Notes: a model not told the origin generated them from the letters alone. A DNA stretch of 64,000 nt from Sedimentisphaerales bacterium (GCA_963708075.1 OY970194.1:5248001-5312000); one strand, 5' to 3'. Shown: positions 1-64,000, counted from the first letter of the stretch. Translations and numbers: made by a program.

Positions 1-1204
1 GACTCCAGCCGGCGTTCGGCAGGCTCAGGTGCATGTCGTAGTAGCCGGGGTATCCCCCCTGCGTGGGAAGGCGTGGGAGGTCCGGCCGCAAGTAGCCGCT
101 CGGCATCCGGATCAGCGAGCCGTAATGGTTCTTTGCACACAGCGTCACGCCGGAAGAATGGCCCTTGAGGATGGCGAAGTTGATGATGTAGCGGGCCTCG
201 GCGAACGCCGTGGGCAGATAGTCCTGCCGCTTTCCGGCGGCCTGCGCCGTGCTCCAGTACAGCGGGATGTTCGAGAACTCCGCCCTGGTCCGGCCGGACC
301 CGCCGTAGTTGTCCAGATAATGCACGTTCGGGAATTCCGGATGCAGCATGTCCCAGTAAAAACTCGGGATCATGCCCGTCGGATCGCCGATGGTGATGTC
401 TTTTTGCTCGACGCCCACTATGCCGACCAATTGGCGCAGCAGGGCGAGGATCATCTGCGGCGAGTTGTCGGTCGTGTTTGCGACGCCGGCCTTCTTCACA
501 TAGTTGGTTGGACTGACACCGGTCCCGGCTGCATTGCAGGTGGTCAGATTGATTTTGACGGCGATTTTCTCACCAGGTTGATAGCCCGCGTCATCGTTGC
601 CCCGGCCGGCATTGAAGTATCTGAAAATGGCGTCCCAAGCCGGCGCGTCATCGTTGCAGCCCGCCACGCCCCGAACTGCCTGCGACATCATCTTCTCCAC
701 GACGGCCGCATTGGTGCAGTTGTCCTGCCACCAATGCTCGGGTGAATTGAAGCCGGCCCAGTCCGTCGCGTCCGGATCGTGGACCCAGACCACCCGCCCG
801 GGGTGAATCCCTTTCGCTTCGCCGATCGGGCCGTGGGGACCCCAGGGTCCGCTAGCCTGCGGCGTCACCGGATCGCCGAGCGACGCTACGCCAATGACGG
901 CAATCGTGACCCCTCCCAGGCATACCAGCACAGCAGGAGACTGCCTCAGCAGCCGCCTCACTCTCTGCGATACGGCAATCGAGCCAGCCAGGCCCACAAG
1001 CCAGATGACGAAGCCGGACGCCAGCGGCATGGCCACTCGCTGACAGGGATAACCGGCCCGCGATGGCTTCGGCACCACCCGAATCAGAAACCAGACCAGC
1101 GCCGACAGTCCCGCCGCCGGCAAGACCCACCTCGCCCAGGGGTATTTTGGCCGATATCCCGGGCATTCGCCCCCGCGATGTGATGTGGTCCCCTTTTCCC
1201 GCAT
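1..1204 (-). CDS. DUF362-domain protein with N-terminal membrane anchor (runs off left edge)
   Basis: Hand translation from ATG 1204 (AGGAGG upstream): MREKGTT...LVWFLIRVVPKPSRAGYPCQR...PIGEAKGIHPGRVVWVHDPDAT, motifs typical of this DUF362 subfamily; absent from ORF track, consistent with no stop inside the window. Confidence 0.75.
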   Translation of the reverse strand, partial: MREKGTTSHRGGECPGYRPKYPWARWVLPAAGLSALVWFLIRVVPKPSRAGYPCQRVAMPLASGFVIWLVGLAGSIAVSQRVRRLLRQSPAVLVCLGGVTIAVIGVASLGDPVTPQASGPWGPHGPIGEAKGIHPGRVVWVHDPDATDWAGFNSPEHWWQDNCTNAAVVEKMMSQAVRGVAGCNDDAPAWDAIFRYFNAGRGNDDAGYQPGEKIAVKINLTTCNAAGTGVSPTNYVKKAGVANTTDNSPQMILALLRQLVGIVGVEQKDITIGDPTGMIPSFYWDMLHPEFPNVHYLDNYGGSGRTRAEFSNIPLYWSTAQAAGKRQDYLPTAFAEARYIINFAILKGHSSGVTLCAKNHYGSLIRMPSGYLRPDLPRLPTQGGYPGYYDMHLSLPNAGWS

Positions 1205-1712
1205 GGTCGATTCCTCCTGGAAGTCCGACTATATCGGGCAGCCGGTACCCCGATTATACACCCACCGCCACAAGGATCATGAACCAATCGGCTGAAATAG
1301 CTCATTTCTTTCCCAGGTCCCGGTGCCGGTTTCCAGGGAATTGTCCTTGCAGGGACGCGGAGGAGGTGGTAGGATGGTGCCTGATAAACGTGCAGCGTAT
1401 GCCTTGACATCCCGGCGAGCTTTTTTCACGGTTTCACGCGGCGGGAATTACTATGTCGGGTCCAAGCTGCGGTAAGGCTCTCGCACCTCATTCATCTTGT
1501 CACACCGTAAGAAGCACGTGCAGGGCCTGGGAACAAGGGCGACGTGTACGGGCGGGTTTCAAACCCGCTCCTCCGTGAGGGGAGGCTCTTGTGGATTATC
1601 GCACACGGAATCATCTAGGGGCGGACGCAACGGGTCGTGGTGGGGGTCCGCCCGCTTCGCAGGCACCTCGTGTAGCAAGCATCACAACGCAATTCTTGAA
1701 AAGGAGGAACGT

Positions 1713-4337
1713 ATGACTAAGAGACTCGTGCTGGTGTTGTCCCTGGTCGTGCTGATGGGGGCCGGGGACGCCCTGGGGGAACTCGTGGGCTGGTGGAAAC
1801 TGGATGAGGGCGGGGGCACCAAGGCCCTGGACTCCTCCGGCAAGGGCAACGACGGGACGATTGTGAACAAGCCCACCTGGATTGACGGCGTCAACGGGGG
1901 GGCCCTGGAGTTCCATGGCTTAGGCCGCTCCGGTGGCGGCGGGGACTACATCAATTGCGGCACGAAGGCCATCCTGGACGTGCGCGGTCCGATCTCCATC
2001 GCCATCTGGTTAAAACCCGGCGCAGATGATCCGGAGGGAAAGGCCACTGAGACGGCGCCGATGGCCAAGGCAGATTCCGTCGCCGGCTGGAGCTGGCAGC
2101 TTCGGTACGGGTGGGGCGCCTCCAAGCCCTTCATGGGATTCCAATTCGAGGCGTCGCCCTCCACGGTCTGGGTCTTCGTCAACCAGAAGCTGGTGCGCGA
2201 CGAGTGGTGCCATGTCGCGTGCTCCCACGACGGCAAGACAGTGAAATGCTTCCTCAACGGAACGCAAACCGACTCGGCGGCGATGACCACCATCCTTGGC
2301 GAGACGGGCTCGCCCATACTGATCGGCTCGGACGGTTGGGGGTGCGACTGGATTGGTGCGATTGATGATGCCAGGCTTTACAATCACGGGCTCTCGGAGG
2401 CCGAGATCCAGGCCGCGATGTCCGTCGAGCCGATCCTGACGGCGTATTCTCCGTCCCCCCGGAACGGCGAGATGCTGATCGTGACGAAGACGACGCTCAA
2501 GTGGCAGCCGGGCGACAAAGCCACCGCCCATGAAGTCTACTTTGGGGAGAGCTTCGAGCAGGTCAGTGCGGCCACGACGGCGGATACGGCGGTATTCCTT
2601 GGCAGGCAGACGACAGCGGAGTTGGCCATCGGCGCCGCCGGCAATCTCATCCCCACGGCTCTGGTTCCTGGAAAGACCTACTATTGGCGCATCGATGAGA
2701 TCAACGGCGAACAGGTCTTGAAAGGAAACGTCTGGAGCTTCTGGATTCAGCCCGTGACCGCGTGGAAACCCTTCCCCGCGGATGGCATGAAGTACGTCGA
2801 TCCGAACCAGGACCTGAGCTGGGAACTCGGCATGGGCGCGGTCTACCACACGATTTACTTCGGTCGAACTTTCGACGAGGTCAGTGCCGCCACCGCAGGC
2901 GGCGCACCAAGTATAGCGGCTTCCTTTGACCCCGACACGCTCGCGCTGGACACGACGTACTACTGGCGAGTCGACGAATTCCAGTATGTACTGCCCACGC
3001 CTATCACGCATAAGGGCCCGGTCTGGAGCTTCACCACGCGCGGCGCCGGCGGCGGCGCCAAGGCGCAGTACTTCAAGAGCATGGATCTCTCGGGCGCGCC
3101 GGTGCTGACCCGGATCGAGGGCACGATCAACGTCGACGCGACAGGCGAAGTCGTTGCCGGCCTCAGCGACAACCTCTCGGCCCGCTGGACCGCTAACCTG
3201 GAGGTCCCGTTCACGGAGACGTACAGGCTCATCACCACCACCGATGACGGTGTCAAACTCTGGCTTGACGGCCGCCTGATCATCGACAACTGGACCGACC
3301 ATGGCACTACCGACGATTCGGCCTTGGTCAGTCTCGCGGCGGGACAGGTTTACTCCCTCCGCATGGAATGGTATGAGAACACCGTCGGCGCGGTGGCGCA
3401 GTTGTCTTGGGAGAGTGCCACCCTGCCACGTGCGATTCTCCCGCAAGGCTGGCTGCAGTTGCCGGTCCGGGCCGCCGGTCCGTACCCGGCCAATGCGGCT
3501 GTGGATGCGCCTCAGACGCCGATGCTTCGCTGGATCGCCGGGGAAAAGGCTGCCTCACAGGAGCTCTACTTCGGCGAGGACAAGGACGCCGTGACCACCG
3601 GGACCACCCCGACTGCCCGCCTCGGAGCGGCCGACACGACCTACGATCCGGGCGCTCTGCAGTGGGGCAAGACCTACTACTGGCGGGTGGATGAGGTCAA
3701 CGCGGCCGACGCCGAGAGTCCATGGAAGGGCGTCACGTGGAGCTTCACGACCGCCGACTTCCTCCTCGTCGATGACTTTGAGAGCTACACCAACGAGGTC
3801 GGCGAGAGGGTCTTCCAGACGTGGCTGGATGGCTATGGATACACCGAGCCCAAGGAGGTCCAAGGCAACGGCACGAATGCTCTTGTCGGCTATGACCCGT
3901 CGGCAGGCGATATCATGGAAACCACGATCGTCCACGGCGGCGGACAGTCCATGCCGATGGACTACAATAACGTGATCTCGCCATACAAGTCGGAGGCCGA
4001 GCGCACCTGGTCGACTCCACAGAACTGGACGGTGAACGGCATGAATACGCTCGTGCTGTTCGTCCGCGGCACAGGAGGCAACGGCGTGGATCAGTTGTAC
4101 GTCGCAGTTCAGGATAATGCCAACCATGTCGGCGTGATCAACCATCCTGATGCCGCCGCCGTGAAGGCGACGAAGTGGCTGGAGTGGAAGATTCCGCTCA
4201 GCCAGCTCACGTCCGCCGGCGTCAGCGTCACGACCGTCAAGACGATGTATATCGGCGTCGGCGACCGCACCAGCCCCAAGGCGGGTGGCGCCGGGACCCT
4301 TTACATCGACGACATCCGGGTGATCAAGTCCCCGTGA
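1713..4337 (+). CDS. Secreted LamG-like jellyroll + PA14 + repeated Ig-like (YYWRVDE) modular protein
   Basis: AAGGAGG then ATG 1713; signal peptide; LVGWWKLDEG/IDDARLYN (LamG), TDDGVKLWLDG (PA14), three YYWR(I/V)DE modules. Confidence 0.85.
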   Translation: MTKRLVLVLSLVVLMGAGDALGELVGWWKLDEGGGTKALDSSGKGNDGTIVNKPTWIDGVNGGALEFHGLGRSGGGGDYINCGTKAILDVRGPISIAIWLKPGADDPEGKATETAPMAKADSVAGWSWQLRYGWGASKPFMGFQFEASPSTVWVFVNQKLVRDEWCHVACSHDGKTVKCFLNGTQTDSAAMTTILGETGSPILIGSDGWGCDWIGAIDDARLYNHGLSEAEIQAAMSVEPILTAYSPSPRNGEMLIVTKTTLKWQPGDKATAHEVYFGESFEQVSAATTADTAVFLGRQTTAELAIGAAGNLIPTALVPGKTYYWRIDEINGEQVLKGNVWSFWIQPVTAWKPFPADGMKYVDPNQDLSWELGMGAVYHTIYFGRTFDEVSAATAGGAPSIAASFDPDTLALDTTYYWRVDEFQYVLPTPITHKGPVWSFTTRGAGGGAKAQYFKSMDLSGAPVLTRIEGTINVDATGEVVAGLSDNLSARWTANLEVPFTETYRLITTTDDGVKLWLDGRLIIDNWTDHGTTDDSALVSLAAGQVYSLRMEWYENTVGAVAQLSWESATLPRAILPQGWLQLPVRAAGPYPANAAVDAPQTPMLRWIAGEKAASQELYFGEDKDAVTTGTTPTARLGAADTTYDPGALQWGKTYYWRVDEVNAADAESPWKGVTWSFTTADFLLVDDFESYTNEVGERVFQTWLDGYGYTEPKEVQGNGTNALVGYDPSAGDIMETTIVHGGGQSMPMDYNNVISPYKSEAERTWSTPQNWTVNGMNTLVLFVRGTGGNGVDQLYVAVQDNANHVGVINHPDAAAVKATKWLEWKIPLSQLTSAGVSVTTVKTMYIGVGDRTSPKAGGAGTLYIDDIRVIKSP

Positions 4338-4362
4338 CGCAGTAGGTAGAAGACCCAGGAAT

Positions 4363-4408
4363 GGAACAGGCCGCCTGGACAAAGCCTCCAAGCGGCCTGT
4401 TCGTTTCC
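4363..4408 (+). terminator. Probable intrinsic terminator
   Basis: Stem GAACAGGCCGC...GCGGCCTGTTC followed by GTTT just after the LamG gene. Confidence 0.55.
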
Positions 4409-4492
4409 ACGAACCAGCAAGATCGCAGGATAGTCCATTCTTGACCTTCACCGCTCTGCTTTTCTCAGCTCTGGTAGCAAATCCGTAGCGCC

Positions 4493-4573
4493 GGGTGGCC
4501 GCGGCAAGCGCCGCTTACCGGTGGTTTGCCCCCTTCGCCATCGGCAAAGCCTTCGGCCTTGCCGCTGCCACCC
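4493..4573. repeat. GGGTGGC...GCCACCC palindromic REP-like repeat, family A
   Basis: Near-identical ~80-95 bp copies at 22298-22379, 25201-25280, 29911-30005; partial copies near 12690-12724, 33200-33240, 37011-37070. Confidence 0.8.
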
Positions 4574-4837
4574 AATGTCCGGAGCCATGGGTTTGAATAC
4601 CTGCGTGCCATGATCACGCGTGGCAAAGGACGCGTCAGAATCAGTGAGGCGCAAATCCCTGAATTTCCGCAAGGAAAAGCCGGTACTTCGGCCGGCGCAC
4701 GCCATTTTCGCTGTCGAAATGACACTCTCCCGACTCCACCGGAAGACACCCCCTCCCGGGCCCGTTGTCGCAGGCCCGGGGATTGGATACACTAACGTGC
4801 TTCGCAGGAGCGCTTGCCCAAAGGAAGGGGTGAGAAT

Positions 4838-5596
4838 ATGACGGAAACGCATCATGCACTGCGGCTGGACGGGATTCGCGAGACGGTCCGGGCCCCGCTG
4901 AGGCTGCTGGTTGACCAGCTTCACGGGGGCCTGCACGACAACCTGCGCAGCGTGACGGTCGTCGGCAGCAGCCTGACGGAGGACTTCAAGCCCGGCGTCA
5001 GCGACATCAACACGATTATCGTCCTGGACAGGCACAGCACGCCGGCGCTGGCGCTCGTCGCCTCGCTGGCCAAGCCGCTGCGCAGGCAGGGGCTCGCGGC
5101 CCCGCTGCTGGTGACCGCCTCCTACATCGAGCGGTCGCGCGACGTCTTCGGCGTCGAATTCCTCGATTTTCAACTGGTCCACGAGACGATCTTCGGCGAC
5201 GACCCGTTCGCGGCGCTGAGCTTCGAGAAGGACAACGTCCGGCTCCAGTGCGAGCGCGAGCTCAAGTCGATGCTCGTGAAGATGCAGCAGGGCTACCTCG
5301 TCGCCGGCGGCGAGCCGCGACTCGTGCGCGAGGAGGTGATCGCCGGGGCCAAAGAGCTGGCGCCGCTGCTGCGAGCCATGCTGTGGCTCAAGGATATCGA
5401 GCGACCCAGGACGATGACCGCATCGCTGCGCAAGGCGGCGGAGCAGTTCAACGTCGAGCTGGATGCGGCGATTGAAGCAGACCGGTGGCGGCAGGAGAGA
5501 CGACGGCTGACGGCCGCCGAGGTGGAGGCCGGCTTCGAGGACGTGTTCGCCGCCGTGGAGAACCTGAGCCAGGTTATTGATGATTTCGAGTTGTAG
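4838..5596 (+). CDS. Nucleotidyltransferase-fold protein
   Basis: VVGS...SDINTIIVL (Pol-beta-like GS..D motif); first gene of LemA/TPM cluster. Confidence 0.7.
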   Translation: MTETHHALRLDGIRETVRAPLRLLVDQLHGGLHDNLRSVTVVGSSLTEDFKPGVSDINTIIVLDRHSTPALALVASLAKPLRRQGLAAPLLVTASYIERSRDVFGVEFLDFQLVHETIFGDDPFAALSFEKDNVRLQCERELKSMLVKMQQGYLVAGGEPRLVREEVIAGAKELAPLLRAMLWLKDIERPRTMTASLRKAAEQFNVELDAAIEADRWRQERRRLTAAEVEAGFEDVFAAVENLSQVIDDFEL

Positions 5597-5598
5597 GC

Positions 5599-6456
5599 AT
5601 GCGCCGGAACCTGCTGATACTATCGGTCGCCACGATGTTGCTGGCCGCACTGGCCGCCGCGAAGCTCGCCGTGCCGGACCTGCCGATGCCCCAGGAGTAT
5701 GTGGACGATCTCGCCAACGTCATCAACCCCGAGCACAAGCAGGCCCTCCTGGGCATCCTGCAAGAGCTGGAGCAGAAGACCGGCGTCCAATACATCATCC
5801 TGACCGTCGAGACCACCGGCGGCCTGCCCATCCAGGACTTCTCGATCGAGCTGGCTCACAATCGATGGAAGCTCGGCCAGAAGGATAAGGATAACGGGCT
5901 GCTGTTCACCCTGGCCCTTAAAGATCGGGCCTACTGGTTTGCCATCGGTTACGGCCTGGAAGGCGTCGTTACCGACGCATTCGCGGGGCAGGTCGGGCGA
6001 GACGTGCTCGTGCCTTACCTCAAGAAAGGGCAGTACAGCCAGGGCATTTACGAGGCAAATCTGCGGGTCATACAGCGGATTGCCCGGGAGACAGGCGTGC
6101 AACTGAGCGGCATGCCGACGCTGCCGCCCGAGCCGACAGCGTACAATAGTTCCGTGCTCGGGCAACGCAGAGGGCCAACGTGCTGCGTGTGCCCGTGCTG
6201 CGGCCTCCTGGTTCTGCTGATTCTGTTCATGATGTTCTTTGGCGGCCGAGGCGGGCGCGGGGGCAGAGGCTGGTGGTGGTTGTTCCTGCTGCCATTCCTG
6301 TTCAACCGCTCCCGCGGCTATGGTCGCAGGCGGCCTTATGGTCCCTTCGGGGGCGGCTACGGCGGGTTCGGCGGGGGCATGCGGGGCGGGTTCGGACGCT
6401 TCGGCGGGGGCGGAGGGGGAGGATTCGGCGGCGGTGGCGCCGGCGGACGATGGTAA
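5599..6456 (+). CDS. TPM-domain (YgcG-like) membrane protein
   Basis: YVDDLANVI, WKLGQKDKDNGLL, GYGLEG motifs, TM helix, Gly-rich tail ending GGGAGGRW. Confidence 0.9.
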   Translation: MRRNLLILSVATMLLAALAAAKLAVPDLPMPQEYVDDLANVINPEHKQALLGILQELEQKTGVQYIILTVETTGGLPIQDFSIELAHNRWKLGQKDKDNGLLFTLALKDRAYWFAIGYGLEGVVTDAFAGQVGRDVLVPYLKKGQYSQGIYEANLRVIQRIARETGVQLSGMPTLPPEPTAYNSSVLGQRRGPTCCVCPCCGLLVLLILFMMFFGGRGGRGGRGWWWLFLLPFLFNRSRGYGRRRPYGPFGGGYGGFGGGMRGGFGRFGGGGGGGFGGGGAGGRW

Positions 6457-6477
6457 CTGCACATTGGGGGGTCGGCA

Positions 6478-7146
6478 ATGTTCCAGGCAAAAGCAAAGGC
6501 GAATGGCGCCGGGCAGGCGGCCATGCTGGCCGTCATGATCATCGCAATCGTCGCGGTTCTGGTTGTGATAGGCTTCATCTTCTTTGGCGTATACATCCGC
6601 GGCTACAATCACGCCATCCGACTCGACCAGGCAGCCAACGAGGCTTGGGGAAATGTGGAGGCGCAGCTCCAGCGGCGCTTCGATCTCGTGGGCAACCTCG
6701 TCGAGACCGTCCGGGGATACGCCACGCAGGAGAAGGAGATCTTCGAGACTGTCGCTCAGGCGCGCACGAAGTACTTCCAGGCGGAGAAGGCCGGCAACAT
6801 CGCGGGGCAGATCGACGCATCCAACCAGTTGGGCGCGGTGCTGTCGCGGCTTCTCGTGCTCCGCGAGGCCTATCCCGAGCTCAAATCCAACCAGAACTTC
6901 CTGGCCCTGCAAGACCAGCTTGAGGGCACGGAGAATCGCATCGCCGTCGCTCGCACGAGGTACAACGAAGCCGTCCGGGAGCTGAACACCTACGTCAAGT
7001 CCTTCTGGGGCTCCTTCTTTGCCGCCCGGGCCGGGGTCAAGACCAAGCCGCCTTTTGAAGCCGCTGAGGGCGCCCAGACCGCCCCAAAGGTGGACTTCTC
7101 CCCCAAGGCCCCTGCCCCCGTCCCGGCGCCACAACCCGCCCCGTAG
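6478..7146 (+). CDS. lemA: LemA family protein
   Basis: QLQRRFDLVGNLVETV, EAYPELKSNQNFLALQDQLEGTENRIAVAR. Confidence 0.95.
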   Translation: MFQAKAKANGAGQAAMLAVMIIAIVAVLVVIGFIFFGVYIRGYNHAIRLDQAANEAWGNVEAQLQRRFDLVGNLVETVRGYATQEKEIFETVAQARTKYFQAEKAGNIAGQIDASNQLGAVLSRLLVLREAYPELKSNQNFLALQDQLEGTENRIAVARTRYNEAVRELNTYVKSFWGSFFAARAGVKTKPPFEAAEGAQTAPKVDFSPKAPAPVPAPQPAP

Positions 7147-7296
7147 GGGTGTGCGCGTTCAGCTTGAGAAGGTACCATTATGGGTGGCTGGGCAGACGGG
7201 TTTGCCCATGCCACCCTGCCTTGTGTTTGCCCAGGCTGACCAGGGACAGGCCGCAAGCCTTGGCGATGTGTTTCTCCTGGATGGAAAGGAGCTGAC

Positions 7297-7452
7297 ATGC
7301 CGGAGCCGGCAGATACGCCGAACGTGTATGAGGCCATGCCGGGGGTGTTCACTCGCCTGCCGGCACAGCTCGGGGTGCAAGTCGAGCTCTATTATGCCCG
7401 CTTCGCCGACGCCGGCCACGCCCAAGTGACCTTCGAGCGCATCGCCGTCTGA
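7297..7452 (+). CDS. Small ORF (51 aa), possibly a gene remnant
   Basis: AAGGAG 6 nt before ATG; MPEPADTPNVYEAMPG...FERIAV; below ORF-track cutoff. Confidence 0.3.
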   Translation: MPEPADTPNVYEAMPGVFTRLPAQLGVQVELYYARFADAGHAQVTFERIAV

Positions 7453-7922
7453 GCAGGCAGCAGTACAGGTACGGAGAACCTGTTCCGTCTCCATGATCAG
7501 CCTGGAGGGGTGCTTCATGCCGAATGGAGACGTGCCAAGATGTCCTCAGAAATGATGATCCTGAACCCTTATTGACGCGGCCCGAGGAAACGCTAGCGTT
7601 GGTGATATACGGAGACTGCATCTGTAACCCGCTTGTTCCTGACGGAGCAATTACTGGGGGGACGAATCGCTTGCAAGCAGAGCTATTTTGACGGTGAAAA
7701 GCACGGCCGTCACCGATGTCTGACGATTGGTTCTGAAAGGAGACTGTTTCCAGGTCTCGGGAAGCTGCTCGCTACTGTCCCGTGATGCCTTCATTTGCAG
7801 AGTGTCGGCATGGTTCAGTGGCAGTGGGTGCGGGAATGCTCTGCGCGTACATGCTCCACTGCCGTGGATTATTGCCGTTGTTTGGTGCAGTGCTGAGAAC
7901 ATCTGGAGAAAGGAGCAGAGAC

Positions 7923-9074
7923 ATGAAGTGTACATGGATTGCCATCGCCCTGGCATGTGTCTTGAGCAGCCCGTTGTTTGCGCAAGAGCCGATGCCCTGC
8001 GTGGACGTGGTGCTCATCGTCGACGAAACCTGCAGCATGCAGCCCCAGGAGGCGTACTACAACTGGCTGGCGACCACGGTCGCGGCGCTCCAGTCGGACT
8101 ACCAGGCTGCCGGTGTGGGCAACAGCCCGGGTTATCCTAACAGGTACATTCTGGTGGGGTTTGGATCCTCCATTCATGGGGCCGGGCCGTGGGCTCATTT
8201 TCATGGCGGCTGGATGGATGCTCCATCCATGGTGACGAACATCAACACGACGCTCGCCGCTTGCGGGTGCAACGGGGATGGCTACCAGGCCATCGAGAAC
8301 GCCTTGACCCAGCTCACCTTCCGCAGGGGCGCGTTCAGGGCCATCATCCTCCTGACCAAGGAGGATCGGTACGTTCTCGATCCCGTGACCCGGCAGGACA
8401 TTCTCAAGATGCTCGGGGGCAAGGCCAACGCTGCCAGGAGCCAGGAGGCCACCCTTAACGGAGTGGTCAACGCCTTCTTTGAGACAGGCAAACCAGACCA
8501 GGATCTGGCCGACGTGCTGGGTGTCAACTGGGACGGCACCGCCTATATCCCCGCCGGCGGGGACAAGTACTATGTGGTTCCCGGCGGCTACTTCGACTTC
8601 GGCGACGGGAACACCAAGATGGACTATGTGGAGCTGTGCTGGCTGGATCGGGGCTCGGCCTGGAATATCTGGCAGATCTGGTGGAATGGCCCTGCACTGA
8701 CGGATGCCCTTACCGACGTGAAGGTCGGGGAGCTCAAGCCGGTCGTCGAGACGAACGGTGCTGAGCCCCATGCGACCTGGTTTCGGGGTTTGGCAAACTG
8801 CCAGTACGATGGCGGTCAACTCTGCTGGTTCTGGTTCGAGTACCGCGAGGCCGGCTCTCTGAGCTGGAAGAGGTCCGTCGAATGGTTCCCCACGTTTACG
8901 GGGGACTGGTTTACAGACGAGATCAGAGACCTGAAGCCGGACACCGATTATCTCATCCGTGCCTGGGTGAGGAATTCGGTGATGTCTGCCGTGGGCGCGG
9001 CTTGGACAGTCCGGACCCTGCCCGCAGGCACTCCCGATCCTGCCCCACGGAAGAACGGCTGGAACAACGGGTAG
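7923..9074 (+). CDS. Secreted vWA-like domain protein with C-terminal FN3-like region
   Basis: AAGGAG RBS, signal peptide, DVVLIVDETCSM (MIDAS-like), LKPDTDYLIRAW (FN3-like). Confidence 0.7.
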   Translation: MKCTWIAIALACVLSSPLFAQEPMPCVDVVLIVDETCSMQPQEAYYNWLATTVAALQSDYQAAGVGNSPGYPNRYILVGFGSSIHGAGPWAHFHGGWMDAPSMVTNINTTLAACGCNGDGYQAIENALTQLTFRRGAFRAIILLTKEDRYVLDPVTRQDILKMLGGKANAARSQEATLNGVVNAFFETGKPDQDLADVLGVNWDGTAYIPAGGDKYYVVPGGYFDFGDGNTKMDYVELCWLDRGSAWNIWQIWWNGPALTDALTDVKVGELKPVVETNGAEPHATWFRGLANCQYDGGQLCWFWFEYREAGSLSWKRSVEWFPTFTGDWFTDEIRDLKPDTDYLIRAWVRNSVMSAVGAAWTVRTLPAGTPDPAPRKNGWNNG

Positions 9075-9234
9075 AGTCCGGCGGTCCGCACTTTCCGCTT
9101 GAAACGGGTGCGGTCGGCCTTCGGTGGCGGATTCGGATTCCAGCCGACACAAGAGCGCAGCCCAGTCTTCTTTCGCCCCTACAGGGCTTTGAGATAGGAT
9201 TGACTATCGTACCCACCGTTGAAACGGTGGGCTA

Positions 9235-10380
9235 AGTAGGTAGCCAAAAGTTTTCACAGGAACGATTCTCTTCGCGTGTATGATGGGGTACATGCGAAGA
9301 ACGAAGAGCGCCTCAGAACGTGGTTTCGATCGATATGATAAACATCGTCTTACGCGGGCCTTACAGGGGGTCGCTGACATTCGCACCTACCGGCGTATCG
9401 GAGCGATCCTGTTGGTGGCCCAGGGTCGGACGGTTCCGGAAGCAGCGCAGATCACCGGGACCCGGCCGTGGAGCGTCTATCGCTGGGTGCGGGCCTATCT
9501 GCACACCCATTGTCCAGACCGCCTGCAGGACGCACCGCGTTCCGGACGGCCTCCGGTCGCCACGCCGATCACGGACGCCCGTCTGGTACGCGAGTTCCGC
9601 CGGGACCCGATGCGTTTGGGCTATCGCGCCACGGGTTGGACGGTGTCCTTGCTGGCAGATCACCTCCAGCAAAGGTACGGGTGTGCAATCTCGCCTCGTA
9701 CCCTGCGGCGGCGGATGCGGGACTTGGATCTGCGGTGGAAACGTCCCCGGTATGTCTATGCGACCAAGGACCCGAACCGAGCCCAGAAAAAGGGGGCCTG
9801 GTTCGCCGCCTGAAACGGATGCCGGCGCGGGCGGTGCTGTTGTTTTCGGATGCGACCATCCTCCGCTGGTTTCCGCCCTTGCGCTATGTGTGGGCGTTTC
9901 GCGGCGAACAGGCGCAGGTCAAGATCACGGGGCAAAACGACAAACGGGTTCTGTTCGGCACGATCAATCCACGAACCGGACACCGGGTGGTCCTGCGTCG
10001 GCCCCGCCAGCGGCAAGAGGACTTTCAAGCCTTCCTGCGGGAGTTGCGGCGACGGTATCCCGGACGCCCGATTTGGCTGTTGCTGGACAAGGCCTCTTTT
10101 CATCAGGCGATCAAAAGCCAACGACTGGCCACCCACTTGGAGGTGACCCTCTTGTGGTTGCCGAAGCAGTGCCCGGAACTGAACTCTCAGGATCATCTCT
10201 GGAAGGAGTTGAAACGGTTGATTGCGGCCAATCGCCAGTTCCAAACGATTGATGATGAGGCGGCCTACGCGGAACAGTGGCTCTTGGGACTAACTGCGAC
10301 CCAGGGCCTCCGCAAAGCCGGTGTCTTGTCGGCGGATTTCTGGCTCAAGGCTTTTGTGTGAAGACTTTTGGCTACCTACT
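9235..10380 (+). mobile_element. IS630-family insertion sequence
   Basis: IRs AGTAGGTAGCCAAAAGTTTTCACA / TGTGAAGACTTTTGGCTACCTACT (1 mismatch); TA at 9233-9234 and 10381-10382. Confidence 0.95.
9280..10361 (+). CDS. IS630 transposase, two ORFs joined by a -1 frameshift
   Basis: ORF1 HTH (DAPRSGRP, WKRPRY); ORF2 DDE (FSDA, LLDKASFH, PELNSQDHLW); AAAAAGGGGG near 9787-9796. Confidence 0.9.
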
Positions 10381-10708
10381 TAGTGTCGATCGCCCCCGTG
10401 GGGCGGACGGGCCGACGCAAGAGCACTGGGGCGCAGTCCAGGCTCGAAGGGCGATAGAGAATAGCTGCAACGCCTGCGGGATGGTCATCGACCCGTCCGG
10501 GCGCAGTTCAAGCCCGCAGGGCGATAGAGAATAGCCCAGCGATTGATCGCTGGGGAACCGGGGCCGAGGACAAAAGCCAATCCCGTAAGGGACGAAAGAG
10601 GCACAGTCCGCACACGGCGGCTACACGCCGCCACCGAATTCCGACCACACCCCTTGAAACTGGCGGAGGGAATGGAAGGGTTGGAAGCTCGGCTTCCAGC
10701 CCTTCCTT

Positions 10709-10828
10709 ACGGATGACACCGAAGATCTGAGCTCGCGCACTGATTCCCTCGTCCGCGCCCGGGTGATGAACTCAGTCATATCCGCCGTGGATGCGGCCTG
10801 GACAGTCCGGACCCTCCCCAATCCTGCC
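10709..10828 (+). pseudogene. Diverged copy of the 3' end of the vWA gene
   Basis: Translates TDDTEDLSSRTDSLVRARVMNSVISAVDAAWTVRTLP versus TDEIRDLKPDTDYLIRAWVRNSVMSAVGAAWTVRTLP (8913-9023). Confidence 0.75.
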
Positions 10829-10890
10829 GTGCGTCCCGCGTCGAATTTTCCGCAGGCAGGTGGTTGACGTGGGGGCAGCAGCGGGACACT

Positions 10891-11397
10891 ATGGCCGGCA
10901 TGACGAATGAGAAGGGCAAAACGCCCAGTGAAAGTGCCGTGGAGACGCGGTACCTCGTGATGCCGCAGCAGGCGAATCCGCAGGGGACTGCCTTCGGCGG
11001 GGCCATCGTCGGGTGGATCGACATGGTGGCGGCGATGGCCGGACAGCGCCATTGCGGCACCGAGGTCGTGACGGCGGGCATTGACTCGCTGGTCTTTCGC
11101 CACCCCATCCGCATCGGCGACCACGTCGTCCTCAAGGCGGCCGTCACCTACGTCAGCCGGTCCTCCATGGAGGTCGCCGTCCAGGTCATCCGCGACGACC
11201 CCTACAGCGGCGAGCAGATCGTCGCCACGACGGCCCACCTGACCCTCGTCGCCCTCGATGAGCACAAAAAACCCATCCCCGCTCCGCCCCTGCTGCCACA
11301 AACACCCCAGGAGAAGGCCCGCTACGAGAGCGCGCGTCTGCGCATGCAGGCCCGCAAGGAGCGCCTCCAAGCCGCTGACCAAGAGCCGCAAATGTGA
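10891..11397 (+). CDS. Acyl-CoA thioesterase (hotdog fold, YciA-like)
   Basis: NPQGTAFGGAIVGWID, VVTAGID, SRSSMEV. Confidence 0.9.
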   Translation: MAGMTNEKGKTPSESAVETRYLVMPQQANPQGTAFGGAIVGWIDMVAAMAGQRHCGTEVVTAGIDSLVFRHPIRIGDHVVLKAAVTYVSRSSMEVAVQVIRDDPYSGEQIVATTAHLTLVALDEHKKPIPAPPLLPQTPQEKARYESARLRMQARKERLQAADQEPQM

Positions 11398-11414
11398 CAA
11401 CACGGGAGATCACG

Positions 11415-12668
11415 ATGAGAAGTCCCATGGTGTTATTGCTGTTTATGATGCTGCCGGGCGGGGAACCGGCCGGGGCGAAGCAGTACTTCGTTTCGATCCC
11501 GCCGGCGGGAGGAGCCAAGTACAAGGAGGCCAACTACGCGATCTGGATTCCGGACGGGGCGGCGAAGCTGCGGGGCGTGATCATGCACCAGCACGGCTGC
11601 GGCGAGCCGGCGGAGCTGGCGGGCGCGACAGCCACCTTCGACCTGCAGTGGCAGGCCTTGGCCGGAAAGTGGGATTGCGCGTTGATGGGCGCGAGCCTGC
11701 GGGCCAACACCGCCTGCCAGGACTGGTCCGAGCCGAACAACGGCTCGGGCGATGCGTTTCCGCGAGCACTTGAGCAGTTCGCACAGCAAAGCGGGCACGC
11801 GGAACTGACAAGCGTGCCGTGGGTCCTCTGGGGCCATTCCGGCGGGGCGAACTGGGTCTATCGCATGTTCATGCGTCACCCACAGCGAGTCCTCGTGCTG
11901 GTGCTGCGCTCGGGCCCGGTGTTCAGCGACGACGTGTTCACAGGCTCGCTGGACACGCCCGTGCTCCACAACCTCGGCGTGAAAGAGAAGGGGGACAAGC
12001 AGTTCGGACGGATCTGGGACAAGGCCCGACAGTTGTTCGAAGTACGCAGAGCAAAAGGCGGTTTGGACACGTGGGCCCCCGACCCGGAGTCTTCGCACGA
12101 TTGCCGCTTTGGAAGGCTGTTCGTGATCCCGTACATCGACGCCTGCCTGGCCCAGCGCTTGGGCAAGGCGGAGGCGGCCCAACCATGGGTCGGCAACATC
12201 GGGACCTTCGCCGTCAGTCCGGCCGAGCAGTATGGCGGCGACCGCACCAAAACTGCCTGGCTGCCCAATGAGCAGATCGCGTCCTGCTGGACCGAGTTTA
12301 TGACGACCGGCTGGGTCACGGACAGGACCCCGCCGCCGCCGCCGAGCTTCATTGCAGGGTCGCTGACTGACGCAGGGGACATCCTGCTGCAATGGCGCGC
12401 CGAGGCCGATCTCGAAAGCGGGATCAAGACCTTCCGTATCTACAGGAACGGCCAACTGCTCCCACCATACAAGTGCGCAGCTGGGGAACTCTTCCAGAAA
12501 CCCAACTATCATGACACACTGGACAAACCCCTGAACGAAATGACCTACACCGACCCTAATGTCCCTCGAGGCGCCAGGTATTACTACCACGTGACCACAG
12601 TGAACTGGTCCAACCTGGAATCATCAAAGCATGCTCTCTCGGTGATGGACTTCGGCGGTGATCCGTGA
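11415..12668 (+). CDS. Secreted alpha/beta hydrolase with C-terminal FN3-like domain
   Basis: GHSGG nucleophile elbow; ESGIKTFRIYRNG and YYYHVTTVN. Confidence 0.7.
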   Translation: MRSPMVLLLFMMLPGGEPAGAKQYFVSIPPAGGAKYKEANYAIWIPDGAAKLRGVIMHQHGCGEPAELAGATATFDLQWQALAGKWDCALMGASLRANTACQDWSEPNNGSGDAFPRALEQFAQQSGHAELTSVPWVLWGHSGGANWVYRMFMRHPQRVLVLVLRSGPVFSDDVFTGSLDTPVLHNLGVKEKGDKQFGRIWDKARQLFEVRRAKGGLDTWAPDPESSHDCRFGRLFVIPYIDACLAQRLGKAEAAQPWVGNIGTFAVSPAEQYGGDRTKTAWLPNEQIASCWTEFMTTGWVTDRTPPPPPSFIAGSLTDAGDILLQWRAEADLESGIKTFRIYRNGQLLPPYKCAAGELFQKPNYHDTLDKPLNEMTYTDPNVPRGARYYYHVTTVNWSNLESSKHALSVMDFGGDP

Positions 12669-12756
12669 GCAGGCCGCCGGCGCAACGTTCACCATCGGCA
12701 CGCCTGCGCTCGCCGCTGCCACCCAGCATTTATCGTTGACCGCACAGCGGGTACCG

Positions 12757-12835
12757 GGTGCCATGCTTACGCTTGCGTAAGCATGTGGCCACAATATGAG
12801 AAGGCATGTCTACGCGAGCGTAGACATGGCACCCC
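12757..12835. repeat. GGGTGCCATG...CATGGCACCC palindromic repeat, family B
   Basis: Internal hairpins CTTACGCTTGCGTAAG and TCTACGCGAGCGTAGA; related half copy near 54228-54282. Confidence 0.7.
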
Positions 12836-12852
12836 GCATCATGAGGTCTGCC

Positions 12853-15800
12853 TTATCGGTCCGCGTGGGTATGCGCGTCGCTGTGCTTGTGGGCGGACGC
12901 AACGTCGCGGATCTCCGGCCCGTGCGCAGCGGCGTGCTTCTGGCGAAGCAGGTCTCGCTTCTGATAGCATTGCTCTCGGAAGACAGCGATCTCAGCGGCG
13001 AGGTTCGCGTTGGGCGAGTCCCCGAAGAACGCATGCACGATTGGGAAGACCAGGTCGGGTTTGGTCTTTCGGAACTCCTTGACCATAGCCTCGATCTTGG
13101 CCGTCGCGACGCCTTCCTGCATACAGGTGAACGGCCCGACGTGGAAGATGCCGGAGATGCAGGCGTCGCCGTGCGGGTGAATCATGTCGTGCATGAGGTA
13201 ATACGCGATGCCCGTGCTCAGCGGCGATTCGCCCTCGATGTTGCCGTGCGTCTCATGGTTGCGTTCGAGGGTCTCGATGATCTCCATCGGGTGCGGCAGC
13301 ACGTGGCGGCCGGCAAGAACCTCGTGGAACGGCTCCGCGATCTTCTCGGCGACGCTCGCCATGTACTTGCGCTTGATCATCGAGCGGATCACCTTGCCCG
13401 TGCAGCGCAGGGCCCGCCCCCAATTCCGCTCCTGCAGGCCCAGGCTCGTGTCGCGCTTCGCGTTGCGCAGGTTCATCCGGTTCACGTAGAGCAGCCAGTC
13501 GGTAATCGTATCGCGGACGACCTCCAGTCCCCGGTCCTCGAGTTGGCGGATCACGTGGTCCGTGTAAGGGTCGTGCTGGCGCATGTAGATTTCGCCGATG
13601 TAGAGCACCAGCGGGAATCGCTCCTGCCGGCGGAGCTTGGCGGCCTTGAATTGTGCGACCGTCTCGCGGCCCCAGCGAATCAACTCGTCCATTTTGGCGC
13701 CGGCGGCGGTGATGTGGCCGAGGAGCTCCAGCCGGGCCTGCTTGAGGGTGTCCATCGCGGCCTTATCCTCGGCGTACGGCCGGAACCGGCGCAGCGTGTC
13801 CTCCAGCAGGTCCGCCGCATTGATCCCTTTGAACAGCAACTGCTGCATCTTGACCTTGGCCGACGCCCGTGACCCGCTGGGCAGCGGAATGTCGACGTAA
13901 TCCGTCTCTGAGGACGGTCCCACCACCGGGATCTTTTCCAGCCCTTCGAGCTTCATGAAGTGCTGCACGACCTCCGAGTACTTCCCGAACCGGCACGGGC
14001 CGCTGGTCGTGGGCAGCATGACAAGGTAATTGTCCTCGACGAACTGGCGGCCGGCCTTCTCGATCTGCTCCTGGAGAAAACCGATGGCGTCGCCGACCAC
14101 GCCCTTGAGGGGGTAGCAGACCTCGGTGTACACGTGCTTGCGTGCGACCTCGTAGCCTCGCGGCGTGTTGGTCGGCAGCACCTGGCCGTTGATGCCGAAG
14201 TACCGCAGGCCCGCGGCCGCCACGTGGCTGGCGTCGCCCATGTACGGGATCAACCACACACGTTTGTCGTACGTGTCCGCCGAGTGGATCTTGAGCTTCT
14301 CGATATCCAGCGGCACGGGTTTCGTCTGGTTGACGACCCGCTCATGCGCCTCGGTCCGCGTCACGAACGGGGCGTTGTTCGTCTGGGCGTCGGTGAGCAG
14401 GACGAGCAGGGGCTTGTTCGCCGCCTGCTGAATCTGCTCTTCCATGTAGATCTTCAGGCTGTCCGGCCCGCAGGCGAAGTTCACCATGCGGATCCCGAAG
14501 AGATTCGGATGGTTGGCGACGAACATGCCCGCCTGGAGAATCCGGACGCTCTCGACCCAGAACTCATTCTCCACGAACTCGCCGAGGGGCAGTCCCATGA
14601 ACCGGTGCTCCAGGAAGACCTGGGGCAGATAGTCGAGCCCGCGGACCTGGGAGAACATGGCCCCGGAGCTGGAGCTGGCCTCCGGATCGAGCACGACGTA
14701 GTCCCTCCCGATCCCGACGTAGGCGGGCGCGCCGTCACGCTCGACGCGTTCGAGGAACCTGTCACCCTCGGCGTAGAGCTCCGCCTGGAACTGCTTCTCC
14801 GCCTCGTCCGCGTGCGCGATCGCCTCGCGCATCTGTTTATCGGAGTACTGGAAGCCGACCCTGGCGAACTCGCGGCGGATCTCGCGGACCATCAGGGGCA
14901 GATCCCCGAAGTGGATGACCGGGTTGAACTGGCGGTTCTTGTCCAGCGAGAGCACGTCGTTGAGGACGTAGCCTTCCGACTCCGTATAGATGCAGTACTT
15001 CAGGTCGGGCGGCTCGGGCTTTCGCTGCTCGATGAAGCTCGGATTGAACAGGTACTGGACGGCCGGATGATTGTTCAGGACCGCCGCGTGGCCCGTGGCA
15101 AGCTTGCGGGCGATGCAGAACTCGGTCCGCGAGTTGTCCACGCCGATCTTGGCAATGTCCTTGTCACTGCGAGGTGACACGACGGGGAAGAACCCGAGCT
15201 TGCGGAACAGGGCCGCGCTCCAGATGCCCTTATGGCCAAGCGTCGTCATGCTGCGTTTGATCCCGACCGTCGGGCCATCGGCCTGGACCGACTCGACCTC
15301 GCTGAGCAGGCAGCCCTGCTTCTTGAAGTGCTCCTCGTAGATCTTGTGGTAGCGGTCCACGTAGTTGATCCGAGGCCGGCGGGCCGACTCGGAGTTGCCG
15401 CGCGGACAGAATCCGCCGGTGATGATCTCGTCGCTCTCGATTTTGAAAACTTCGAGCTGGCAGTCGCGAATGCCGCAGGAATTCTCACCGAACAGCTCGC
15501 GGCAGAGGACCTTTCGTTTCTGGAAGGGCATGTCCACGATCTCCCAGCCGCGAAAGGCGGTTCCCACCGTCTTGCCCTGCTTCTCAAGCTGTTGGATGTG
15601 CTCGATGATATCGAGTCCCTGGCCCCAGGCGCCGAACATTTCGCGATGCGGATAGGCCTCGATCTCCCTCTCCGTGACCTGGGCAAGCGCGGCGAGGAAG
15701 GCCTTGCCCAGCGCCGGGCCGCCCTGCGCGGAGCACTTATTGCCGACGTGCTGGGCGCCGCCGACGAATTTGTAGTAGTAGCTGGCCGCGGTGCCGCGGA

Positions 15801-17532
15801 GGATGGCGGCGGCGATCTCGTCGCGGCTGAAGCCCTCGGCGATGAGCCGGTTCTCGTCCATCTCCATGAACACGCCGCAGGTCGAGTCGATGATCGGGAC
15901 GCGCTGCGCCCGCAGTGCCGCCTCCTGGAGGGTGTTCTCGACGTCCAGGTTGATCACGTCGGCCATGTTTTCCAGGGTCTGGCCCGAGCCGGCCTGGCAG
16001 CTATAGTTCATCTTCGCTTCTTTGACGGTGCCGTCGCGGCCGAAGCTCGTGAACTTCATGTCCTGCCCGCCGATCTCGAAGATCGTGTCGATGCCCGGAT
16101 TGTTGTGCTTGACGCCGAGGGCGTGACAGGTGATCTCGTCGGTGATTCGATCGCACAGCGTCACACCCTGCTCGCCGAGCTGTTTGGCCTTGCTCTTGCT
16201 GAGCAGGACCTTCTCATAGAGCTTTCGGGCTGAGCCGGTGGCGCCGACGCCCCGGATGATGACGTTGTCCTTATGCCTGGCAAGGTACCGCAGGACGCGC
16301 TTGAGGGATTCCTCCGGGTTGCCGTGGGTCTTGATGTAGAGCTTGTCGAGGAGCCGGCCGGTCTTGATGTCGACGAGCGCGCCTTTGGTCGTGGTGCTGC
16401 CGCCGTCGATGCCGAGGACGACCTCGGTCCCGGGTGGGATCGTCTCGTGCAGGGCCTCGCTGCTCTCGCGGACGGTCTTGAGACTCGCGGACAGGGGCGG
16501 GGCGAAGGAGCGTTTCTCCCGGCTGTACTGGGCAACGTGCTGGAGCTGGGCGAGATCGAAGACGAACGTGTTGTTCTCCTCGATGGCCTTGAGCGCCGCG
16601 CCGACGGCGGCGATATTGTGGTACTGCTCCGGCCGCGTCACGGGAATCTTCAGAAGCTGCGAAAGGTTCTCGCGGACAAGGTCATTGGAGAACACCCCGC
16701 CCGTGGCGATGGCCTGCTCGCCCTGGCCCAGGGTCGATGCGAGGTCACGCGCGCCGAGCACATCGATGATGTAGTTGCGGGGGACCGTGCGAAACAGGCC
16801 CGCCAGGTTATCGACACGTGTCGCGCCCTCGTTCTGCTTGTGGATGAGGTCGGACTGGACGACGACGCCGCAACGGGCGAGGAACTCGCTTGGTTCGCGG
16901 GACCGCACGGCTTCCTCCTCGGCCCGCCGGAACATCTCTTCCACCCGCTCCTGAAGCCTCGCGCAGTTGCGCATGGCGATCACGTCTCTCTCCTGCTCGC
17001 TGGTCGTCGCACCCGTGTCGTCGAGCTCGGGGCTGGGAACGTCGCCCTGAAAGAGCCGTCGGCACTGCTTCTCGACGAGCATGCCGGAGCCGCCGCCGCA
17101 CTTGGTGCCCGTGCGCCATTCGCGAATGATCTTCTTGCCCTCGACCACGGCCAGGCTGAAGAAGTAGGAGTCCTTGGCGCCGATATGGAAGATGTATTGG
17201 GCTTCCGGAGCGACGATCTCGGCTCCTCGGGGCACGGCAACGCTGTCAAAGACAAAGATGGCGCCCGTCATGACACGTGGGAACGGCTGGGCGGCGCTGC
17301 CGGTGAACGCCGTGCTGCGGATCGCGTCACGGCCGAACCGCTCCACGAGGTCCCGCCAGACCTCTGTCAACACCCCAAGCGGATTCGCAAAGTGCATGAT
17401 CGGCGCCGGCGAATACGCGATGGATTTGTCCGCGTGCAGCGCTACACAATGCACGAAGCTGCTGCCGATGTCGATCCCTACATACAGGTGTGATTTGGCC
17501 TTCTGAGGCCCCGGTTGTTTATTTGCTGCCAT
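12853..17532 (-). CDS. 2-hydroxyacyl-CoA dehydratase activase-like multidomain protein (2x BadF/BcrA ATPase + DUF2229)
   Basis: GIDIGSS and GIDGGSTTTK, EIGGQDMK, CQAGSG, NFACGPDS, GPCRFGKY, PFTCM. Confidence 0.9.
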   Translation of the reverse strand: MAANKQPGPQKAKSHLYVGIDIGSSFVHCVALHADKSIAYSPAPIMHFANPLGVLTEVWRDLVERFGRDAIRSTAFTGSAAQPFPRVMTGAIFVFDSVAVPRGAEIVAPEAQYIFHIGAKDSYFFSLAVVEGKKIIREWRTGTKCGGGSGMLVEKQCRRLFQGDVPSPELDDTGATTSEQERDVIAMRNCARLQERVEEMFRRAEEEAVRSREPSEFLARCGVVVQSDLIHKQNEGATRVDNLAGLFRTVPRNYIIDVLGARDLASTLGQGEQAIATGGVFSNDLVRENLSQLLKIPVTRPEQYHNIAAVGAALKAIEENNTFVFDLAQLQHVAQYSREKRSFAPPLSASLKTVRESSEALHETIPPGTEVVLGIDGGSTTTKGALVDIKTGRLLDKLYIKTHGNPEESLKRVLRYLARHKDNVIIRGVGATGSARKLYEKVLLSKSKAKQLGEQGVTLCDRITDEITCHALGVKHNNPGIDTIFEIGGQDMKFTSFGRDGTVKEAKMNYSCQAGSGQTLENMADVINLDVENTLQEAALRAQRVPIIDSTCGVFMEMDENRLIAEGFSRDEIAAAILRGTAASYYYKFVGGAQHVGNKCSAQGGPALGKAFLAALAQVTEREIEAYPHREMFGAWGQGLDIIEHIQQLEKQGKTVGTAFRGWEIVDMPFQKRKVLCRELFGENSCGIRDCQLEVFKIESDEIITGGFCPRGNSESARRPRINYVDRYHKIYEEHFKKQGCLLSEVESVQADGPTVGIKRSMTTLGHKGIWSAALFRKLGFFPVVSPRSDKDIAKIGVDNSRTEFCIARKLATGHAAVLNNHPAVQYLFNPSFIEQRKPEPPDLKYCIYTESEGYVLNDVLSLDKNRQFNPVIHFGDLPLMVREIRREFARVGFQYSDKQMREAIAHADEAEKQFQAELYAEGDRFLERVERDGAPAYVGIGRDYVVLDPEASSSSGAMFSQVRGLDYLPQVFLEHRFMGLPLGEFVENEFWVESVRILQAGMFVANHPNLFGIRMVNFACGPDSLKIYMEEQIQQAANKPLLVLLTDAQTNNAPFVTRTEAHERVVNQTKPVPLDIEKLKIHSADTYDKRVWLIPYMGDASHVAAAGLRYFGINGQVLPTNTPRGYEVARKHVYTEVCYPLKGVVGDAIGFLQEQIEKAGRQFVEDNYLVMLPTTSGPCRFGKYSEVVQHFMKLEGLEKIPVVGPSSETDYVDIPLPSGSRASAKVKMQQLLFKGINAADLLEDTLRRFRPYAEDKAAMDTLKQARLELLGHITAAGAKMDELIRWGRETVAQFKAAKLRRQERFPLVLYIGEIYMRQHDPYTDHVIRQLEDRGLEVVRDTITDWLLYVNRMNLRNAKRDTSLGLQERNWGRALRCTGKVIRSMIKRKYMASVAEKIAEPFHEVLAGRHVLPHPMEIIETLERNHETHGNIEGESPLSTGIAYYLMHDMIHPHGDACISGIFHVGPFTCMQEGVATAKIEAMVKEFRKTKPDLVFPIVHAFFGDSPNANLAAEIAVFREQCYQKRDLLRQKHAAAHGPEIRDVASAHKHSDAHTHADR

Positions 17533-17589
17533 GTCTCAAAACCCGTCCGAACTCTGACTGCGCATGCCGGCCGGCGAGCCCCCTTCTGG

Positions 17590-17990
17590 CGGCCGCGCCG
17601 CAATGCGCATAACCTGTTACTTGTGCTCCACGTTGCTGTGAGAAACCAAGTGACAGACCATCGTTCATACAGAACCGGCGTTACATTGTCAAGGATCGTC
17701 ACAGCGCCCCGCACAAGTTTTCCACAGCGGCCGGCTCGCCATCCTGCGCGTATCATCTTGTCTGTTCTGGAGTTAGACAACGCAGGCGCTCAGAGCTAAC
17801 AGTTTCACGCTGCATAATACCAATACTACTACCTTTGAAAGCCTGAGTATTATAGAATCCATCTGCGATCTATCACAGGCATGACGCCGGCTGTCTCTCG
17901 GGTGACAGAGAGGGGTTGGCCGCCACGAAAGATAGTGGCAGACAGAGTGCCCCTTTGAGTGGTTTTTTCGTGGAAAGGGGTTGTCTTGCG
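17590..17990. promoter_or_regulatory. Candidate replication origin (oriC)
   Basis: Non-coding gap before dnaN; TTTTCCACA at 17718-17726, several degenerate DnaA boxes, trio-like TAATACCAATACTACTAC near 17815-17832 in an AT-richer patch. Confidence 0.5.
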
Positions 17991-18080
17991 GGCCATCGGT
18001 GTGTAGACTTGCCAAGTGGTCCGCAGTCTGGTAAGGCGGCAAGGATGAAATGGTGGGGCATAAGAAAATAGAGGTACAGG

Positions 18081-19190
18081 ATGAGAGTCAGTTTTAACCG
18101 TTCTGCGCTGGCCGAGGCGCTGAGCCTGGTGTTGTCGGTGGTTCCGAGCCGGACGCCGAAACCTGTTCTCAAGTGCGTGCGGATCACCGCCTCGGGCAAA
18201 GAAGTGAGAATCTGTGCGACTGACCTTGAGGTGGGCCTGAACCACCTGATCTCGGAGGTGGAGGTCGAGCGCGAGGGCGAGGCGGTCGTCGAGGCGGACC
18301 GTCTGTCGGCGATTGTCCGCGAGAGCGCTGAGGATGTCCTGGTGTTCGACGTGGAGGGCACGACGTGCCAGATTCGCGGCGCGGACAGCCGCTTCACGAT
18401 CTATGGCCAGGATCCGAAGCAATACCCGACGGTGCGCACGCTGGCCGAGGGCGAGGCGGACCTCCAAATGAGCCTCCAGCAGTTGCAGTTAGGCATTCAG
18501 CAGTCGCTGTTCGCCACGGCCAAGGAGAGCAGCCGCTACGCCATCAACGGCGTCCTCTGGGAGGTCAAGGGCAAGAAGCTCATGTTCGTCGCCACGGACG
18601 GCAGACGGTTGGCACGCTGCCGGGTGGACCTCGAAAAAGCACCCGCCAAAGACATGGCCGAGCGCAAGATGATCGTGCCCGCCAAGACGATGGCCTTGCT
18701 CGAAAAGATTGGCTCGCACGACAAAGAGAGCGTCGCGGTCAAGCTGATCGAGAACCAGGTGCTCATCAAGTACGCCAACGTCGTGGTCAGCTCCAACCTC
18801 GTCGAGGGCAACTTCCCGAAGTACGAGGACATCATCCCGAGCGACTATGATAAGAAGTTGTCGTTGTCCACGGAAGCGGTGTTCAGCGCGGTCCGACGGG
18901 CGGCGCTGCTGACCAGTGAAGAATCAAAGGGCATCAAGTTCTCCGTGGGGAAAGATGCGCTGGTGTTTTCCGGGAGTTCGCCGGAGGCCGGCGCCGCGGA
19001 GGTCAGCATGCCCATCGAGTATAAAGGGCAGCCCATTGAGATTGGGTTCAACCCGCAGTTTTTGACGGATGTGCTTCGGGTGATTCAGACGCCCGAATTT
19101 GACTTGGAACTGGGCCAGTCGGATCGTCCCGGCGTGCTGAAAAGCGGCACCGATTTTCTCTACGTGCTGATGCCGATCAACATCGGCTGA
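18081..19190 (+). CDS. dnaN: DNA polymerase III beta sliding clamp
   Basis: ATDLEVG, VATDGRRLA, EGNFPKYEDIIP, IGFNPQFL, YVLMPI. Confidence 0.97.
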   Translation: MRVSFNRSALAEALSLVLSVVPSRTPKPVLKCVRITASGKEVRICATDLEVGLNHLISEVEVEREGEAVVEADRLSAIVRESAEDVLVFDVEGTTCQIRGADSRFTIYGQDPKQYPTVRTLAEGEADLQMSLQQLQLGIQQSLFATAKESSRYAINGVLWEVKGKKLMFVATDGRRLARCRVDLEKAPAKDMAERKMIVPAKTMALLEKIGSHDKESVAVKLIENQVLIKYANVVVSSNLVEGNFPKYEDIIPSDYDKKLSLSTEAVFSAVRRAALLTSEESKGIKFSVGKDALVFSGSSPEAGAAEVSMPIEYKGQPIEIGFNPQFLTDVLRVIQTPEFDLELGQSDRPGVLKSGTDFLYVLMPINIG

Positions 19191-19262
19191 CCAGTGCCGC
19201 CGTGGTGATGAAAAGCGAAAGTGGGCCGTGATGGCCGCGCGATTGGAGTTCGGGAACCAGGG

Positions 19263-19568
19263 ATGGGCGTGGAGAAAAAGAAGGACGCGTGCAGGCTTGG
19301 CGACCTGCTGCCCGAGTTCGTGCGGGCCTTGGGGCCCGTTCACGATCGGTTCGATTCTGTGGCCGAGGCTTGGGACGACCTGTTGCCGGACAATCTGCGC
19401 AGCCATTGCCGGCTCGGGAGCTTCTCCGATGGCTGTGTGAAAGTCCTGGCCGACGGCTCCAGTTATATCTATGAGCTGCAGCTATGCAAAGCGGTTCTGC
19501 TGCGGGAATTGCAGCGATTGTGCCCGGGGGCAAGGGTCCGGCGGATTGAGGTCGCCATGACCCGCTGA
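19263..19568 (+). CDS. DUF721 (DciA-like) protein
   Basis: Position between dnaN and gyrB; AWDDLL...SHC...YELQL pattern. Confidence 0.7.
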   Translation: MGVEKKKDACRLGDLLPEFVRALGPVHDRFDSVAEAWDDLLPDNLRSHCRLGSFSDGCVKVLADGSSYIYELQLCKAVLLRELQRLCPGARVRRIEVAMTR

Positions 19569-19686
19569 CCGAACGATTTGGGGACGCCGAACGTATAAAA
19601 TAGATTGGATCTCTGCAGGCAGGAGAGGGCTTTTTACGATAAAAAAGAGGAGTCGCTCTGCGGCGATCCGGTAGTGTTTAGAGTAG

Positions 19687-22188
<2,502 letters not shown>

Positions 22189-22215
22189 GTGGGCGTCAGA
22201 GAACGAAAAATGATC

Positions 22216-22250
22216 GGGCCGGCTCCTGGTGGGCCGGCCCGCTGTGTTTT
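22216..22250 (+). terminator. Probable terminator after gyrB
   Basis: GGGCCGGC...GCCGGCCC stem then TGTGTTTT. Confidence 0.45.
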
Positions 22251-22423
22251 CACTTCGAGTTGCCTGTACCGGTTACGGTTGAGTATGTCGTGTCTGCGGG
22301 TGGCAGCGGCAAGCGCGAGCTTGCCGATGGTTTGGTCTATTCGCCATCGGCAAAGCCTTCGGCCTTGCCGATGCCACCCGGGACATGGACTACGCAAACT
22401 GCAAAGCTCAGGCCAAATCCGGA

Positions 22424-23443
22424 TCAGCGCGAGATGGAGGCCGGTGGTTGAGTCGCAGGCGGCTCGGCGATTTGCGGCTGGGCGGCGGACCAGAGGGCCT
22501 GAACCTTGGGGGCGAATTGCTCGAGTGTCAGTTTGCCGGCGGCGAGGGCGTCCACATCCGCCTTGCTGATGCGCAGGACGAGGGTGGCCGCCGGGTCGGC
22601 CGCCGGGTTGTCGGCTCGCCTGGCGCCCATCGGCGCTGGGCCGGTCGAGCGAGGCCCTGAAGCGTAGAACTCCCTCATAAGTCTCTGGTGCGATGTGCCC
22701 GTGGAGCTTCCGGCATAGGTGCCGACCACCAGCGTGATCTGGTCGTCGGGGCGGACCCGCAGATTGGCCGCGTGGCGCAGCGTCTTGATCAGCGTCGCCT
22801 TGAGGTTCTCCACTCTCTGTCCGTCGTAGGCCGGGCCGGTCTTCTCGGCATCTCGCTTCTCTTCCTGTCCCCGAAGCTCGTTCATCGTCTGCGACCAGAC
22901 GCGGTCGGCGGATTCGTCCGGCTTGGGCTCTTCCTTCTGTTGCGGTGGCGGCACCAGCGGGAAATCCACCTGCACGAAGAACACGACGCCGTATCCGTCC
23001 AGGTAAAGGCCCTGGCTGCGCCCGGTCTGCTGCATGAGAAGGCGGCCGAGCGAACTGCCCTTGCCCATATAAATGGAAGCGCCGGTTGAGCGTTTGCCCG
23101 GATAGAGCGTCTTATCGAGGATCCGGCACATCACGGTCAGGTCCTCGGTGATGGCGGTGAGGGCCTCGGGCTTGAGGTCCGGCCCGGGCACCACGAGCAC
23201 CATCTCGCGGGCCTGGTCCTCCAAGTCACCGATCCGCAGAGGCTGATTGCCTGCAATCACAACCGACCTCGCGCCCGGCTCTTTTGTAGCCAGAACCGCA
23301 GTCGCCGGCGCCACGCCTGATGAGGCGGCGCCGGGCTGCTGTTGGACAAGAGACGGCCACACCACGGAAGTGCCGGCCGAGGACTGAGCCATGGCGTTGG
23401 TCAGAGAGATAAGCAGGATCGTGACGGTTACAAGCGTCTTCAT
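22424..23443 (-). CDS. Secreted protein of unknown function (paralog 2)
   Basis: Signal peptide; shares EDL.VM.RI, GYG..FF.QVD.PL.PPP, LI.TL.HA.N.R, KADVD with neighbour. Confidence 0.75.
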   Translation of the reverse strand: MKTLVTVTILLISLTNAMAQSSAGTSVVWPSLVQQQPGAASSGVAPATAVLATKEPGARSVVIAGNQPLRIGDLEDQAREMVLVVPGPDLKPEALTAITEDLTVMCRILDKTLYPGKRSTGASIYMGKGSSLGRLLMQQTGRSQGLYLDGYGVVFFVQVDFPLVPPPQQKEEPKPDESADRVWSQTMNELRGQEEKRDAEKTGPAYDGQRVENLKATLIKTLRHAANLRVRPDDQITLVVGTYAGSSTGTSHQRLMREFYASGPRSTGPAPMGARRADNPAADPAATLVLRISKADVDALAAGKLTLEQFAPKVQALWSAAQPQIAEPPATQPPASISR

Positions 23444-23462
23444 AGGTATTCTCCCGGGAAGG

Positions 23463-24419
23463 TTAATAGGTGACGGTCTGCACGCGCTGTTCGAATTGCT
23501 TCTGGTCGAGCTGGCCTTTCGCGTACTGGTCCACGTCGGCTTTGGTCGCCCGCAACATCAGCACGGTTCTGCCGGCCGGTGCCGCGACCAGGGGCAGTCC
23601 TGTGGGTACAGGCGACGAGCCTTGTGCCGCCGCCGGCGCGACTCCTTGAACGACAATGGTGACCCATTCCCCAGGTTCGAGGACACGGATATTCGTCGCG
23701 TGCTTGAGTGTGGCGATCAGGGCATTGCGGAGGGTATCCACCTGCTCGCGGCTGTAGGGTTCCGGGGTCTCGCCCTCCTCCTGCGGCAGCATCGGCCGTG
23801 CCTGAGGATCCAGGACGGACCGCTTCGCGTCGGCCCACACAGGATCTTCCTGCTGGCCGGCAGGCTGTTCCTGCGGCGTCTCGGGCGGAGGCAACAACGG
23901 GTAATCGACCTGAATGAAGAACAGCGCGCCATAGCCGCCGACGTACATGGGCTTGGCTCGACCGACGGCGGGGAACAGCGTCACCGGGCCCATGCCGGTC
24001 CACACTGACATGTTGTAACTCTTATACTCGATCATCCCCCAAAGGCCTCCAGCGGTGGAATACTCGCCGAGTGCGTTCTTCTCGATGATCCGGCTCATGA
24101 CGCTGAGGTCCTCGACGGCTTGGCCGAGCGCCTGCTCATCCAGCGGCTTGCCCGGAACGACCAGAACCGGCTCCGTCAAAGACCCGACGCCGGCTGCCTC
24201 GCTGAGCAACGAGTTGTAGAGTTTAAGCGACTGCTGTTGGGCAGCGGACACGCCACTAGTCGGAGCATTCGTAGCGACGGTTGGTTGAACTGCACCGGCG
24301 CGTGGCGCCGTGACCGGCGCAGTTGTGGCCTCCTGCATTGCGGCGGCGCAGGGCGTGATGCCAGCGGCGAATACGAGGAGGAACATCTGGCGACGGTAGG
24401 TTCGATGTGAAAAGCTCAT
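23463..24419 (-). CDS. Secreted protein of unknown function (paralog 1)
   Basis: Signal peptide; homologous along its length to 22424-23443. Confidence 0.75.
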   Translation of the reverse strand: MSFSHRTYRRQMFLLVFAAGITPCAAAMQEATTAPVTAPRAGAVQPTVATNAPTSGVSAAQQQSLKLYNSLLSEAAGVGSLTEPVLVVPGKPLDEQALGQAVEDLSVMSRIIEKNALGEYSTAGGLWGMIEYKSYNMSVWTGMGPVTLFPAVGRAKPMYVGGYGALFFIQVDYPLLPPPETPQEQPAGQQEDPVWADAKRSVLDPQARPMLPQEEGETPEPYSREQVDTLRNALIATLKHATNIRVLEPGEWVTIVVQGVAPAAAQGSSPVPTGLPLVAAPAGRTVLMLRATKADVDQYAKGQLDQKQFEQRVQTVTY

Positions 24420-25153
24420 TCTTCGATCCTTTCATTGGGAGTATCTGCGGGCGAGCGCTGGGGCAGTTCAACCTTTTGCGGTGGCTCCTCGATGACGAAC
24501 CGCGCCAGCACCTTCTTCGTTCGTGCAAACTCATCTTCCGTCCGGTAGGCGAGCGTCTGCAGGCCGGCGGCGAGTTGCGTCTTGTCCTGCATGCGTTTGG
24601 CCTCGATCTGCGCCAGCGCCAGCGCGATCCTCCGCTGGTCTGTGGCTTGGGTGGTGTCGATGGTCTGAAGCAGATCGGCCAGGAGTGCGTTCGTGGTTGC
24701 GTTGGAAGCGGCCAGCGTCTGGATGGCAAAGCGGTTCAAATCGTCGCGGTACTGCTGCGTAAGTTCCTCTTTCAGCCGGACATACGTGCCGGCCAGCGCC
24801 AGTTGATAATCGTCCTTTATCTCCTGCCCGAGCTTCTGCCGCAGCGCAGGCTCCAGGGATGCTGCGATCGACGGCGTCAGTGCCTCCCGAAGCTGTCCCG
24901 CGTCCGGTGCAGCGAGCCGCCCGGCGAGGTAGCCCACCAGGAGGAACACCGCCGCCGCGGCCGCGAACTTCAGGCCGATGTGAGTGCGGAGTGGAAGCAG
25001 GCTTGTGCCCGATTCCGCATTCCGCATTCCGCATTCCGCAATTCGCTTGGCCGTCTCATCAAGCACCTGCTGGGGCAGGGGATTTGCCCGTCCCTGCTTT
25101 CGCAACTGCTCGATGGCGTCGGCGAGAATATCTTTCTCATGTCTCTTTCGCAT
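24416..25153 (-). CDS. Putative anti-sigma factor (single TM, helical extracytoplasmic domain)
   Basis: Follows ECF sigma; ATG 25153 (MRKRHEKDIL); TM FAAAAAVFLLVGYLAG; ATGA overlap with next gene. Confidence 0.6.
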   Translation of the reverse strand: MRKRHEKDILADAIEQLRKQGRANPLPQQVLDETAKRIAECGMRNAESGTSLLPLRTHIGLKFAAAAAVFLLVGYLAGRLAAPDAGQLREALTPSIAASLEPALRQKLGQEIKDDYQLALAGTYVRLKEELTQQYRDDLNRFAIQTLAASNATTNALLADLLQTIDTTQATDQRRIALALAQIEAKRMQDKTQLAAGLQTLAYRTEDEFARTKKVLARFVIEEPPQKVELPQRSPADTPNERIEE

Positions 25154-25305
25154 TGGACACCTCGTGAGTCTCAGCTCTTGACCCAACCGGAGCGGGTGAT
25201 GGGTCGCAGCGGCAAGCGCAGCTTGCCGATGGTTTGCCCATCCGCCATCGGCAAAGCCTTCGGCCTTGCCGATGCCACCCGATGCTTGCAGCACGCCACA
25301 CGGCT

Positions 25306-25833
25306 CTACTCGTCATTAGTACTACCACCTTCGCTCTGCGTTGCCGTCAGGGCGGCGCGGAGCCTGGCCTTGGCGCGGTAGAGTGACACGCCGACGACGT
25401 TGATCGCGATATTCAGCTCCCGGGCGATCTGCCGGTAACTCATGTCATTCAAATATCTTAGGCAAAACACCCTCGCCTCCTGCGGGGGCAATCTGGCGAT
25501 CTGCTCTCTCAATTGCGACGCCAACTCGTTCACATGCGCCTGATCGAGCGGGTCCGGCTGGCTGCTGGTCGGCTCGTGATCGCTCGAATCCGTCCGGCGT
25601 TGCTCCTGGCGGCTTCTCTGGCGGAGCCTGTCGATGGCCCGGGTCGTGGCCAGCCGCACCAGAAGGCCCGGCACGTTCCGCACCGGCTCGCGGCAGGCAA
25701 TCTCGAACGCCGCGAGGAACGTCTCCTGGAAGCAATCCGCGGCGTCGCTGTGGTTGGCCAACAGCCTGTAGGCGGTCTGCCACACGGCCGGACCGTGATC
25801 CCGCACAATGGCCTGCCAGTCATGTCCTTGCAA
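25306..25833 (-). CDS. ECF RNA polymerase sigma factor
   Basis: Region 2 DAADCFQETF...AIDRLR; region 4 LPPQEARVF...MSYRQIA...LYRAKARLR. Confidence 0.93.
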   Translation of the reverse strand: MQGHDWQAIVRDHGPAVWQTAYRLLANHSDAADCFQETFLAAFEIACREPVRNVPGLLVRLATTRAIDRLRQRSRQEQRRTDSSDHEPTSSQPDPLDQAHVNELASQLREQIARLPPQEARVFCLRYLNDMSYRQIARELNIAINVVGVSLYRAKARLRAALTATQSEGGSTNDE

Positions 25834-26081
25834 GGAACGTCCTCGTCAGCAACTCACTATCTGCTTGTTCACGTCTGTGCGCATATATGTCGCCCGGCAC
25901 GATGGTTTTATTACATCCGCGACTACTTGGCATCAGACCACGCAAGAAAACTGCAACATTCTTGGCCCTTCGCGATTTTTTCGCTTGCTTTTTTTCGCGG
26001 ACCTTAGCAGAATACGTCCCGTCGATCCTACGACGCTGGCAGCTTGGAGGCGCAAACGTAGGGATGCTTTGGAGGCGTTCA

Positions 26082-26777
26082 ATGACGCTTGGATATACGG
26101 ATATAACGCAGGTGGCGAGGAAGTTTCTGGTGTACGGTCTGCCGGCGTATGTCCTGATTATTTTGGGGGGTTGTGCGGGAACGGCAGCGCCGGCGCCGCC
26201 GGTCGATACCACCGGCAACGTGGCGGTTGACCAGACCGAGGCGCAGTTGCTTGCCGAGCTCAACAAGAAGTTCGAGAACCCCCAGGTGCACTACGAGCTG
26301 GCCCGTCTGTACCACAAGTCACAGAACTGGAACAAGGCGGAGTACCACTACATCCGGGCGATCAGCTTCGATCCGGGCAATAAGGCAGCTCAGGCAGGCT
26401 TGGTCAAGATGTTCGCCGACTCCGGGGACAAGCCCAAGGCGGAGCAATTCGCCAACGGGTACATTCGTCAGGCGGCCCTTTCCGTCGCGGAGACGTTGAA
26501 GCTCGGCTGGGAGTTCGAGCAGCTCGGGATGGACGATTATGCGTTGCGGTGCTACAAGCAGGCGGTCGCCGCCGGTCCGGATTCCGACGCGGCCAATAAG
26601 CAGATTGGAATGTATTACCTCCACAAGGGCGACAAGACCAGCGCCAAGCAGTACCTGATGAAGAGCTTTGAGTTGAATCCGAGACAGCCGGATGTCGCCG
26701 GGGAGCTCGGCCGGCTCGGCGTCGTTGTCCAGACGCCGGGGATACCCGAGGGGCCCCTGGAGGAGAAGAAAAAGTAA
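26082..26777 (+). CDS. TPR lipoprotein
   Basis: Lipobox LGGC; TPR-like helices (HYELARLY, AEYHYIRAISFDP). Confidence 0.8.
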   Translation: MTLGYTDITQVARKFLVYGLPAYVLIILGGCAGTAAPAPPVDTTGNVAVDQTEAQLLAELNKKFENPQVHYELARLYHKSQNWNKAEYHYIRAISFDPGNKAAQAGLVKMFADSGDKPKAEQFANGYIRQAALSVAETLKLGWEFEQLGMDDYALRCYKQAVAAGPDSDAANKQIGMYYLHKGDKTSAKQYLMKSFELNPRQPDVAGELGRLGVVVQTPGIPEGPLEEKKK

Positions 26778-26855
26778 AGCAAGGAGCCAGTGCTCAGTTG
26801 TTGGTGGCCACTGGAGGGCTCAAACTGGCAACTGTAGTATACAGGCTTTTTCATT

Positions 26856-26891
26856 GCCCCGTGGCGAACGGATGCGCTGCGGGGTTTTTTA
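26856..26891 (+). terminator. Intrinsic terminator
   Basis: GCCCCGTGGCG-loop-CGCTGCGGGG followed by T6. Confidence 0.65.
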
Positions 26892-26921
26892 TTTTCACAG
26901 GTGCTTACGGGGAGAAGTACG

Positions 26922-28484
26922 ATGAGGTGGATGACGTCGTTGCTTGTCCTGTGGATCGGAGCCGTCTGCAGCGCCGGCAGCGCGCCGACGGCCGAGACAC
27001 TCTATGATATTCGCGCCCACGGCGCCATTGCTGACGGCCGCACGCTGGCTACGGAGGCTATCCAGAAGGCGATCGATCGCTGTGCGGGTGCGGGCGGCGG
27101 CACAGTGTACTTCCCGCCCGGGCGATTCCTCTCCGGCACGATCTACCTCAAGAGCGGCGTGACCCTGCGGCTCGACGCCGGCTGCACGTTGCTGGGCAGC
27201 ACCAGCCTGAGGGATTACCCCCAAACCGTGCCGGCATTCCGGTCGTACACGGACAGCTACACCGACAAGAGCCTCATCTACGGCGAGAAACTCGAGCGGA
27301 TCGCCATCACCGGCCGCGGCGTCATCGACGGGCAGGGTGCGTCGTTCAAAGGCCCGTACAAGGTCCGGCCGTACATGATCCGCCTCATCGAATGCCGCGA
27401 TATAATCGTTGAGGGCGTCACGATCAAGGATTCGCCGATGTGGGTGCAACACTACCTCGCCTGCGACGATGTCCGCATCAGCGGTATCACGGTCAAAAGC
27501 CACGTCAATGCCAACAACGACGGCATCGATATCGACTCCTGCCGCAGGGTGATTGTCACCGGCTGCAACATCGATTCCGGCGACGATGCGATCGTGCTCA
27601 AGAGCACCTCCGCAAGGCCGTGCACGGAGGTCGTCGTCAGCGACTGCGTCCTGCGGAGCACGTGCAACGCTCTGAAGATGGGGACCGAATCGAACGGCGG
27701 GTTCCAGAACATTGTACTCACCGGCTGCACGATCTACGACACGCACCTGGCGGGTGTCGCCCTGGAGATCGTCGATGGCGGGACGATGGACCGCATCGTC
27801 GTTTCCAATATTACGATGAGCGGCGTCGGCGCCCCGCTGTTCCTGCGGCTTGGCAATCGCGCTCGGCCCTTCAAAGAGGACATGGACAAGCCCGGCCTGG
27901 GCAGCATGCGCAATATCACAATCAGCAACATCGAGGCGACCGGGGCCAACCCGACCGGCTGTGCCTTGGCGGGGCTGCCCGAGGCGAAGATCGAGAACGT
28001 CACCTTGAGCAATATCCGCCTGTCGTTCGCAGGCGGCGGCACGACGGAACAGGCGTCCCGTGTCGTCCCGGAGGAGCCGGAGAAGTATCCCGAGTACGCG
28101 ATGTTCGGCCGATTGCCCGCTTACGGATTGTATGCCCGCCACATCAAGGGATTGAGACTGACGAACGTGCAACTGCAACTCGCGGGCGAGGACAAGCGTC
28201 ACGCTGTCGTTTTCGAAGGTGTGAAGGACGCAACAGTCGATGGTCTGGATGCCCCGTATTCCGACGGAGCCGCCTCGCTGCTTCGACTGGCCGATGTGCA
28301 GGATATCTTCGTTCGCAACTGCAGGCCGCCCGCGAACACACAGACGTTCCTGAGCCTGCAGGGCGCGCAAACCAGCGGCGTAACCCTCACAAGCAACGAC
28401 TTTCGCGGCGTCAAGAAGGTGGTCGAGGCGGGTGAAGGGGTCCCCCAGACCGCCGTCGCCCAACTCGCGAATCGAACGGACTGA
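26922..28484 (+). CDS. Glycoside hydrolase family 28 protein
   Basis: AIQKAIDRC, NNDGID, GDDAIVLKS, KMGTESNGG. Confidence 0.92.
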   Translation: MRWMTSLLVLWIGAVCSAGSAPTAETLYDIRAHGAIADGRTLATEAIQKAIDRCAGAGGGTVYFPPGRFLSGTIYLKSGVTLRLDAGCTLLGSTSLRDYPQTVPAFRSYTDSYTDKSLIYGEKLERIAITGRGVIDGQGASFKGPYKVRPYMIRLIECRDIIVEGVTIKDSPMWVQHYLACDDVRISGITVKSHVNANNDGIDIDSCRRVIVTGCNIDSGDDAIVLKSTSARPCTEVVVSDCVLRSTCNALKMGTESNGGFQNIVLTGCTIYDTHLAGVALEIVDGGTMDRIVVSNITMSGVGAPLFLRLGNRARPFKEDMDKPGLGSMRNITISNIEATGANPTGCALAGLPEAKIENVTLSNIRLSFAGGGTTEQASRVVPEEPEKYPEYAMFGRLPAYGLYARHIKGLRLTNVQLQLAGEDKRHAVVFEGVKDATVDGLDAPYSDGAASLLRLADVQDIFVRNCRPPANTQTFLSLQGAQTSGVTLTSNDFRGVKKVVEAGEGVPQTAVAQLANRTD

Positions 28485-28614
28485 CACGCAGATAGTATAT
28501 GATGGGTGGCACGGGCAAACTCGTTTGCCCGTGGGTCTCGGGTGATTGAGCCCGACCAAATCGGCACCGTCAAACGAGTTGGGCGGCGCCACCCAGTGAT
28601 TAGGGAGTAGGAGT

Positions 28615-29867
28615 ATGGTTCTGGGCAAGTACTCGTTTGGGATCGGGGATCGGTTCGGGCATCAGGGCAAGGCGCAACTGGCGGCTCTGATCGAGGCGAA
28701 CAAGCGCGGCGTCGAGATCACGCCGGTGTGGAACAAGTCGAATCGCGAGCACAGTATCATCGGCACCAAGCCGGCGCATGTTCGTCGCGAGGCGGATGCC
28801 GCCGTCGCCGCATGGAGCTGGAAGGGGCCTTACTTCGTCGATGCGGACCATATCGGTCTGTCCAATGTCGATGGGTTTCTCGAAGCAAGCGACTTCTTCA
28901 CGCTCGATGTGGCCGAGTTCATTGGTCGGTCGGCCCCGTCGGCGGACGTTGATGCCTTCGTGGAGAAGCACAAGCATCTTCTCGGTTCCCATCGGATCGA
29001 GGGGATGGATGCGCCCATGGAGATCGACACCGTCCGACTGAAGATTATCGCGTCGAAGTATCTCGCCGCCATGCGGCAGGCGGGTGTCATCTATCGCCAT
29101 ATCGAGGCGGTCAAAGGTCCCGGCACCTTCATCACGGAGGTTCTCGATGGATGAGAACCGACACGCCGCAGACACCCATTGAGATGTTCGTCATTCTCGC
29201 TGCCATTGCTGAGGAGTGGATTCCCGCCGAGACTATCGCCCCGAAGTTCAGCGGCCGATTCAATAAAGGCGTCGATTACGTCGGCGACGTGGAGCAGTTC
29301 GCCCGCGAGTTCGAGCAGGACCTGGCCGTGATCCGGTACGCGGTCCGTGAGTTCGGCCTGCCGGAGGGCCTCAAGCTCAGCGTGCACTCCGGCAGCGACA
29401 AGTTCTCCATCTACGCGCCGATTCGAAAAGCGCTCGGCAAATTCAATGCCGGCCTGCACCTCAAGACCGCGGGCACTACCTGGCTGGAGGAGCTGATCGG
29501 CCTGGCCCTGGCCGGCGGCGAGGGCCTGGCCATCGCGAAGGAAATCTACACCAAGGCCCTGGCTCGCATGGACGAGTTGTGTGGTCCCTATGTCACAGTG
29601 ATCGATATAGATCGAGGCAAGCTGCCTGTGCCCGACGCGGTCGCCAAATGGGATGGCGAGCGATTCGCCGCGGCACTGCGACACAATCCCTCATGCCCAC
29701 AGTACAACCCCCACTTTCGCCAGCTCCTGCACGTCGGGTACAAGATCGCCGCCGAGCTGGGCCCCCGTTTCACCGACGCGCTCGAAAAATACGAGCCCAC
29801 AATCGCGCAGCAGGTCACGACCAATATTTACGAAAGGCACATCCGCCCGCTGTTTCTGAAGGCATAG
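28615..29867 (+). CDS. uxaE: Tagaturonate/fructuronate epimerase (indels near 29140-29157)
   Basis: SFGIGDRF, DADHI, KLSVHSGSDKFS, HLKTAGTTWLE; two extra bases in the EVSMDET motif. Confidence 0.88.
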
Positions 29868-30081
29868 GACCAATAGGCCCTATGCTCTATAGGAGTTCGA
29901 CCAGGGCGACGGGTGGCAGCGGCAAGCGGAGTCTTCGGAGCTTGCCGATGGCGTTGGCGCATATCTCACGAGCCATCGGCAAGCTTGCGCTTGCCGCTGC
30001 CACCCATCATAAGTCTTGAATGCAGGAGGCGTGCACCCACCTTGACAGGGCTGGATGCATGGAACCGATGGGAGCTGTGCT

Positions 30082-31218
30082 CTAGAGAAGCTCAACCAGG
30101 GCGGCGAAGGCGGTGAAACCGGCGCCGAAGGATAGGAGCAGGGCGCGGTCGTTCTTCTTGGGGCTGGCTTCTTCGAGGATCTTCTTGAGGACGAACATAA
30201 CTGTCGGGGAGGACATGTTGCCGTAGTTGCGGAATGTCTCGTAGGAGAACCGTAGTGTCTCCTCGGTCAATCCGAGATGTTTCTGGACGGCCATGAGGAC
30301 CTGCGTCCCGCCCGGGTGAACCGCCCACCATTGAATGTCGTCGGTGGTCAGGCCGTGGCGCTCCAGCAAGCGGCCCGTCGCCTGGGCGACGGCCTTGGCC
30401 CCGATCACCGGCACATTTCGCGTCAGCACGTTCCGCAGTCTTCCGCCCTGCGTCGTGTAGCGCAGTTGCTCGCGGTACCGCGGCAGTGTCACCGACTCGA
30501 AATCGATGAACTCCAGGAGCCCGCGTGTCTGGGCGGGTTTGAAACCCGCCCCTACGGGTCCGCGCACACTATTGGCAAAGGCCTTGAGGAGGCCACCCGT
30601 GGTGTCACCGTTCAAGTCCGCTTGCAGAATCGCCGCCGCGGCGCCGTCGGAGAAAATACTGTTGCTCACGATCAGGTCCGGGTCGGGCCCGAGGAAGAAG
30701 GTCGCCGAGCAGATTTCCACGGACAGGCACAGTACCGTCTTTCTCGCGCCGGATTGGATCATTCGGCAGCCGGTTTCGAGATTCGGGATCGCACCGCCGC
30801 AGCCCATGCCCATGAGGTCCAGTACGGCTGTATACGCGGGCAGGCCCAAGTCCTCGACGAGATAGGAGGACAGGCCCGGGCACAGGTAGCCCGTGCACGT
30901 GTTCACGATCAGGGCTTCGATCTGGGAGGCATCGAGGCCTGTCTGTTTTATGGCTGCCTCGGCGGCCTGGGCCGCGATGCGCCGACTGTGCCGGGCGAAT
31001 CGCGAGATCAGGAAATCCGCATCCTGTGAGCAGATCTCCTCATCCTCGTCTACGGAGATATACCGCCCGCGAATGGGTCCGTCCAGGAGCAACTGCCTGT
31101 ACAGCTCCCGTTCGCTCTGCTCCATGGGGAAGTGCGCCGCCATGAAATGGTAAATCTCCTCCTGCGTGGCGTATCGCCTGGGATTTGCCGTTGCCAGTGC
31201 GGACAGGATAGCTTTCAT
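30082..31218 (-). CDS. Type III polyketide synthase (chalcone synthase fold)
   Basis: Catalytic triad MGMGC / VHPGG / GNMSS; FGAGF; SVEICS. Confidence 0.95.
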   Translation of the reverse strand: MKAILSALATANPRRYATQEEIYHFMAAHFPMEQSERELYRQLLLDGPIRGRYISVDEDEEICSQDADFLISRFARHSRRIAAQAAEAAIKQTGLDASQIEALIVNTCTGYLCPGLSSYLVEDLGLPAYTAVLDLMGMGCGGAIPNLETGCRMIQSGARKTVLCLSVEICSATFFLGPDPDLIVSNSIFSDGAAAAILQADLNGDTTGGLLKAFANSVRGPVGAGFKPAQTRGLLEFIDFESVTLPRYREQLRYTTQGGRLRNVLTRNVPVIGAKAVAQATGRLLERHGLTTDDIQWWAVHPGGTQVLMAVQKHLGLTEETLRFSYETFRNYGNMSSPTVMFVLKKILEEASPKKNDRALLLSFGAGFTAFAALVELL

Positions 31219-31929
31219 CGCCCCTCCTTGCGGTCAAAACGAACGACGCCTGCGACGCGACAGAACCACGCTCGCCGGACTACGGGCGCCGGATCGTGCT
31301 TGCTCAGCATCCCGGCCAGCTCCGCCGGTTTGAAACCCCGCCGGATCGACAGCAGGGCATCGTGCCGCAGCTCAGGGTCGACACGCAGGGTCAGAATCGC
31401 CGCGACCACATAGTTCAGCCCACAACGATGAAGATCGTTGATCAGCAGCGCGTGTCGCACGAAGCCGCGCAGGTGCGTGATAAGCCGGTCGGTTCTCCTC
31501 GGCCGTGAAGTGGTGAAAAACCATGGAGCCGAGTGCGTAGTCGAACTCCTCGGGCGGCTGATACGTGAAAATGTCCGTCTGCTCCAGACGGATCGCCTTG
31601 CAGTGCGCGCGGGCAAGGGACTCTTTTGCCATCGCGAGCACCTGGGGATTGTGGTCGGCACACGTGAATTCCACGCTATGGCCCTGGTTGGTCGCCCACT
31701 GTGTAATGGCCAGCGGGATATCGCAGTCTCCGCCGCCGAGGTCCAGGATCTTAACTGTCCGCCCGGCAGGGAAATTGGGCAGCTCGCGTTCGAGGAATTT
31801 GCGGACGACGCGAATACCGCCGCCGACGTGATTGACGAATTTGATGAATCGAAAGCTCTCCTGTGTCAGCCGCGGGTCGCTGTCGGGTCGGTCCATGAAT
31901 TCTTCGCCGCGCGCTCGCTGTTTAAGCAT
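31215..31929 (-). CDS. SAM-dependent methyltransferase of type III PKS clusters (frameshift near 31495)
   Basis: R...EEFMD, ILDLGGGDCD, FHHF, INDLHR, HDALLSIRRGF; split over two ORFs. Confidence 0.88.
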
Positions 31930-33118
31930 CCCACAGCCCTCCATCGACGAGAGTCTGTGCGGCGTGTCTCATCCGACTCAACTGCTGCTCGCGAAACGCC
32001 GGATCGATTGTCACTGCCTTCGCCGCGATGTCGTCACAATAGCGGCAGTCCTCGCAGGAAAGGTGCGAGCATCGGCGCTGCTCGAATCCGTGGATGAAGT
32101 CCGCCGGAATCCGGCTCGTGTCGATGCGAAAGGGGTTTCTGTCCAAAGCGAATAACATGCCTTGCTCCCTGAGCATGGCGTAGAACGGCCTGAGCTTCCA
32201 GGGCCCGATCTGGCCCGGCCGCAAGAAATGGCGCAGCAGCCAGAAGCGTTGTTTCTCCGGCGCCTTTGTGAACCCGTACGGCAGAATCAGCTCGGCCAGG
32301 TTCTCGCCTGAAGTCCGGCTGCTGTAGGCTTTCACCCGCCTGAGCAACTCCGCAGAGGGTATGCCCCTCTCCAGGAGCTTGAAGTGCTCATAACCCAGTT
32401 CCTCGTAAAAGCGTACATCTTCCGGCCGAATCCAGCCGGCCTTGATGAGCATGGAAGGATCTTCGAGGCGTTTCATGGTGCAATTCAGGAAACAGTAGTC
32501 GATGAACAGCTCGCGCGAGCCGTCGGAGCTGTGTGCGAAGCCATTCTGGTGGTACGGCTGCATCGCGCAGTTCGGCAGGCACGGATGATTCGCGATCAGT
32601 TGCAGTTCACCGTCAACGGCTTGGCGGATCGCCCGTAGCGTGGTGAAGTCCCGGTTGATCGAGAAGCTCTCCAGCGTCAGTGCGTCAGCACCGAGGTTTC
32701 GCCAGAACCGTGCCCGCCGGGGCGTGTCGATCTGAGCGTAAATCCCGACCTTGACGTAAAACTCGGGGAACGCTGCCTTTATGCGCTCCAGCAGGTAGGG
32801 CGTGGAGATCGTGAATCGCCGAATCCCCATGCCGGCCAGCCGGTCGAGCAGACGCATGAGCTTTTTCTGCCAACCCCGGCTCCATTCGCGATTGCCTGAG
32901 CACGAGCTGTTGAGCAGGTAGTTGAAACTGATGTCATGACGTTCGAGCTCGGCCACGTAGGCAGCCAAGTCCCTCTTCGTCAGCGGCGTGCCCATATAGC
33001 TGGGCCGCCCGCCCCCGACGAGATCGGCCGGGAACTTGCCGTACACCTCCGCGACCGGAAAGCCGGCCAGCTCCGCAGCCAACTCGCCATCGTAATTGGC
33101 CGCTACCGAAAGCTTCAC
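31922..33118 (-). CDS. Peptidase U32-family Fe-S protein (putative O2-independent hydroxylase)
   Basis: GGGRPS, YLLNSSC.GN, NRDF, ANHPCLPNC, DYCFLNC, WIRPED, HFKL, C-terminal CSHLSCEDCRYC; GGAGG before GTG 33118 (alternative ATG 33130). Confidence 0.85.
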   Translation of the reverse strand: MKLSVAANYDGELAAELAGFPVAEVYGKFPADLVGGGRPSYMGTPLTKRDLAAYVAELERHDISFNYLLNSSCSGNREWSRGWQKKLMRLLDRLAGMGIRRFTISTPYLLERIKAAFPEFYVKVGIYAQIDTPRRARFWRNLGADALTLESFSINRDFTTLRAIRQAVDGELQLIANHPCLPNCAMQPYHQNGFAHSSDGSRELFIDYCFLNCTMKRLEDPSMLIKAGWIRPEDVRFYEELGYEHFKLLERGIPSAELLRRVKAYSSRTSGENLAELILPYGFTKAPEKQRFWLLRHFLRPGQIGPWKLRPFYAMLREQGMLFALDRNPFRIDTSRIPADFIHGFEQRRCSHLSCEDCRYCDDIAAKAVTIDPAFREQQLSRMRHAAQTLVDGGLWDA

Positions 33119-33430
33119 ATTTCCCTCCATCTATCACCGGCGATACCCGAAAAGACGTGAACCATCCCTCGGGCCGCACGGCTGTGTCATTCTAAGCAGC
33201 GATGGTCGCGTCAAGCGCAAGCCTGCCGACGCCCCACCCGCTCTATATACAGGCGGATTGCCTGCCGGGCTGTAAGAATGGCGCGCCATTGGACAATTGG
33301 CAACTCAGGCTTTTCCTACACCGTCTCGTAAACTGGCGACACCATACTCAATCCAGGACCGAAGATCGAAATAAGTAGGGTCTCTCCGGAATTCAACGTG
33401 GAAGGCTCACGGTGCCAAGGAGTTAGAGCC

Positions 33431-33889
33431 ATGAAACGCAAAGCCTTATGCTGCAGCATGTCGTTGTTGGTTATCGCCTTGGGATCAGGGTGCCGGATGG
33501 CCGGGCTGATTCGAGAGAATACCGAAGAAATCAAGGCCACGAACCAGGCAGTTTCCAGAAACACGACAGCGGTCGTCGCCACAACGCAGACCATGCAAGA
33601 CCTCGAATCGGCCTTGCAGCCGGTGAGTTCACTGAAAGAGCCCATGCAGGACCTGGCGGCGCTGGGTCCGACGTTCAATAAGGTGGCCGATCTCGACGGC
33701 CCCATGAAGGAATTGGCCGGCCTGCGGGACCCGATGGTGCAGCTCAGCCGGCCCGTGTCGGTCCTCACCCGTCTGACTCCCGTGCAGCTCGCCGCATCGG
33801 TGATTCTCACCATGCTTGCCTTCTTCGTGCTCCTCTTTCTAACGATCTGGGCCGCCGTCCGCCTGGCTTTACGCCATCGTCCTGCTTGA
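33431..33889 (+). CDS. Lipoprotein with C-terminal TM helix, unknown function
   Basis: GSGC lipobox, L..PM..LA.L repeats. Confidence 0.6.
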   Translation: MKRKALCCSMSLLVIALGSGCRMAGLIRENTEEIKATNQAVSRNTTAVVATTQTMQDLESALQPVSSLKEPMQDLAALGPTFNKVADLDGPMKELAGLRDPMVQLSRPVSVLTRLTPVQLAASVILTMLAFFVLLFLTIWAAVRLALRHRPA

Positions 33890-34216
33890 AGCGGCTGTTC
33901 CCGTTATTCCCCCGTTATTCCTAATCGCGCCGCCCGGAGCGAGTAATTCCTGATTCAGGACCCCGTCTATTACTCCCCGTCTACCCTTCGGTTACAGAAA
34001 TACAGCATTTCTCTTCACAGAATACAGTATCCACCTTGTTTGTATGTTGGAATGCCGACGGTACCGTGAAGTTTCGAGATGTTCCGAAGCTCTAATGGCC
34101 GGGGAAAGGAAGTGGTCGGCATGCATTGAGAGAAGAAAGCCTGAGGCAAATGTGACAGCTTACTAACCAAACAAACCATGTATATTCAACCCATCTCAAC
34201 TCGAAAGGGGAATGCC

Positions 34217-35239
34217 ATGAAGAAGTATATGCTTTTGACAGTCGTAGCCGCCTTTGGCCTGCTGTCGGTTACGGTGTCAGTCCCAGTTCTCCAGGCGACT
34301 GCGGGGGGCAACACATCAAAGGACTCATCAAAGGACTTCGTTCCGCCGATCGTATTCCAGGCAGCCGGGCCGACCGTAGCGTCAATTCAGGGCACGGTCG
34401 ATGCGTTCCGCGCTGCTCTAGGGAACCCCAACAACGGCAACGCGCCGGGGCCGCTCGCCGGCGGTCGCCGCGAGATCAACTGGGACGGCGGGGGCAACAA
34501 CCAGACCACGGCGGTCGCCGGGAACCCATTCGCGGGCTTTCAGGCCATACGCGGCGCACTGTTCACGACGCCGGACGGGACCGGTTTCGTGCAAGCTCCT
34601 CCTACCGCCGATCCGGCTCTGTTCCCGCCGGGGGGGCTGGCCGGCCTGTTTGACAACCCGACGTACGGGATCATCTTCACCGCGTTCAGCCCGCTGCGGC
34701 TGTTCAGCGCCATCGATAGCACCATCACGGAAGTGGACTTCTTCGTGCCCGGCCCCGACGCCGACAAAAAACCAGCGACAACCACCGCGTTCGGCGCTGT
34801 CTTCACAGATGTTGACCAGCCGGATGGGAGCGGGCCTGGCAAGAAGCACGAAGACCATAGCACCGACACGCTGAGCGAGTACTCGGGTGCCGACACCGGG
34901 TTCGACGCTGCCTCCACAGAGGTTGACCAGGCGGGTGGGAGCGAGCATGGCAAGAAGCATGGAAACCGTAGCGCCGGCACGCTGATCGAGTACTTCGATG
35001 CCGACGGCGAGTTGCTGTTCAGCAGCGTCGTCCCGGCCTCGCCGGGCGATGGGAGCCTTTCCTTCTTCGGCATCCTGTTTGACGACGCGTGCATCGCCCG
35101 GGTGCGGATCACGAGCGGCAACGCGGCCCCGGGGCCGGATGATGATGGGAAACGAGACATCGTCATGATGGATGACTTCATCTACGGCGAACCACAGGCC
35201 TGCGGCTGCGACTCATTGGTGACACTCACCGATAAATAG
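34217..35239 (+). CDS. Secreted REINWDG-motif protein with internal duplication
   Basis: Signal peptide; GRREINWDG, FGAVFTDVD, MDDFIYGEP. Confidence 0.7.
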   Translation: MKKYMLLTVVAAFGLLSVTVSVPVLQATAGGNTSKDSSKDFVPPIVFQAAGPTVASIQGTVDAFRAALGNPNNGNAPGPLAGGRREINWDGGGNNQTTAVAGNPFAGFQAIRGALFTTPDGTGFVQAPPTADPALFPPGGLAGLFDNPTYGIIFTAFSPLRLFSAIDSTITEVDFFVPGPDADKKPATTTAFGAVFTDVDQPDGSGPGKKHEDHSTDTLSEYSGADTGFDAASTEVDQAGGSEHGKKHGNRSAGTLIEYFDADGELLFSSVVPASPGDGSLSFFGILFDDACIARVRITSGNAAPGPDDDGKRDIVMMDDFIYGEPQACGCDSLVTLTDK

Positions 35240-35336
35240 TAGTCCATAATAGGTGGCTGTCCCGAAGCTGGGGTCAGGGGTCATCCATATAGGGGGGGCA
35301 GAGGTGTGCGTCAGGGGTCAGGGTCAGTGGGCGTCA

Positions 35337-36374
35337 GGGGTCAGGCTTTGGATTTTGGTGTCCGCAGGGCCTGCCATAGTTTGGCGTTCCGCCGTGTCTT
35401 GTTTTCTTGAGCGACGGCCTTGCTGACGCCATAGATGTTGCCCATGTGCATGGCTTCACTGAACCAGCGATTTGTGACGGCACAGTGCCGCTTGATCCAG
35501 CCGGCAAGGACCACCTTCCATGGAGCCAGCTTTCGGTCTGACGACAGGTCCGCCCCCTTCTTGCCGAGACGCCGCAGACCCTCCTCCAGAAGCGTCTCGG
35601 CTCGTTCCTCCCCATAGCCGGTCCGACCCGCCCCTTCGCCACAAGCAAGATGGCCTTTGTCCAGTTCTTTCACCAGGGCTCTCTTGCCCTCGCGAGTCCC
35701 GATGTACCAGCCCCGGCACAACTGCTGATGCAGCACCGACCGGCGACGGGGATTCCCTTCCTCCGCCATGGCCAGATAGCGATGGTAGCACCGCATCCCC
35801 GCCGCTGTGGGCCTCAGGTCCCCGGCCACGTACAGCCAGTCCGCATTCTCCAGACACACCGGACGCACGCGCTGGAAGAACTTTGGAAAGCTGCTCAGCT
35901 CATGGTCTTTAAGGGTCTCGACGCTTTGGAGGCCCGCCCGCACGGGATTGAGGTGAATATAGTTGACCACCCGCAGAAGCGACTCGCCGCGCTCGATCAA
36001 TAAGGCCTTGTATCGCCCCTGGAACACATGGCCGCGCTCCCTCACGAGCCGGTTGAACCGATTCGCAAACGTGCTTTGCAGCCACTGCATCCCGGACGCC
36101 AGACGGCCGTCGGGCGTCTCCACGCACAGGTGATAGTGATTCGACATGAGCACGTACGCATGCAGACGCCAGCCAAAACGCTCGCACGTGTCAAACAGCG
36201 TCCGCTCAAAGCAGACGCCGGAGTCCTCGACCGTGAACAGGTCCCGTCGGTAGTTGCCGCGATTTAGAACGTGGTACACGGCTCCGGCATATTCAATTCT
36301 CGATTGGCGAGGCATGACCAGAGACTACCGCTCATCGTCCCTCATAGCAACACCTAAATCCAAAGCCTGACCCC
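35337..36374 (-). mobile_element. TIR-flanked Y1 tyrosine transposase element
   Basis: 25-bp IRs GGGGTCAGGCTTTGGATTTTGGTGT (35337-35361) and ACACCTAAATCCAAAGCCTGACCCC (36350-36374), 1 mismatch. Confidence 0.88.
35341..36315 (-). CDS. RAYT-like Y1 (HUH) transposase with C-terminal extension
   Basis: YHVLNRGN, MSNHYHL (HUH), GHVFQGRYK, YIHLNPVRAG (catalytic Tyr). Confidence 0.95.
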   Translation of the reverse strand: MPRQSRIEYAGAVYHVLNRGNYRRDLFTVEDSGVCFERTLFDTCERFGWRLHAYVLMSNHYHLCVETPDGRLASGMQWLQSTFANRFNRLVRERGHVFQGRYKALLIERGESLLRVVNYIHLNPVRAGLQSVETLKDHELSSFPKFFQRVRPVCLENADWLYVAGDLRPTAAGMRCYHRYLAMAEEGNPRRRSVLHQQLCRGWYIGTREGKRALVKELDKGHLACGEGAGRTGYGEERAETLLEEGLRRLGKKGADLSSDRKLAPWKVVLAGWIKRHCAVTNRWFSEAMHMGNIYGVSKAVAQENKTRRNAKLWQALRTPKSKA

Positions 36375-36385
36375 CCCTGCCCCCC

Positions 36386-36901
36386 CCGGACGCACGCGCT
36401 GGAAGAACTTCGGAAAGCTGCTCAGCTCATGGTCCTTAAGGGTCTCGACGCTTTGGAGGCCCGCCCGCACGGGATTGAGGTGAATATAGTTGACCACCCG
36501 CAAAAGCGACTCGCCCCGCTCGATCAATAAGGCCTTGTATCGCCCCTGGAACACATGGCCGCGCTCCCTCACGAGCCGGTTGAACCGATTCGCAAACGTG
36601 CTTTGCAGCCACTGCATCCCGCACGCCAGGCGTCCGTCGGGCGTCTCCACGCACAGATGATAGTGATTCGACATGAGCACGTACGCGTGCAGACGCCAGC
36701 CAAAACGCTCGCACGTGTCAAACAGCGTCCGCTCAAAGCAGACGCCGGAGTCCTCGACCGTGAACAGGTCCCTTCGGTAGTTCCCGCGATTCAGAACGTG
36801 GTACACGGCTCCGGCATATTCAATTCTCGATTGGCGAGGCATGACCAGAGACTACCGCTCCCCGTCCCTCATAGCAACACCTAAATCCAAAGCCTGACCC
36901 C
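36386..36901 (-). pseudogene. 3'-truncated second copy of the Y1 element
   Basis: Near-identical to 35859-36374 including the TIR; breaks into a poly-C tract. Confidence 0.9.
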
Positions 36902-37144
36902 TTTTCCCCCTTTTCCCCTTTTCCCTTTCCTTTTCCCCCCTCCTCCTCCTTTTCCCCTCCCCCGGAGCGCCCTGAATTGAGTATGGTGTCCCCCGGCAGA
37001 ATTCAACTCCGGGTGGCAGCGTCAAGCGCAGCTTGGCGATGGTCTTCGCCGTCCGGGACCAGGCCAAGACCGTTTGTGAAATGTGTAGGTTTGACCCCCG
37101 GCTAGGCCTAGAAATCTGTATCCATCTGCTGGGAACTGGGAACA

Positions 37145-37229
37145 GGGTCAACTCTTGACATCTGACGCGATCATCATCGATTGAGAATTCGCCCGTTACT
37201 CCGTCTGTCAAGTGTCAGGAGTTGACCCC
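37145..37229. mobile_element. Miniature GGGTCA-ended inverted-repeat element
   Basis: GGGTCAACTCTTGACA ... TGTCAGGAGTTGACCC (15/16). Confidence 0.7.
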
Positions 37230-37256
37230 AATCCCCCACCCGTTATTCCCGCCGGG

Positions 37257-37688
37257 TCATTCGTACCGCAGCATGCAGAAGCGGTTGCCGCATCCTTTGC
37301 AGCAGGTGAAATGGGTCAGGACCAGATTCCCGGCAAATAAGACCAGGAAAGCAACGAGCAACAGCGGTTGTCTGACAAGCCAGTACAGCGGAAACAGTGC
37401 GACAAAGCCGAAGAACACAGCTACGGCCAGCAGTTCCCCTCCGGTATACGCCCCGGCGGCGCGCTTTGGCATCATGCCGGCCACAAGGCCCATGACGACG
37501 CGATTACACTGGTCATGGACCGGGCATTTCGCACAGAACGCATAAACGAACACCAGCCATACGATGATGCCTCCGACCAGATAGATGCCCGCCGCGGCCG
37601 CTGAGTACCGAGAGATGCCGTACAGTCCGGCAATGACCGAACCGGCAAGCAGGCACAATGCGCTAACACCAGGGAGTCTTCCGGCCAT
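37257..37688 (-). CDS. Small Cys-rich 4-TM membrane protein
   Basis: AAGGAG RBS; CAKCP..C and CCKGCGNRFC. Confidence 0.7.
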   Translation of the reverse strand: MAGRLPGVSALCLLAGSVIAGLYGISRYSAAAAGIYLVGGIIVWLVFVYAFCAKCPVHDQCNRVVMGLVAGMMPKRAAGAYTGGELLAVAVFFGFVALFPLYWLVRQPLLLVAFLVLFAGNLVLTHFTCCKGCGNRFCMLRYE

Positions 37689-37757
37689 GATCTATATTCT
37701 CCTTTCTATCATGCGCCATGCCGCAGGAACGAAAACGGGATCTGTCCCTAGCCATCC

Positions 37758-37912
37758 CGACCGTGAACAGGTCCCTTCGGTAGTTCCCGCGATTCAGCAC
37801 GTGGTACACGGCTCCGGCATATTCAATTCTCGATTGGCGAGGCATGACAGAAGACTACCACTCCTCGTCCCTCATAGCAACACCTAAATCCAAAGCCTCA
37901 AAGCCTGACCCC
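37758..37912 (-). pseudogene. Third, shortest 5' fragment of the Y1 element
   Basis: First 29 codons + leader + TIR with an 8-nt stutter CAAAGCCT. Confidence 0.9.
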
Positions 37913-38050
37913 TTTTCCCGACACAAATGAATAGGCGACCGGATCGCTCGTGATCGCTGAGCCGTGTTGCACTTCGAGTGTTAATGCGCCTCTAGCCCTA
38001 GCCGCCTCTAATGGGTGTATTTTTCCGGCTCACGTGGTCGGAAGTACAAC

Positions 38051-38860
38051 CTATCTGTGTCGGTACTTATCCTCAAGGGAACGTGACTTGTTGGCAACCT
38101 CCCTACGCTCAATGGGACGGATGTACAACTCCTTCATAACGTGCTCCAGTATCTTATATGCGTCGAGCAAATCCTCCTGCTTTATGGTGGAATGATGGCT
38201 TGCTTGATTTCCTATGAACCTAATCCCGTGGAGTAGCTTGGCATCAGGGAACTTCTTCTCAAAGAGGCGTATGCGATCAACCAATTTGAGGAGAACCGAA
38301 CCATCGCTGCCAGACTCCTTCGTAGACTCAACTTTTTGGTCGTCAAGCAATGCCTCTACACTATGCCGAATCGCGTTACCGCAGGACGCAGGGTCAGAGA
38401 AGAATGTAGAAAAGGAACGCGTGATTTCATTCCGCAGACTCTTGGGATACCGGTCACCTAATCGAATCATCGGCAAAGGTGGTGTGAAGTACTCTGGCAA
38501 AATCCGAGTGCGTACGGGAAAGCCTCGTTCTTTCGCCAGTTTTGAAGGAATGATCGCTTTGCCCACCACAATTGCAGTCTCGTGGCATGACTTGCATCTC
38601 AGAAAAGCAGAGAACTTCGCCTGCACTTCGTTCATGGACTTCACAACCTTCCCGAGAACCAGGAATGCACTGAGAAGGAGATGGGACTCGAAGTCGATAT
38701 CCTCGAAGTCCTTTTCGTCGTACTGTTTCTGCAACTCTCTGAAGCGAACATCGTTCTTTTTAAGTCGCAATACTCCATCGGAACAGTAAGGGCACGGCAG
38801 TTCGGGGAATGTATCAATGCCACAGAAGGACTTGATCTGGTTCACGATCTCTTGATTCAT
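38051..38860 (-). CDS. DUF4145 (HEPN-like) protein with zinc-ribbon motifs
   Basis: CPYC, CKSC, IRHSVEALLD, RFIGNQASH; visibly lower GC. Confidence 0.8.
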   Translation of the reverse strand: MNQEIVNQIKSFCGIDTFPELPCPYCSDGVLRLKKNDVRFRELQKQYDEKDFEDIDFESHLLLSAFLVLGKVVKSMNEVQAKFSAFLRCKSCHETAIVVGKAIIPSKLAKERGFPVRTRILPEYFTPPLPMIRLGDRYPKSLRNEITRSFSTFFSDPASCGNAIRHSVEALLDDQKVESTKESGSDGSVLLKLVDRIRLFEKKFPDAKLLHGIRFIGNQASHHSTIKQEDLLDAYKILEHVMKELYIRPIERREVANKSRSLEDKYRHR

Positions 38861-38935
38861 ATGAGTTCTCTCCGGCCAACAGGGCCCTCATGCTCCCATC
38901 GTCGCACATTCGCCACGCGTGTGTCCCTGGAGACA

Positions 38936-38964
38936 ATTATCCCGCGTACGCGCGGGAGAGGCAA
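38936..38964 (-). promoter_or_regulatory. Sigma70-like promoter (repeated module)
   Basis: TTGCCT-17-GATAAT; related copies at 39611-39638 and 40356-40385. Confidence 0.55.
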
Positions 38965-39084
38965 GAGAAAAGTGAATGGGAGGGACTGATTCGGACAGGA
39001 TGTGTGTGAGGGAAGATTCTAGCTTCGGGGGGGCAGACCCCAGTTTCCCCGAACCCACTTGCCGGGGAATCTGGGGACACCATA

Positions 39085-39217
39085 TAATGGCACTAAGTTA
39101 AGGGAATCATGGCTAAGAATGCGTTTTCTCTGCTAGCGAAATCACCGAGATTTCCCATCAAACGAGGGTCTTGCTGGGACTCGAAAGCGGTCAATTACGC
39201 TTAACTTAGTGCCATTA
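39085..39217. mobile_element. IS4-type MITE (133 bp)
   Basis: Perfect 18-bp IR TAATGGCACTAAGTTAAG; 11-bp flanking direct repeat GGGACACCATA/GGGACGCCATA. Confidence 0.82.
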
Positions 39218-39496
39218 GGGACGCCATACTCAATGCGGAGCCGAAATAAGTAACATGTCCCCGGAATTCCTTTGTGGGATGTTATGCTCAATTTGGGTTG
39301 AAGTGAGTGAGGTGTCCCGCGATGCTCGGGAGCTCATTCTAAGGACTGCCCTTCGAAATCGCCATAAGTCCGGACTCTCGAAGTACCTCGGACTTCCCGT
39401 CGTCCCTTCTTATAGCGTCGGACTATTCCCCTAACAGTAATTCTGGAATTCTGGGGACACAATACTTATTCCCTCGTCCCATCGACGCTTTGATTG

Positions 39497-40396
39497 GGCT
39501 CTCCAACTCGTTCACTCATCGCACTCATTTCGACTTCTCAACATTCATATGACCCGCCTTGGGCTCCAACTTATTCGTCGCAGGTTGATCCGGGGCGTCT
39601 TCCTGAGAGTATTATGGCAGTCAAGGGCGGGAAGGCAAGGGAAAAGCGACAATGGAAAAGTGATATGTGATAAGTGATAGGGAAGCAGGGACAATGCTGG
39701 GGCAAGCCGTGCCCTACAGGCCGAAGTAATTCCGGAGATATCACACTTATTTCCTCGTTCTCATCGGTGGTTCCGGCGGGGTTTGCGCTTCTGCGGCTTA
39801 TTCTCCTATGACAAAGAGGCCGAATATCATGAGGCCCAGAGATGTAAAACCGCCGGCCAGGGAGCTGAGGATCCACTCGGCGCCGGGGCTCTTTGGGGCC
39901 AGGGCTACCAGAAGGCGGCGTAACCGGTCGGTGAATGCCGGTGGCGGGTATACCCTGTTGATCAGGCATTCGGCGGCGCCGAGCATCAGGATGCAGGCCG
40001 TGATGAGGGACGCGATGGCTGTGTACAGCATCCATTTGTGGCCGGAGGTCGTGTAGAGGGTGTTCAATAGCGTGACTTCGCCGCCCGTCATGGCCAGAAG
40101 AAAGGTGACCCATGTCTTGAGAAAATCGAGACGCAACTGGACTCTTGTTTCATCGCTGAGGGTCATACGCGTCCTCTCGGGAACAATAGAACAACAGGGA
40201 CCATTGCTTGTTCGACTCCTATTCTATCGCGCTCTCCTCTCGGCTCTCCAACTGCCGCACCTATCGTACGCATCCGGACCTCTCCACATCCATACAACTC
40301 GCCTCGGGCTCGAATTCATCAATCACGGGTTGATCCGGGGCGACTTCCTGGGAATATTATGGCGGGGGCAAGGGCGGGAAGACAAGGGAAAAGCCC
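39497..40396 (-). repeat. Two copies of a ~150-bp promoter+leader module (39497-39646, 40242-40396)
   Basis: Collinear similarity from GGCTCTCCAAC through GGTTGATCCGGGGCG to CAAGGGAAAAGC. Confidence 0.75.
39798..40166 (-). CDS. Small membrane protein of unknown function
   Basis: GAGG RBS; three hydrophobic segments. Confidence 0.6.
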   Translation of the reverse strand: MTLSDETRVQLRLDFLKTWVTFLLAMTGGEVTLLNTLYTTSGHKWMLYTAIASLITACILMLGAAECLINRVYPPPAFTDRLRRLLVALAPKSPGAEWILSSLAGGFTSLGLMIFGLFVIGE

Positions 40397-40508
40397 TTGG
40401 ATTGATGATCGATGATTGGGAAGGGAAGTGGGAAGTTTGATGTTTGAGGTTTGAAGTAAGAGGGTCGGGCGGCGGGGTGCCGGGATTGCGGATGTGCGAT
40501 TGATGACC

Positions 40509-40657
40509 GGGGACGCTGTCCCCGGACCCCTGGCATTTTTCGCTTTCTGCCAGCAGCATGATAGGAGAGCAATGTGAGGCGATGAGTCCATGGCTTCCGG
40601 CTGACATGCTATTGGCCCAAGGCGGCAAATGCCGGGGGTTTGGGGGCAGCGCCCCCG
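40509..40657. repeat. Palindromic IS-end-like repeat
   Basis: GGGGACGCTGTCCCCGGACCCCTGGCATTT ... AAATGCCGGGGGTTTGGGGGCAGCGCCCCC imperfect inverted repeat. Confidence 0.6.
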
Positions 40658-41001
40658 GAAAGCCACCGTGTGCAAGGCCCGCAGGCCCGCAGGCGTTGGT
40701 TACGGCGAGAGGTCGCGTCGGAGTCACTCGGATGATCACAGCCGAGGGCGGCTGTGCTACATGTCTCCGCCTGGCTTCCTTAGTCCTTGGGGGACAAGAG
40801 TTTAGGAAATATGCAACAAATCGCGATTTTGCGGATATTTGTGTTGACCCAAGAGTATGGGGGATATACCATAGGCCTGAGACCCATCTGAATATCGAAA
40901 TTCGAAGTAAGCCCAGAGGCTCGCGCCATATGCCGCCGGCTCGTGCCGGGGCGGCAACTGAGAACCGACAACTGTCAACTGGGATCTGTTGAGGAGGCAT
41001 C

Positions 41002-41964
41002 ATGGCGAAGATCGCGTGTTGTCACAACTGCGCGTACTCGTACTGCGACCACGAGCATGCGCTGTGGAGCATGTCGGTCGGGGTGCTGACCTGGCCGGCG
41101 TGCGCGAACCATCCGGAGTCGTACGGGGTGATGCGGCGTGTGCCGCAGCGCGGGATCTGCTCGAACTACCGGGCGAAGGCCGGCAAGCCGGAAGGCGATG
41201 TCAAACAGATTCCCCTGGGCGACGGGTTCTACGCCTACGTGGACGCCGCGGACTATGAGTGGCTCAGCCGGTGGACCTGGCACCTGGGTAGCGGATACGC
41301 CTATCGGGTGGAGAAGAGAAAGGTGGTGATCTACATGCACCGCCAGATCATGCAGCCGCCCAAGGGGATGGTCGTCCACCACAAGAACCGCAACAAGCTG
41401 GACAATACGCGGGGGAACATGGAGAACGTGACGCCGGCGGAGAACACGCGCCAGCGAGCCAAGAAAAGGAATGCCTCCTCCCGGTTCTGGGGCGTCAGCT
41501 ACACCAAGAGCCGCGCCAAGTACCATGTTTCCGTCCACCACGAAGGGAGACTCTTCGCCTGTGGCTACTTCGCGGACGAGATCGAAGCGGCCCGGGCGCA
41601 CGACTACAAGGCGGTCGCGCTCAAGGGCGAGGCTGCCCGGCTGAACTTTCCCAAGGAATGGCCGCCGGAACGACGGGCGCAGGTCTATGCCGAATTCCAG
41701 GCGCGCCTCAAGAGAGAGGGGAAGAATGTAGGGAGGAAGGGAGGTAAGACAGGCAGGCGATCCCGGCCTGGGGACACGGGTCGTAAACAGCGAGCTATGT
41801 CCGCCAGGCCACGAGTGACCGGCGACGGGGGACGCGACAAGGTAAGACGAAGAAGGCAGAAGGCGAAAGGCAGGACTGAGGGGCCCGACGCAAGACGCAC
41901 AAAGCACGAGGCTGGACGAGGTGGGGTAAAGGCAAGAGCGCAAAAGGTCAAAGGAAACAAGTGA
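41002..41964 (+). CDS. HNH endonuclease + AP2 DNA-binding domain, Cys-rich N-terminus, low-complexity basic tail
   Basis: GAGGAGG RBS; MHRQIM...HHKNRNKLDN...N (HNH_3); RFWGV...GYF..E.EAARAHD...LNFP (AP2). Confidence 0.9.
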   Translation: MAKIACCHNCAYSYCDHEHALWSMSVGVLTWPACANHPESYGVMRRVPQRGICSNYRAKAGKPEGDVKQIPLGDGFYAYVDAADYEWLSRWTWHLGSGYAYRVEKRKVVIYMHRQIMQPPKGMVVHHKNRNKLDNTRGNMENVTPAENTRQRAKKRNASSRFWGVSYTKSRAKYHVSVHHEGRLFACGYFADEIEAARAHDYKAVALKGEAARLNFPKEWPPERRAQVYAEFQARLKREGKNVGRKGGKTGRRSRPGDTGRKQRAMSARPRVTGDGGRDKVRRRRQKAKGRTEGPDARRTKHEAGRGGVKARAQKVKGNK

Positions 41965-42049
41965 GAGAATTGGGGGCTGACGGCAAAGGGCCCGGGCGGC
42001 AGGCATTGCGAGTCCTTCCCGCGCCGGGTCGGTGAAATGGCTGCAGGCG

Positions 42050-42700
42050 GGTGCGGCTGGTATTCGGTGGCGGCGTATAGCCGCCGTGTGCGGACTGCGC
42101 CTCTTTCGTCCCTTACGGGACTGGCTTTTGTCCTTGGCCCCGGTTTCCCAGCGATGAATCGCTGGGCTATTCTCTGTCGCCCTTCGGGCTTGAACTGCGC
42201 CCGGACGGGTCGATCACCATCCCGCAGGTGTTGCGGCTATTCTCTATCGCCCTGCGGGCTTGGACTGCACCTCTTTCGTCCCTTACGGGACTGGCTTTTG
42301 TCCTCGCCCCCGGGTTCCCCAGCGATGAATCGCTGGGCTATTCTCTATCGCCCTTCGGGCTTGGACAGCACCCGGACGGGTCGATCACCATCCCGCAGGT
42401 GTTGCAGCTATTCTCTGTCGCCCTGCGGGCTTGGACTGCGTCATGGCTGAGCTTCGTGATACTGCCAAATTGAAGGCTATCCTCTATTGCCCTGCGGGCT
42501 TGGACTTCGCTCCAGTCCTCTTGCGTCGGCCCATCCGCCCCACAGGGGCGATCGACAATAGCCCACCGTTTCAACGGTGGGTACCGGTAGCCTATCACAT
42601 CCCAAAGCCCCGCAGGGGCGAAAGAAGACTGCGGTGCGCTCTTGTGTCGGGTGCAATCCGAATCCGCCACCAAATGCCGACCGCACCCGCTTGGGGGCGG
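42050..42700. repeat. Composite REP/BIME-like element with internal ~170-bp tandem duplication
   Basis: Unit GGACTGC(G/A)CCTCTTTCGTCCCTTACGGGAC...CCCTGCGGGCTT occurs twice (about 42092 and 42262); inverted homolog at 9105-10650. Confidence 0.85.
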
Positions 42701-42847
42701 AATTGGCGGCATTGGCTTGCCCCGCACTGTCTAATAATGTAGAAGAGCAGGTCGGAGTGCCGATAGTAACCTCTGTGAGGCCCTGGATGGACAGGGTGTT
42801 GGCCTTTTGAAGGCAGCTATTATAGGACGTATCACGGGAGTAGCGTT

Positions 42848-45358
42848 GTGAAGAGGACGAAACGATCGCGCGAGCGGCGGCTGGGGAAAGAGGCATTTGG
42901 GGCGGGGGCGAAGGCGGCGTTGCTGTGCCTGGGCATGGGCGTTTGCCTGTTCCTGCTGTTCAGTTGCCTGAGCTTTCATATTGCCGACTGGCCGAGCCGG
43001 TACGTGCAGCCGCACAATGAGCCGCCGGCGAACTGGTGCGGCTCGATGGGTGCGTTCTCCGCTTACTACCTGATTTACTACATCGGCCCCGGCGCGTATA
43101 TCCTCCTGATCGCGACCATTGGTTACTGCTTTGCCAAGCTGGCCCGCCGGCCGGTCGGCCAGCCGATATTCCGCATCATCGGTCTGGTCCTGCTGACTGC
43201 GGCGGCCTCCTGCACGTTCTACTGTTTCTGGCCGCATAAGAGGTATCCGTTCCCCATGGGCTCGGGCGGAGTGCTCGGCGTCTGTTTGGCGGGCCTCCTC
43301 CGGGCCAACTTCGCCACGCTCGGCACGTTCATCCTCGTCACCGCGACGTGGGTGGTCGGCTTGGCCCTGCTGGCCGACAGCCTGATTGTCAGTATGTTCG
43401 CCGCCGGTGGGATCGCCATACGGAAGCTTGTGGGCGTGCTGGTGCCCGCCTGGGCGGTCGCCAAGGAGAACTCCGAAGCCCTCGGCAGCATTTGGCAAAG
43501 GCTCAGTGCCCGGCAGAAAGGGCTCGCGACAGAACGTCGCCGGGAACCAGTGCCTGCCCCGGCGTCGGGTCCTGTCCAGTATGTCTCGCCGCAGATCGAG
43601 GAGTCACAGGAAGAACCCGAGCCCGTGGAGGCTGCAGAGCCTGTGGAAACGCCGGTGCCTGTCCCCGCCAGGCGGCCGGAGATCGCCGAAGTCAAGCGTC
43701 CTCCGGAGAGGCGCGAGCAGCCGGCGTATGTCCAGCCGGCTTATGACGACTACACAATGCCGCCGCTGGACCTGCTGGCCGAAGGCGAATATGGGTATGC
43801 GTCTCTCCAGGAACAAGTGGTTAAGGCCAAGGCGGCGGACTTGGAAAAACTACTGAGCGAGTTCAACGTGAACGCTCGCGTGGTCGCTTCCGAGACCGGG
43901 CCGGTCGTGACTATGTTCGAGCTGGAGCTGGCGGCCGGCGTCAAGGTCAGCCACATCTCCAGTCTCTCCAACGACATCGCCCGGGCCCTGGGCGCCGGCG
44001 CGGTCCGCGTCGTGGCCCCGATCCCCGGCAAGCACACGATCGGCATCGAGGTGCCCAACAACGAGAAGGAAAAAGTCCGAATGCGCAATATGATGGAACT
44101 CGCGGGCGACCGGCCGCGGCAAGATGCAGATCCCGCTGTTCCTGGGCAAGGACTCCTCCGGCGAGGCCCTGGTGTCGGACCTGACGAAGATGCCGCACCT
44201 GCTGATCGCCGGCACCACTGGCAGCGGCAAAAGTGTCTGCATCAATACCATCATTGTCGGTATTTTGATGACCAAGCGGCCGGACGAGGTCAAACTGATC
44301 CTGGTCGACCCAAAAATGGTCGAAATGACAGCTTTCAATACCGTGCCGCACCTGATGTGCCCGATCGTGACGGAGACGCAGACGGCGGTGCAGATTCTCG
44401 AATGGGCCACCGTCAAGATGGACGAGCGTTACGCCCTGCTGGCCGAAGCGAAGGTGAAGAATATCGCCGAGTTCAACAAGCTCGGCACGGAAGAGATTAT
44501 CGCCCGTTTCAATCCGAGCACGCCGGACGAAGAGGCGAAGATCCCCAAGAAGCTGCCGTACATCGTGATCGTCATCGACGAGCTGGCCGACCTGATGATG
44601 ACGGCCTCCAAGGAAATCGAGGCCTACATCGTGCGACTGGCCCAGAAGAGCCGGGCGATCGGCATCCACATCATCCTGGCCACGCAGCGCCCGCAGGCGA
44701 CGGTCGTGACGGGCCTGATCAAATCGAACATGCCGTGCCGCGTCGCGTTTCCGCGTGGCCGCCCGCATGGACAGCCGCATCATCCTCGACCAGAACGGCG
44801 CCGAAACCCTCCTCGGCGAGGGCGACATGCTCTTCCTCAAGCCCGGCACGAGCGATCTTATCCGGGCCCAGGGCACATTCCTCGACGACGCGGAAATCAA
44901 GCCGGATCATCAAGCACCTCAAGGAGGTGGCCGAGCCGCAGTTCCATCCGGAGCTGACGCAACTGCGCAAGGTCGATGCCGCCGATATGCCGAAGGACGA
45001 TTTGTTCGACGAGGCGGTCCGAGTCGTGCTCGAGAGCAAACGCGGCAGCGTGTCGCTGCTCCAGCGAAAGCTGAGCGTCGGCTACGCCCGCGCCTCGCGG
45101 ATTATCGAGATGATGGCCGCCGCCGGCATTCTCGGCGAGTACAAGGGCAGCCAGGCCCGCGAGGTCCTCATGACGCTCGAGGAATACGAAGCCGTTCGCG
45201 ACCAGATGAACAAAGACGCCGAAGCGGGTTTTGCCGACCTGGCCGAAGAGCCCGGCGAACAGGATGCCGCACCTGCCGAGCCGACCGAGAAAGCCTACGC
45301 CACCGAAGGCCAGCAAGGCTACGTCTCCACCGACATCGAGGAAGAAGAGGACGAGTAG
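42848..45358 (+). CDS. ftsK: DNA translocase FtsK/SpoIIIE (three compensating indels)
   Basis: 4TM N-terminus, GPVVTMFEL, GTTGSGKS, IDELADLM, ATQRP, SLLQRKL; motor motifs in shifted frames between about 44120 and 44905. Confidence 0.95.
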   Translation: MKRTKRSRERRLGKEAFGAGAKAALLCLGMGVCLFLLFSCLSFHIADWPSRYVQPHNEPPANWCGSMGAFSAYYLIYYIGPGAYILLIATIGYCFAKLARRPVGQPIFRIIGLVLLTAAASCTFYCFWPHKRYPFPMGSGGVLGVCLAGLLRANFATLGTFILVTATWVVGLALLADSLIVSMFAAGGIAIRKLVGVLVPAWAVAKENSEALGSIWQRLSARQKGLATERRREPVPAPASGPVQYVSPQIEESQEEPEPVEAAEPVETPVPVPARRPEIAEVKRPPERREQPAYVQPAYDDYTMPPLDLLAEGEYGYASLQEQVVKAKAADLEKLLSEFNVNARVVASETGPVVTMFELELAAGVKVSHISSLSNDIARALGAGAVRVVAPIPGKHTIGIEVPNNEKEKVRMRNMMELAGDRPRQDADPAVPGQGLLRRGPGVGPDEDAAPADRRHHWQRQKCLHQYHHCRYFDDQAAGRGQTDPGRPKNGRNDSFQYRAAPDVPDRDGDADGGADSRMGHRQDGRALRPAGRSEGEEYRRVQQARHGRDYRPFQSEHAGRRGEDPQEAAVHRDRHRRAGRPDDDGLQGNRGLHRATGPEEPGDRHPHHPGHAAPAGDGRDGPDQIEHAVPRRVSAWPPAWTAASSSTRTAPKPSSARATCSSSSPARAILSGPRAHSSTTRKSSRIIKHLKEVAEPQFHPELTQLRKVDAADMPKDDLFDEAVRVVLESKRGSVSLLQRKLSVGYARASRIIEMMAAAGILGEYKGSQAREVLMTLEEYEAVRDQMNKDAEAGFADLAEEPGEQDAAPAEPTEKAYATEGQQGYVSTDIEEEEDE

Positions 45359-45485
45359 CAGGTTTTTCAGACACGGATGAACGCGGATTGACACGGATTT
45401 TGTAGGGTGTGCACCGCACACCGATTCCCTCACAGGGGACGTGTGACATGCGCGGTCACGTAGGATGGGCTTCAGCCCATGCGGA

Positions 45486-45821
45486 TCATTGTTTCTTCTT
45501 TCGTGCTACGAGCCAGGAACATCGGGCCCAGCGAGCCAGCTCGTCCGGGTTTTCCAGGACATCGCCAGGGATTTCATAATAGGTCCGAATCGTGGTCTTG
45601 ATCTTCTCCGGATAGGGCTCGAAGGGAGCCGAGCCCGCCCGCACGAAGTCCTCGCGATTCGAGTCGTCCACCTTCAGGTAGGCGGCATCCTCGGCGAGGA
45701 CCGCGAACATCGTCCCCTCACGATACAGTCCGGCCCCGCCGAACATCCGGCGCACGGACACCTCGCCCCAGCCCGAGAGCTGCTCAACGACGTAATCCAC
45801 GAATTCATCCGACACGCCCAT
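45486..45821 (-). CDS. TfoX/Sxy N-terminal domain protein
   Basis: RRMFGGAGLY, YLKVD, YYEIP.DVLE. Confidence 0.88.
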   Translation of the reverse strand: MGVSDEFVDYVVEQLSGWGEVSVRRMFGGAGLYREGTMFAVLAEDAAYLKVDDSNREDFVRAGSAPFEPYPEKIKTTIRTYYEIPGDVLENPDELARWARCSWLVARKKKQ

Positions 45822-46093
45822 CAGTCCTGCCTCCCCTGCTTCTCCATCACCGATGGAACAAAGTGGCCCTCATAGAAGGATGGCAGCCCCCGGAAGATAT
45901 CCAGCAACTGCTCCACCGCAACCACGCTCGCGTCATGTTCTACGACGACTCCATGCCCCTCCCTGTAGAACTTGCTCACACCTCGCATCCGGCCAAAGAT
46001 GGATGCCATCTCCTCAATGCATCGGTCGCACTTGCACCCGCACTCCGCAATGATGGAGGTACAATCCAAATGAAACGCCGTACGACTGGTCAT
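45821..46093 (-). CDS. Small HMA-like metal-binding protein
   Basis: C.KCDRC followed by GV...VEHD ferredoxin-like pattern. Confidence 0.6.
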   Translation of the reverse strand: MTSRTAFHLDCTSIIAECGCKCDRCIEEMASIFGRMRGVSKFYREGHGVVVEHDASVVAVEQLLDIFRGLPSFYEGHFVPSVMEKQGRQD

Positions 46094-46116
46094 AGTTCTC
46101 TCCTTCTATGCTCCTG

Positions 46117-46518
46117 TCATTTCATCGAGTCACGAAGCTGCTCCCTTACCTTGTCCTGTGGCACGCCAGTCCCATCCAGCGACACCACAATCGGCATCGA
46201 ATAGGTTCCCCCATCGTAGATGACCGTAAGCATCTTGTCATCGACCGACTCCCAGGAGTATTTGCCCCAGTCCGATGCGTGGCAGGGCAAACCAGAACTC
46301 GAACAGAAATCACGGAAGTCCTCTTTCGATGCCGGGGGATGTCCCTTGGTTTCCATGTACCTGCGAAGTCCTGCCGCGAATCTGGTGATCTCAGTGATCG
46401 GTTCTGCTTCTTGGGTTTGCTCTGGGCCAATGCGGGTAGACGACCTGCACCCCGACACCGATGCGGCAATCACCACCGCAATCAGAAAGCCCACTATTGA
46501 GAAACGCCTTCTACTCAT
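46117..46518 (-). CDS. Lipoprotein of unknown function
   Basis: MSRRRFSIVGFLIAVVIAASVSGC lipobox. Confidence 0.6.
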   Translation of the reverse strand: MSRRRFSIVGFLIAVVIAASVSGCRSSTRIGPEQTQEAEPITEITRFAAGLRRYMETKGHPPASKEDFRDFCSSSGLPCHASDWGKYSWESVDDKMLTVIYDGGTYSMPIVVSLDGTGVPQDKVREQLRDSMK

Positions 46519-46557
46519 GTGTTCCGCATGCCTTGAGGAGCCCATCGCGTGTCTCCA

Positions 46558-46677
46558 CCTGACCCCTCGCGTCCCGCCAAAGACCGCCTTCATCTCCCCA
46601 ATGCACCTGCCGCCGTTGACTCCACACGCCGGAATGATCGGCGTACAGTCCAAATGAAACGCCGTACGACTGGTCAT
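46558..46677 (-). pseudogene. Diverged 5' fragment of the HMA-like gene
   Basis: MTSRTAFHLDCTPIIPACG...RGV mirrors the N-terminus of 45821-46093. Confidence 0.75.
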
Positions 46678-46698
46678 GGCCCTTTCCTCAATCAGCTA

Positions 46699-47085
46699 CT
46701 ATGGTAGCCTCCCCGTGCGCAGGTTCACCGTGAACTCATAGCCTCTGGCCCATTCAAAATCAGGCCAACCCAGTATGGTGGAGCTGATTCCGTTTCGTAT
46801 TTCTGCCTTCAGGGTGTCAAAGACCGCTTCCACCTCCTCAAAGTCTTTCTGATCAACATGGACGGTCACCATGATATCTCTCGCGGATATGGTCGCATAG
46901 GCCTCAAATTTGAGTGTCACGAAGTTTTGTTTGACCTTGTTCCTGTGAAAGTAGTCGTGAATGATGCCCTCCAAAATCAACTCATCCTTTCTCGTCACCT
47001 TTGTCCCATCGGAACTGACCAGTGGGATACTTAGGGACAGGCAAACCAATGAGCACATGACGACCGCACTCCTGCGGGCTCCCAT
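46699..47085 (-). CDS. Secreted hypothetical protein
   Basis: Signal-like N-terminus, lower GC. Confidence 0.5.
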   Translation of the reverse strand: MGARRSAVVMCSLVCLSLSIPLVSSDGTKVTRKDELILEGIIHDYFHRNKVKQNFVTLKFEAYATISARDIMVTVHVDQKDFEEVEAVFDTLKAEIRNGISSTILGWPDFEWARGYEFTVNLRTGRLP

Positions 47086-47233
47086 AGAAGACGCTCCTCA
47101 TAAATTGGTCTTGGTCATTTTGAATTCCACGGACAGCTTACCGGTTCTGGTTCTGTAATGAGTATGGCGTCCCCCGTTCAGATTCCCCTAGATTCTCATG
47201 TCCAGATTCCTGCGTTCAGATATCAGCATGTGA

Positions 47234-48256
47234 TCACGCGGTGCTCCCATTGTTTTCAGCTAAGGACGGTTCCAGATTATCTAGCAATTCTTGGCATTGG
47301 CCGCAGTAGTAGTATCCGGTTTCGATCATCTTGCAACGGTACGGATACTTTGCCGGTCGTCGTTTCGCAAAGTCAAATCGCAGCCGCAGAGAATGATAGA
47401 GTTGTTCATCTATATAGAGCTCGGCAAATGCATGCCTCTTGTTCTTCGCATGTTCCTTAGCGGTATTGTCAATGGCCCAGACTTGAGCGAAAGGTAACCC
47501 CAGGGTATTCAGGCACACGTGATTACCGGAGTCTGATATATGAGAAAGGGGGTCGTTGTAGTATTCATTGCTGCCTTGCGACAAGACGGCATGCGTTCTC
47601 AAGCCGAGGATGTCCTCATATACATTCTGGATGCGCCGAAAGACCTGAAGGAAGACTTCTGGTTTGTAGGTATTCTTGATATCGCTCCGATAATGCCCCA
47701 CTGTCCAGTTGCTCTTCAGGAGAAGAGAGTCAGCAAATGAAATGAATAGTATGTCGGGATAAGCCGCCGCGAGCCCATCAACTGCCATACGCAAGGCGAG
47801 TAACTTCTCCCTGGAGATACTGCCAGACCGAAGTGCATCCGCGAAATCGTCTGCGTCCACAAGGCAGAAGATAGAATATGATCTAAGATAGAGAAGGTCA
47901 AGCCAAGCTGTCTTTACAAATATATGGGGCTTCTCGTCACACTGCCAACACCCGACGCATGTAATGAACTGGTCCTTGGGAAGCGAGATGGCAACTTCAT
48001 GGTATCTGGTAGATATGTTTGGATACCAATCCAGCTCCATTGAGACGCTGTTGATTTCCCTGACAGTAGCAAAGCCAACATACCCAACGCTTCGGTCAGG
48101 ACCACCGGCAAAGAAATCAAGCTGTGCACGCTCCCACTCGAGCATGTATTCCTCCCCGATGAGGTAGCAATCCCTATCGAGGGGAACTCTCTCATAAGTG
48201 TAGACGTCAAACTTCTCGTGATCGAACATTCTCTTCACTGATTCCCGATGTGCCAA
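47234..48256 (-). CDS. Low-GC hypothetical protein, C-terminal half resembles class III nucleotide cyclase fold
   Basis: FCLVDADDF, ISFADSLLL, LRTHAVLSQG, LGLPFA, LYIDE; alternative start ATG 48229. Confidence 0.55.
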   Translation of the reverse strand: MAHRESVKRMFDHEKFDVYTYERVPLDRDCYLIGEEYMLEWERAQLDFFAGGPDRSVGYVGFATVREINSVSMELDWYPNISTRYHEVAISLPKDQFITCVGCWQCDEKPHIFVKTAWLDLLYLRSYSIFCLVDADDFADALRSGSISREKLLALRMAVDGLAAAYPDILFISFADSLLLKSNWTVGHYRSDIKNTYKPEVFLQVFRRIQNVYEDILGLRTHAVLSQGSNEYYNDPLSHISDSGNHVCLNTLGLPFAQVWAIDNTAKEHAKNKRHAFAELYIDEQLYHSLRLRFDFAKRRPAKYPYRCKMIETGYYYCGQCQELLDNLEPSLAENNGSTA

Positions 48257-48319
48257 CGACGATCAGGTAGTTTCTTCATCGCACTTCTCGACCATGGAAA
48301 AGACTCAAATCCGTACGTT

Positions 48320-48502
48320 TTACATTTCTGGGCGGCCGAGTTCTTTGGCTGGTTGAATCCACTCGTCGATGACTTTCTCCGCGTTGGCGACCGCCTCGGC
48401 ATAGGTAGGGCCATCCGCCATGCAGCCCGGCAGTTCGGGGACCTCTACCACAAACGACTGATCCTCCTCACTCCAATAGATGATCATCTCGTATCTACTC
48501 AT
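48320..48502 (-). CDS. hicB: HicB-like antitoxin, probably C-terminally truncated
   Basis: YWSEED..FVVEVPELPGCMADG.T..EA; ends GRPEM instead of the usual GRPIPEP. Confidence 0.8.
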   Translation of the reverse strand: MSRYEMIIYWSEEDQSFVVEVPELPGCMADGPTYAEAVANAEKVIDEWIQPAKELGRPEM

Positions 48503-48536
48503 TTTCGTCTGCTCCGCAGATCAACGAGCTCCGTCG

Positions 48537-48866
48537 CTAATCCGGGATCTCCAGCGCGACGCGTAACGCCTGGGTCAGCATTTCCATCTTCTCAGGCGGG
48601 AGTGCGCCAATGTAGTTCGTGAGCACCGATTTTGGCAAGCTGACCAACTCGTCGCAGTGGATGCTGCTCTCGTGCTTCAAACCCTCATCCGGGCCGACGG
48701 GCACTTGCGTTGCCAGCCCGTCATAGACGGTGTAGACCGGCGCACAGACCACTGTGGAGAAGCGGGAGTCGATCAGCACCTGACGACCGACGACCACAAA
48801 CACCCGATATCTCTTTGGATCGCGCGCCGAGGGGTGGGCTACCCGGTAAAGCTCGCCACGCTTCAT
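48537..48866 (-). CDS. mazF: PemK/MazF family toxin
   Basis: [30 protein letters not shown]...ALRVAL. Confidence 0.88.
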
Positions 48867-49096
48867 GGGAGCACCTGATACTCCAGCACATCGCTGGCTT
48901 CCTGGTTCAGGGAATCCGCGTTTCGGTTGATAATCTCAAGATCGCGGGCGTTCTGTTCGTCGCGGGTCAGTTGCTGGATAAAGGCCCAGACAGCAGTTTC
49001 GATGAAATCAGAGCGTGTCTTCTTCTGCTGCTTGGTCCGTTTATCGACAGCCTTCAGCAGCTCCTCCGAAAGTGTGATAGATGTCTTGACTTTCAT
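48863..49096 (-). CDS. Ribbon-helix-helix antitoxin
   Basis: [16 protein letters not shown]...RSDFIE.A; ATGA overlap with toxin. Confidence 0.88.
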
Positions 49097-49102
49097 ACTA
49101 CC

Positions 49103-49131
49103 AATATACTTGCATCGTCCTGCACTGTCAA
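49103..49131 (-). promoter_or_regulatory. Sigma70 promoter of the TA operon (probably leaderless)
   Basis: TTGACA-17-TATATT, 6 nt before ATG. Confidence 0.75.
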
Positions 49132-49149
49132 TGCTTTGGATTCTCTTTA

Positions 49150-49958
49150 TTAGCTTGCGGTTTCGGCGCTGTAGCGGGCGATGAGGCCGGTGCGGATGGC
49201 GTAGTGGTGGATGCGCGTGAAGAACCAGGCGGTGAGCAGGATGTAGAGGACCGCCAGGGAGGCGGCCCAGAGGAGCAGGGCGGGGTGAGCGGGCCGGCCG
49301 GCGAGGATCGTCCGCATGCTCTCGAAGACGTAGGCCGGCGGGAGCAGGTGCGAGACGTACTGCATCCAGTGGGGCAGGACCGAAAGCGGATAGAAGACCG
49401 CGGCAAACGGGGAGAGGAACGCCGGGATGGGCCAGACGAACCACTCCGCCGCCGGGCCGTACCGCAGCACCAGGGCATTGGCGAGAATCGCCCAGCGCGA
49501 TGCCGAACAGAAACAGCACGAGCAGGTAGGGGATGAGCATGAGGCCGTAGCCGAAGAAGGACAGGCCGAACACGGCGGTCGCCAGGATGAGCATCACGAT
49601 CAGCCCGACCGCGCTGGTCGCGACGCTCGACAGCACCAGGCCGCGCGAGGTATTCCGAGATCGTCAGCGGCGTCGCGAACAGGTTCAGGAAATTGCGGGA
49701 CCAGACGTCCTCGAGGAACGTCGTCGTCACGCCGTACATCACACGGGTGAAGAAGTCCCAGAACAGCACCGCCCCGAGCAGCATGGGGACGAAGTTGGGC
49801 CCGGCAGTGGTGATGGCGTTCAGGTACCGCGTGATGAATCCCCACAGCACGATGTCGATGGCCGCCCACACGAACACCGGCAGCAGGCGCGCGGGGCTGC
49901 CGCGCATGAGGTAGAACTGACGAAGCAGAATGGCGGCGATGCGGCGGACGTGGATCAT
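49150..49958 (-). CDS. ABC-2 type permease (two indels)
   Basis: FLEDVWSRNFLNLFATPL, AVFYPLSVLP.W.Q; split over three frames. Confidence 0.88.
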
Positions 49959-50755
49959 GGCCCGTTGCCCCCAAGAGTCAACGGCTCGCGCGCGACGGCG
50001 ATGAACAGGTCTTCGAGCGTCTCCTTTCCGTACTCGCGCGGCAGGGTCTTGGGGTTGCCTTCGAGCAGGATTTTGCCGTGCGAGAGGAACAGCACGCGGT
50101 CGCACACCTTCTCGACCTCGGCCATGTTGTGCGAGGTCCACAGGACACCGACGGCCTCCTGATTGGAGAACTCGCAGATCTTGGTGCGGATGTCGCGGGC
50201 GGTGGCGGGGTCGAGCGAGGCGGTGGGCTCGTCGAGCAGCAGCAGGTGCGGCTGGTTGAGCATCGCCTTGGCCAGTCCCGCGCGGGTCTGCTCGCCGGAG
50301 GACAGGACGCCGCACTTGGTATTTCGGAACTGCTCGAGGTCGAACTCCTTCAGCACTTCCGTAATCCGCTCGGCCATACCCTCGACGCCATACAGCAATC
50401 CGAAGAACCGCAGATTCTGATGCACTGTCAGGTTCCCTGGCAGCGGCGCGTAGACGGCCGCGAAGTTCGTCCGTTCCAGGGCCCGGCGACGATGTACAGC
50501 GATGTCCATGCCTTCAATGTGGATCGATCCTGCGGTCGGCTCCAGAATGCCCAGGACCATGTTGATGATCGTCGTCTTGCCCGCGCCATTGGGCCCGAGT
50601 AGCCCGACGATCTCGTTGCGACCCACGTCGAACGAAACGCCATCCACCGCCACGGTCCGGCCAAAGGCCTTATGCAGATCCGTGGTCGATAGCACCTTCG
50701 GTGCCGGGGGCGCCTCGGAAGCCTGCGACTGCTCTGCTGTCATGCCTGGTTGCAT
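49955..50755 (-). CDS. ABC transporter ATP-binding protein
   Basis: GPNGAGKT, LSSGE, LLLDEPT, TSH. Confidence 0.95.
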   Translation of the reverse strand: MQPGMTAEQSQASEAPPAPKVLSTTDLHKAFGRTVAVDGVSFDVGRNEIVGLLGPNGAGKTTIINMVLGILEPTAGSIHIEGMDIAVHRRRALERTNFAAVYAPLPGNLTVHQNLRFFGLLYGVEGMAERITEVLKEFDLEQFRNTKCGVLSSGEQTRAGLAKAMLNQPHLLLLDEPTASLDPATARDIRTKICEFSNQEAVGVLWTSHNMAEVEKVCDRVLFLSHGKILLEGNPKTLPREYGKETLEDLFIAVAREPLTLGGNGP

Positions 50756-51013
50756 ATAGGCGACGATGATAGGCCCGCCCGCCCACGCAGACAAGAGCGG
50801 GTTTTGCCTAACGCCGGGCTTCCTCGGGTTGGACCTGCTCGACGTGCGAGAGATCGCTGTTGGCATGCGTCGTTGACCGCCCGCACGGCGTTTGGTATAC
50901 TGCATGGCGTCGGGCGGAGAGCCGGTTCTGCGGCGCTGCGTGGCATGCGGGGAACAGGCTCATGGATTCAGACGAGTGCCTCAGGGTCCAGGGCGCGAGA
51001 TGGAGGACGAGAA

Positions 51014-52766
51014 ATGCCGGTTCTACGGGCGATCTTCATCCTGACGGCAGTCGGTCTTGTCAGTTTCCCGGCGCAGGCGAAATACAGCGGCGGCAGCGGG
51101 ACCGCGAAAGATCCCTGGCGCATCGCCACAAAGAAAGACCTGATCACCCTGGCGGGCAGTCCGGCGGACTTCGCCTCGCATTTCCGTGTCATCGCCGATA
51201 TCGACCTGTCGGGGCAGGCGTACACCATGGCCCTGATCGCCCCCGCCACGAAGACCGGTCCGAACTGGACGTTTGAGGCGGTCCCGTTCACCGGCGTGTT
51301 CGATGGCAACGGTCACAAGATCACAGCTCTGGCGATCAACGACGGCAAGCGCGGGCCAGGCTATTTCGGACTGTTCGGCTGTATCGGCCGAGGCGGCTTG
51401 GTCACGAATCTGCGCCTCGAGCGAGTGAACATTACCGCCGGCGCTGTCGCACAGTACGTTGGCGGCCTTGCCGGGCTGAACGACAGCGGTACCATCACCG
51501 ATTGCAGCATCGCCGGCGACATTACGGGTGCCCACAGCACGAAAGTCGGTGCGTTGGCAGGAGAGAACGGCACGGCCGGCACGATCGCTCGTTGCCATGT
51601 CCTCTCAGGCACGGTTCGCGGGGGTGTGGAAGCCGGCGGCCTCGTGGGAAGAAATGTCTCCGGCGCGCGGATCACAGACTGCGATGCTGCTGACAACGTT
51701 GTCGCGGAAGGATTCCATGTCGGCGGGCTGGTTGGATTGAACCAGGGCACCATAGCTCGCTGCCAGGCCACAGGCAGCATTACCCACAGCGTCCTTATGG
51801 CATGGGGGCTCGGCGGCTTGGTGGGCCATAACGACGGGATGATCATCCATTGCCGGGCAACCGGCAGTGTCACGGGTGAGCGCTCGACACAACTGCTTGG
51901 CGGGTTAGTTGGTGAGAATGGGCGACGAGCGGCGATCATCGATTGTAGTGCCACCGGCAAGGTGACCAGCGAACAAGGACCGGGAGTCGGTGGACTCGTA
52001 GGTACCAACGCGGGGCTTGTCACTCATTGTTGTGCGACGGGAGGCGTGGCAGGCGCATTATTGTCGGGCGGGTTGGCAGGTGGGAATGGCGGAGCAATTA
52101 CCAACTGCTATGCTACCGGGAGTGCCACCGGCAGCGGCGGGGGAGTCGCGGGTGGCGGATTGGCAGGCAGCAACGATATCGCTGGAACGATTGTCAACTG
52201 CTATGCCACCGGCAGCGTAACCGGCTTCTCCGGCGCCGGGGGACTGGCAGGGTCCAACGGTGGCGCGATCACCAACTCCTACGCAGTGGGAAGGGTAACC
52301 GGCGCGGGTACGTGGCTTGGCGGACTGGTTGGCCTCCTGCCGCCCGATACAGCGGCGCAGACGGCCAACTGCTTTTGGGATACTCAGACGAGCGGGCAGA
52401 CCAAGAGCAAGGGTGGCACCGGTGAGAACCACGGTCCAGATGCAGACGGCGAAGACCTTTCTCGACGGCTCGTGGGATTTCAACTGCGTGTGGGACATCG
52501 TGGAGAAGAAGACGTATCCATTCCTGCGATTCAACCCTGCCGCCGATTTGAATTGCGACGCCAGGGTGAATCTCAAGGACTTTGCCAGGCTCGCGCTCAA
52601 TTGGTCGAAGACCTGCGGCGTCTCGACCAATCCCCCGCTGCCCAAATGCCCGCTCGCGGGCGACTTGAATTATGACAAGACGGTGGATGCGACGGACCTG
52701 ACCGTAATGGCCGTTCAATGGCTGGACACCCGCAAGCCGGCCGCCGATCAGCAGAACGCTGACTGA
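51014..52766 (+). CDS. Secreted GLUG-repeat protein with C-terminal dockerin-like repeats (indel near 52425)
   Basis: YSGGSGT..DP, FTGVFDGNGH, many GGLVG.N repeats, ADLNCD/GDLNYD. Confidence 0.88.
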
Positions 52767-52788
52767 CCTGTCGCCACGCATCTGGTAG

Positions 52789-52907
52789 AATGGGGGCATG
52801 AGCAAGGATTTGAAAGATAAGACGCTGGACGAGCTTGAGGCGGTTGTGACCGGGCTGGGGCAGAAGAAGTACCTGGCGGGCTACATCTTCAAGTTCATCC
52901 ATGTGCA
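52789..52907 (+). pseudogene. 5' fragment duplicate of rlmN
   Basis: 119 bp matching 54465-54583 with 2 mismatches. Confidence 0.9.
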
Positions 52908-53100
52908 CGTGAGGCAGGGGGGGCACACCGGATACCGCGGTCACGTCCGCTTTCCGTTACACGCGTGGAACCGCCCGGCTGCAGGACGACGCATCCATTG
53001 TAAAATGTGAATGTGCAGGTGTGATCCCAAGTCCCCCCGCTAACGTATATCATGCGTATATCATGTCTGTTTTGCAGCATCTACTTTGAAGGGGGACGGT

Positions 53101-54219
53101 ATGAGAAACGAAGACCGCATGAGAGAGCCGCGCAACCGGGTTGTTCAAGTCAGGCGCTTCGGCGGTCCCGACGAGCTGGAGGTGGTCGACGCTCCCCTGC
53201 CGACGGCCGGCCGGGGCGAGGTGCGGGTCCGCGTGCTCGCCTCGAGCGTGGAGTACACCGACGTGGTGATCCGGCGCCACCTCTACCCGCAAACGATGCG
53301 CCGCCGGCCGCCGTTCGTGCTGGGCTATGACGTCGTCGGGGAAATCGATCAGCTCGGCGATGGCGTGCGCGGCTTTCAGGTTGGCGACCGCGTGGCCGAT
53401 ATGACGGTACTCGGGTCGAACGCCGCCTATCGCACGCTCCGGGCCGACCGCCTGACCCGCGTGCCGGCGGGCGTCGACGCGGCGGAGGCGGCCGCGCTGA
53501 TCTTGAGCTGGACGACCGCATACCAGCTCCTTCACCGCGCGGCCCGGGTGCAGCGAGGACAGCGCGTGCTCGTGCAGGGAGCCGCCGGCGCCGTCGGTCA
53601 GGCGCTGCTCGTGCTCGGCAGGCTGGCCGGCCTCGAGCTGTGGGGCACCGCGCGCGGCGCGCACGCGGCGCTGGTCCGCGAGCTCGGCGCCACGCCGATC
53701 GACTACCAACGCGAAGACTTCACGCGCGTCCTGCCGGGCGGGTTCGACGTCGTCTTCGACGGCGTCGGCGAGGACGGCTATCGCCGCTCGTTCGCGGCGC
53801 TCAAGCGCGGCGGCCTGCTCTGCGCCTACGGCTACACGGCGGGCGTGCAGGCGCAGCGTCGCCTGCTCACCATCCTGATGTGGATTGCGCGCGTGTATCT
53901 ATGGAGGCGGCTGCTGAGTTGGTTGCCTGGCGGCAAGCGCGTCCGCGTCTACTCGATCAACGCGATGCGGGCGCGACATCCCGCCTGGTTCCGGGAGGAC
54001 CTGGAGCGGCTCTTCGGCCTGTTGGCAACTGGCGCCATCCGGCCGCGCGTCGCCGAGCGGATCTCCTTCGACGAGGTCGCCGAGGCACACCGCCGTCTCG
54101 AGGCGGGCGGTCTCGAGGGCAAGCTCGTCCTGTGCCCGGACCTGCCGTCGCGACGCGACCGGGTGCCGCCTCAGGGCGAGCCGGGCGCCCCTGCCGTCCA
54201 GGCCCCGCCTGCGACCTGA
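53101..54219 (+). CDS. Medium-chain dehydrogenase/reductase (quinone oxidoreductase-like)
   Basis: PFVLGYDVVG, TAYQLL, GAAGAVG, GKLVL. Confidence 0.9.
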   Translation: MRNEDRMREPRNRVVQVRRFGGPDELEVVDAPLPTAGRGEVRVRVLASSVEYTDVVIRRHLYPQTMRRRPPFVLGYDVVGEIDQLGDGVRGFQVGDRVADMTVLGSNAAYRTLRADRLTRVPAGVDAAEAAALILSWTTAYQLLHRAARVQRGQRVLVQGAAGAVGQALLVLGRLAGLELWGTARGAHAALVRELGATPIDYQREDFTRVLPGGFDVVFDGVGEDGYRRSFAALKRGGLLCAYGYTAGVQAQRRLLTILMWIARVYLWRRLLSWLPGGKRVRVYSINAMRARHPAWFREDLERLFGLLATGAIRPRVAERISFDEVAEAHRRLEAGGLEGKLVLCPDLPSRRDRVPPQGEPGAPAVQAPPAT

Positions 54220-54297
54220 GGCCTGCGAGCATGCTTTGTCCATCGAGTCGAACATGTCTACGCAAGCGTAGACATGGCACCCGGCCAGTTAGTTTCT

Positions 54298-54369
54298 TAG
54301 GAGCGCAGCGAGGCAATCTCCCACCTCCGGGACTGAGATTGCTTCGTCGCTGCGCTCCGCGCAATGACA
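54298..54369. repeat. TGTCATTGCG-type palindromic repeat
   Basis: GGAGCGCAGCGA.GCAATCTC...GAGATTGCTTCGTCGCTGCGCTCC...GCAATGACA. Confidence 0.65.
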
Positions 54370-54473
54370 TCCACTGCCTTGAGATGGTTTCCAAGGACTC
54401 GGCTTGGCCGGCGCACATCAGACATTCTCGCGCCGATTTCGACCCGGTGCACAGGATTTGATACAATGGGGGC

Positions 54474-55493
54474 ATGAGCAAGGATTTGAAAGATAAGACG
54501 CTGGACGAGCTTGAGGCGGTTGTGACCGAGCTGGGGCAGAAGAAGTACCTGGCCGGCTACATCTTCAAGTTCATCCATGTGCAGAACGGGCACGATATTT
54601 CCGCGCTGAGCACACTGAGCAAGGCGTTTCGGGCGCAGCTCGTCGAGCAGGGGTACTTCATCTCGCAACTCAAGGTCATCCAGAGCCTGAGCGACCCGGA
54701 CGGCTCGATGAAATTCCTGTTCGAGCTTCCCGACGGCGAGCGGATCGAGTCGGTGCTTCTGCCGGAGGACAAGCGAAGGACGCTGTGCGTATCCACGCAG
54801 GTCGGCTGCGCGATGGGCTGCAGTTTCTGTGCGACGGCGAAGATTCGTCTGCGGCGGAGCCTGACGGCGGGCGAGATCGTCGATCAGGTCAATACGGCAC
54901 AAGAGCATGCGGGCGAGATCACCGGCGTTGTCTATATGGGCATGGGCGAGCCGTTCCAGAATTATGACGCCGTGCTCAAGAGCATCCGGATCCTGAACCA
55001 TCCGGCCGGCAAGAACATCGGCATCCGGCACATCACGATCAGTACGTGCGGCGTTGTGCCGGGGATCGAGCGGCTCGCCAACGAGGATATCCACCCCCGG
55101 CTGGCCATCTCCCTCAACGCGCCCACGGATACGCTCCGCAGCAAGTTGATGCCGATCAATGACAAGTACTCGCTGGCCGAGCTGCTCGAGGCGGTGCGGA
55201 CCTATCAGGCCAGGACCGGCCAGCGCGTGACGTTTGAGTACGTCCTGATGGACGAGGTGAATGATTCGGTCGTGCACGCCCGCATGCTGGTCAAGCTGCT
55301 TCGCGGCATCATGTACAACATCAATCTCATCGAGCACAACCCGTACCAGGGCTTCGAGCACGCCGCCAGCAGCCGGCAGCACATCCAGCGATTCGCGTCG
55401 GTCCTCAAGGACGCCGGCGTCGAGACGACGATCCGGTTCCGCATGGGCCGGGGCATCAAGGCCGCCTGTGGCCAGCTCCAGGCCGGATACTAG
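54474..55493 (+). CDS. rlmN: 23S rRNA/tRNA C2-adenine methyltransferase (radical SAM)
   Basis: CVSTQVGCAMGCSFCAT, MGMGEP, AACGQL. Confidence 0.95.
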   Translation: MSKDLKDKTLDELEAVVTELGQKKYLAGYIFKFIHVQNGHDISALSTLSKAFRAQLVEQGYFISQLKVIQSLSDPDGSMKFLFELPDGERIESVLLPEDKRRTLCVSTQVGCAMGCSFCATAKIRLRRSLTAGEIVDQVNTAQEHAGEITGVVYMGMGEPFQNYDAVLKSIRILNHPAGKNIGIRHITISTCGVVPGIERLANEDIHPRLAISLNAPTDTLRSKLMPINDKYSLAELLEAVRTYQARTGQRVTFEYVLMDEVNDSVVHARMLVKLLRGIMYNINLIEHNPYQGFEHAASSRQHIQRFASVLKDAGVETTIRFRMGRGIKAACGQLQAGY

Positions 55494-55497
55494 GGAA

Positions 55498-55602
55498 AAT
55501 CAAATATCAAAAGTCAAAGATCAAGATTGCAGGTCAAAAACCGAGGCGCATCGCCGGAGGCGATTCCACACTTTTGATCTTTGATTTTTGGTGTTTGATA
55601 TT
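55498..55602. repeat. Heptamer-repeat hairpin between convergent genes
   Basis: (ATCAAA-N)n arm and (TTTGAT-N)n arm. Confidence 0.65.
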
Positions 55603-55605
55603 GGT

Positions 55606-56505
55606 CTAGGCGGCGAGGATTTCGTCTTTGAGTTGGGGCCCGGCGGAGGTCCAATCGAGGAGTTCGACTTCGCCGAGCGGGGAGATGATCAGGAAGTCGT
55701 TGGTCCGGCCGGTCCAGGAGCCGCTGTTGAAGAACCAGTCGCCGAATGTTGCGGCGTGGTGCGTGTGGCCGACGATTGCGACGTCATACAAGTCGTCAAC
55801 TCTATCCTCGTAGTAGTGAGTGATCATGTGCTGCGTGCGAATTTGCCGGGTCAGCAGGCGGACTTTTTCCGCCGACGTTCGGACGCGGCCTTCGCGCAGG
55901 GCCTTGTTCACGCCGTGTCGCAGCCGGCCCCGAAGCCGCACAATGGGGTCGTCAATCGCCAGCGAACCGCGTTCGAGCATGCCCTTCGCCGCGCGGATCT
56001 CATCGCGCAGCTCGTAACGATGCGTCATCGCCCCGATCATCCGGCCGAGGTTCTTCCAGCCTGCGTTGACGAACGGATCGATCTCATGGCCGTGCATGAA
56101 GCGGAACCGCCGGCCCCCGATGGATTGTGTGAAGGCCTCCGTGATCCGGGTGAAGAACGGGTGGAGCGGGCAGTACGGATCGACCACGGAGAACACGTCC
56201 TCGTCGTGGTTGCCCGGCACGTACACGGCTCGCATGGCGGCCAGATGGTCCAGCAGATCGCGCCGCCGCACGAGGATGCTCTCGATCGGGTAGCGAAGCA
56301 ACTCGAAGAAATCGCCGAGGATGACCAGTTGCCCGTTCTGCTTTTCGACGTAGTTGAGGAAGCTGTTGAAGAGCAGCTCGCGGCCGGCACGATGCAGATT
56401 ATCCATCCGCGACCGATCCCCCATGTGCAGGTCGCTGACGACAAAGACCGACTTACCTTGATTGAGAACTATGTGGACACCCTTTCCTGAGCTTGGTACA
56501 ACCAC
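55606..56505 (-). CDS. Calcineurin-like metallophosphoesterase (LpxH-like)
   Basis: SDLH, LGD, GNHD, HGH, GHTH, NSGSW. Confidence 0.88.
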   Translation of the reverse strand: MVVPSSGKGVHIVLNQGKSVFVVSDLHMGDRSRMDNLHRAGRELLFNSFLNYVEKQNGQLVILGDFFELLRYPIESILVRRRDLLDHLAAMRAVYVPGNHDEDVFSVVDPYCPLHPFFTRITEAFTQSIGGRRFRFMHGHEIDPFVNAGWKNLGRMIGAMTHRYELRDEIRAAKGMLERGSLAIDDPIVRLRGRLRHGVNKALREGRVRTSAEKVRLLTRQIRTQHMITHYYEDRVDDLYDVAIVGHTHHAATFGDWFFNSGSWTGRTNDFLIISPLGEVELLDWTSAGPQLKDEILAA

Positions 56506-56600
56506 TAACGTAGTTTATATCGGCTGGGTTCGCCCGTTTCCACAGACAAATGCGCGGATTTTACGCAATTGCAGGATAGGGCGGTTAGCAAGGTGTTTTC

Positions 56601-57551
56601 GTGGCAGCCAAGGGCAGAATCATCACGATCGGATTATCGCCGGCGTGGGACATCAGTTGTCGCGGCGCGGGGCTCGACTGGGGCCGGCATGTCGAGATCG
56701 ACGAGCAGGTAGTCCGGCCGGCGGGCAAGGCACTGAACGTCTCCTATGCGCTGGCGTGGCTGGGCCGGGAGAGCATTGCCGCGGGATTATGGGGCCGTGA
56801 GGACTATAGCCAGATGAACAGCGCCGTGCGGCGGCTCGGCGGGGGGATACGAACCAGCATGACGACCGGCCCGGGCAGCACCCGGCGCAATATCACAGTT
56901 GTCGACACACTCCGCCACCGCGAGATGCACCTGCGGCTCAGAAGCGAGCTGGCATCGCAGCGGTCCCTGCGACGGCTCAACGCGGACCTGGAGCAACTCG
57001 TCCGCAAAGGCGATACATGCGTCTTCGCCGGCGCGATGCCCGGCGGTGATCTTCCGGAGCGGGTCGTCGATCTCGTGCACACCTGCCATCGTGCCGGCGC
57101 CCGCATCGTCGTCGACACCTACGGTCCCGCCCTCGCGAGGATCGTGGACGCGGGCCTGGCCTGGGCGATCTCCCCCAATGTCGAGGAGTTGCGCGGGCTG
57201 CTGGGTCGCGAGGTTGCGAACACCCCGGCGAGACTGGCCACGGCGGCCCGGCCGCTGCTGGAGAAGGTGAGTACGATCCTGATCAGCCGCGGCGCCGAGG
57301 GCGCAGTGGTTATCACGAATGGTGGAACGTGGACCGGCCGGTCCAGAGGCCGGCGCAAAGCGTTATCCACTGTCGGCTGCGGCGATTACCTGCTGGCCGG
57401 CTTCCTCGCGGGCCTGCAGGATGCCGCCGATCCCGGAGCCGCTCTGGCAACAGGCTTGAAGGTGGCCGCCGCCCGTGCCTGGGGCTGGACGGAAACCAAG
57501 CCCTGGCCGCAGGCCGACAACGAGATCCAGGTGAGCATCAAGCCTCTTTGA
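56601..57551 (+). CDS. PfkB family (1-phosphofructokinase-like) kinase
   Basis: AGKALNVS, PNVEEL, STVGCGD. Confidence 0.9.
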   Translation: MAAKGRIITIGLSPAWDISCRGAGLDWGRHVEIDEQVVRPAGKALNVSYALAWLGRESIAAGLWGREDYSQMNSAVRRLGGGIRTSMTTGPGSTRRNITVVDTLRHREMHLRLRSELASQRSLRRLNADLEQLVRKGDTCVFAGAMPGGDLPERVVDLVHTCHRAGARIVVDTYGPALARIVDAGLAWAISPNVEELRGLLGREVANTPARLATAARPLLEKVSTILISRGAEGAVVITNGGTWTGRSRGRRKALSTVGCGDYLLAGFLAGLQDAADPGAALATGLKVAAARAWGWTETKPWPQADNEIQVSIKPL

Positions 57552-57656
57552 GACGAGCATCCTCGCAATATGAATTGCTGACTGGACATTCATCGCAGGC
57601 TGGCATATGATCTGGGCCGCCTTAATCATTTACCCTTACTTGGAGGATCAGAGACC

Positions 57657-58629
57657 ATGGCGAACATGAGATTTCGGGCAATCATTCCGGCGGTCAGTTC
57701 CATCGTCCTTATCATCCTGTGCGGCAGCGCCGCGGCGGCCACGCAACTGCAATGGAAGCTGGCCAAGGGCAAAATGTATTACCAGAGAACTGTAATCGAG
57801 CAGCAGATCACCCAGACTGTGATGGGACAGGAGCAGAAGATCGAGCAGAGCATCGGAATCGGGCATAAGCTTCAGGTGCTTGATGTCGATCCTCAAGGGA
57901 ACATGCGGATCCAGTACACCTATCTGTGGTCGAAGCTCAAGCAGATCAATCCGATGGTCCAGATCGATTACGACTCTTCACAAAAGTCGCCGGTTCCCGC
58001 AGGAGCGGAAGGCTTCGCCGCCCTCGTCGGCCAGAGCTACACGGTCAAAATGACTCCACAGGGCAAGATTCTCGACGTCAACGGCGTGGAGCAATTGCGG
58101 GATGCGGTTCTCAAGAAGCTCCCTCCGGGGATGGACGCGACGGTGGGGATGAACCCGGTGGCAGGGTACATCGATAAGGAGAGCCTCAAGCAGATGACTG
58201 AGGCCGGTACGGCCATCTATCCGGACAAGCCCGTAAACCCGGGTGACTCGTGGAACAAAGAGAACCACCATGGTGGTAGGCTTCAAGACGATTATTCAGT
58301 CCAAATGGACGCTGCAGAAAGAGCTGGATGGCGTTGCCACGATTGGTGTGGTAGCCACGATGCGGACCGATCCCAGCGGGCCGGCTATGGAGACCCAGGG
58401 CATGAAGATGCGGTTTGCTCTATCAGGCCCCCAGGAGGGCACGATCCAGGTGGCGGAGGCGACCGGTCTGGTCACGACCGGCAAAGTGCGCACGCAGCTC
58501 AAAGGGGATATCCAGGTAGGCCAGGCAGGAGCTGCGGCGGACGCACCACCTATGATGACCATACCCATGCTCATCGACACGCGGACCACCAGCGAAATGA
58601 GCGAGCAGATGTGGAAAACCAGCCCATAG
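57657..58629 (+). CDS. Secreted DUF6263-like protein (indel near 58260)
   Basis: QTVMGQEQ, DYDS, YPDKPVNPGDSW; continues in ORF 58243-58629. Confidence 0.65.
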
Positions 58630-58680
58630 GGTCGGTCGCACCGGCATGCAGGGCTTCTGTTTTTTCTGCAAAATAAAGGG

Positions 58681-58709
58681 TTGACTCCGCACACCGGGTC
58701 GTATATAGT
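58681..58709 (+). promoter_or_regulatory. Sigma70 promoter of tRNA-Gln/glmU operon
   Basis: TTGACT-17-TATAGT with upstream A-rich tract. Confidence 0.75.
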
Positions 58710-58748
58710 CTGTGGTTTAAGACTGCCTTGTCGCACGGGGTAGACGTT

Positions 58749-59262
58749 TGGATTTTCGATTTACGAATTTTGAGTTACGATTTGGGCCTGCTTGAGAAGC
58801 GGGTCAGTTCCGACTGTTCCGCCTTCAAATCGCAAATCATAGATCGTAAATCATAGATCCATAGGGGTCAGCAGAATCACGGCATGGCTGACTCAAGCCT
58901 CCGACAGGGTCTTACCGGACCGCTCCAAAGCGGTTTCCGTGACAAGCGTTTGGATTTGCGAATTACGATTCTTGATTCATGATTTGGCGTGGCCGCAGCG
59001 GTGCGATGTGCTCTGGGCGTCCTGCCTTCAAATCGTAAATCAAGAATCGTAAATCATAAATCTTCGATCGGATTACCCGGTGGTGTAATCGGCAACACAG
59101 GAGGTTTTGGTCCTCCTATTCCAGGTTCGAGTCCTGGCCGGGTAGCTTTGGAAAGTACGAATTACGATTTATGATTGACGATTTGGCCTCGCTCGCGGGT
59201 TGGAGAAGGTCTCGAGGTCCAGTCTTCAAATCGTAAATCGTAAAGGATAAATCGTAAATCGG
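58749..59262. repeat. Three heptamer-armed hairpins (58749-58861, 58950-59066, 59156-59262)
   Basis: (TTACGAT)n left arms and (ATCGTAA)n right arms around unique cores. Confidence 0.8.
59074..59145 (+). tRNA. tRNA-Gln(UUG)
   Basis: Acceptor TACCCGG/CCGGGTA, anticodon stem GGAGG/CCTCC with loop TTTTGGT, T-arm CCAGG-TTCGAGT-CCTGG; no encoded CCA. Confidence 0.97.
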
Positions 59263-59271
59263 AATGGTTTG

Positions 59272-60509
59272 ATGGCAGAACGAGTTGCGATACTGCTGGC
59301 GGCCGGGGTGAGCAGCCGGATGAATACCAAGCTGCCGAAGGTGCTGCACGAAGTGACCGGCCGGCCCATGCTGGCGTACGTGCTCGATGCGTGCCGAAGT
59401 GTCGGCGTAGACAAGATTTACGTCGTCGTCGGCTTCGGCGCCGAGCAGGTCAAGGAGCGGTTCGCCGCCGAGTCGAGGGACATCGTCTGGGTACATCAGC
59501 CCAAGCAGTTGGGAACGGCCCATGCGGTCATGTGCTGCAAGGAGCATCTGCAGAATTTCGACGGGCCAGACGCTCGTGCTGTGCGGCGATGGACCGCTGA
59601 TCCGGGCCAAGACCCTCCAGACGCTGATCGAGAAGCACGAGGCCGAGCAATCCGCGGCGACGCTGGCCACGGCGGTCCTGGACGACCCGACCGGCTACGG
59701 CCGCATCGTCCGCGACGCCTACGGCAATATGCAGGGCATCGTGGAGGACAGCGACTGCACGCCGGCGCAGCGGGCCGTCAGGGAAGTGAACCCGAGCTAC
59801 TACCTGTTCAACAACCAGGTGCTGTTCGGGGCGTTGGAGCAGGTCAAGCCGAACAACGTCAAGAAGGAATACTACCTGACGGATGCCTTGTCGCTGATCA
59901 TCGCGACGGGCCACAAGGTCGTGGCGGTCACGGCGGTTCGGCCGGAAGAGGCCATGGGCGTCAACAGCCGGGCCCAGCTGCAGCGTGGCCAGCAAGATCA
60001 TGCAGCACCGCGTCCAGCAGGAGCTGATGGAGAACGGCGTGACGATCGTGGATCCGGACAACACCTGGATCGACGCCCGCGCGCAAGATCGGGCAGGACA
60101 CGGTGATCGAGCCGTTCGTATATATTCACGGGCGAGGTGAAGATCGGCCGCGACTGCCGGATCGGGCCGTTTGCCTTCCTGCGGGATGGAACCGTGATCG
60201 GCGACGACGTCGTGCTCGGCGTGTTCACCGAGGTCAAGAACACCACGCTGGCCGACGGCGTCCGGGCCCGGCATCACAGCTATCTGGGCGACGCCGATAT
60301 CGGACGGCAACGTGAACGTCGGGGCCGGATCGATCACCGCCAATTTCGACGGCGAGAACGATGCAACCGGACGGCCGTCGGGCGACGACTGCTACATCGG
60401 CTCCGGCGCCGTTCTGATCGCGCCGCTGGTCCTCAAGACCGGCGCACGAATCGGTGCGGGGACGGTCGTTTCGCAGGATGACGTCGACAAGCTCGGCGCG
60501 AAAGGATAG
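59272..60509 (+). CDS. glmU: Bifunctional GlmU-like protein (multiple indels)
   Basis: LAAG.SSRM...PKVLH, QLGTAHAV, TGYGRIVR, EYYLTD, SYLGDA, GAGSITANFDG. Confidence 0.92.
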
Positions 60510-60538
60510 TCGCAACACGGCAGGCAAGGGGCGACCAG

Positions 60539-61494
60539 ATGTTTCTGAATGACAACCTGAAAATATTCTCCGGGAGCAGCAATCCGGCACTGACCGTCGA
60601 GGTCTGCAAGTACCTGGGCATCCCGGTCGGCGGCGCCAAGATCAGCACGTTCCCGGACGGCGAGAAGCTGATCCGGATCGAGGACGACGTGCGCGGCCGC
60701 GACTGCTTCGTCGTCCAGTCCACGTGCAGGCCGGTGGATGAGCACCTGATGGAGCTGTTGATCTACCTGGATTGCCTGCGCCGGGCCAGCGCCAAGCGGA
60801 TCACGGCGGTGATCCCGTACTTCGGGTATGCCCGCCAGGACCGCAAGGACGAGGGCCGCGTGCCGATCACGGCCAAGCTGGTGGCGAATCTCATCACCAC
60901 GGCCGGGGCCGACCGCGTGCTGGCGATCGATCTGCACGCCCACCAGTTGCAGGGGTTCTTCGACATCCCGGTGGATCATCTGACGGGCGAGCTGGTGCTG
61001 AGCCGGTATTTCCGGGACAAGAAGATCGCGGACCTGAGCGGTGGTGTCGCCGGACGTGGGCAACATCAAGACGGCGGCCCGCTACGCCGCCCATCTCAAC
61101 GGCGATCTGGCGATCGTCCACAAGAAGCGGCATCAGCGGCTCGCAGGTCCAGGCGGGCGAGCTGATCGGCTCGGTGGAAGGCTGCAACGTGCTGATGTGC
61201 GACGACATCATCGCGACCGCCGGAACGATCTGCAGGCGGCCGAGCTGGTGAAGCAGCGCGGGGCCAAGAACGTATGCGTGGGCGTCACGCATGGCGTGTT
61301 CGCCGGCCCGGCGCTGGAGCGGCTGGAGAAGGCGCCCGATCGACGAGGTCGTCGTGACCAACACGATCCCGCTGACCGAAGAGGCGAAGAAGATCAAGAA
61401 GATCAAGGTTCTGAGCGTGGCCGCCATGCTTGGCGAGGCGATCAAGCGGATTCACAGGGACGAATCGGTGAGCAGTCTGTTCGCCGTCATGTAA
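60539..61494 (+). CDS. prs: Ribose-phosphate pyrophosphokinase (multiple indels)
   Basis: [34 protein letters not shown]. Confidence 0.95.
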
Positions 61495-61564
61495 GACAGA
61501 ACGCGTTTGTAATGCATGAGCACAAACTGGGTTTGCATAGATAAGTTGATCAGGTGAGAGACTT

Positions 61565-62220
61565 ATGGCAAAGACAGTATCGTTAGAGGCACAGATTCGA
61601 CAGAACATCGGCTCGAAGGCGGCTTCGGCGGCCCGCAAACAAGGCCGCATCCCCGCCGTCGTGTACGGTCACCAGGAGCAAGCCGTGGCGATCTCGCTGA
61701 ACGCCCATGATTTTCTCGAAGGGCTTCATCACGGGCAGCGGCTGATGGATCATCACGATCGACGGGAACACGCGAAAAGATGCTCATCAAGGAGCTGCAG
61801 TACGACCATCTCGGCCGCGAGGTCGTCCACGTCGACCTGATGCGCGTCGATGTGACGGAAATGATCACGGTGAGCGTGCCGCTCGAGCTCAAGGGCATGG
61901 CCAAGGGCGTGGCAGGAAGGCGGCGTCATCGAGTCGCACACGAACCACCTCGAGGTGGAGTGCCTGGCGATCAACATTCCTGAGATGATCGTCGTGTCGG
62001 TCAAGGAGCTGGATGTGGACCAGTCGATCCACGCCGGCGACGTTCAAGCTGCCCGAGGGTGTGACGCTCGTCACTCCGGCCGAGGTCCTTGTCGTCGTCT
62101 GCCGCGTGCTGCCAGGAGACCAAGACCACCGAGCAGGTAGAGGCGGAAGCCCCGGCGGCTCCTGAGGTCATCACGGAGAAGAAGCCTGAAGAGGGCGCTG
62201 CGGAAGAAGAGAAGAAGTGA
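61565..62220 (+). CDS. rplY: 50S ribosomal protein L25/Ctc (multiple indels)
   Basis: GRIPAVVYG, IKELQ, HVDL, PEVITEKK. Confidence 0.92.
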
Positions 62221-62250
62221 TTTGGCCGTGCTGAGCGGAGACCGGAACCG

Positions 62251-62832
62251 ATGGCTGACGTCAGGCTTGTTGTCGGTCTGGGAAATCCGGGTCCGGAGTA
62301 CGCCGAGACGCGGCACAACCTGGGCTTCAAGGTGATCGAGACCCTGGAGGATGCGTCTGGGAATCGAGGTCAAGCAGCGGAAGTTCAACGCCCGGATCGG
62401 CGAAGGCGTCTATGCGGGCACGCGGCTGATCCTGATGAAGCCGTGGAAGTTCATGAACCGCAGCGGGGAGTCCGTGGCCACGGCCGTGGGCTTCTACAAG
62501 CTGGACCTGCGCGACCTGATCGTGGTCACGGACGACATGGCCCTGGAGATCGGTCGGATCCGCGTGCGGGCCCAGGGCTCGGCCGGCGGGCACAACGGGT
62601 TGGCCGACATCATTGAGAAGCTCGGGTCCAACGAGTTTGCCCGCTGCCGCGTCGGGATCGGCCAGTGCGCCGGGCGCCGAGGCGGTCGGCTACGTGCTGG
62701 GCCGGCCGCGAGCCGCAGGAAAAGCCGCTGCTGAACCAGGCGATTCTCAGGGCCCGCGACGCCGTGCTGTGCTGGCTGCGGTTTGGCATCGAGAAAACGA
62801 TGAATGAGTTCAACAGGGTGCAGGAGCAATGA
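62251..62832 (+). CDS. pth: Peptidyl-tRNA hydrolase (multiple indels)
   Basis: [30 protein letters not shown]. Confidence 0.95.
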
Positions 62833-62894
62833 CCGCGCTGGATTGGTTGAGCGTGAGTGGCATTACTCACAATCGGGAGGTCATAGGTTCACAA

Positions 62895-63378
62895 ATGGCT
62901 GCAAAGCGATTGTACGAAGGGATGTTTCTGGTGGATTCGGCCCTGGCGACCGCCGACTGGGATGGCACGCTGGCCATGGTCGACAATATCCTGAAACGGG
63001 CGGATGCGGAAATCGTCGCGCTCCGCAAGTGGGGCGAGCGCAAACTCGCCTACGACATCGAGCACAAGACGCGCGGGACGTACATCCTGGCGTACTTCAA
63101 GGCCGACGACGCAGCGGATCGGAGGCATCGAGAAGGACGTGCAGCTCTCCGAGAAGATCATGCGTGTTTTGATCCTCACGACGGAAGGCCGGCCGCCGGA
63201 CCTGATCGACCGGGATATCGCCGGTCTGCCCAAGCCGGAGCCGGTGCCTGAGCCTGAGCCCGCAGGGCCGGCTCGCCGCCCGGCGCCCGTTGGCGTGGGC
63301 GACGAGGGCCCCGCGATCGGGGAAGAGGAAGGCGCCGAGCCGGAGATGGCGTCGGAGCCCGGGCCCGAGGAGCCGTAA
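62895..63378 (+). CDS. rpsF: 30S ribosomal protein S6 (indel)
   Basis: YEGMFL, WGERKLAY.I, acidic tail. Confidence 0.93.
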
Positions 63379-63491
63379 CCCCCGGCGGATCGGCCGACGC
63401 AGGGAAGTCGGAAATGATATCCGCTGCGCCCGTCGCTGGAGTGAACGGGCGTGCAGCGGGTGGTGGCAGTTAGTTTTACAGGAGCAGTCTT

Positions 63492-63925
63492 ATGGCTGGC
63501 TTTAACAAGGTTCTGCTGATGGGCAATCTGACGCGCGACCCACAGCTTTCGTACACGCCGAACCAGACCGCGGTCGTGGACTTCGGCGTCGCGACGAATC
63601 GACGTGGACCGGCCAGGACGGAACGCAGCGCGACGAGACGTGTTTTGTGGACTGCCGGGCCTTCGGGCGCACGGCGGAGAATATCAACAAATTCTTCAAA
63701 AAGGGCAAGCCGATCTTCCTCGAAGGCCGGCTGACGTTTGACAGTTGGACGGCCCAGGACGGATCCAAAAAGAGCAAGCTCCGGGTGACGGTCGAGAACT
63801 TCCAGTTCCTGCCGGGCACCGGAGGCGGACCGAGTGGGCCCGAGCAGGAGCCCGGACCCGATTCCGATGCCCCGCCGCAGGGACGCCCCGCCGGCCAGAT
63901 ACCCGATTCGGACATACCATTTTAG
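63492..63925 (+). CDS. ssb: Single-stranded DNA-binding protein (indel)
   Basis: NKVLLMGNLTRDP, EGRL, C-terminal DIPF. Confidence 0.95.
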
Positions 63926-63939
63926 TTGTGAGGTGATAC

Positions 63940-64000
63940 ATGGCAATGCGACAACAGAGAACCAAAACACCCAGACGAAGAACCGGCTTCAGCGGCCCGC
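63940..64000 (+). CDS. rpsR: Probable 30S ribosomal protein S18 (partial)
   Basis: GAGGTG RBS, basic N-terminus, conserved rpsF-ssb-rpsR order; only 20 codons visible. Confidence 0.55.
   Translation, partial: MAMRQQRTKTPRRRTGFSGP

Follow-up and report, generated by a model that had tools for sequence, protein, structure and literature searches.

We found that the region at positions 33890 to 40400 of the window, the 64,000-nucleotide stretch of a closed 7.5-Mb Sedimentisphaerales genome analyzed here, is probably a patchwork (we put the probability at roughly 60%) in which the ends of several TIRtron families have been joined, about 10 bases outside their GGGG motif, to unrelated DNA, with HUH transposases likely joining one end at a time. 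Our observations support gene accretion at these ends. The boundary outside the repeat, the tail duplications, the independent joining of flanks, the position of the passenger genes between tails, and the low GC on the tail side are new here, as is a cargo gene that other sequences carry between different end families.

The locus is the richest GGG[AT]CA block of the genome. Positions 33800-40600 hold 14 GGGG[AT]CA sites and 27 GGG[AT]CA sites (1.85 and 7.7 expected from the genome-wide rates), and the 7-kb bin containing most of the locus is the genome's top bin, with 22 GGG[AT]CA (mean, 7.9; 99th percentile, 15), so the clustering of GGGG[AT]CA-type ends proposed in the initial annotation, whose motif positions are all present in the sequence, stands far above background genome-wide. 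Family profiles match 15 ends in 33130-40600, none in 1-30000, and 2 in 43000-64000 of the window, and about 13 more degenerate ends were picked out by eye at the locus. The block comprises one complete Y1 element, two truncated copies of its transposase, and no fewer than 15 ends from several families (Table 1). The truncated 5′ transposase copies, the duplication of pyrimidine tails beyond the ends, and the two-ended mini-elements had been overlooked; the many ends first described as orphans do exist, but many of them belong to mini-elements of 12-190 bp and are not truly orphan. The unrelated cargo was correctly recognized: two genes on the plus strand and three on the minus strand encode two proteins whose N-termini look signal-like in the sequence, two hydrophobic membrane-like proteins, and one DUF4145 protein. 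Lower GC is clear only for the DUF4145 gene and the spacers; the GC of the 340-aa gene is 0.60-0.70. Two candidates were set aside: GGGTCA at 37254 is doubtful as a true end, overlapping a stop codon and occurring also in a remnant in G011, and the 70-nt piece at 37921, considered as half of an attC, proved to be one end, with a fixed boundary, of a longer repeat and folds weakly.

Table 1. Features of the locus in window coordinates, left to right
Feature	Position	Strand	Remarks
Degenerate two-ended mini-element (GGGGACACCATACTC family)	33336..33394	.	Right tail joined to next gene's leader; homology of passenger 1 to G013 begins at 33394
Passenger 1, 152 aa	33431..33889	+	Signal-like N-terminus, C-terminal hydrophobic segment
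Short right end with duplicated tail, possibly cryptic	33893..33920	+	3 nt past stop codon; similar 9-mer past stop of G011 homologue, without CCC or tail
Degenerate right end (GGGGTCACGTC family)	33940..33987	+	Duplicated tail toward passenger 2; by eye against family consensus
Passenger 2, upstream region and 340-aa protein	33988..35239	+	Signal-like N-terminus; ATG at 34217
Two-ended mini-element (GGGACAGTCACC family)	35218..35263	.	
Tail-to-tail joint, end fragment of another family, stacked TGACCC duplications	35264..35336	-	Behind TIRtron 3′ end
Complete TIRtron	35337..36374	-	Terminal inverted repeats 35337-35361 and 36350-36374 around Y1 HUH gene
527-bp tandem copy of TIRtron 5′ half	36386..36901	-	97%; one boundary at tail, other at internal CC
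Repeated pyrimidine tails and right ends of two further families	36902..37144	+	Right ends at 36992 and 37097; piece of very high-copy repeat at 37011-37043
Two-ended mini-element (GGGGTCAACTC family)	37145..37229	.	Right tail toward passenger 3
Passenger 3, 143-aa hydrophobic protein	37257..37688	-	Between facing tails
12-bp two-ended mini-element	37737..37748	.	Tail on each side; by eye
Third TIRtron 5′ end copy and first 44 codons	37758..37912 (match reported to 37919)	-	91%
Cut-off 3′ piece of unrelated ~200-nt repeat	37921..37990	+	Joined to tail of third TIRtron copy
Passenger 4, DUF4145 protein, 269 aa	38051..38860	-	GC 0.49
Promoter/leader module copy 1	38867..38965	-	Reads through degenerate end into passenger 4
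Run of mini-elements and ends	39030..39480	.	39030-39040, 39074-39262 (mini-element with inner 18-bp inverted repeat), 39318, 39454-39480 (end with duplicated tail); piece 39062-39232 multi-copy in G015, G011, and G013
Promoter/leader module copy 2	39497..39647	-	
Passenger 5, 122-aa hydrophobic protein	39798..40166	-	Ribosome-binding site joined to duplicated tail 40179-40197
Promoter/leader module copy 3	40242..40394	-	Reads through tail-duplicated end into passenger 5

Judged by its sequence, the enzyme of the locus is a TIRYT, or TnpA-Y1 subclass 2.1-type, transposase, a family already known but mechanistically unstudied. Its gene (35341-36315, minus strand, 324 aa) matches PF01797 (E 8.7e-12) and, under that model's cut-off, NF047646 (E 1.6e-19), and its stop codon lies within the terminal repeat. 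As first annotated, the gene has its own ends among many related ones: the terminal inverted repeats of 25-26 bp (25 bp in the TIRtron itself) start GGGGTCAG and are of the GGGGWSAS type. The HUH and tyrosine residues H60, H62, and Y119 are invariant in 10 of the 10 transposases compared, the subclass 2.1 key motifs NH[YF]H, FQ, and Y[IV]HLNP are present, and the top fold matches are TnpA-REP (4er8, E 3.8e-7) and the TnpA of ISDra2 and IS608. No Pfam helix-turn-helix model matched the C-terminal extension of any of the 10, for which the structure model of the locus enzyme predicts a confident helical bundle at about residues 234-318. The two TIRtron ends are inverted copies of one another, with no self-hairpin or GTAG foot evident by eye. 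Cognate pairing of end and gene is shown by the fixed distance at which the repeats flank Y1 genes, the 5′ end lying 51-68 nt upstream of the start codon at 39 of the 43 loci where one was called. Genome-wide, we counted 13 copies of the TIRtron's own end and 149 ends in ten profile groups; since these ends represent several families whose transposases are encoded at other places in the genome, the central Y1 gene is not the sole actor, and the initial view that it gathers cargo is supported as regards the accretion of genes at ends but not for this one gene acting alone.

The working boundary of these elements lies about 8-14 nt outside the GGGG motif. Breakpoints had been placed at the motifs, and rearrangements do break at the ends, but the joint is not at GGGG itself: near-identical elements found at many sites share sequence that ends 8-14 nt past CCC, a sister element present twice in this genome (99.6%) has exactly 7-8 nt in common between its copies beyond each CCC, and in genome G184, where one family has 68 ends, outside conservation drops after position 10-11 (16 and 17 distinct flanks). 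Tandem duplications ending at this boundary range from 8 to more than 500 bp and were detected at 22 of 93 ends. The corresponding figures are 136 of 8421 for control motif sites (Fisher p 7e-19), a mean of 1.5 of 93 for shuffled tails, and 0 of 158 for three other families of repeats. At 29 other loci, they were present at 24 of 70 ends (controls, 8 of 218), a count that includes 10 of 29 ends from assemblies with short-read contig names. There was no fixed target-site duplication among 21 G184 elements, 20 of which had 0-7 bp (mismatched controls, 0-9 bp) and the remaining one a 345-bp direct repeat. Separately, a duplication of at least 22 kb (93%) in G184 begins in an end; since the sequence did not extend to its other boundary, it was kept out of the evidence.

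The two ends of one element are joined to unrelated DNA, often from different places. Outer flanks match DNA elsewhere in the genome for 27 of 93 ends (4/92 and 5/92 in shifted controls), and at 2.78-2.80 Mb of G184, the stretches separating the elements start or end at tails and are separate in relatives. In all five relatives compared, the DNA that flanks one mini-element on the right is located upstream of the DNA that flanks it on the left. Of the traced joins, 15 of 24 fall inside donor ORFs, with ORFs called mechanically here and in the gap counts below. Behind three ends in the genome lie pieces of one unrelated ~200-nt repeat, each truncated at a different point. Donor pieces start with a pyrimidine in 17 of 20 distinct joins, a proportion inflated by chance alignment into the C/T-rich tail. 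No precise swap of flanks was seen among 66 ends, within the loci compared, of the actively moving G184 family. The contigs of four sequencing runs contained no passenger-skipping or excision joint, and no contig spanned the locus, uncovered parts being uninformative.

Cargo had been expected inside repeat pairs; the passengers instead lie outside the repeats, between facing tails. Among 43 gene-sized gaps between ends, 25 are tail-facing, a geometry partly due to ends coming in pairs as mini-elements, with a GC of 0.525 versus 0.607, and 19 of these 25 are bounded by different end families. At 55 lone ends, GC is 0.553 on the tail side and 0.589 inside (p 4e-6). When the genome is divided into 1-kb windows, an end is no more than 2 kb away for 51 of the 130 low-GC windows, compared with 159 of the 6304 high-GC windows. 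Low tail-side GC fits both capture and insertion into islands followed by one-sided deletion.

The site, the U32-ftsK interval, shows the turnover of cargo that had been predicted, being empty or otherwise filled in relatives, which are not independent samples. Matching ends occur in 3 of 15 relatives' intervals; the others include the 5.3-kb interval of G005 and the three-gene interval of G016, and cargo read by eye includes IS, Fic, PIN, RhuM-like, and DUF1016-like genes. That the site is a hotspot even where such ends are missing counts against the patchwork reading, as do the homologues of passengers 1 and 3 that lie elsewhere with no ends beside them. Passenger 1 had no match in Pfam or NCBIfam and has homologues at other places in five genomes (G013, G002, G011, G001, and G057), while passenger 3 has an 82% homologue in G180 with no such ends beside it and was not found in 250 genomes across the class with the query used here; at the same site in G011, a GGGGTCAACTC-family end abuts a 41-nt remnant of it. 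The last codons and stop of passenger 2 are supplied by the adjoining GGGACAGTCACC-family mini-element, and its protein ends 14 residues past a YGEP motif, whereas 63 of 77 homologues end 4 residues past it. In support of the patchwork, the starts of passenger 2 in the window, L243, L244, and L247 all fall within about 20 nt, each behind a different end, and other sequences bracket it with different end families. Passenger 2 DNA was not found in the 23 genus members searched, DUF4145 and passenger 5 DNA were not among the matches listed for 23 genus members, a listing that leaves out 39 weak matches, and a search of 150 family members did not recover the DUF4145 gene. For the passengers of two other arrays in the genome, the genus gave no gene-length match except transposases, one widespread gene, and a 440-bp piece. 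A plasmid search gave one distant match among 72,556 records, and an Rfam search gave none.

By analogy with IS200/IS605 and TnpA-REP, the enzyme may recognize the repeat and nick the TG(A/T)CCC strand about 10 bases further on, leaving a 3′-OH on the element that would then be joined to a second single-stranded site, which apparently needs little more than a pyrimidine in its sequence. Tandem duplications would result when that site is upstream and close by, and fusions when it lies in distant or incoming DNA, with two-ended mini-elements serving as linkers between pieces; selection might keep joints that leave a gene intact together with its promoter, producing a cassette-like look. A broader version, which we put forward only tentatively, is that TIRtrons form a distributed, integrase-free system of gene capture in Planctomycetota and Verrucomicrobiota, in which several Y1 enzymes would each cut next to the ends they own, create new units at arbitrary sites, then swap these between end families via single-stranded gene-plus-mini-element circles, and recruit former integron cassettes under promoters reading out through ends, accounting for about 40% of the genome's low-GC DNA.

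The cassette-like look could also mean that the locus is a true integron analogue, in which units of a gene plus a mini-element (as attC) would leave as single-stranded circles formed between two tails of like orientation and insert precisely at another tail. The alternation of pieces with short imperfect palindromes fits this, as do the promoter modules reading through ends into passengers 4 and 5 and the passengers themselves, which are strain-specific, mostly of unknown family, and in some cases defence-like or toxin-antitoxin-like. Passenger 2 begins at the same nucleotide behind two end families in L243 and L247, its downstream junction is identical in the window and L243 with a different upstream end, and attC-like hairpins follow some of its relatives. 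However, a common start point is also obtainable by repeated trimming up to the promoter, and the joins inside donor ORFs, the lack of any flank behind two different tails among the 66 G184 ends, the 70-nt repeat cut at three points behind three ends, the mixed gene orientation, and the lack of a circle or empty-site joint in the sequencing-run contigs argue against it. Precise integron-like cassettes are not supported because there is no integrase (the closed genome gave no match to IntI, TIGR02249, that exceeded the cut-off), the imprecise joins often disrupt genes, and ends are missing from the variable site in 12 of 15 relatives; we consider such an analogue improbable.

It is rather unlikely, but less so, that the locus is a passive junkyard, in which foreign genes come by other routes to a permissive location and TIRtrons and mini-elements insert there later and trim by adjacent deletions, so that ends mark foreign DNA without delivering it. 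The end-free intervals with other cargo in relatives, the occurrence of passengers 1 and 3 elsewhere without such ends, and the integron-like past of passenger 2 all agree with this, but it would not alone predict the one-sided GC asymmetry at lone ends or the four ends at one passenger 2 start point. Tails also lie beside low-GC DNA in 49% of cases, compared with at most 4% for three other abundant repeats and 7% for a fourth, and native DNA of distant loci is joined to tails. Assembly errors or replication slippage at pyrimidine tracts, independent of any enzyme, might explain the tail duplications and partial copies, given the long-read-type frameshifts in this genome (ftsK is split), the C/T-rich tails, and contigs of the best-matching run that do not span the triplicated transposase. 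This is very improbable, as the partial copies diverge by 3% and 9%, base-shuffled tails rarely reproduce the duplications, these recur in short-read-named assemblies and in a contig of another run, and duplications of 240-527 bp require a non-homologous joint.

The patchwork shares features with several known systems. Integrons use the tyrosine recombinase IntI, attI, and attC to stack co-oriented gene-plus-site cassettes through one fixed crossover point. Like them, the locus stacks whole accessory genes between short imperfect palindromes, with promoters reading across joints and one passenger family found also beside attC-like hairpins; unlike them, it has an HUH enzyme, two-sided imprecise joints at non-site DNA, mixed gene orientation, and several end families. 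In IS91/ISCR one-ended transposition and IS26-type mosaics, a lone end moves or fuses neighboring DNA, and here too an end acting alone would build mosaics, but both ends are alike, new DNA lies beyond the tail, and the enzyme is a small Y1 protein rather than a Y2 rolling-circle (IS91/ISCR) or DDE (IS26) enzyme. The Y1 HUH fold and the lack of a fixed target duplication are shared with IS200/IS605 (IS608, ISDra2) and REPtrons, whereas the symmetric and, by eye, non-hairpin terminal repeats, the non-contiguous flanks, and the end duplications are not.

Di Nocera et al. (2013, PMC3733652) described TIRtrons as a RAYT-like gene within GGGGWSAS terminal inverted repeats, which also occur as singles, dimers, and clusters. 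The locus resembles them in its gene, its flanking repeats, and the dispersal of these repeats in all three forms. The sections of that report describing the elements contain no outside boundary, tail duplication, flank analysis, or passengers and leave activity to future assays. Subclass 2.1, corresponding to RAYT Group 1, is present in about 15% of bacterial species and is summarized as having NHYH, FQ, and YIHLNP motifs, no REP hairpins, and a long C-terminal extension with a helix-turn-helix-like domain (Bac_DnaA_C, HTH_23, HTH_28) (Quentin et al. 2018, PMC6006769). The locus enzyme shares the motifs, the long extension, and, as judged by eye, the lack of REP hairpins, but at 324 aa exceeds the median of 238 aa given there, and its tail lacks a Pfam helix-turn-helix match. 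Among true RAYTs, duplicates are reported to be most frequent in Group 1, at about 6% (Bertels et al. 2017, PMC5581495); we observed many 97-99.7% copies of one family in G184 and the two 99.6% sister-element copies in this genome.

Our literature searches turned up few papers that name TIRYT and none on how these enzymes act. This work supplies testable substrates in the form of a predicted nick position, a product form, and a genome (G184) with an active family. If ends do join independently to arbitrary single-stranded DNA, this would be an unusual mode of transposition and an overlooked route of gene acquisition, missed by integron and IS finders, and the ends would be a likely gateway for foreign genes, loosely integron-like but without precise cassettes.

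The window is part of a closed 7.5-Mb genome, and a check of the sequence found both a Y1 transposase between 25-bp inverted repeats and all the GGGG[AT]CA-type motifs where the initial annotation had placed them. Genome-wide mapping confirmed that the motif is above background, with 14 copies of GGGG[AT]CA in 33800-40600 against 1.85 expected, and for GGG[AT]CA the 7-kb bin of the locus is the richest in the genome. Clustering of all motif sites across the whole genome gave six families of ends (an end is one copy of the repeat) with 93 members, and four further profiles brought the total to 149 ends, against a background of 3 matches when one strand of the reversed genome was scanned. Fifteen ends at the locus match these profiles when up to 3 mismatches are allowed. 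The clustering of ends that had been proposed was also upheld, as 45/93 have an end of a different family within 3 kb, above both the permutation mean of 3.8 and its maximum of 19.

The nearest relatives of the transposase are in records titled Phycisphaerae, Sedimentisphaerales or Planctomycetota. In the 324-aa enzyme, H60, H62 and Y119 are invariant in 10/10 aligned relatives, and the best structural matches of its AlphaFold model (pLDDT 75.7) are TnpA-REP and the ISDra2 and IS608 transposases. Pairing of repeat and Y1 gene recurs in the genome, which encodes further intact enzymes of the same kind flanked by other end families present in the locus. In the accessible parts of the sources, the enzyme motifs agree with subclass 2.1 of Quentin et al., which those authors treat as equivalent to TIRYT in Di Nocera et al. 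(PMC6006769; PMC3733652), and the published features checked identify the element as a TIRtron (PMC3733652). In the literature searched, which covered few subscription journals, TIRYT was named only in PMC3733652 and PMC6006769. Bertels et al. give a 6% duplicate rate for the group equivalent to subclass 2.1 (PMC5581495).

Features of the array and its surroundings (window coordinates)
Feature	Position	Remark
Y1 transposase	35341-36315	between 25-bp inverted repeats
5′ partial copy of transposase	36386-36901	97% identity
5′ partial copy of transposase	37758-37919	91% identity
Passenger 1	33431-33889	
Passenger 2	33988-35239	
Passenger 3	37257-37688	
Passenger 4	38051-38860	DUF4145
Passenger 5	39798-40166	
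Hotspot border, conserved operon	30082-33130 (-)	U32-like peptidase, methyltransferase, type III polyketide synthase
Promoter/leader module	38867-38965, 39497-39647, 40242-40394 (-)	~150 nt, conserved; low-complexity DNA upstream
3′ part of ~200-nt repeat	37921-37990	
HNH endonuclease gene	41002-41964	multi-copy across genus
Intergenic repeats	37011-37043, 42050-42700	very high copy, unrelated to TIR families
ftsK	42848-45358	split by frameshifts
Another gene	28615-29867	split by frameshifts
Second tail-facing unit	47173-48964	334-aa ORF inside, no Pfam match

The elements are mobile, and their boundary lies outside the GGGG motif. Two copies of a sister element in this genome (99.6% identity) agree for 7-8 nt past each CCC and then diverge, and among the matches listed most element-to-element alignments stop 9-14 nt outside. 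One other genome, G184, reached via a homologue locus titled Opitutales (L141), carries 68 ends of a single, actively moving family; in the 66 whose flanks were read from fetched regions, the two main tail types have 16 and 17 distinct flanks that are alike for 10-11 nt before diverging. Since the shared sequence runs past the CCC in these copies, the GGGG motif lies inside the element, and a pyrimidine-rich tail belongs to each end.

Duplications are anchored at the tails. At 22/93 ends the 8 nt with which the tail starts recur exactly within 45 nt, compared with 136/8421 other motif sites, 0-3/93 shifted positions, 1.5 after shuffling and 0/158 sites at three other repeats. From 54 transposase-relative loci 30 were sampled, with G184 loci and short fragments excluded, and the 29 of these whose 5′ end could be called gave 24/70 versus 8/218. 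The count was 10/29 where contig names point to short-read assembly and 15/66 in G184; that the pattern is an artefact is extremely improbable. Longer duplications measure 527 bp in the window, 240 bp in G018, a relative, and 289 and 432 bp in G184, with the tail always one boundary and an internal point the other.

Beyond the tails, the flanks are unrelated, and each end appears to be joined to new DNA independently of the other and without precision. DNA matching the outer flank was found elsewhere in the genome for 27/93 ends (4/92 and 5/92 in shifted controls), and 20 of these 27 matches begin within 40 nt. The flank source was traced for 24/66 G184 ends (20 distinct joins), with joins concentrated at 11-14 nt, or at a greater distance if the tail is duplicated; 15/24 are inside ORFs, which were called mechanically. 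At 2.78-2.80 Mb of G184, inter-element pieces begin or end at tails and occupy separate locations in relatives, and one two-ended mini-element has a right flank that lies upstream of its left flank in 5/5 relatives. Target duplication did not exceed control level in 20/21 G184 elements, and one of the 21 has a 345-bp direct repeat; no plain empty site was found in two other G184 regions, nor the same flank behind two different tails among the 66 ends. A stretch of at least 22 kb is present twice in G184 (93%; from G184:C1:992331 and from 2796316); this duplication starts inside a TIRtron 3′ end and is possibly a flank transduction.

Tail-side DNA is biased toward foreign sequence. Passengers 2, 3 and 4 have facing tails on both sides, and for passengers 1 and 5 only the start adjoins a tail. 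Genome-wide, 25/43 gaps of 300-3500 bp are tail-facing, with a median GC of 0.525 versus 0.607, and 19/25 are bounded by different end families; inward-facing gaps contain transposases in 5/8 cases. Part of this geometry arises because ends come in pairs, a problem from which the lone-end test is free, and at 55 lone ends GC is 0.553 on the tail side versus 0.589 inside (p 4e-6). An end is present within 2 kb of 51/130 windows below 53% GC, versus 159/6304 windows of at least 58% GC. Proteins from such intervals have a Pfam match in 10/35 cases, several of them defence-like or toxin-antitoxin-like.

Passenger 2 is the best case. At homologue locus L243 (90% over 33999-35229) the neighbours differ and the upstream end is unlike that of the window, with an identical downstream junction; at L247 (79%) the gene is enclosed by a facing pair of ends from a third family, and the L243 and L247 copies begin at the same nucleotide. 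L244 (89%) has a degenerate end before its start and an attC-like half downstream, and L248 carries a full hairpin that is attC-like by its structure. In a profile scan of 53 passenger 2 homologue loci, 2 had ends and 4 had an RYYTAAC box; L244 and L246 were judged by visual inspection. Another attC-like hairpin lies directly behind a TIR tail in the relative G011 (L017, reverse strand 6031-6105), adjoining a membrane-protease-like gene. The match to passenger 1 in the relative G013 begins exactly at the tail (33394). No ends were found at homologues of passengers 1 and 3, which counts against end-linked capture.

Comparison of the locus in relatives bore out the expected turnover of content, but matching ends were found in only 3 of the 15 intervals compared, and the count is biased toward G011, from which some profile seeds were taken. 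From the U32 peptidase gene to ftsK the distance is below 300 bp in G018 and G006, and this interval is filled with different content in G005 (5.3 kb), G013 (7.9 kb) and G011 (10.2 kb); ten further relatives contributed the ftsK side only. This wide variation, with so few matching ends, marks the site as a general hotspot of which the ends are one builder and not the cause. Several other features lie in and around it. The promoter/leader module is widely repeated in genomes of the genus, where it immediately precedes a TIR end or small genes that are unrelated to one another; in G016 it stands before each of three genes, and no matching end is present there. The ~200-nt repeat has a sharply fixed right boundary at no fewer than 15 places, counting this genome together with relatives, and resembles the terminus of a different mobile element. 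The HNH endonuclease gene often adjoins TIRtrons, and the frameshifts in the two split genes are probably long-read errors.

We favor end joining by Y1 enzymes to unrelated DNA, followed by selection, as the explanation of the locus, with a probability of about 0.6. By analogy with HUH chemistry, a nick about 10 bases past TG(A/T)CCC on each strand would leave a 3′-OH on the element, whose end could then be transferred to another single-stranded site. Passive marking of islands by the ends seems rather unlikely. The integron-like capture raised by the initial annotation holds somewhat for the outcome, but the locus does not qualify as an integron: no integron integrase scored over its cut-off in the genome, and the genes are not co-oriented cassettes with one fixed crossover point. 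A precise integron analogue is quite improbable. IS91 and IS26 also build mosaics, and the locus is somewhat alike in this respect. With end joining as the preferred reading, young joins in G184 are often inside genes, whereas the old joins in the window enclose whole genes, suggesting that selection, and not precision, would give the array its cassette look.
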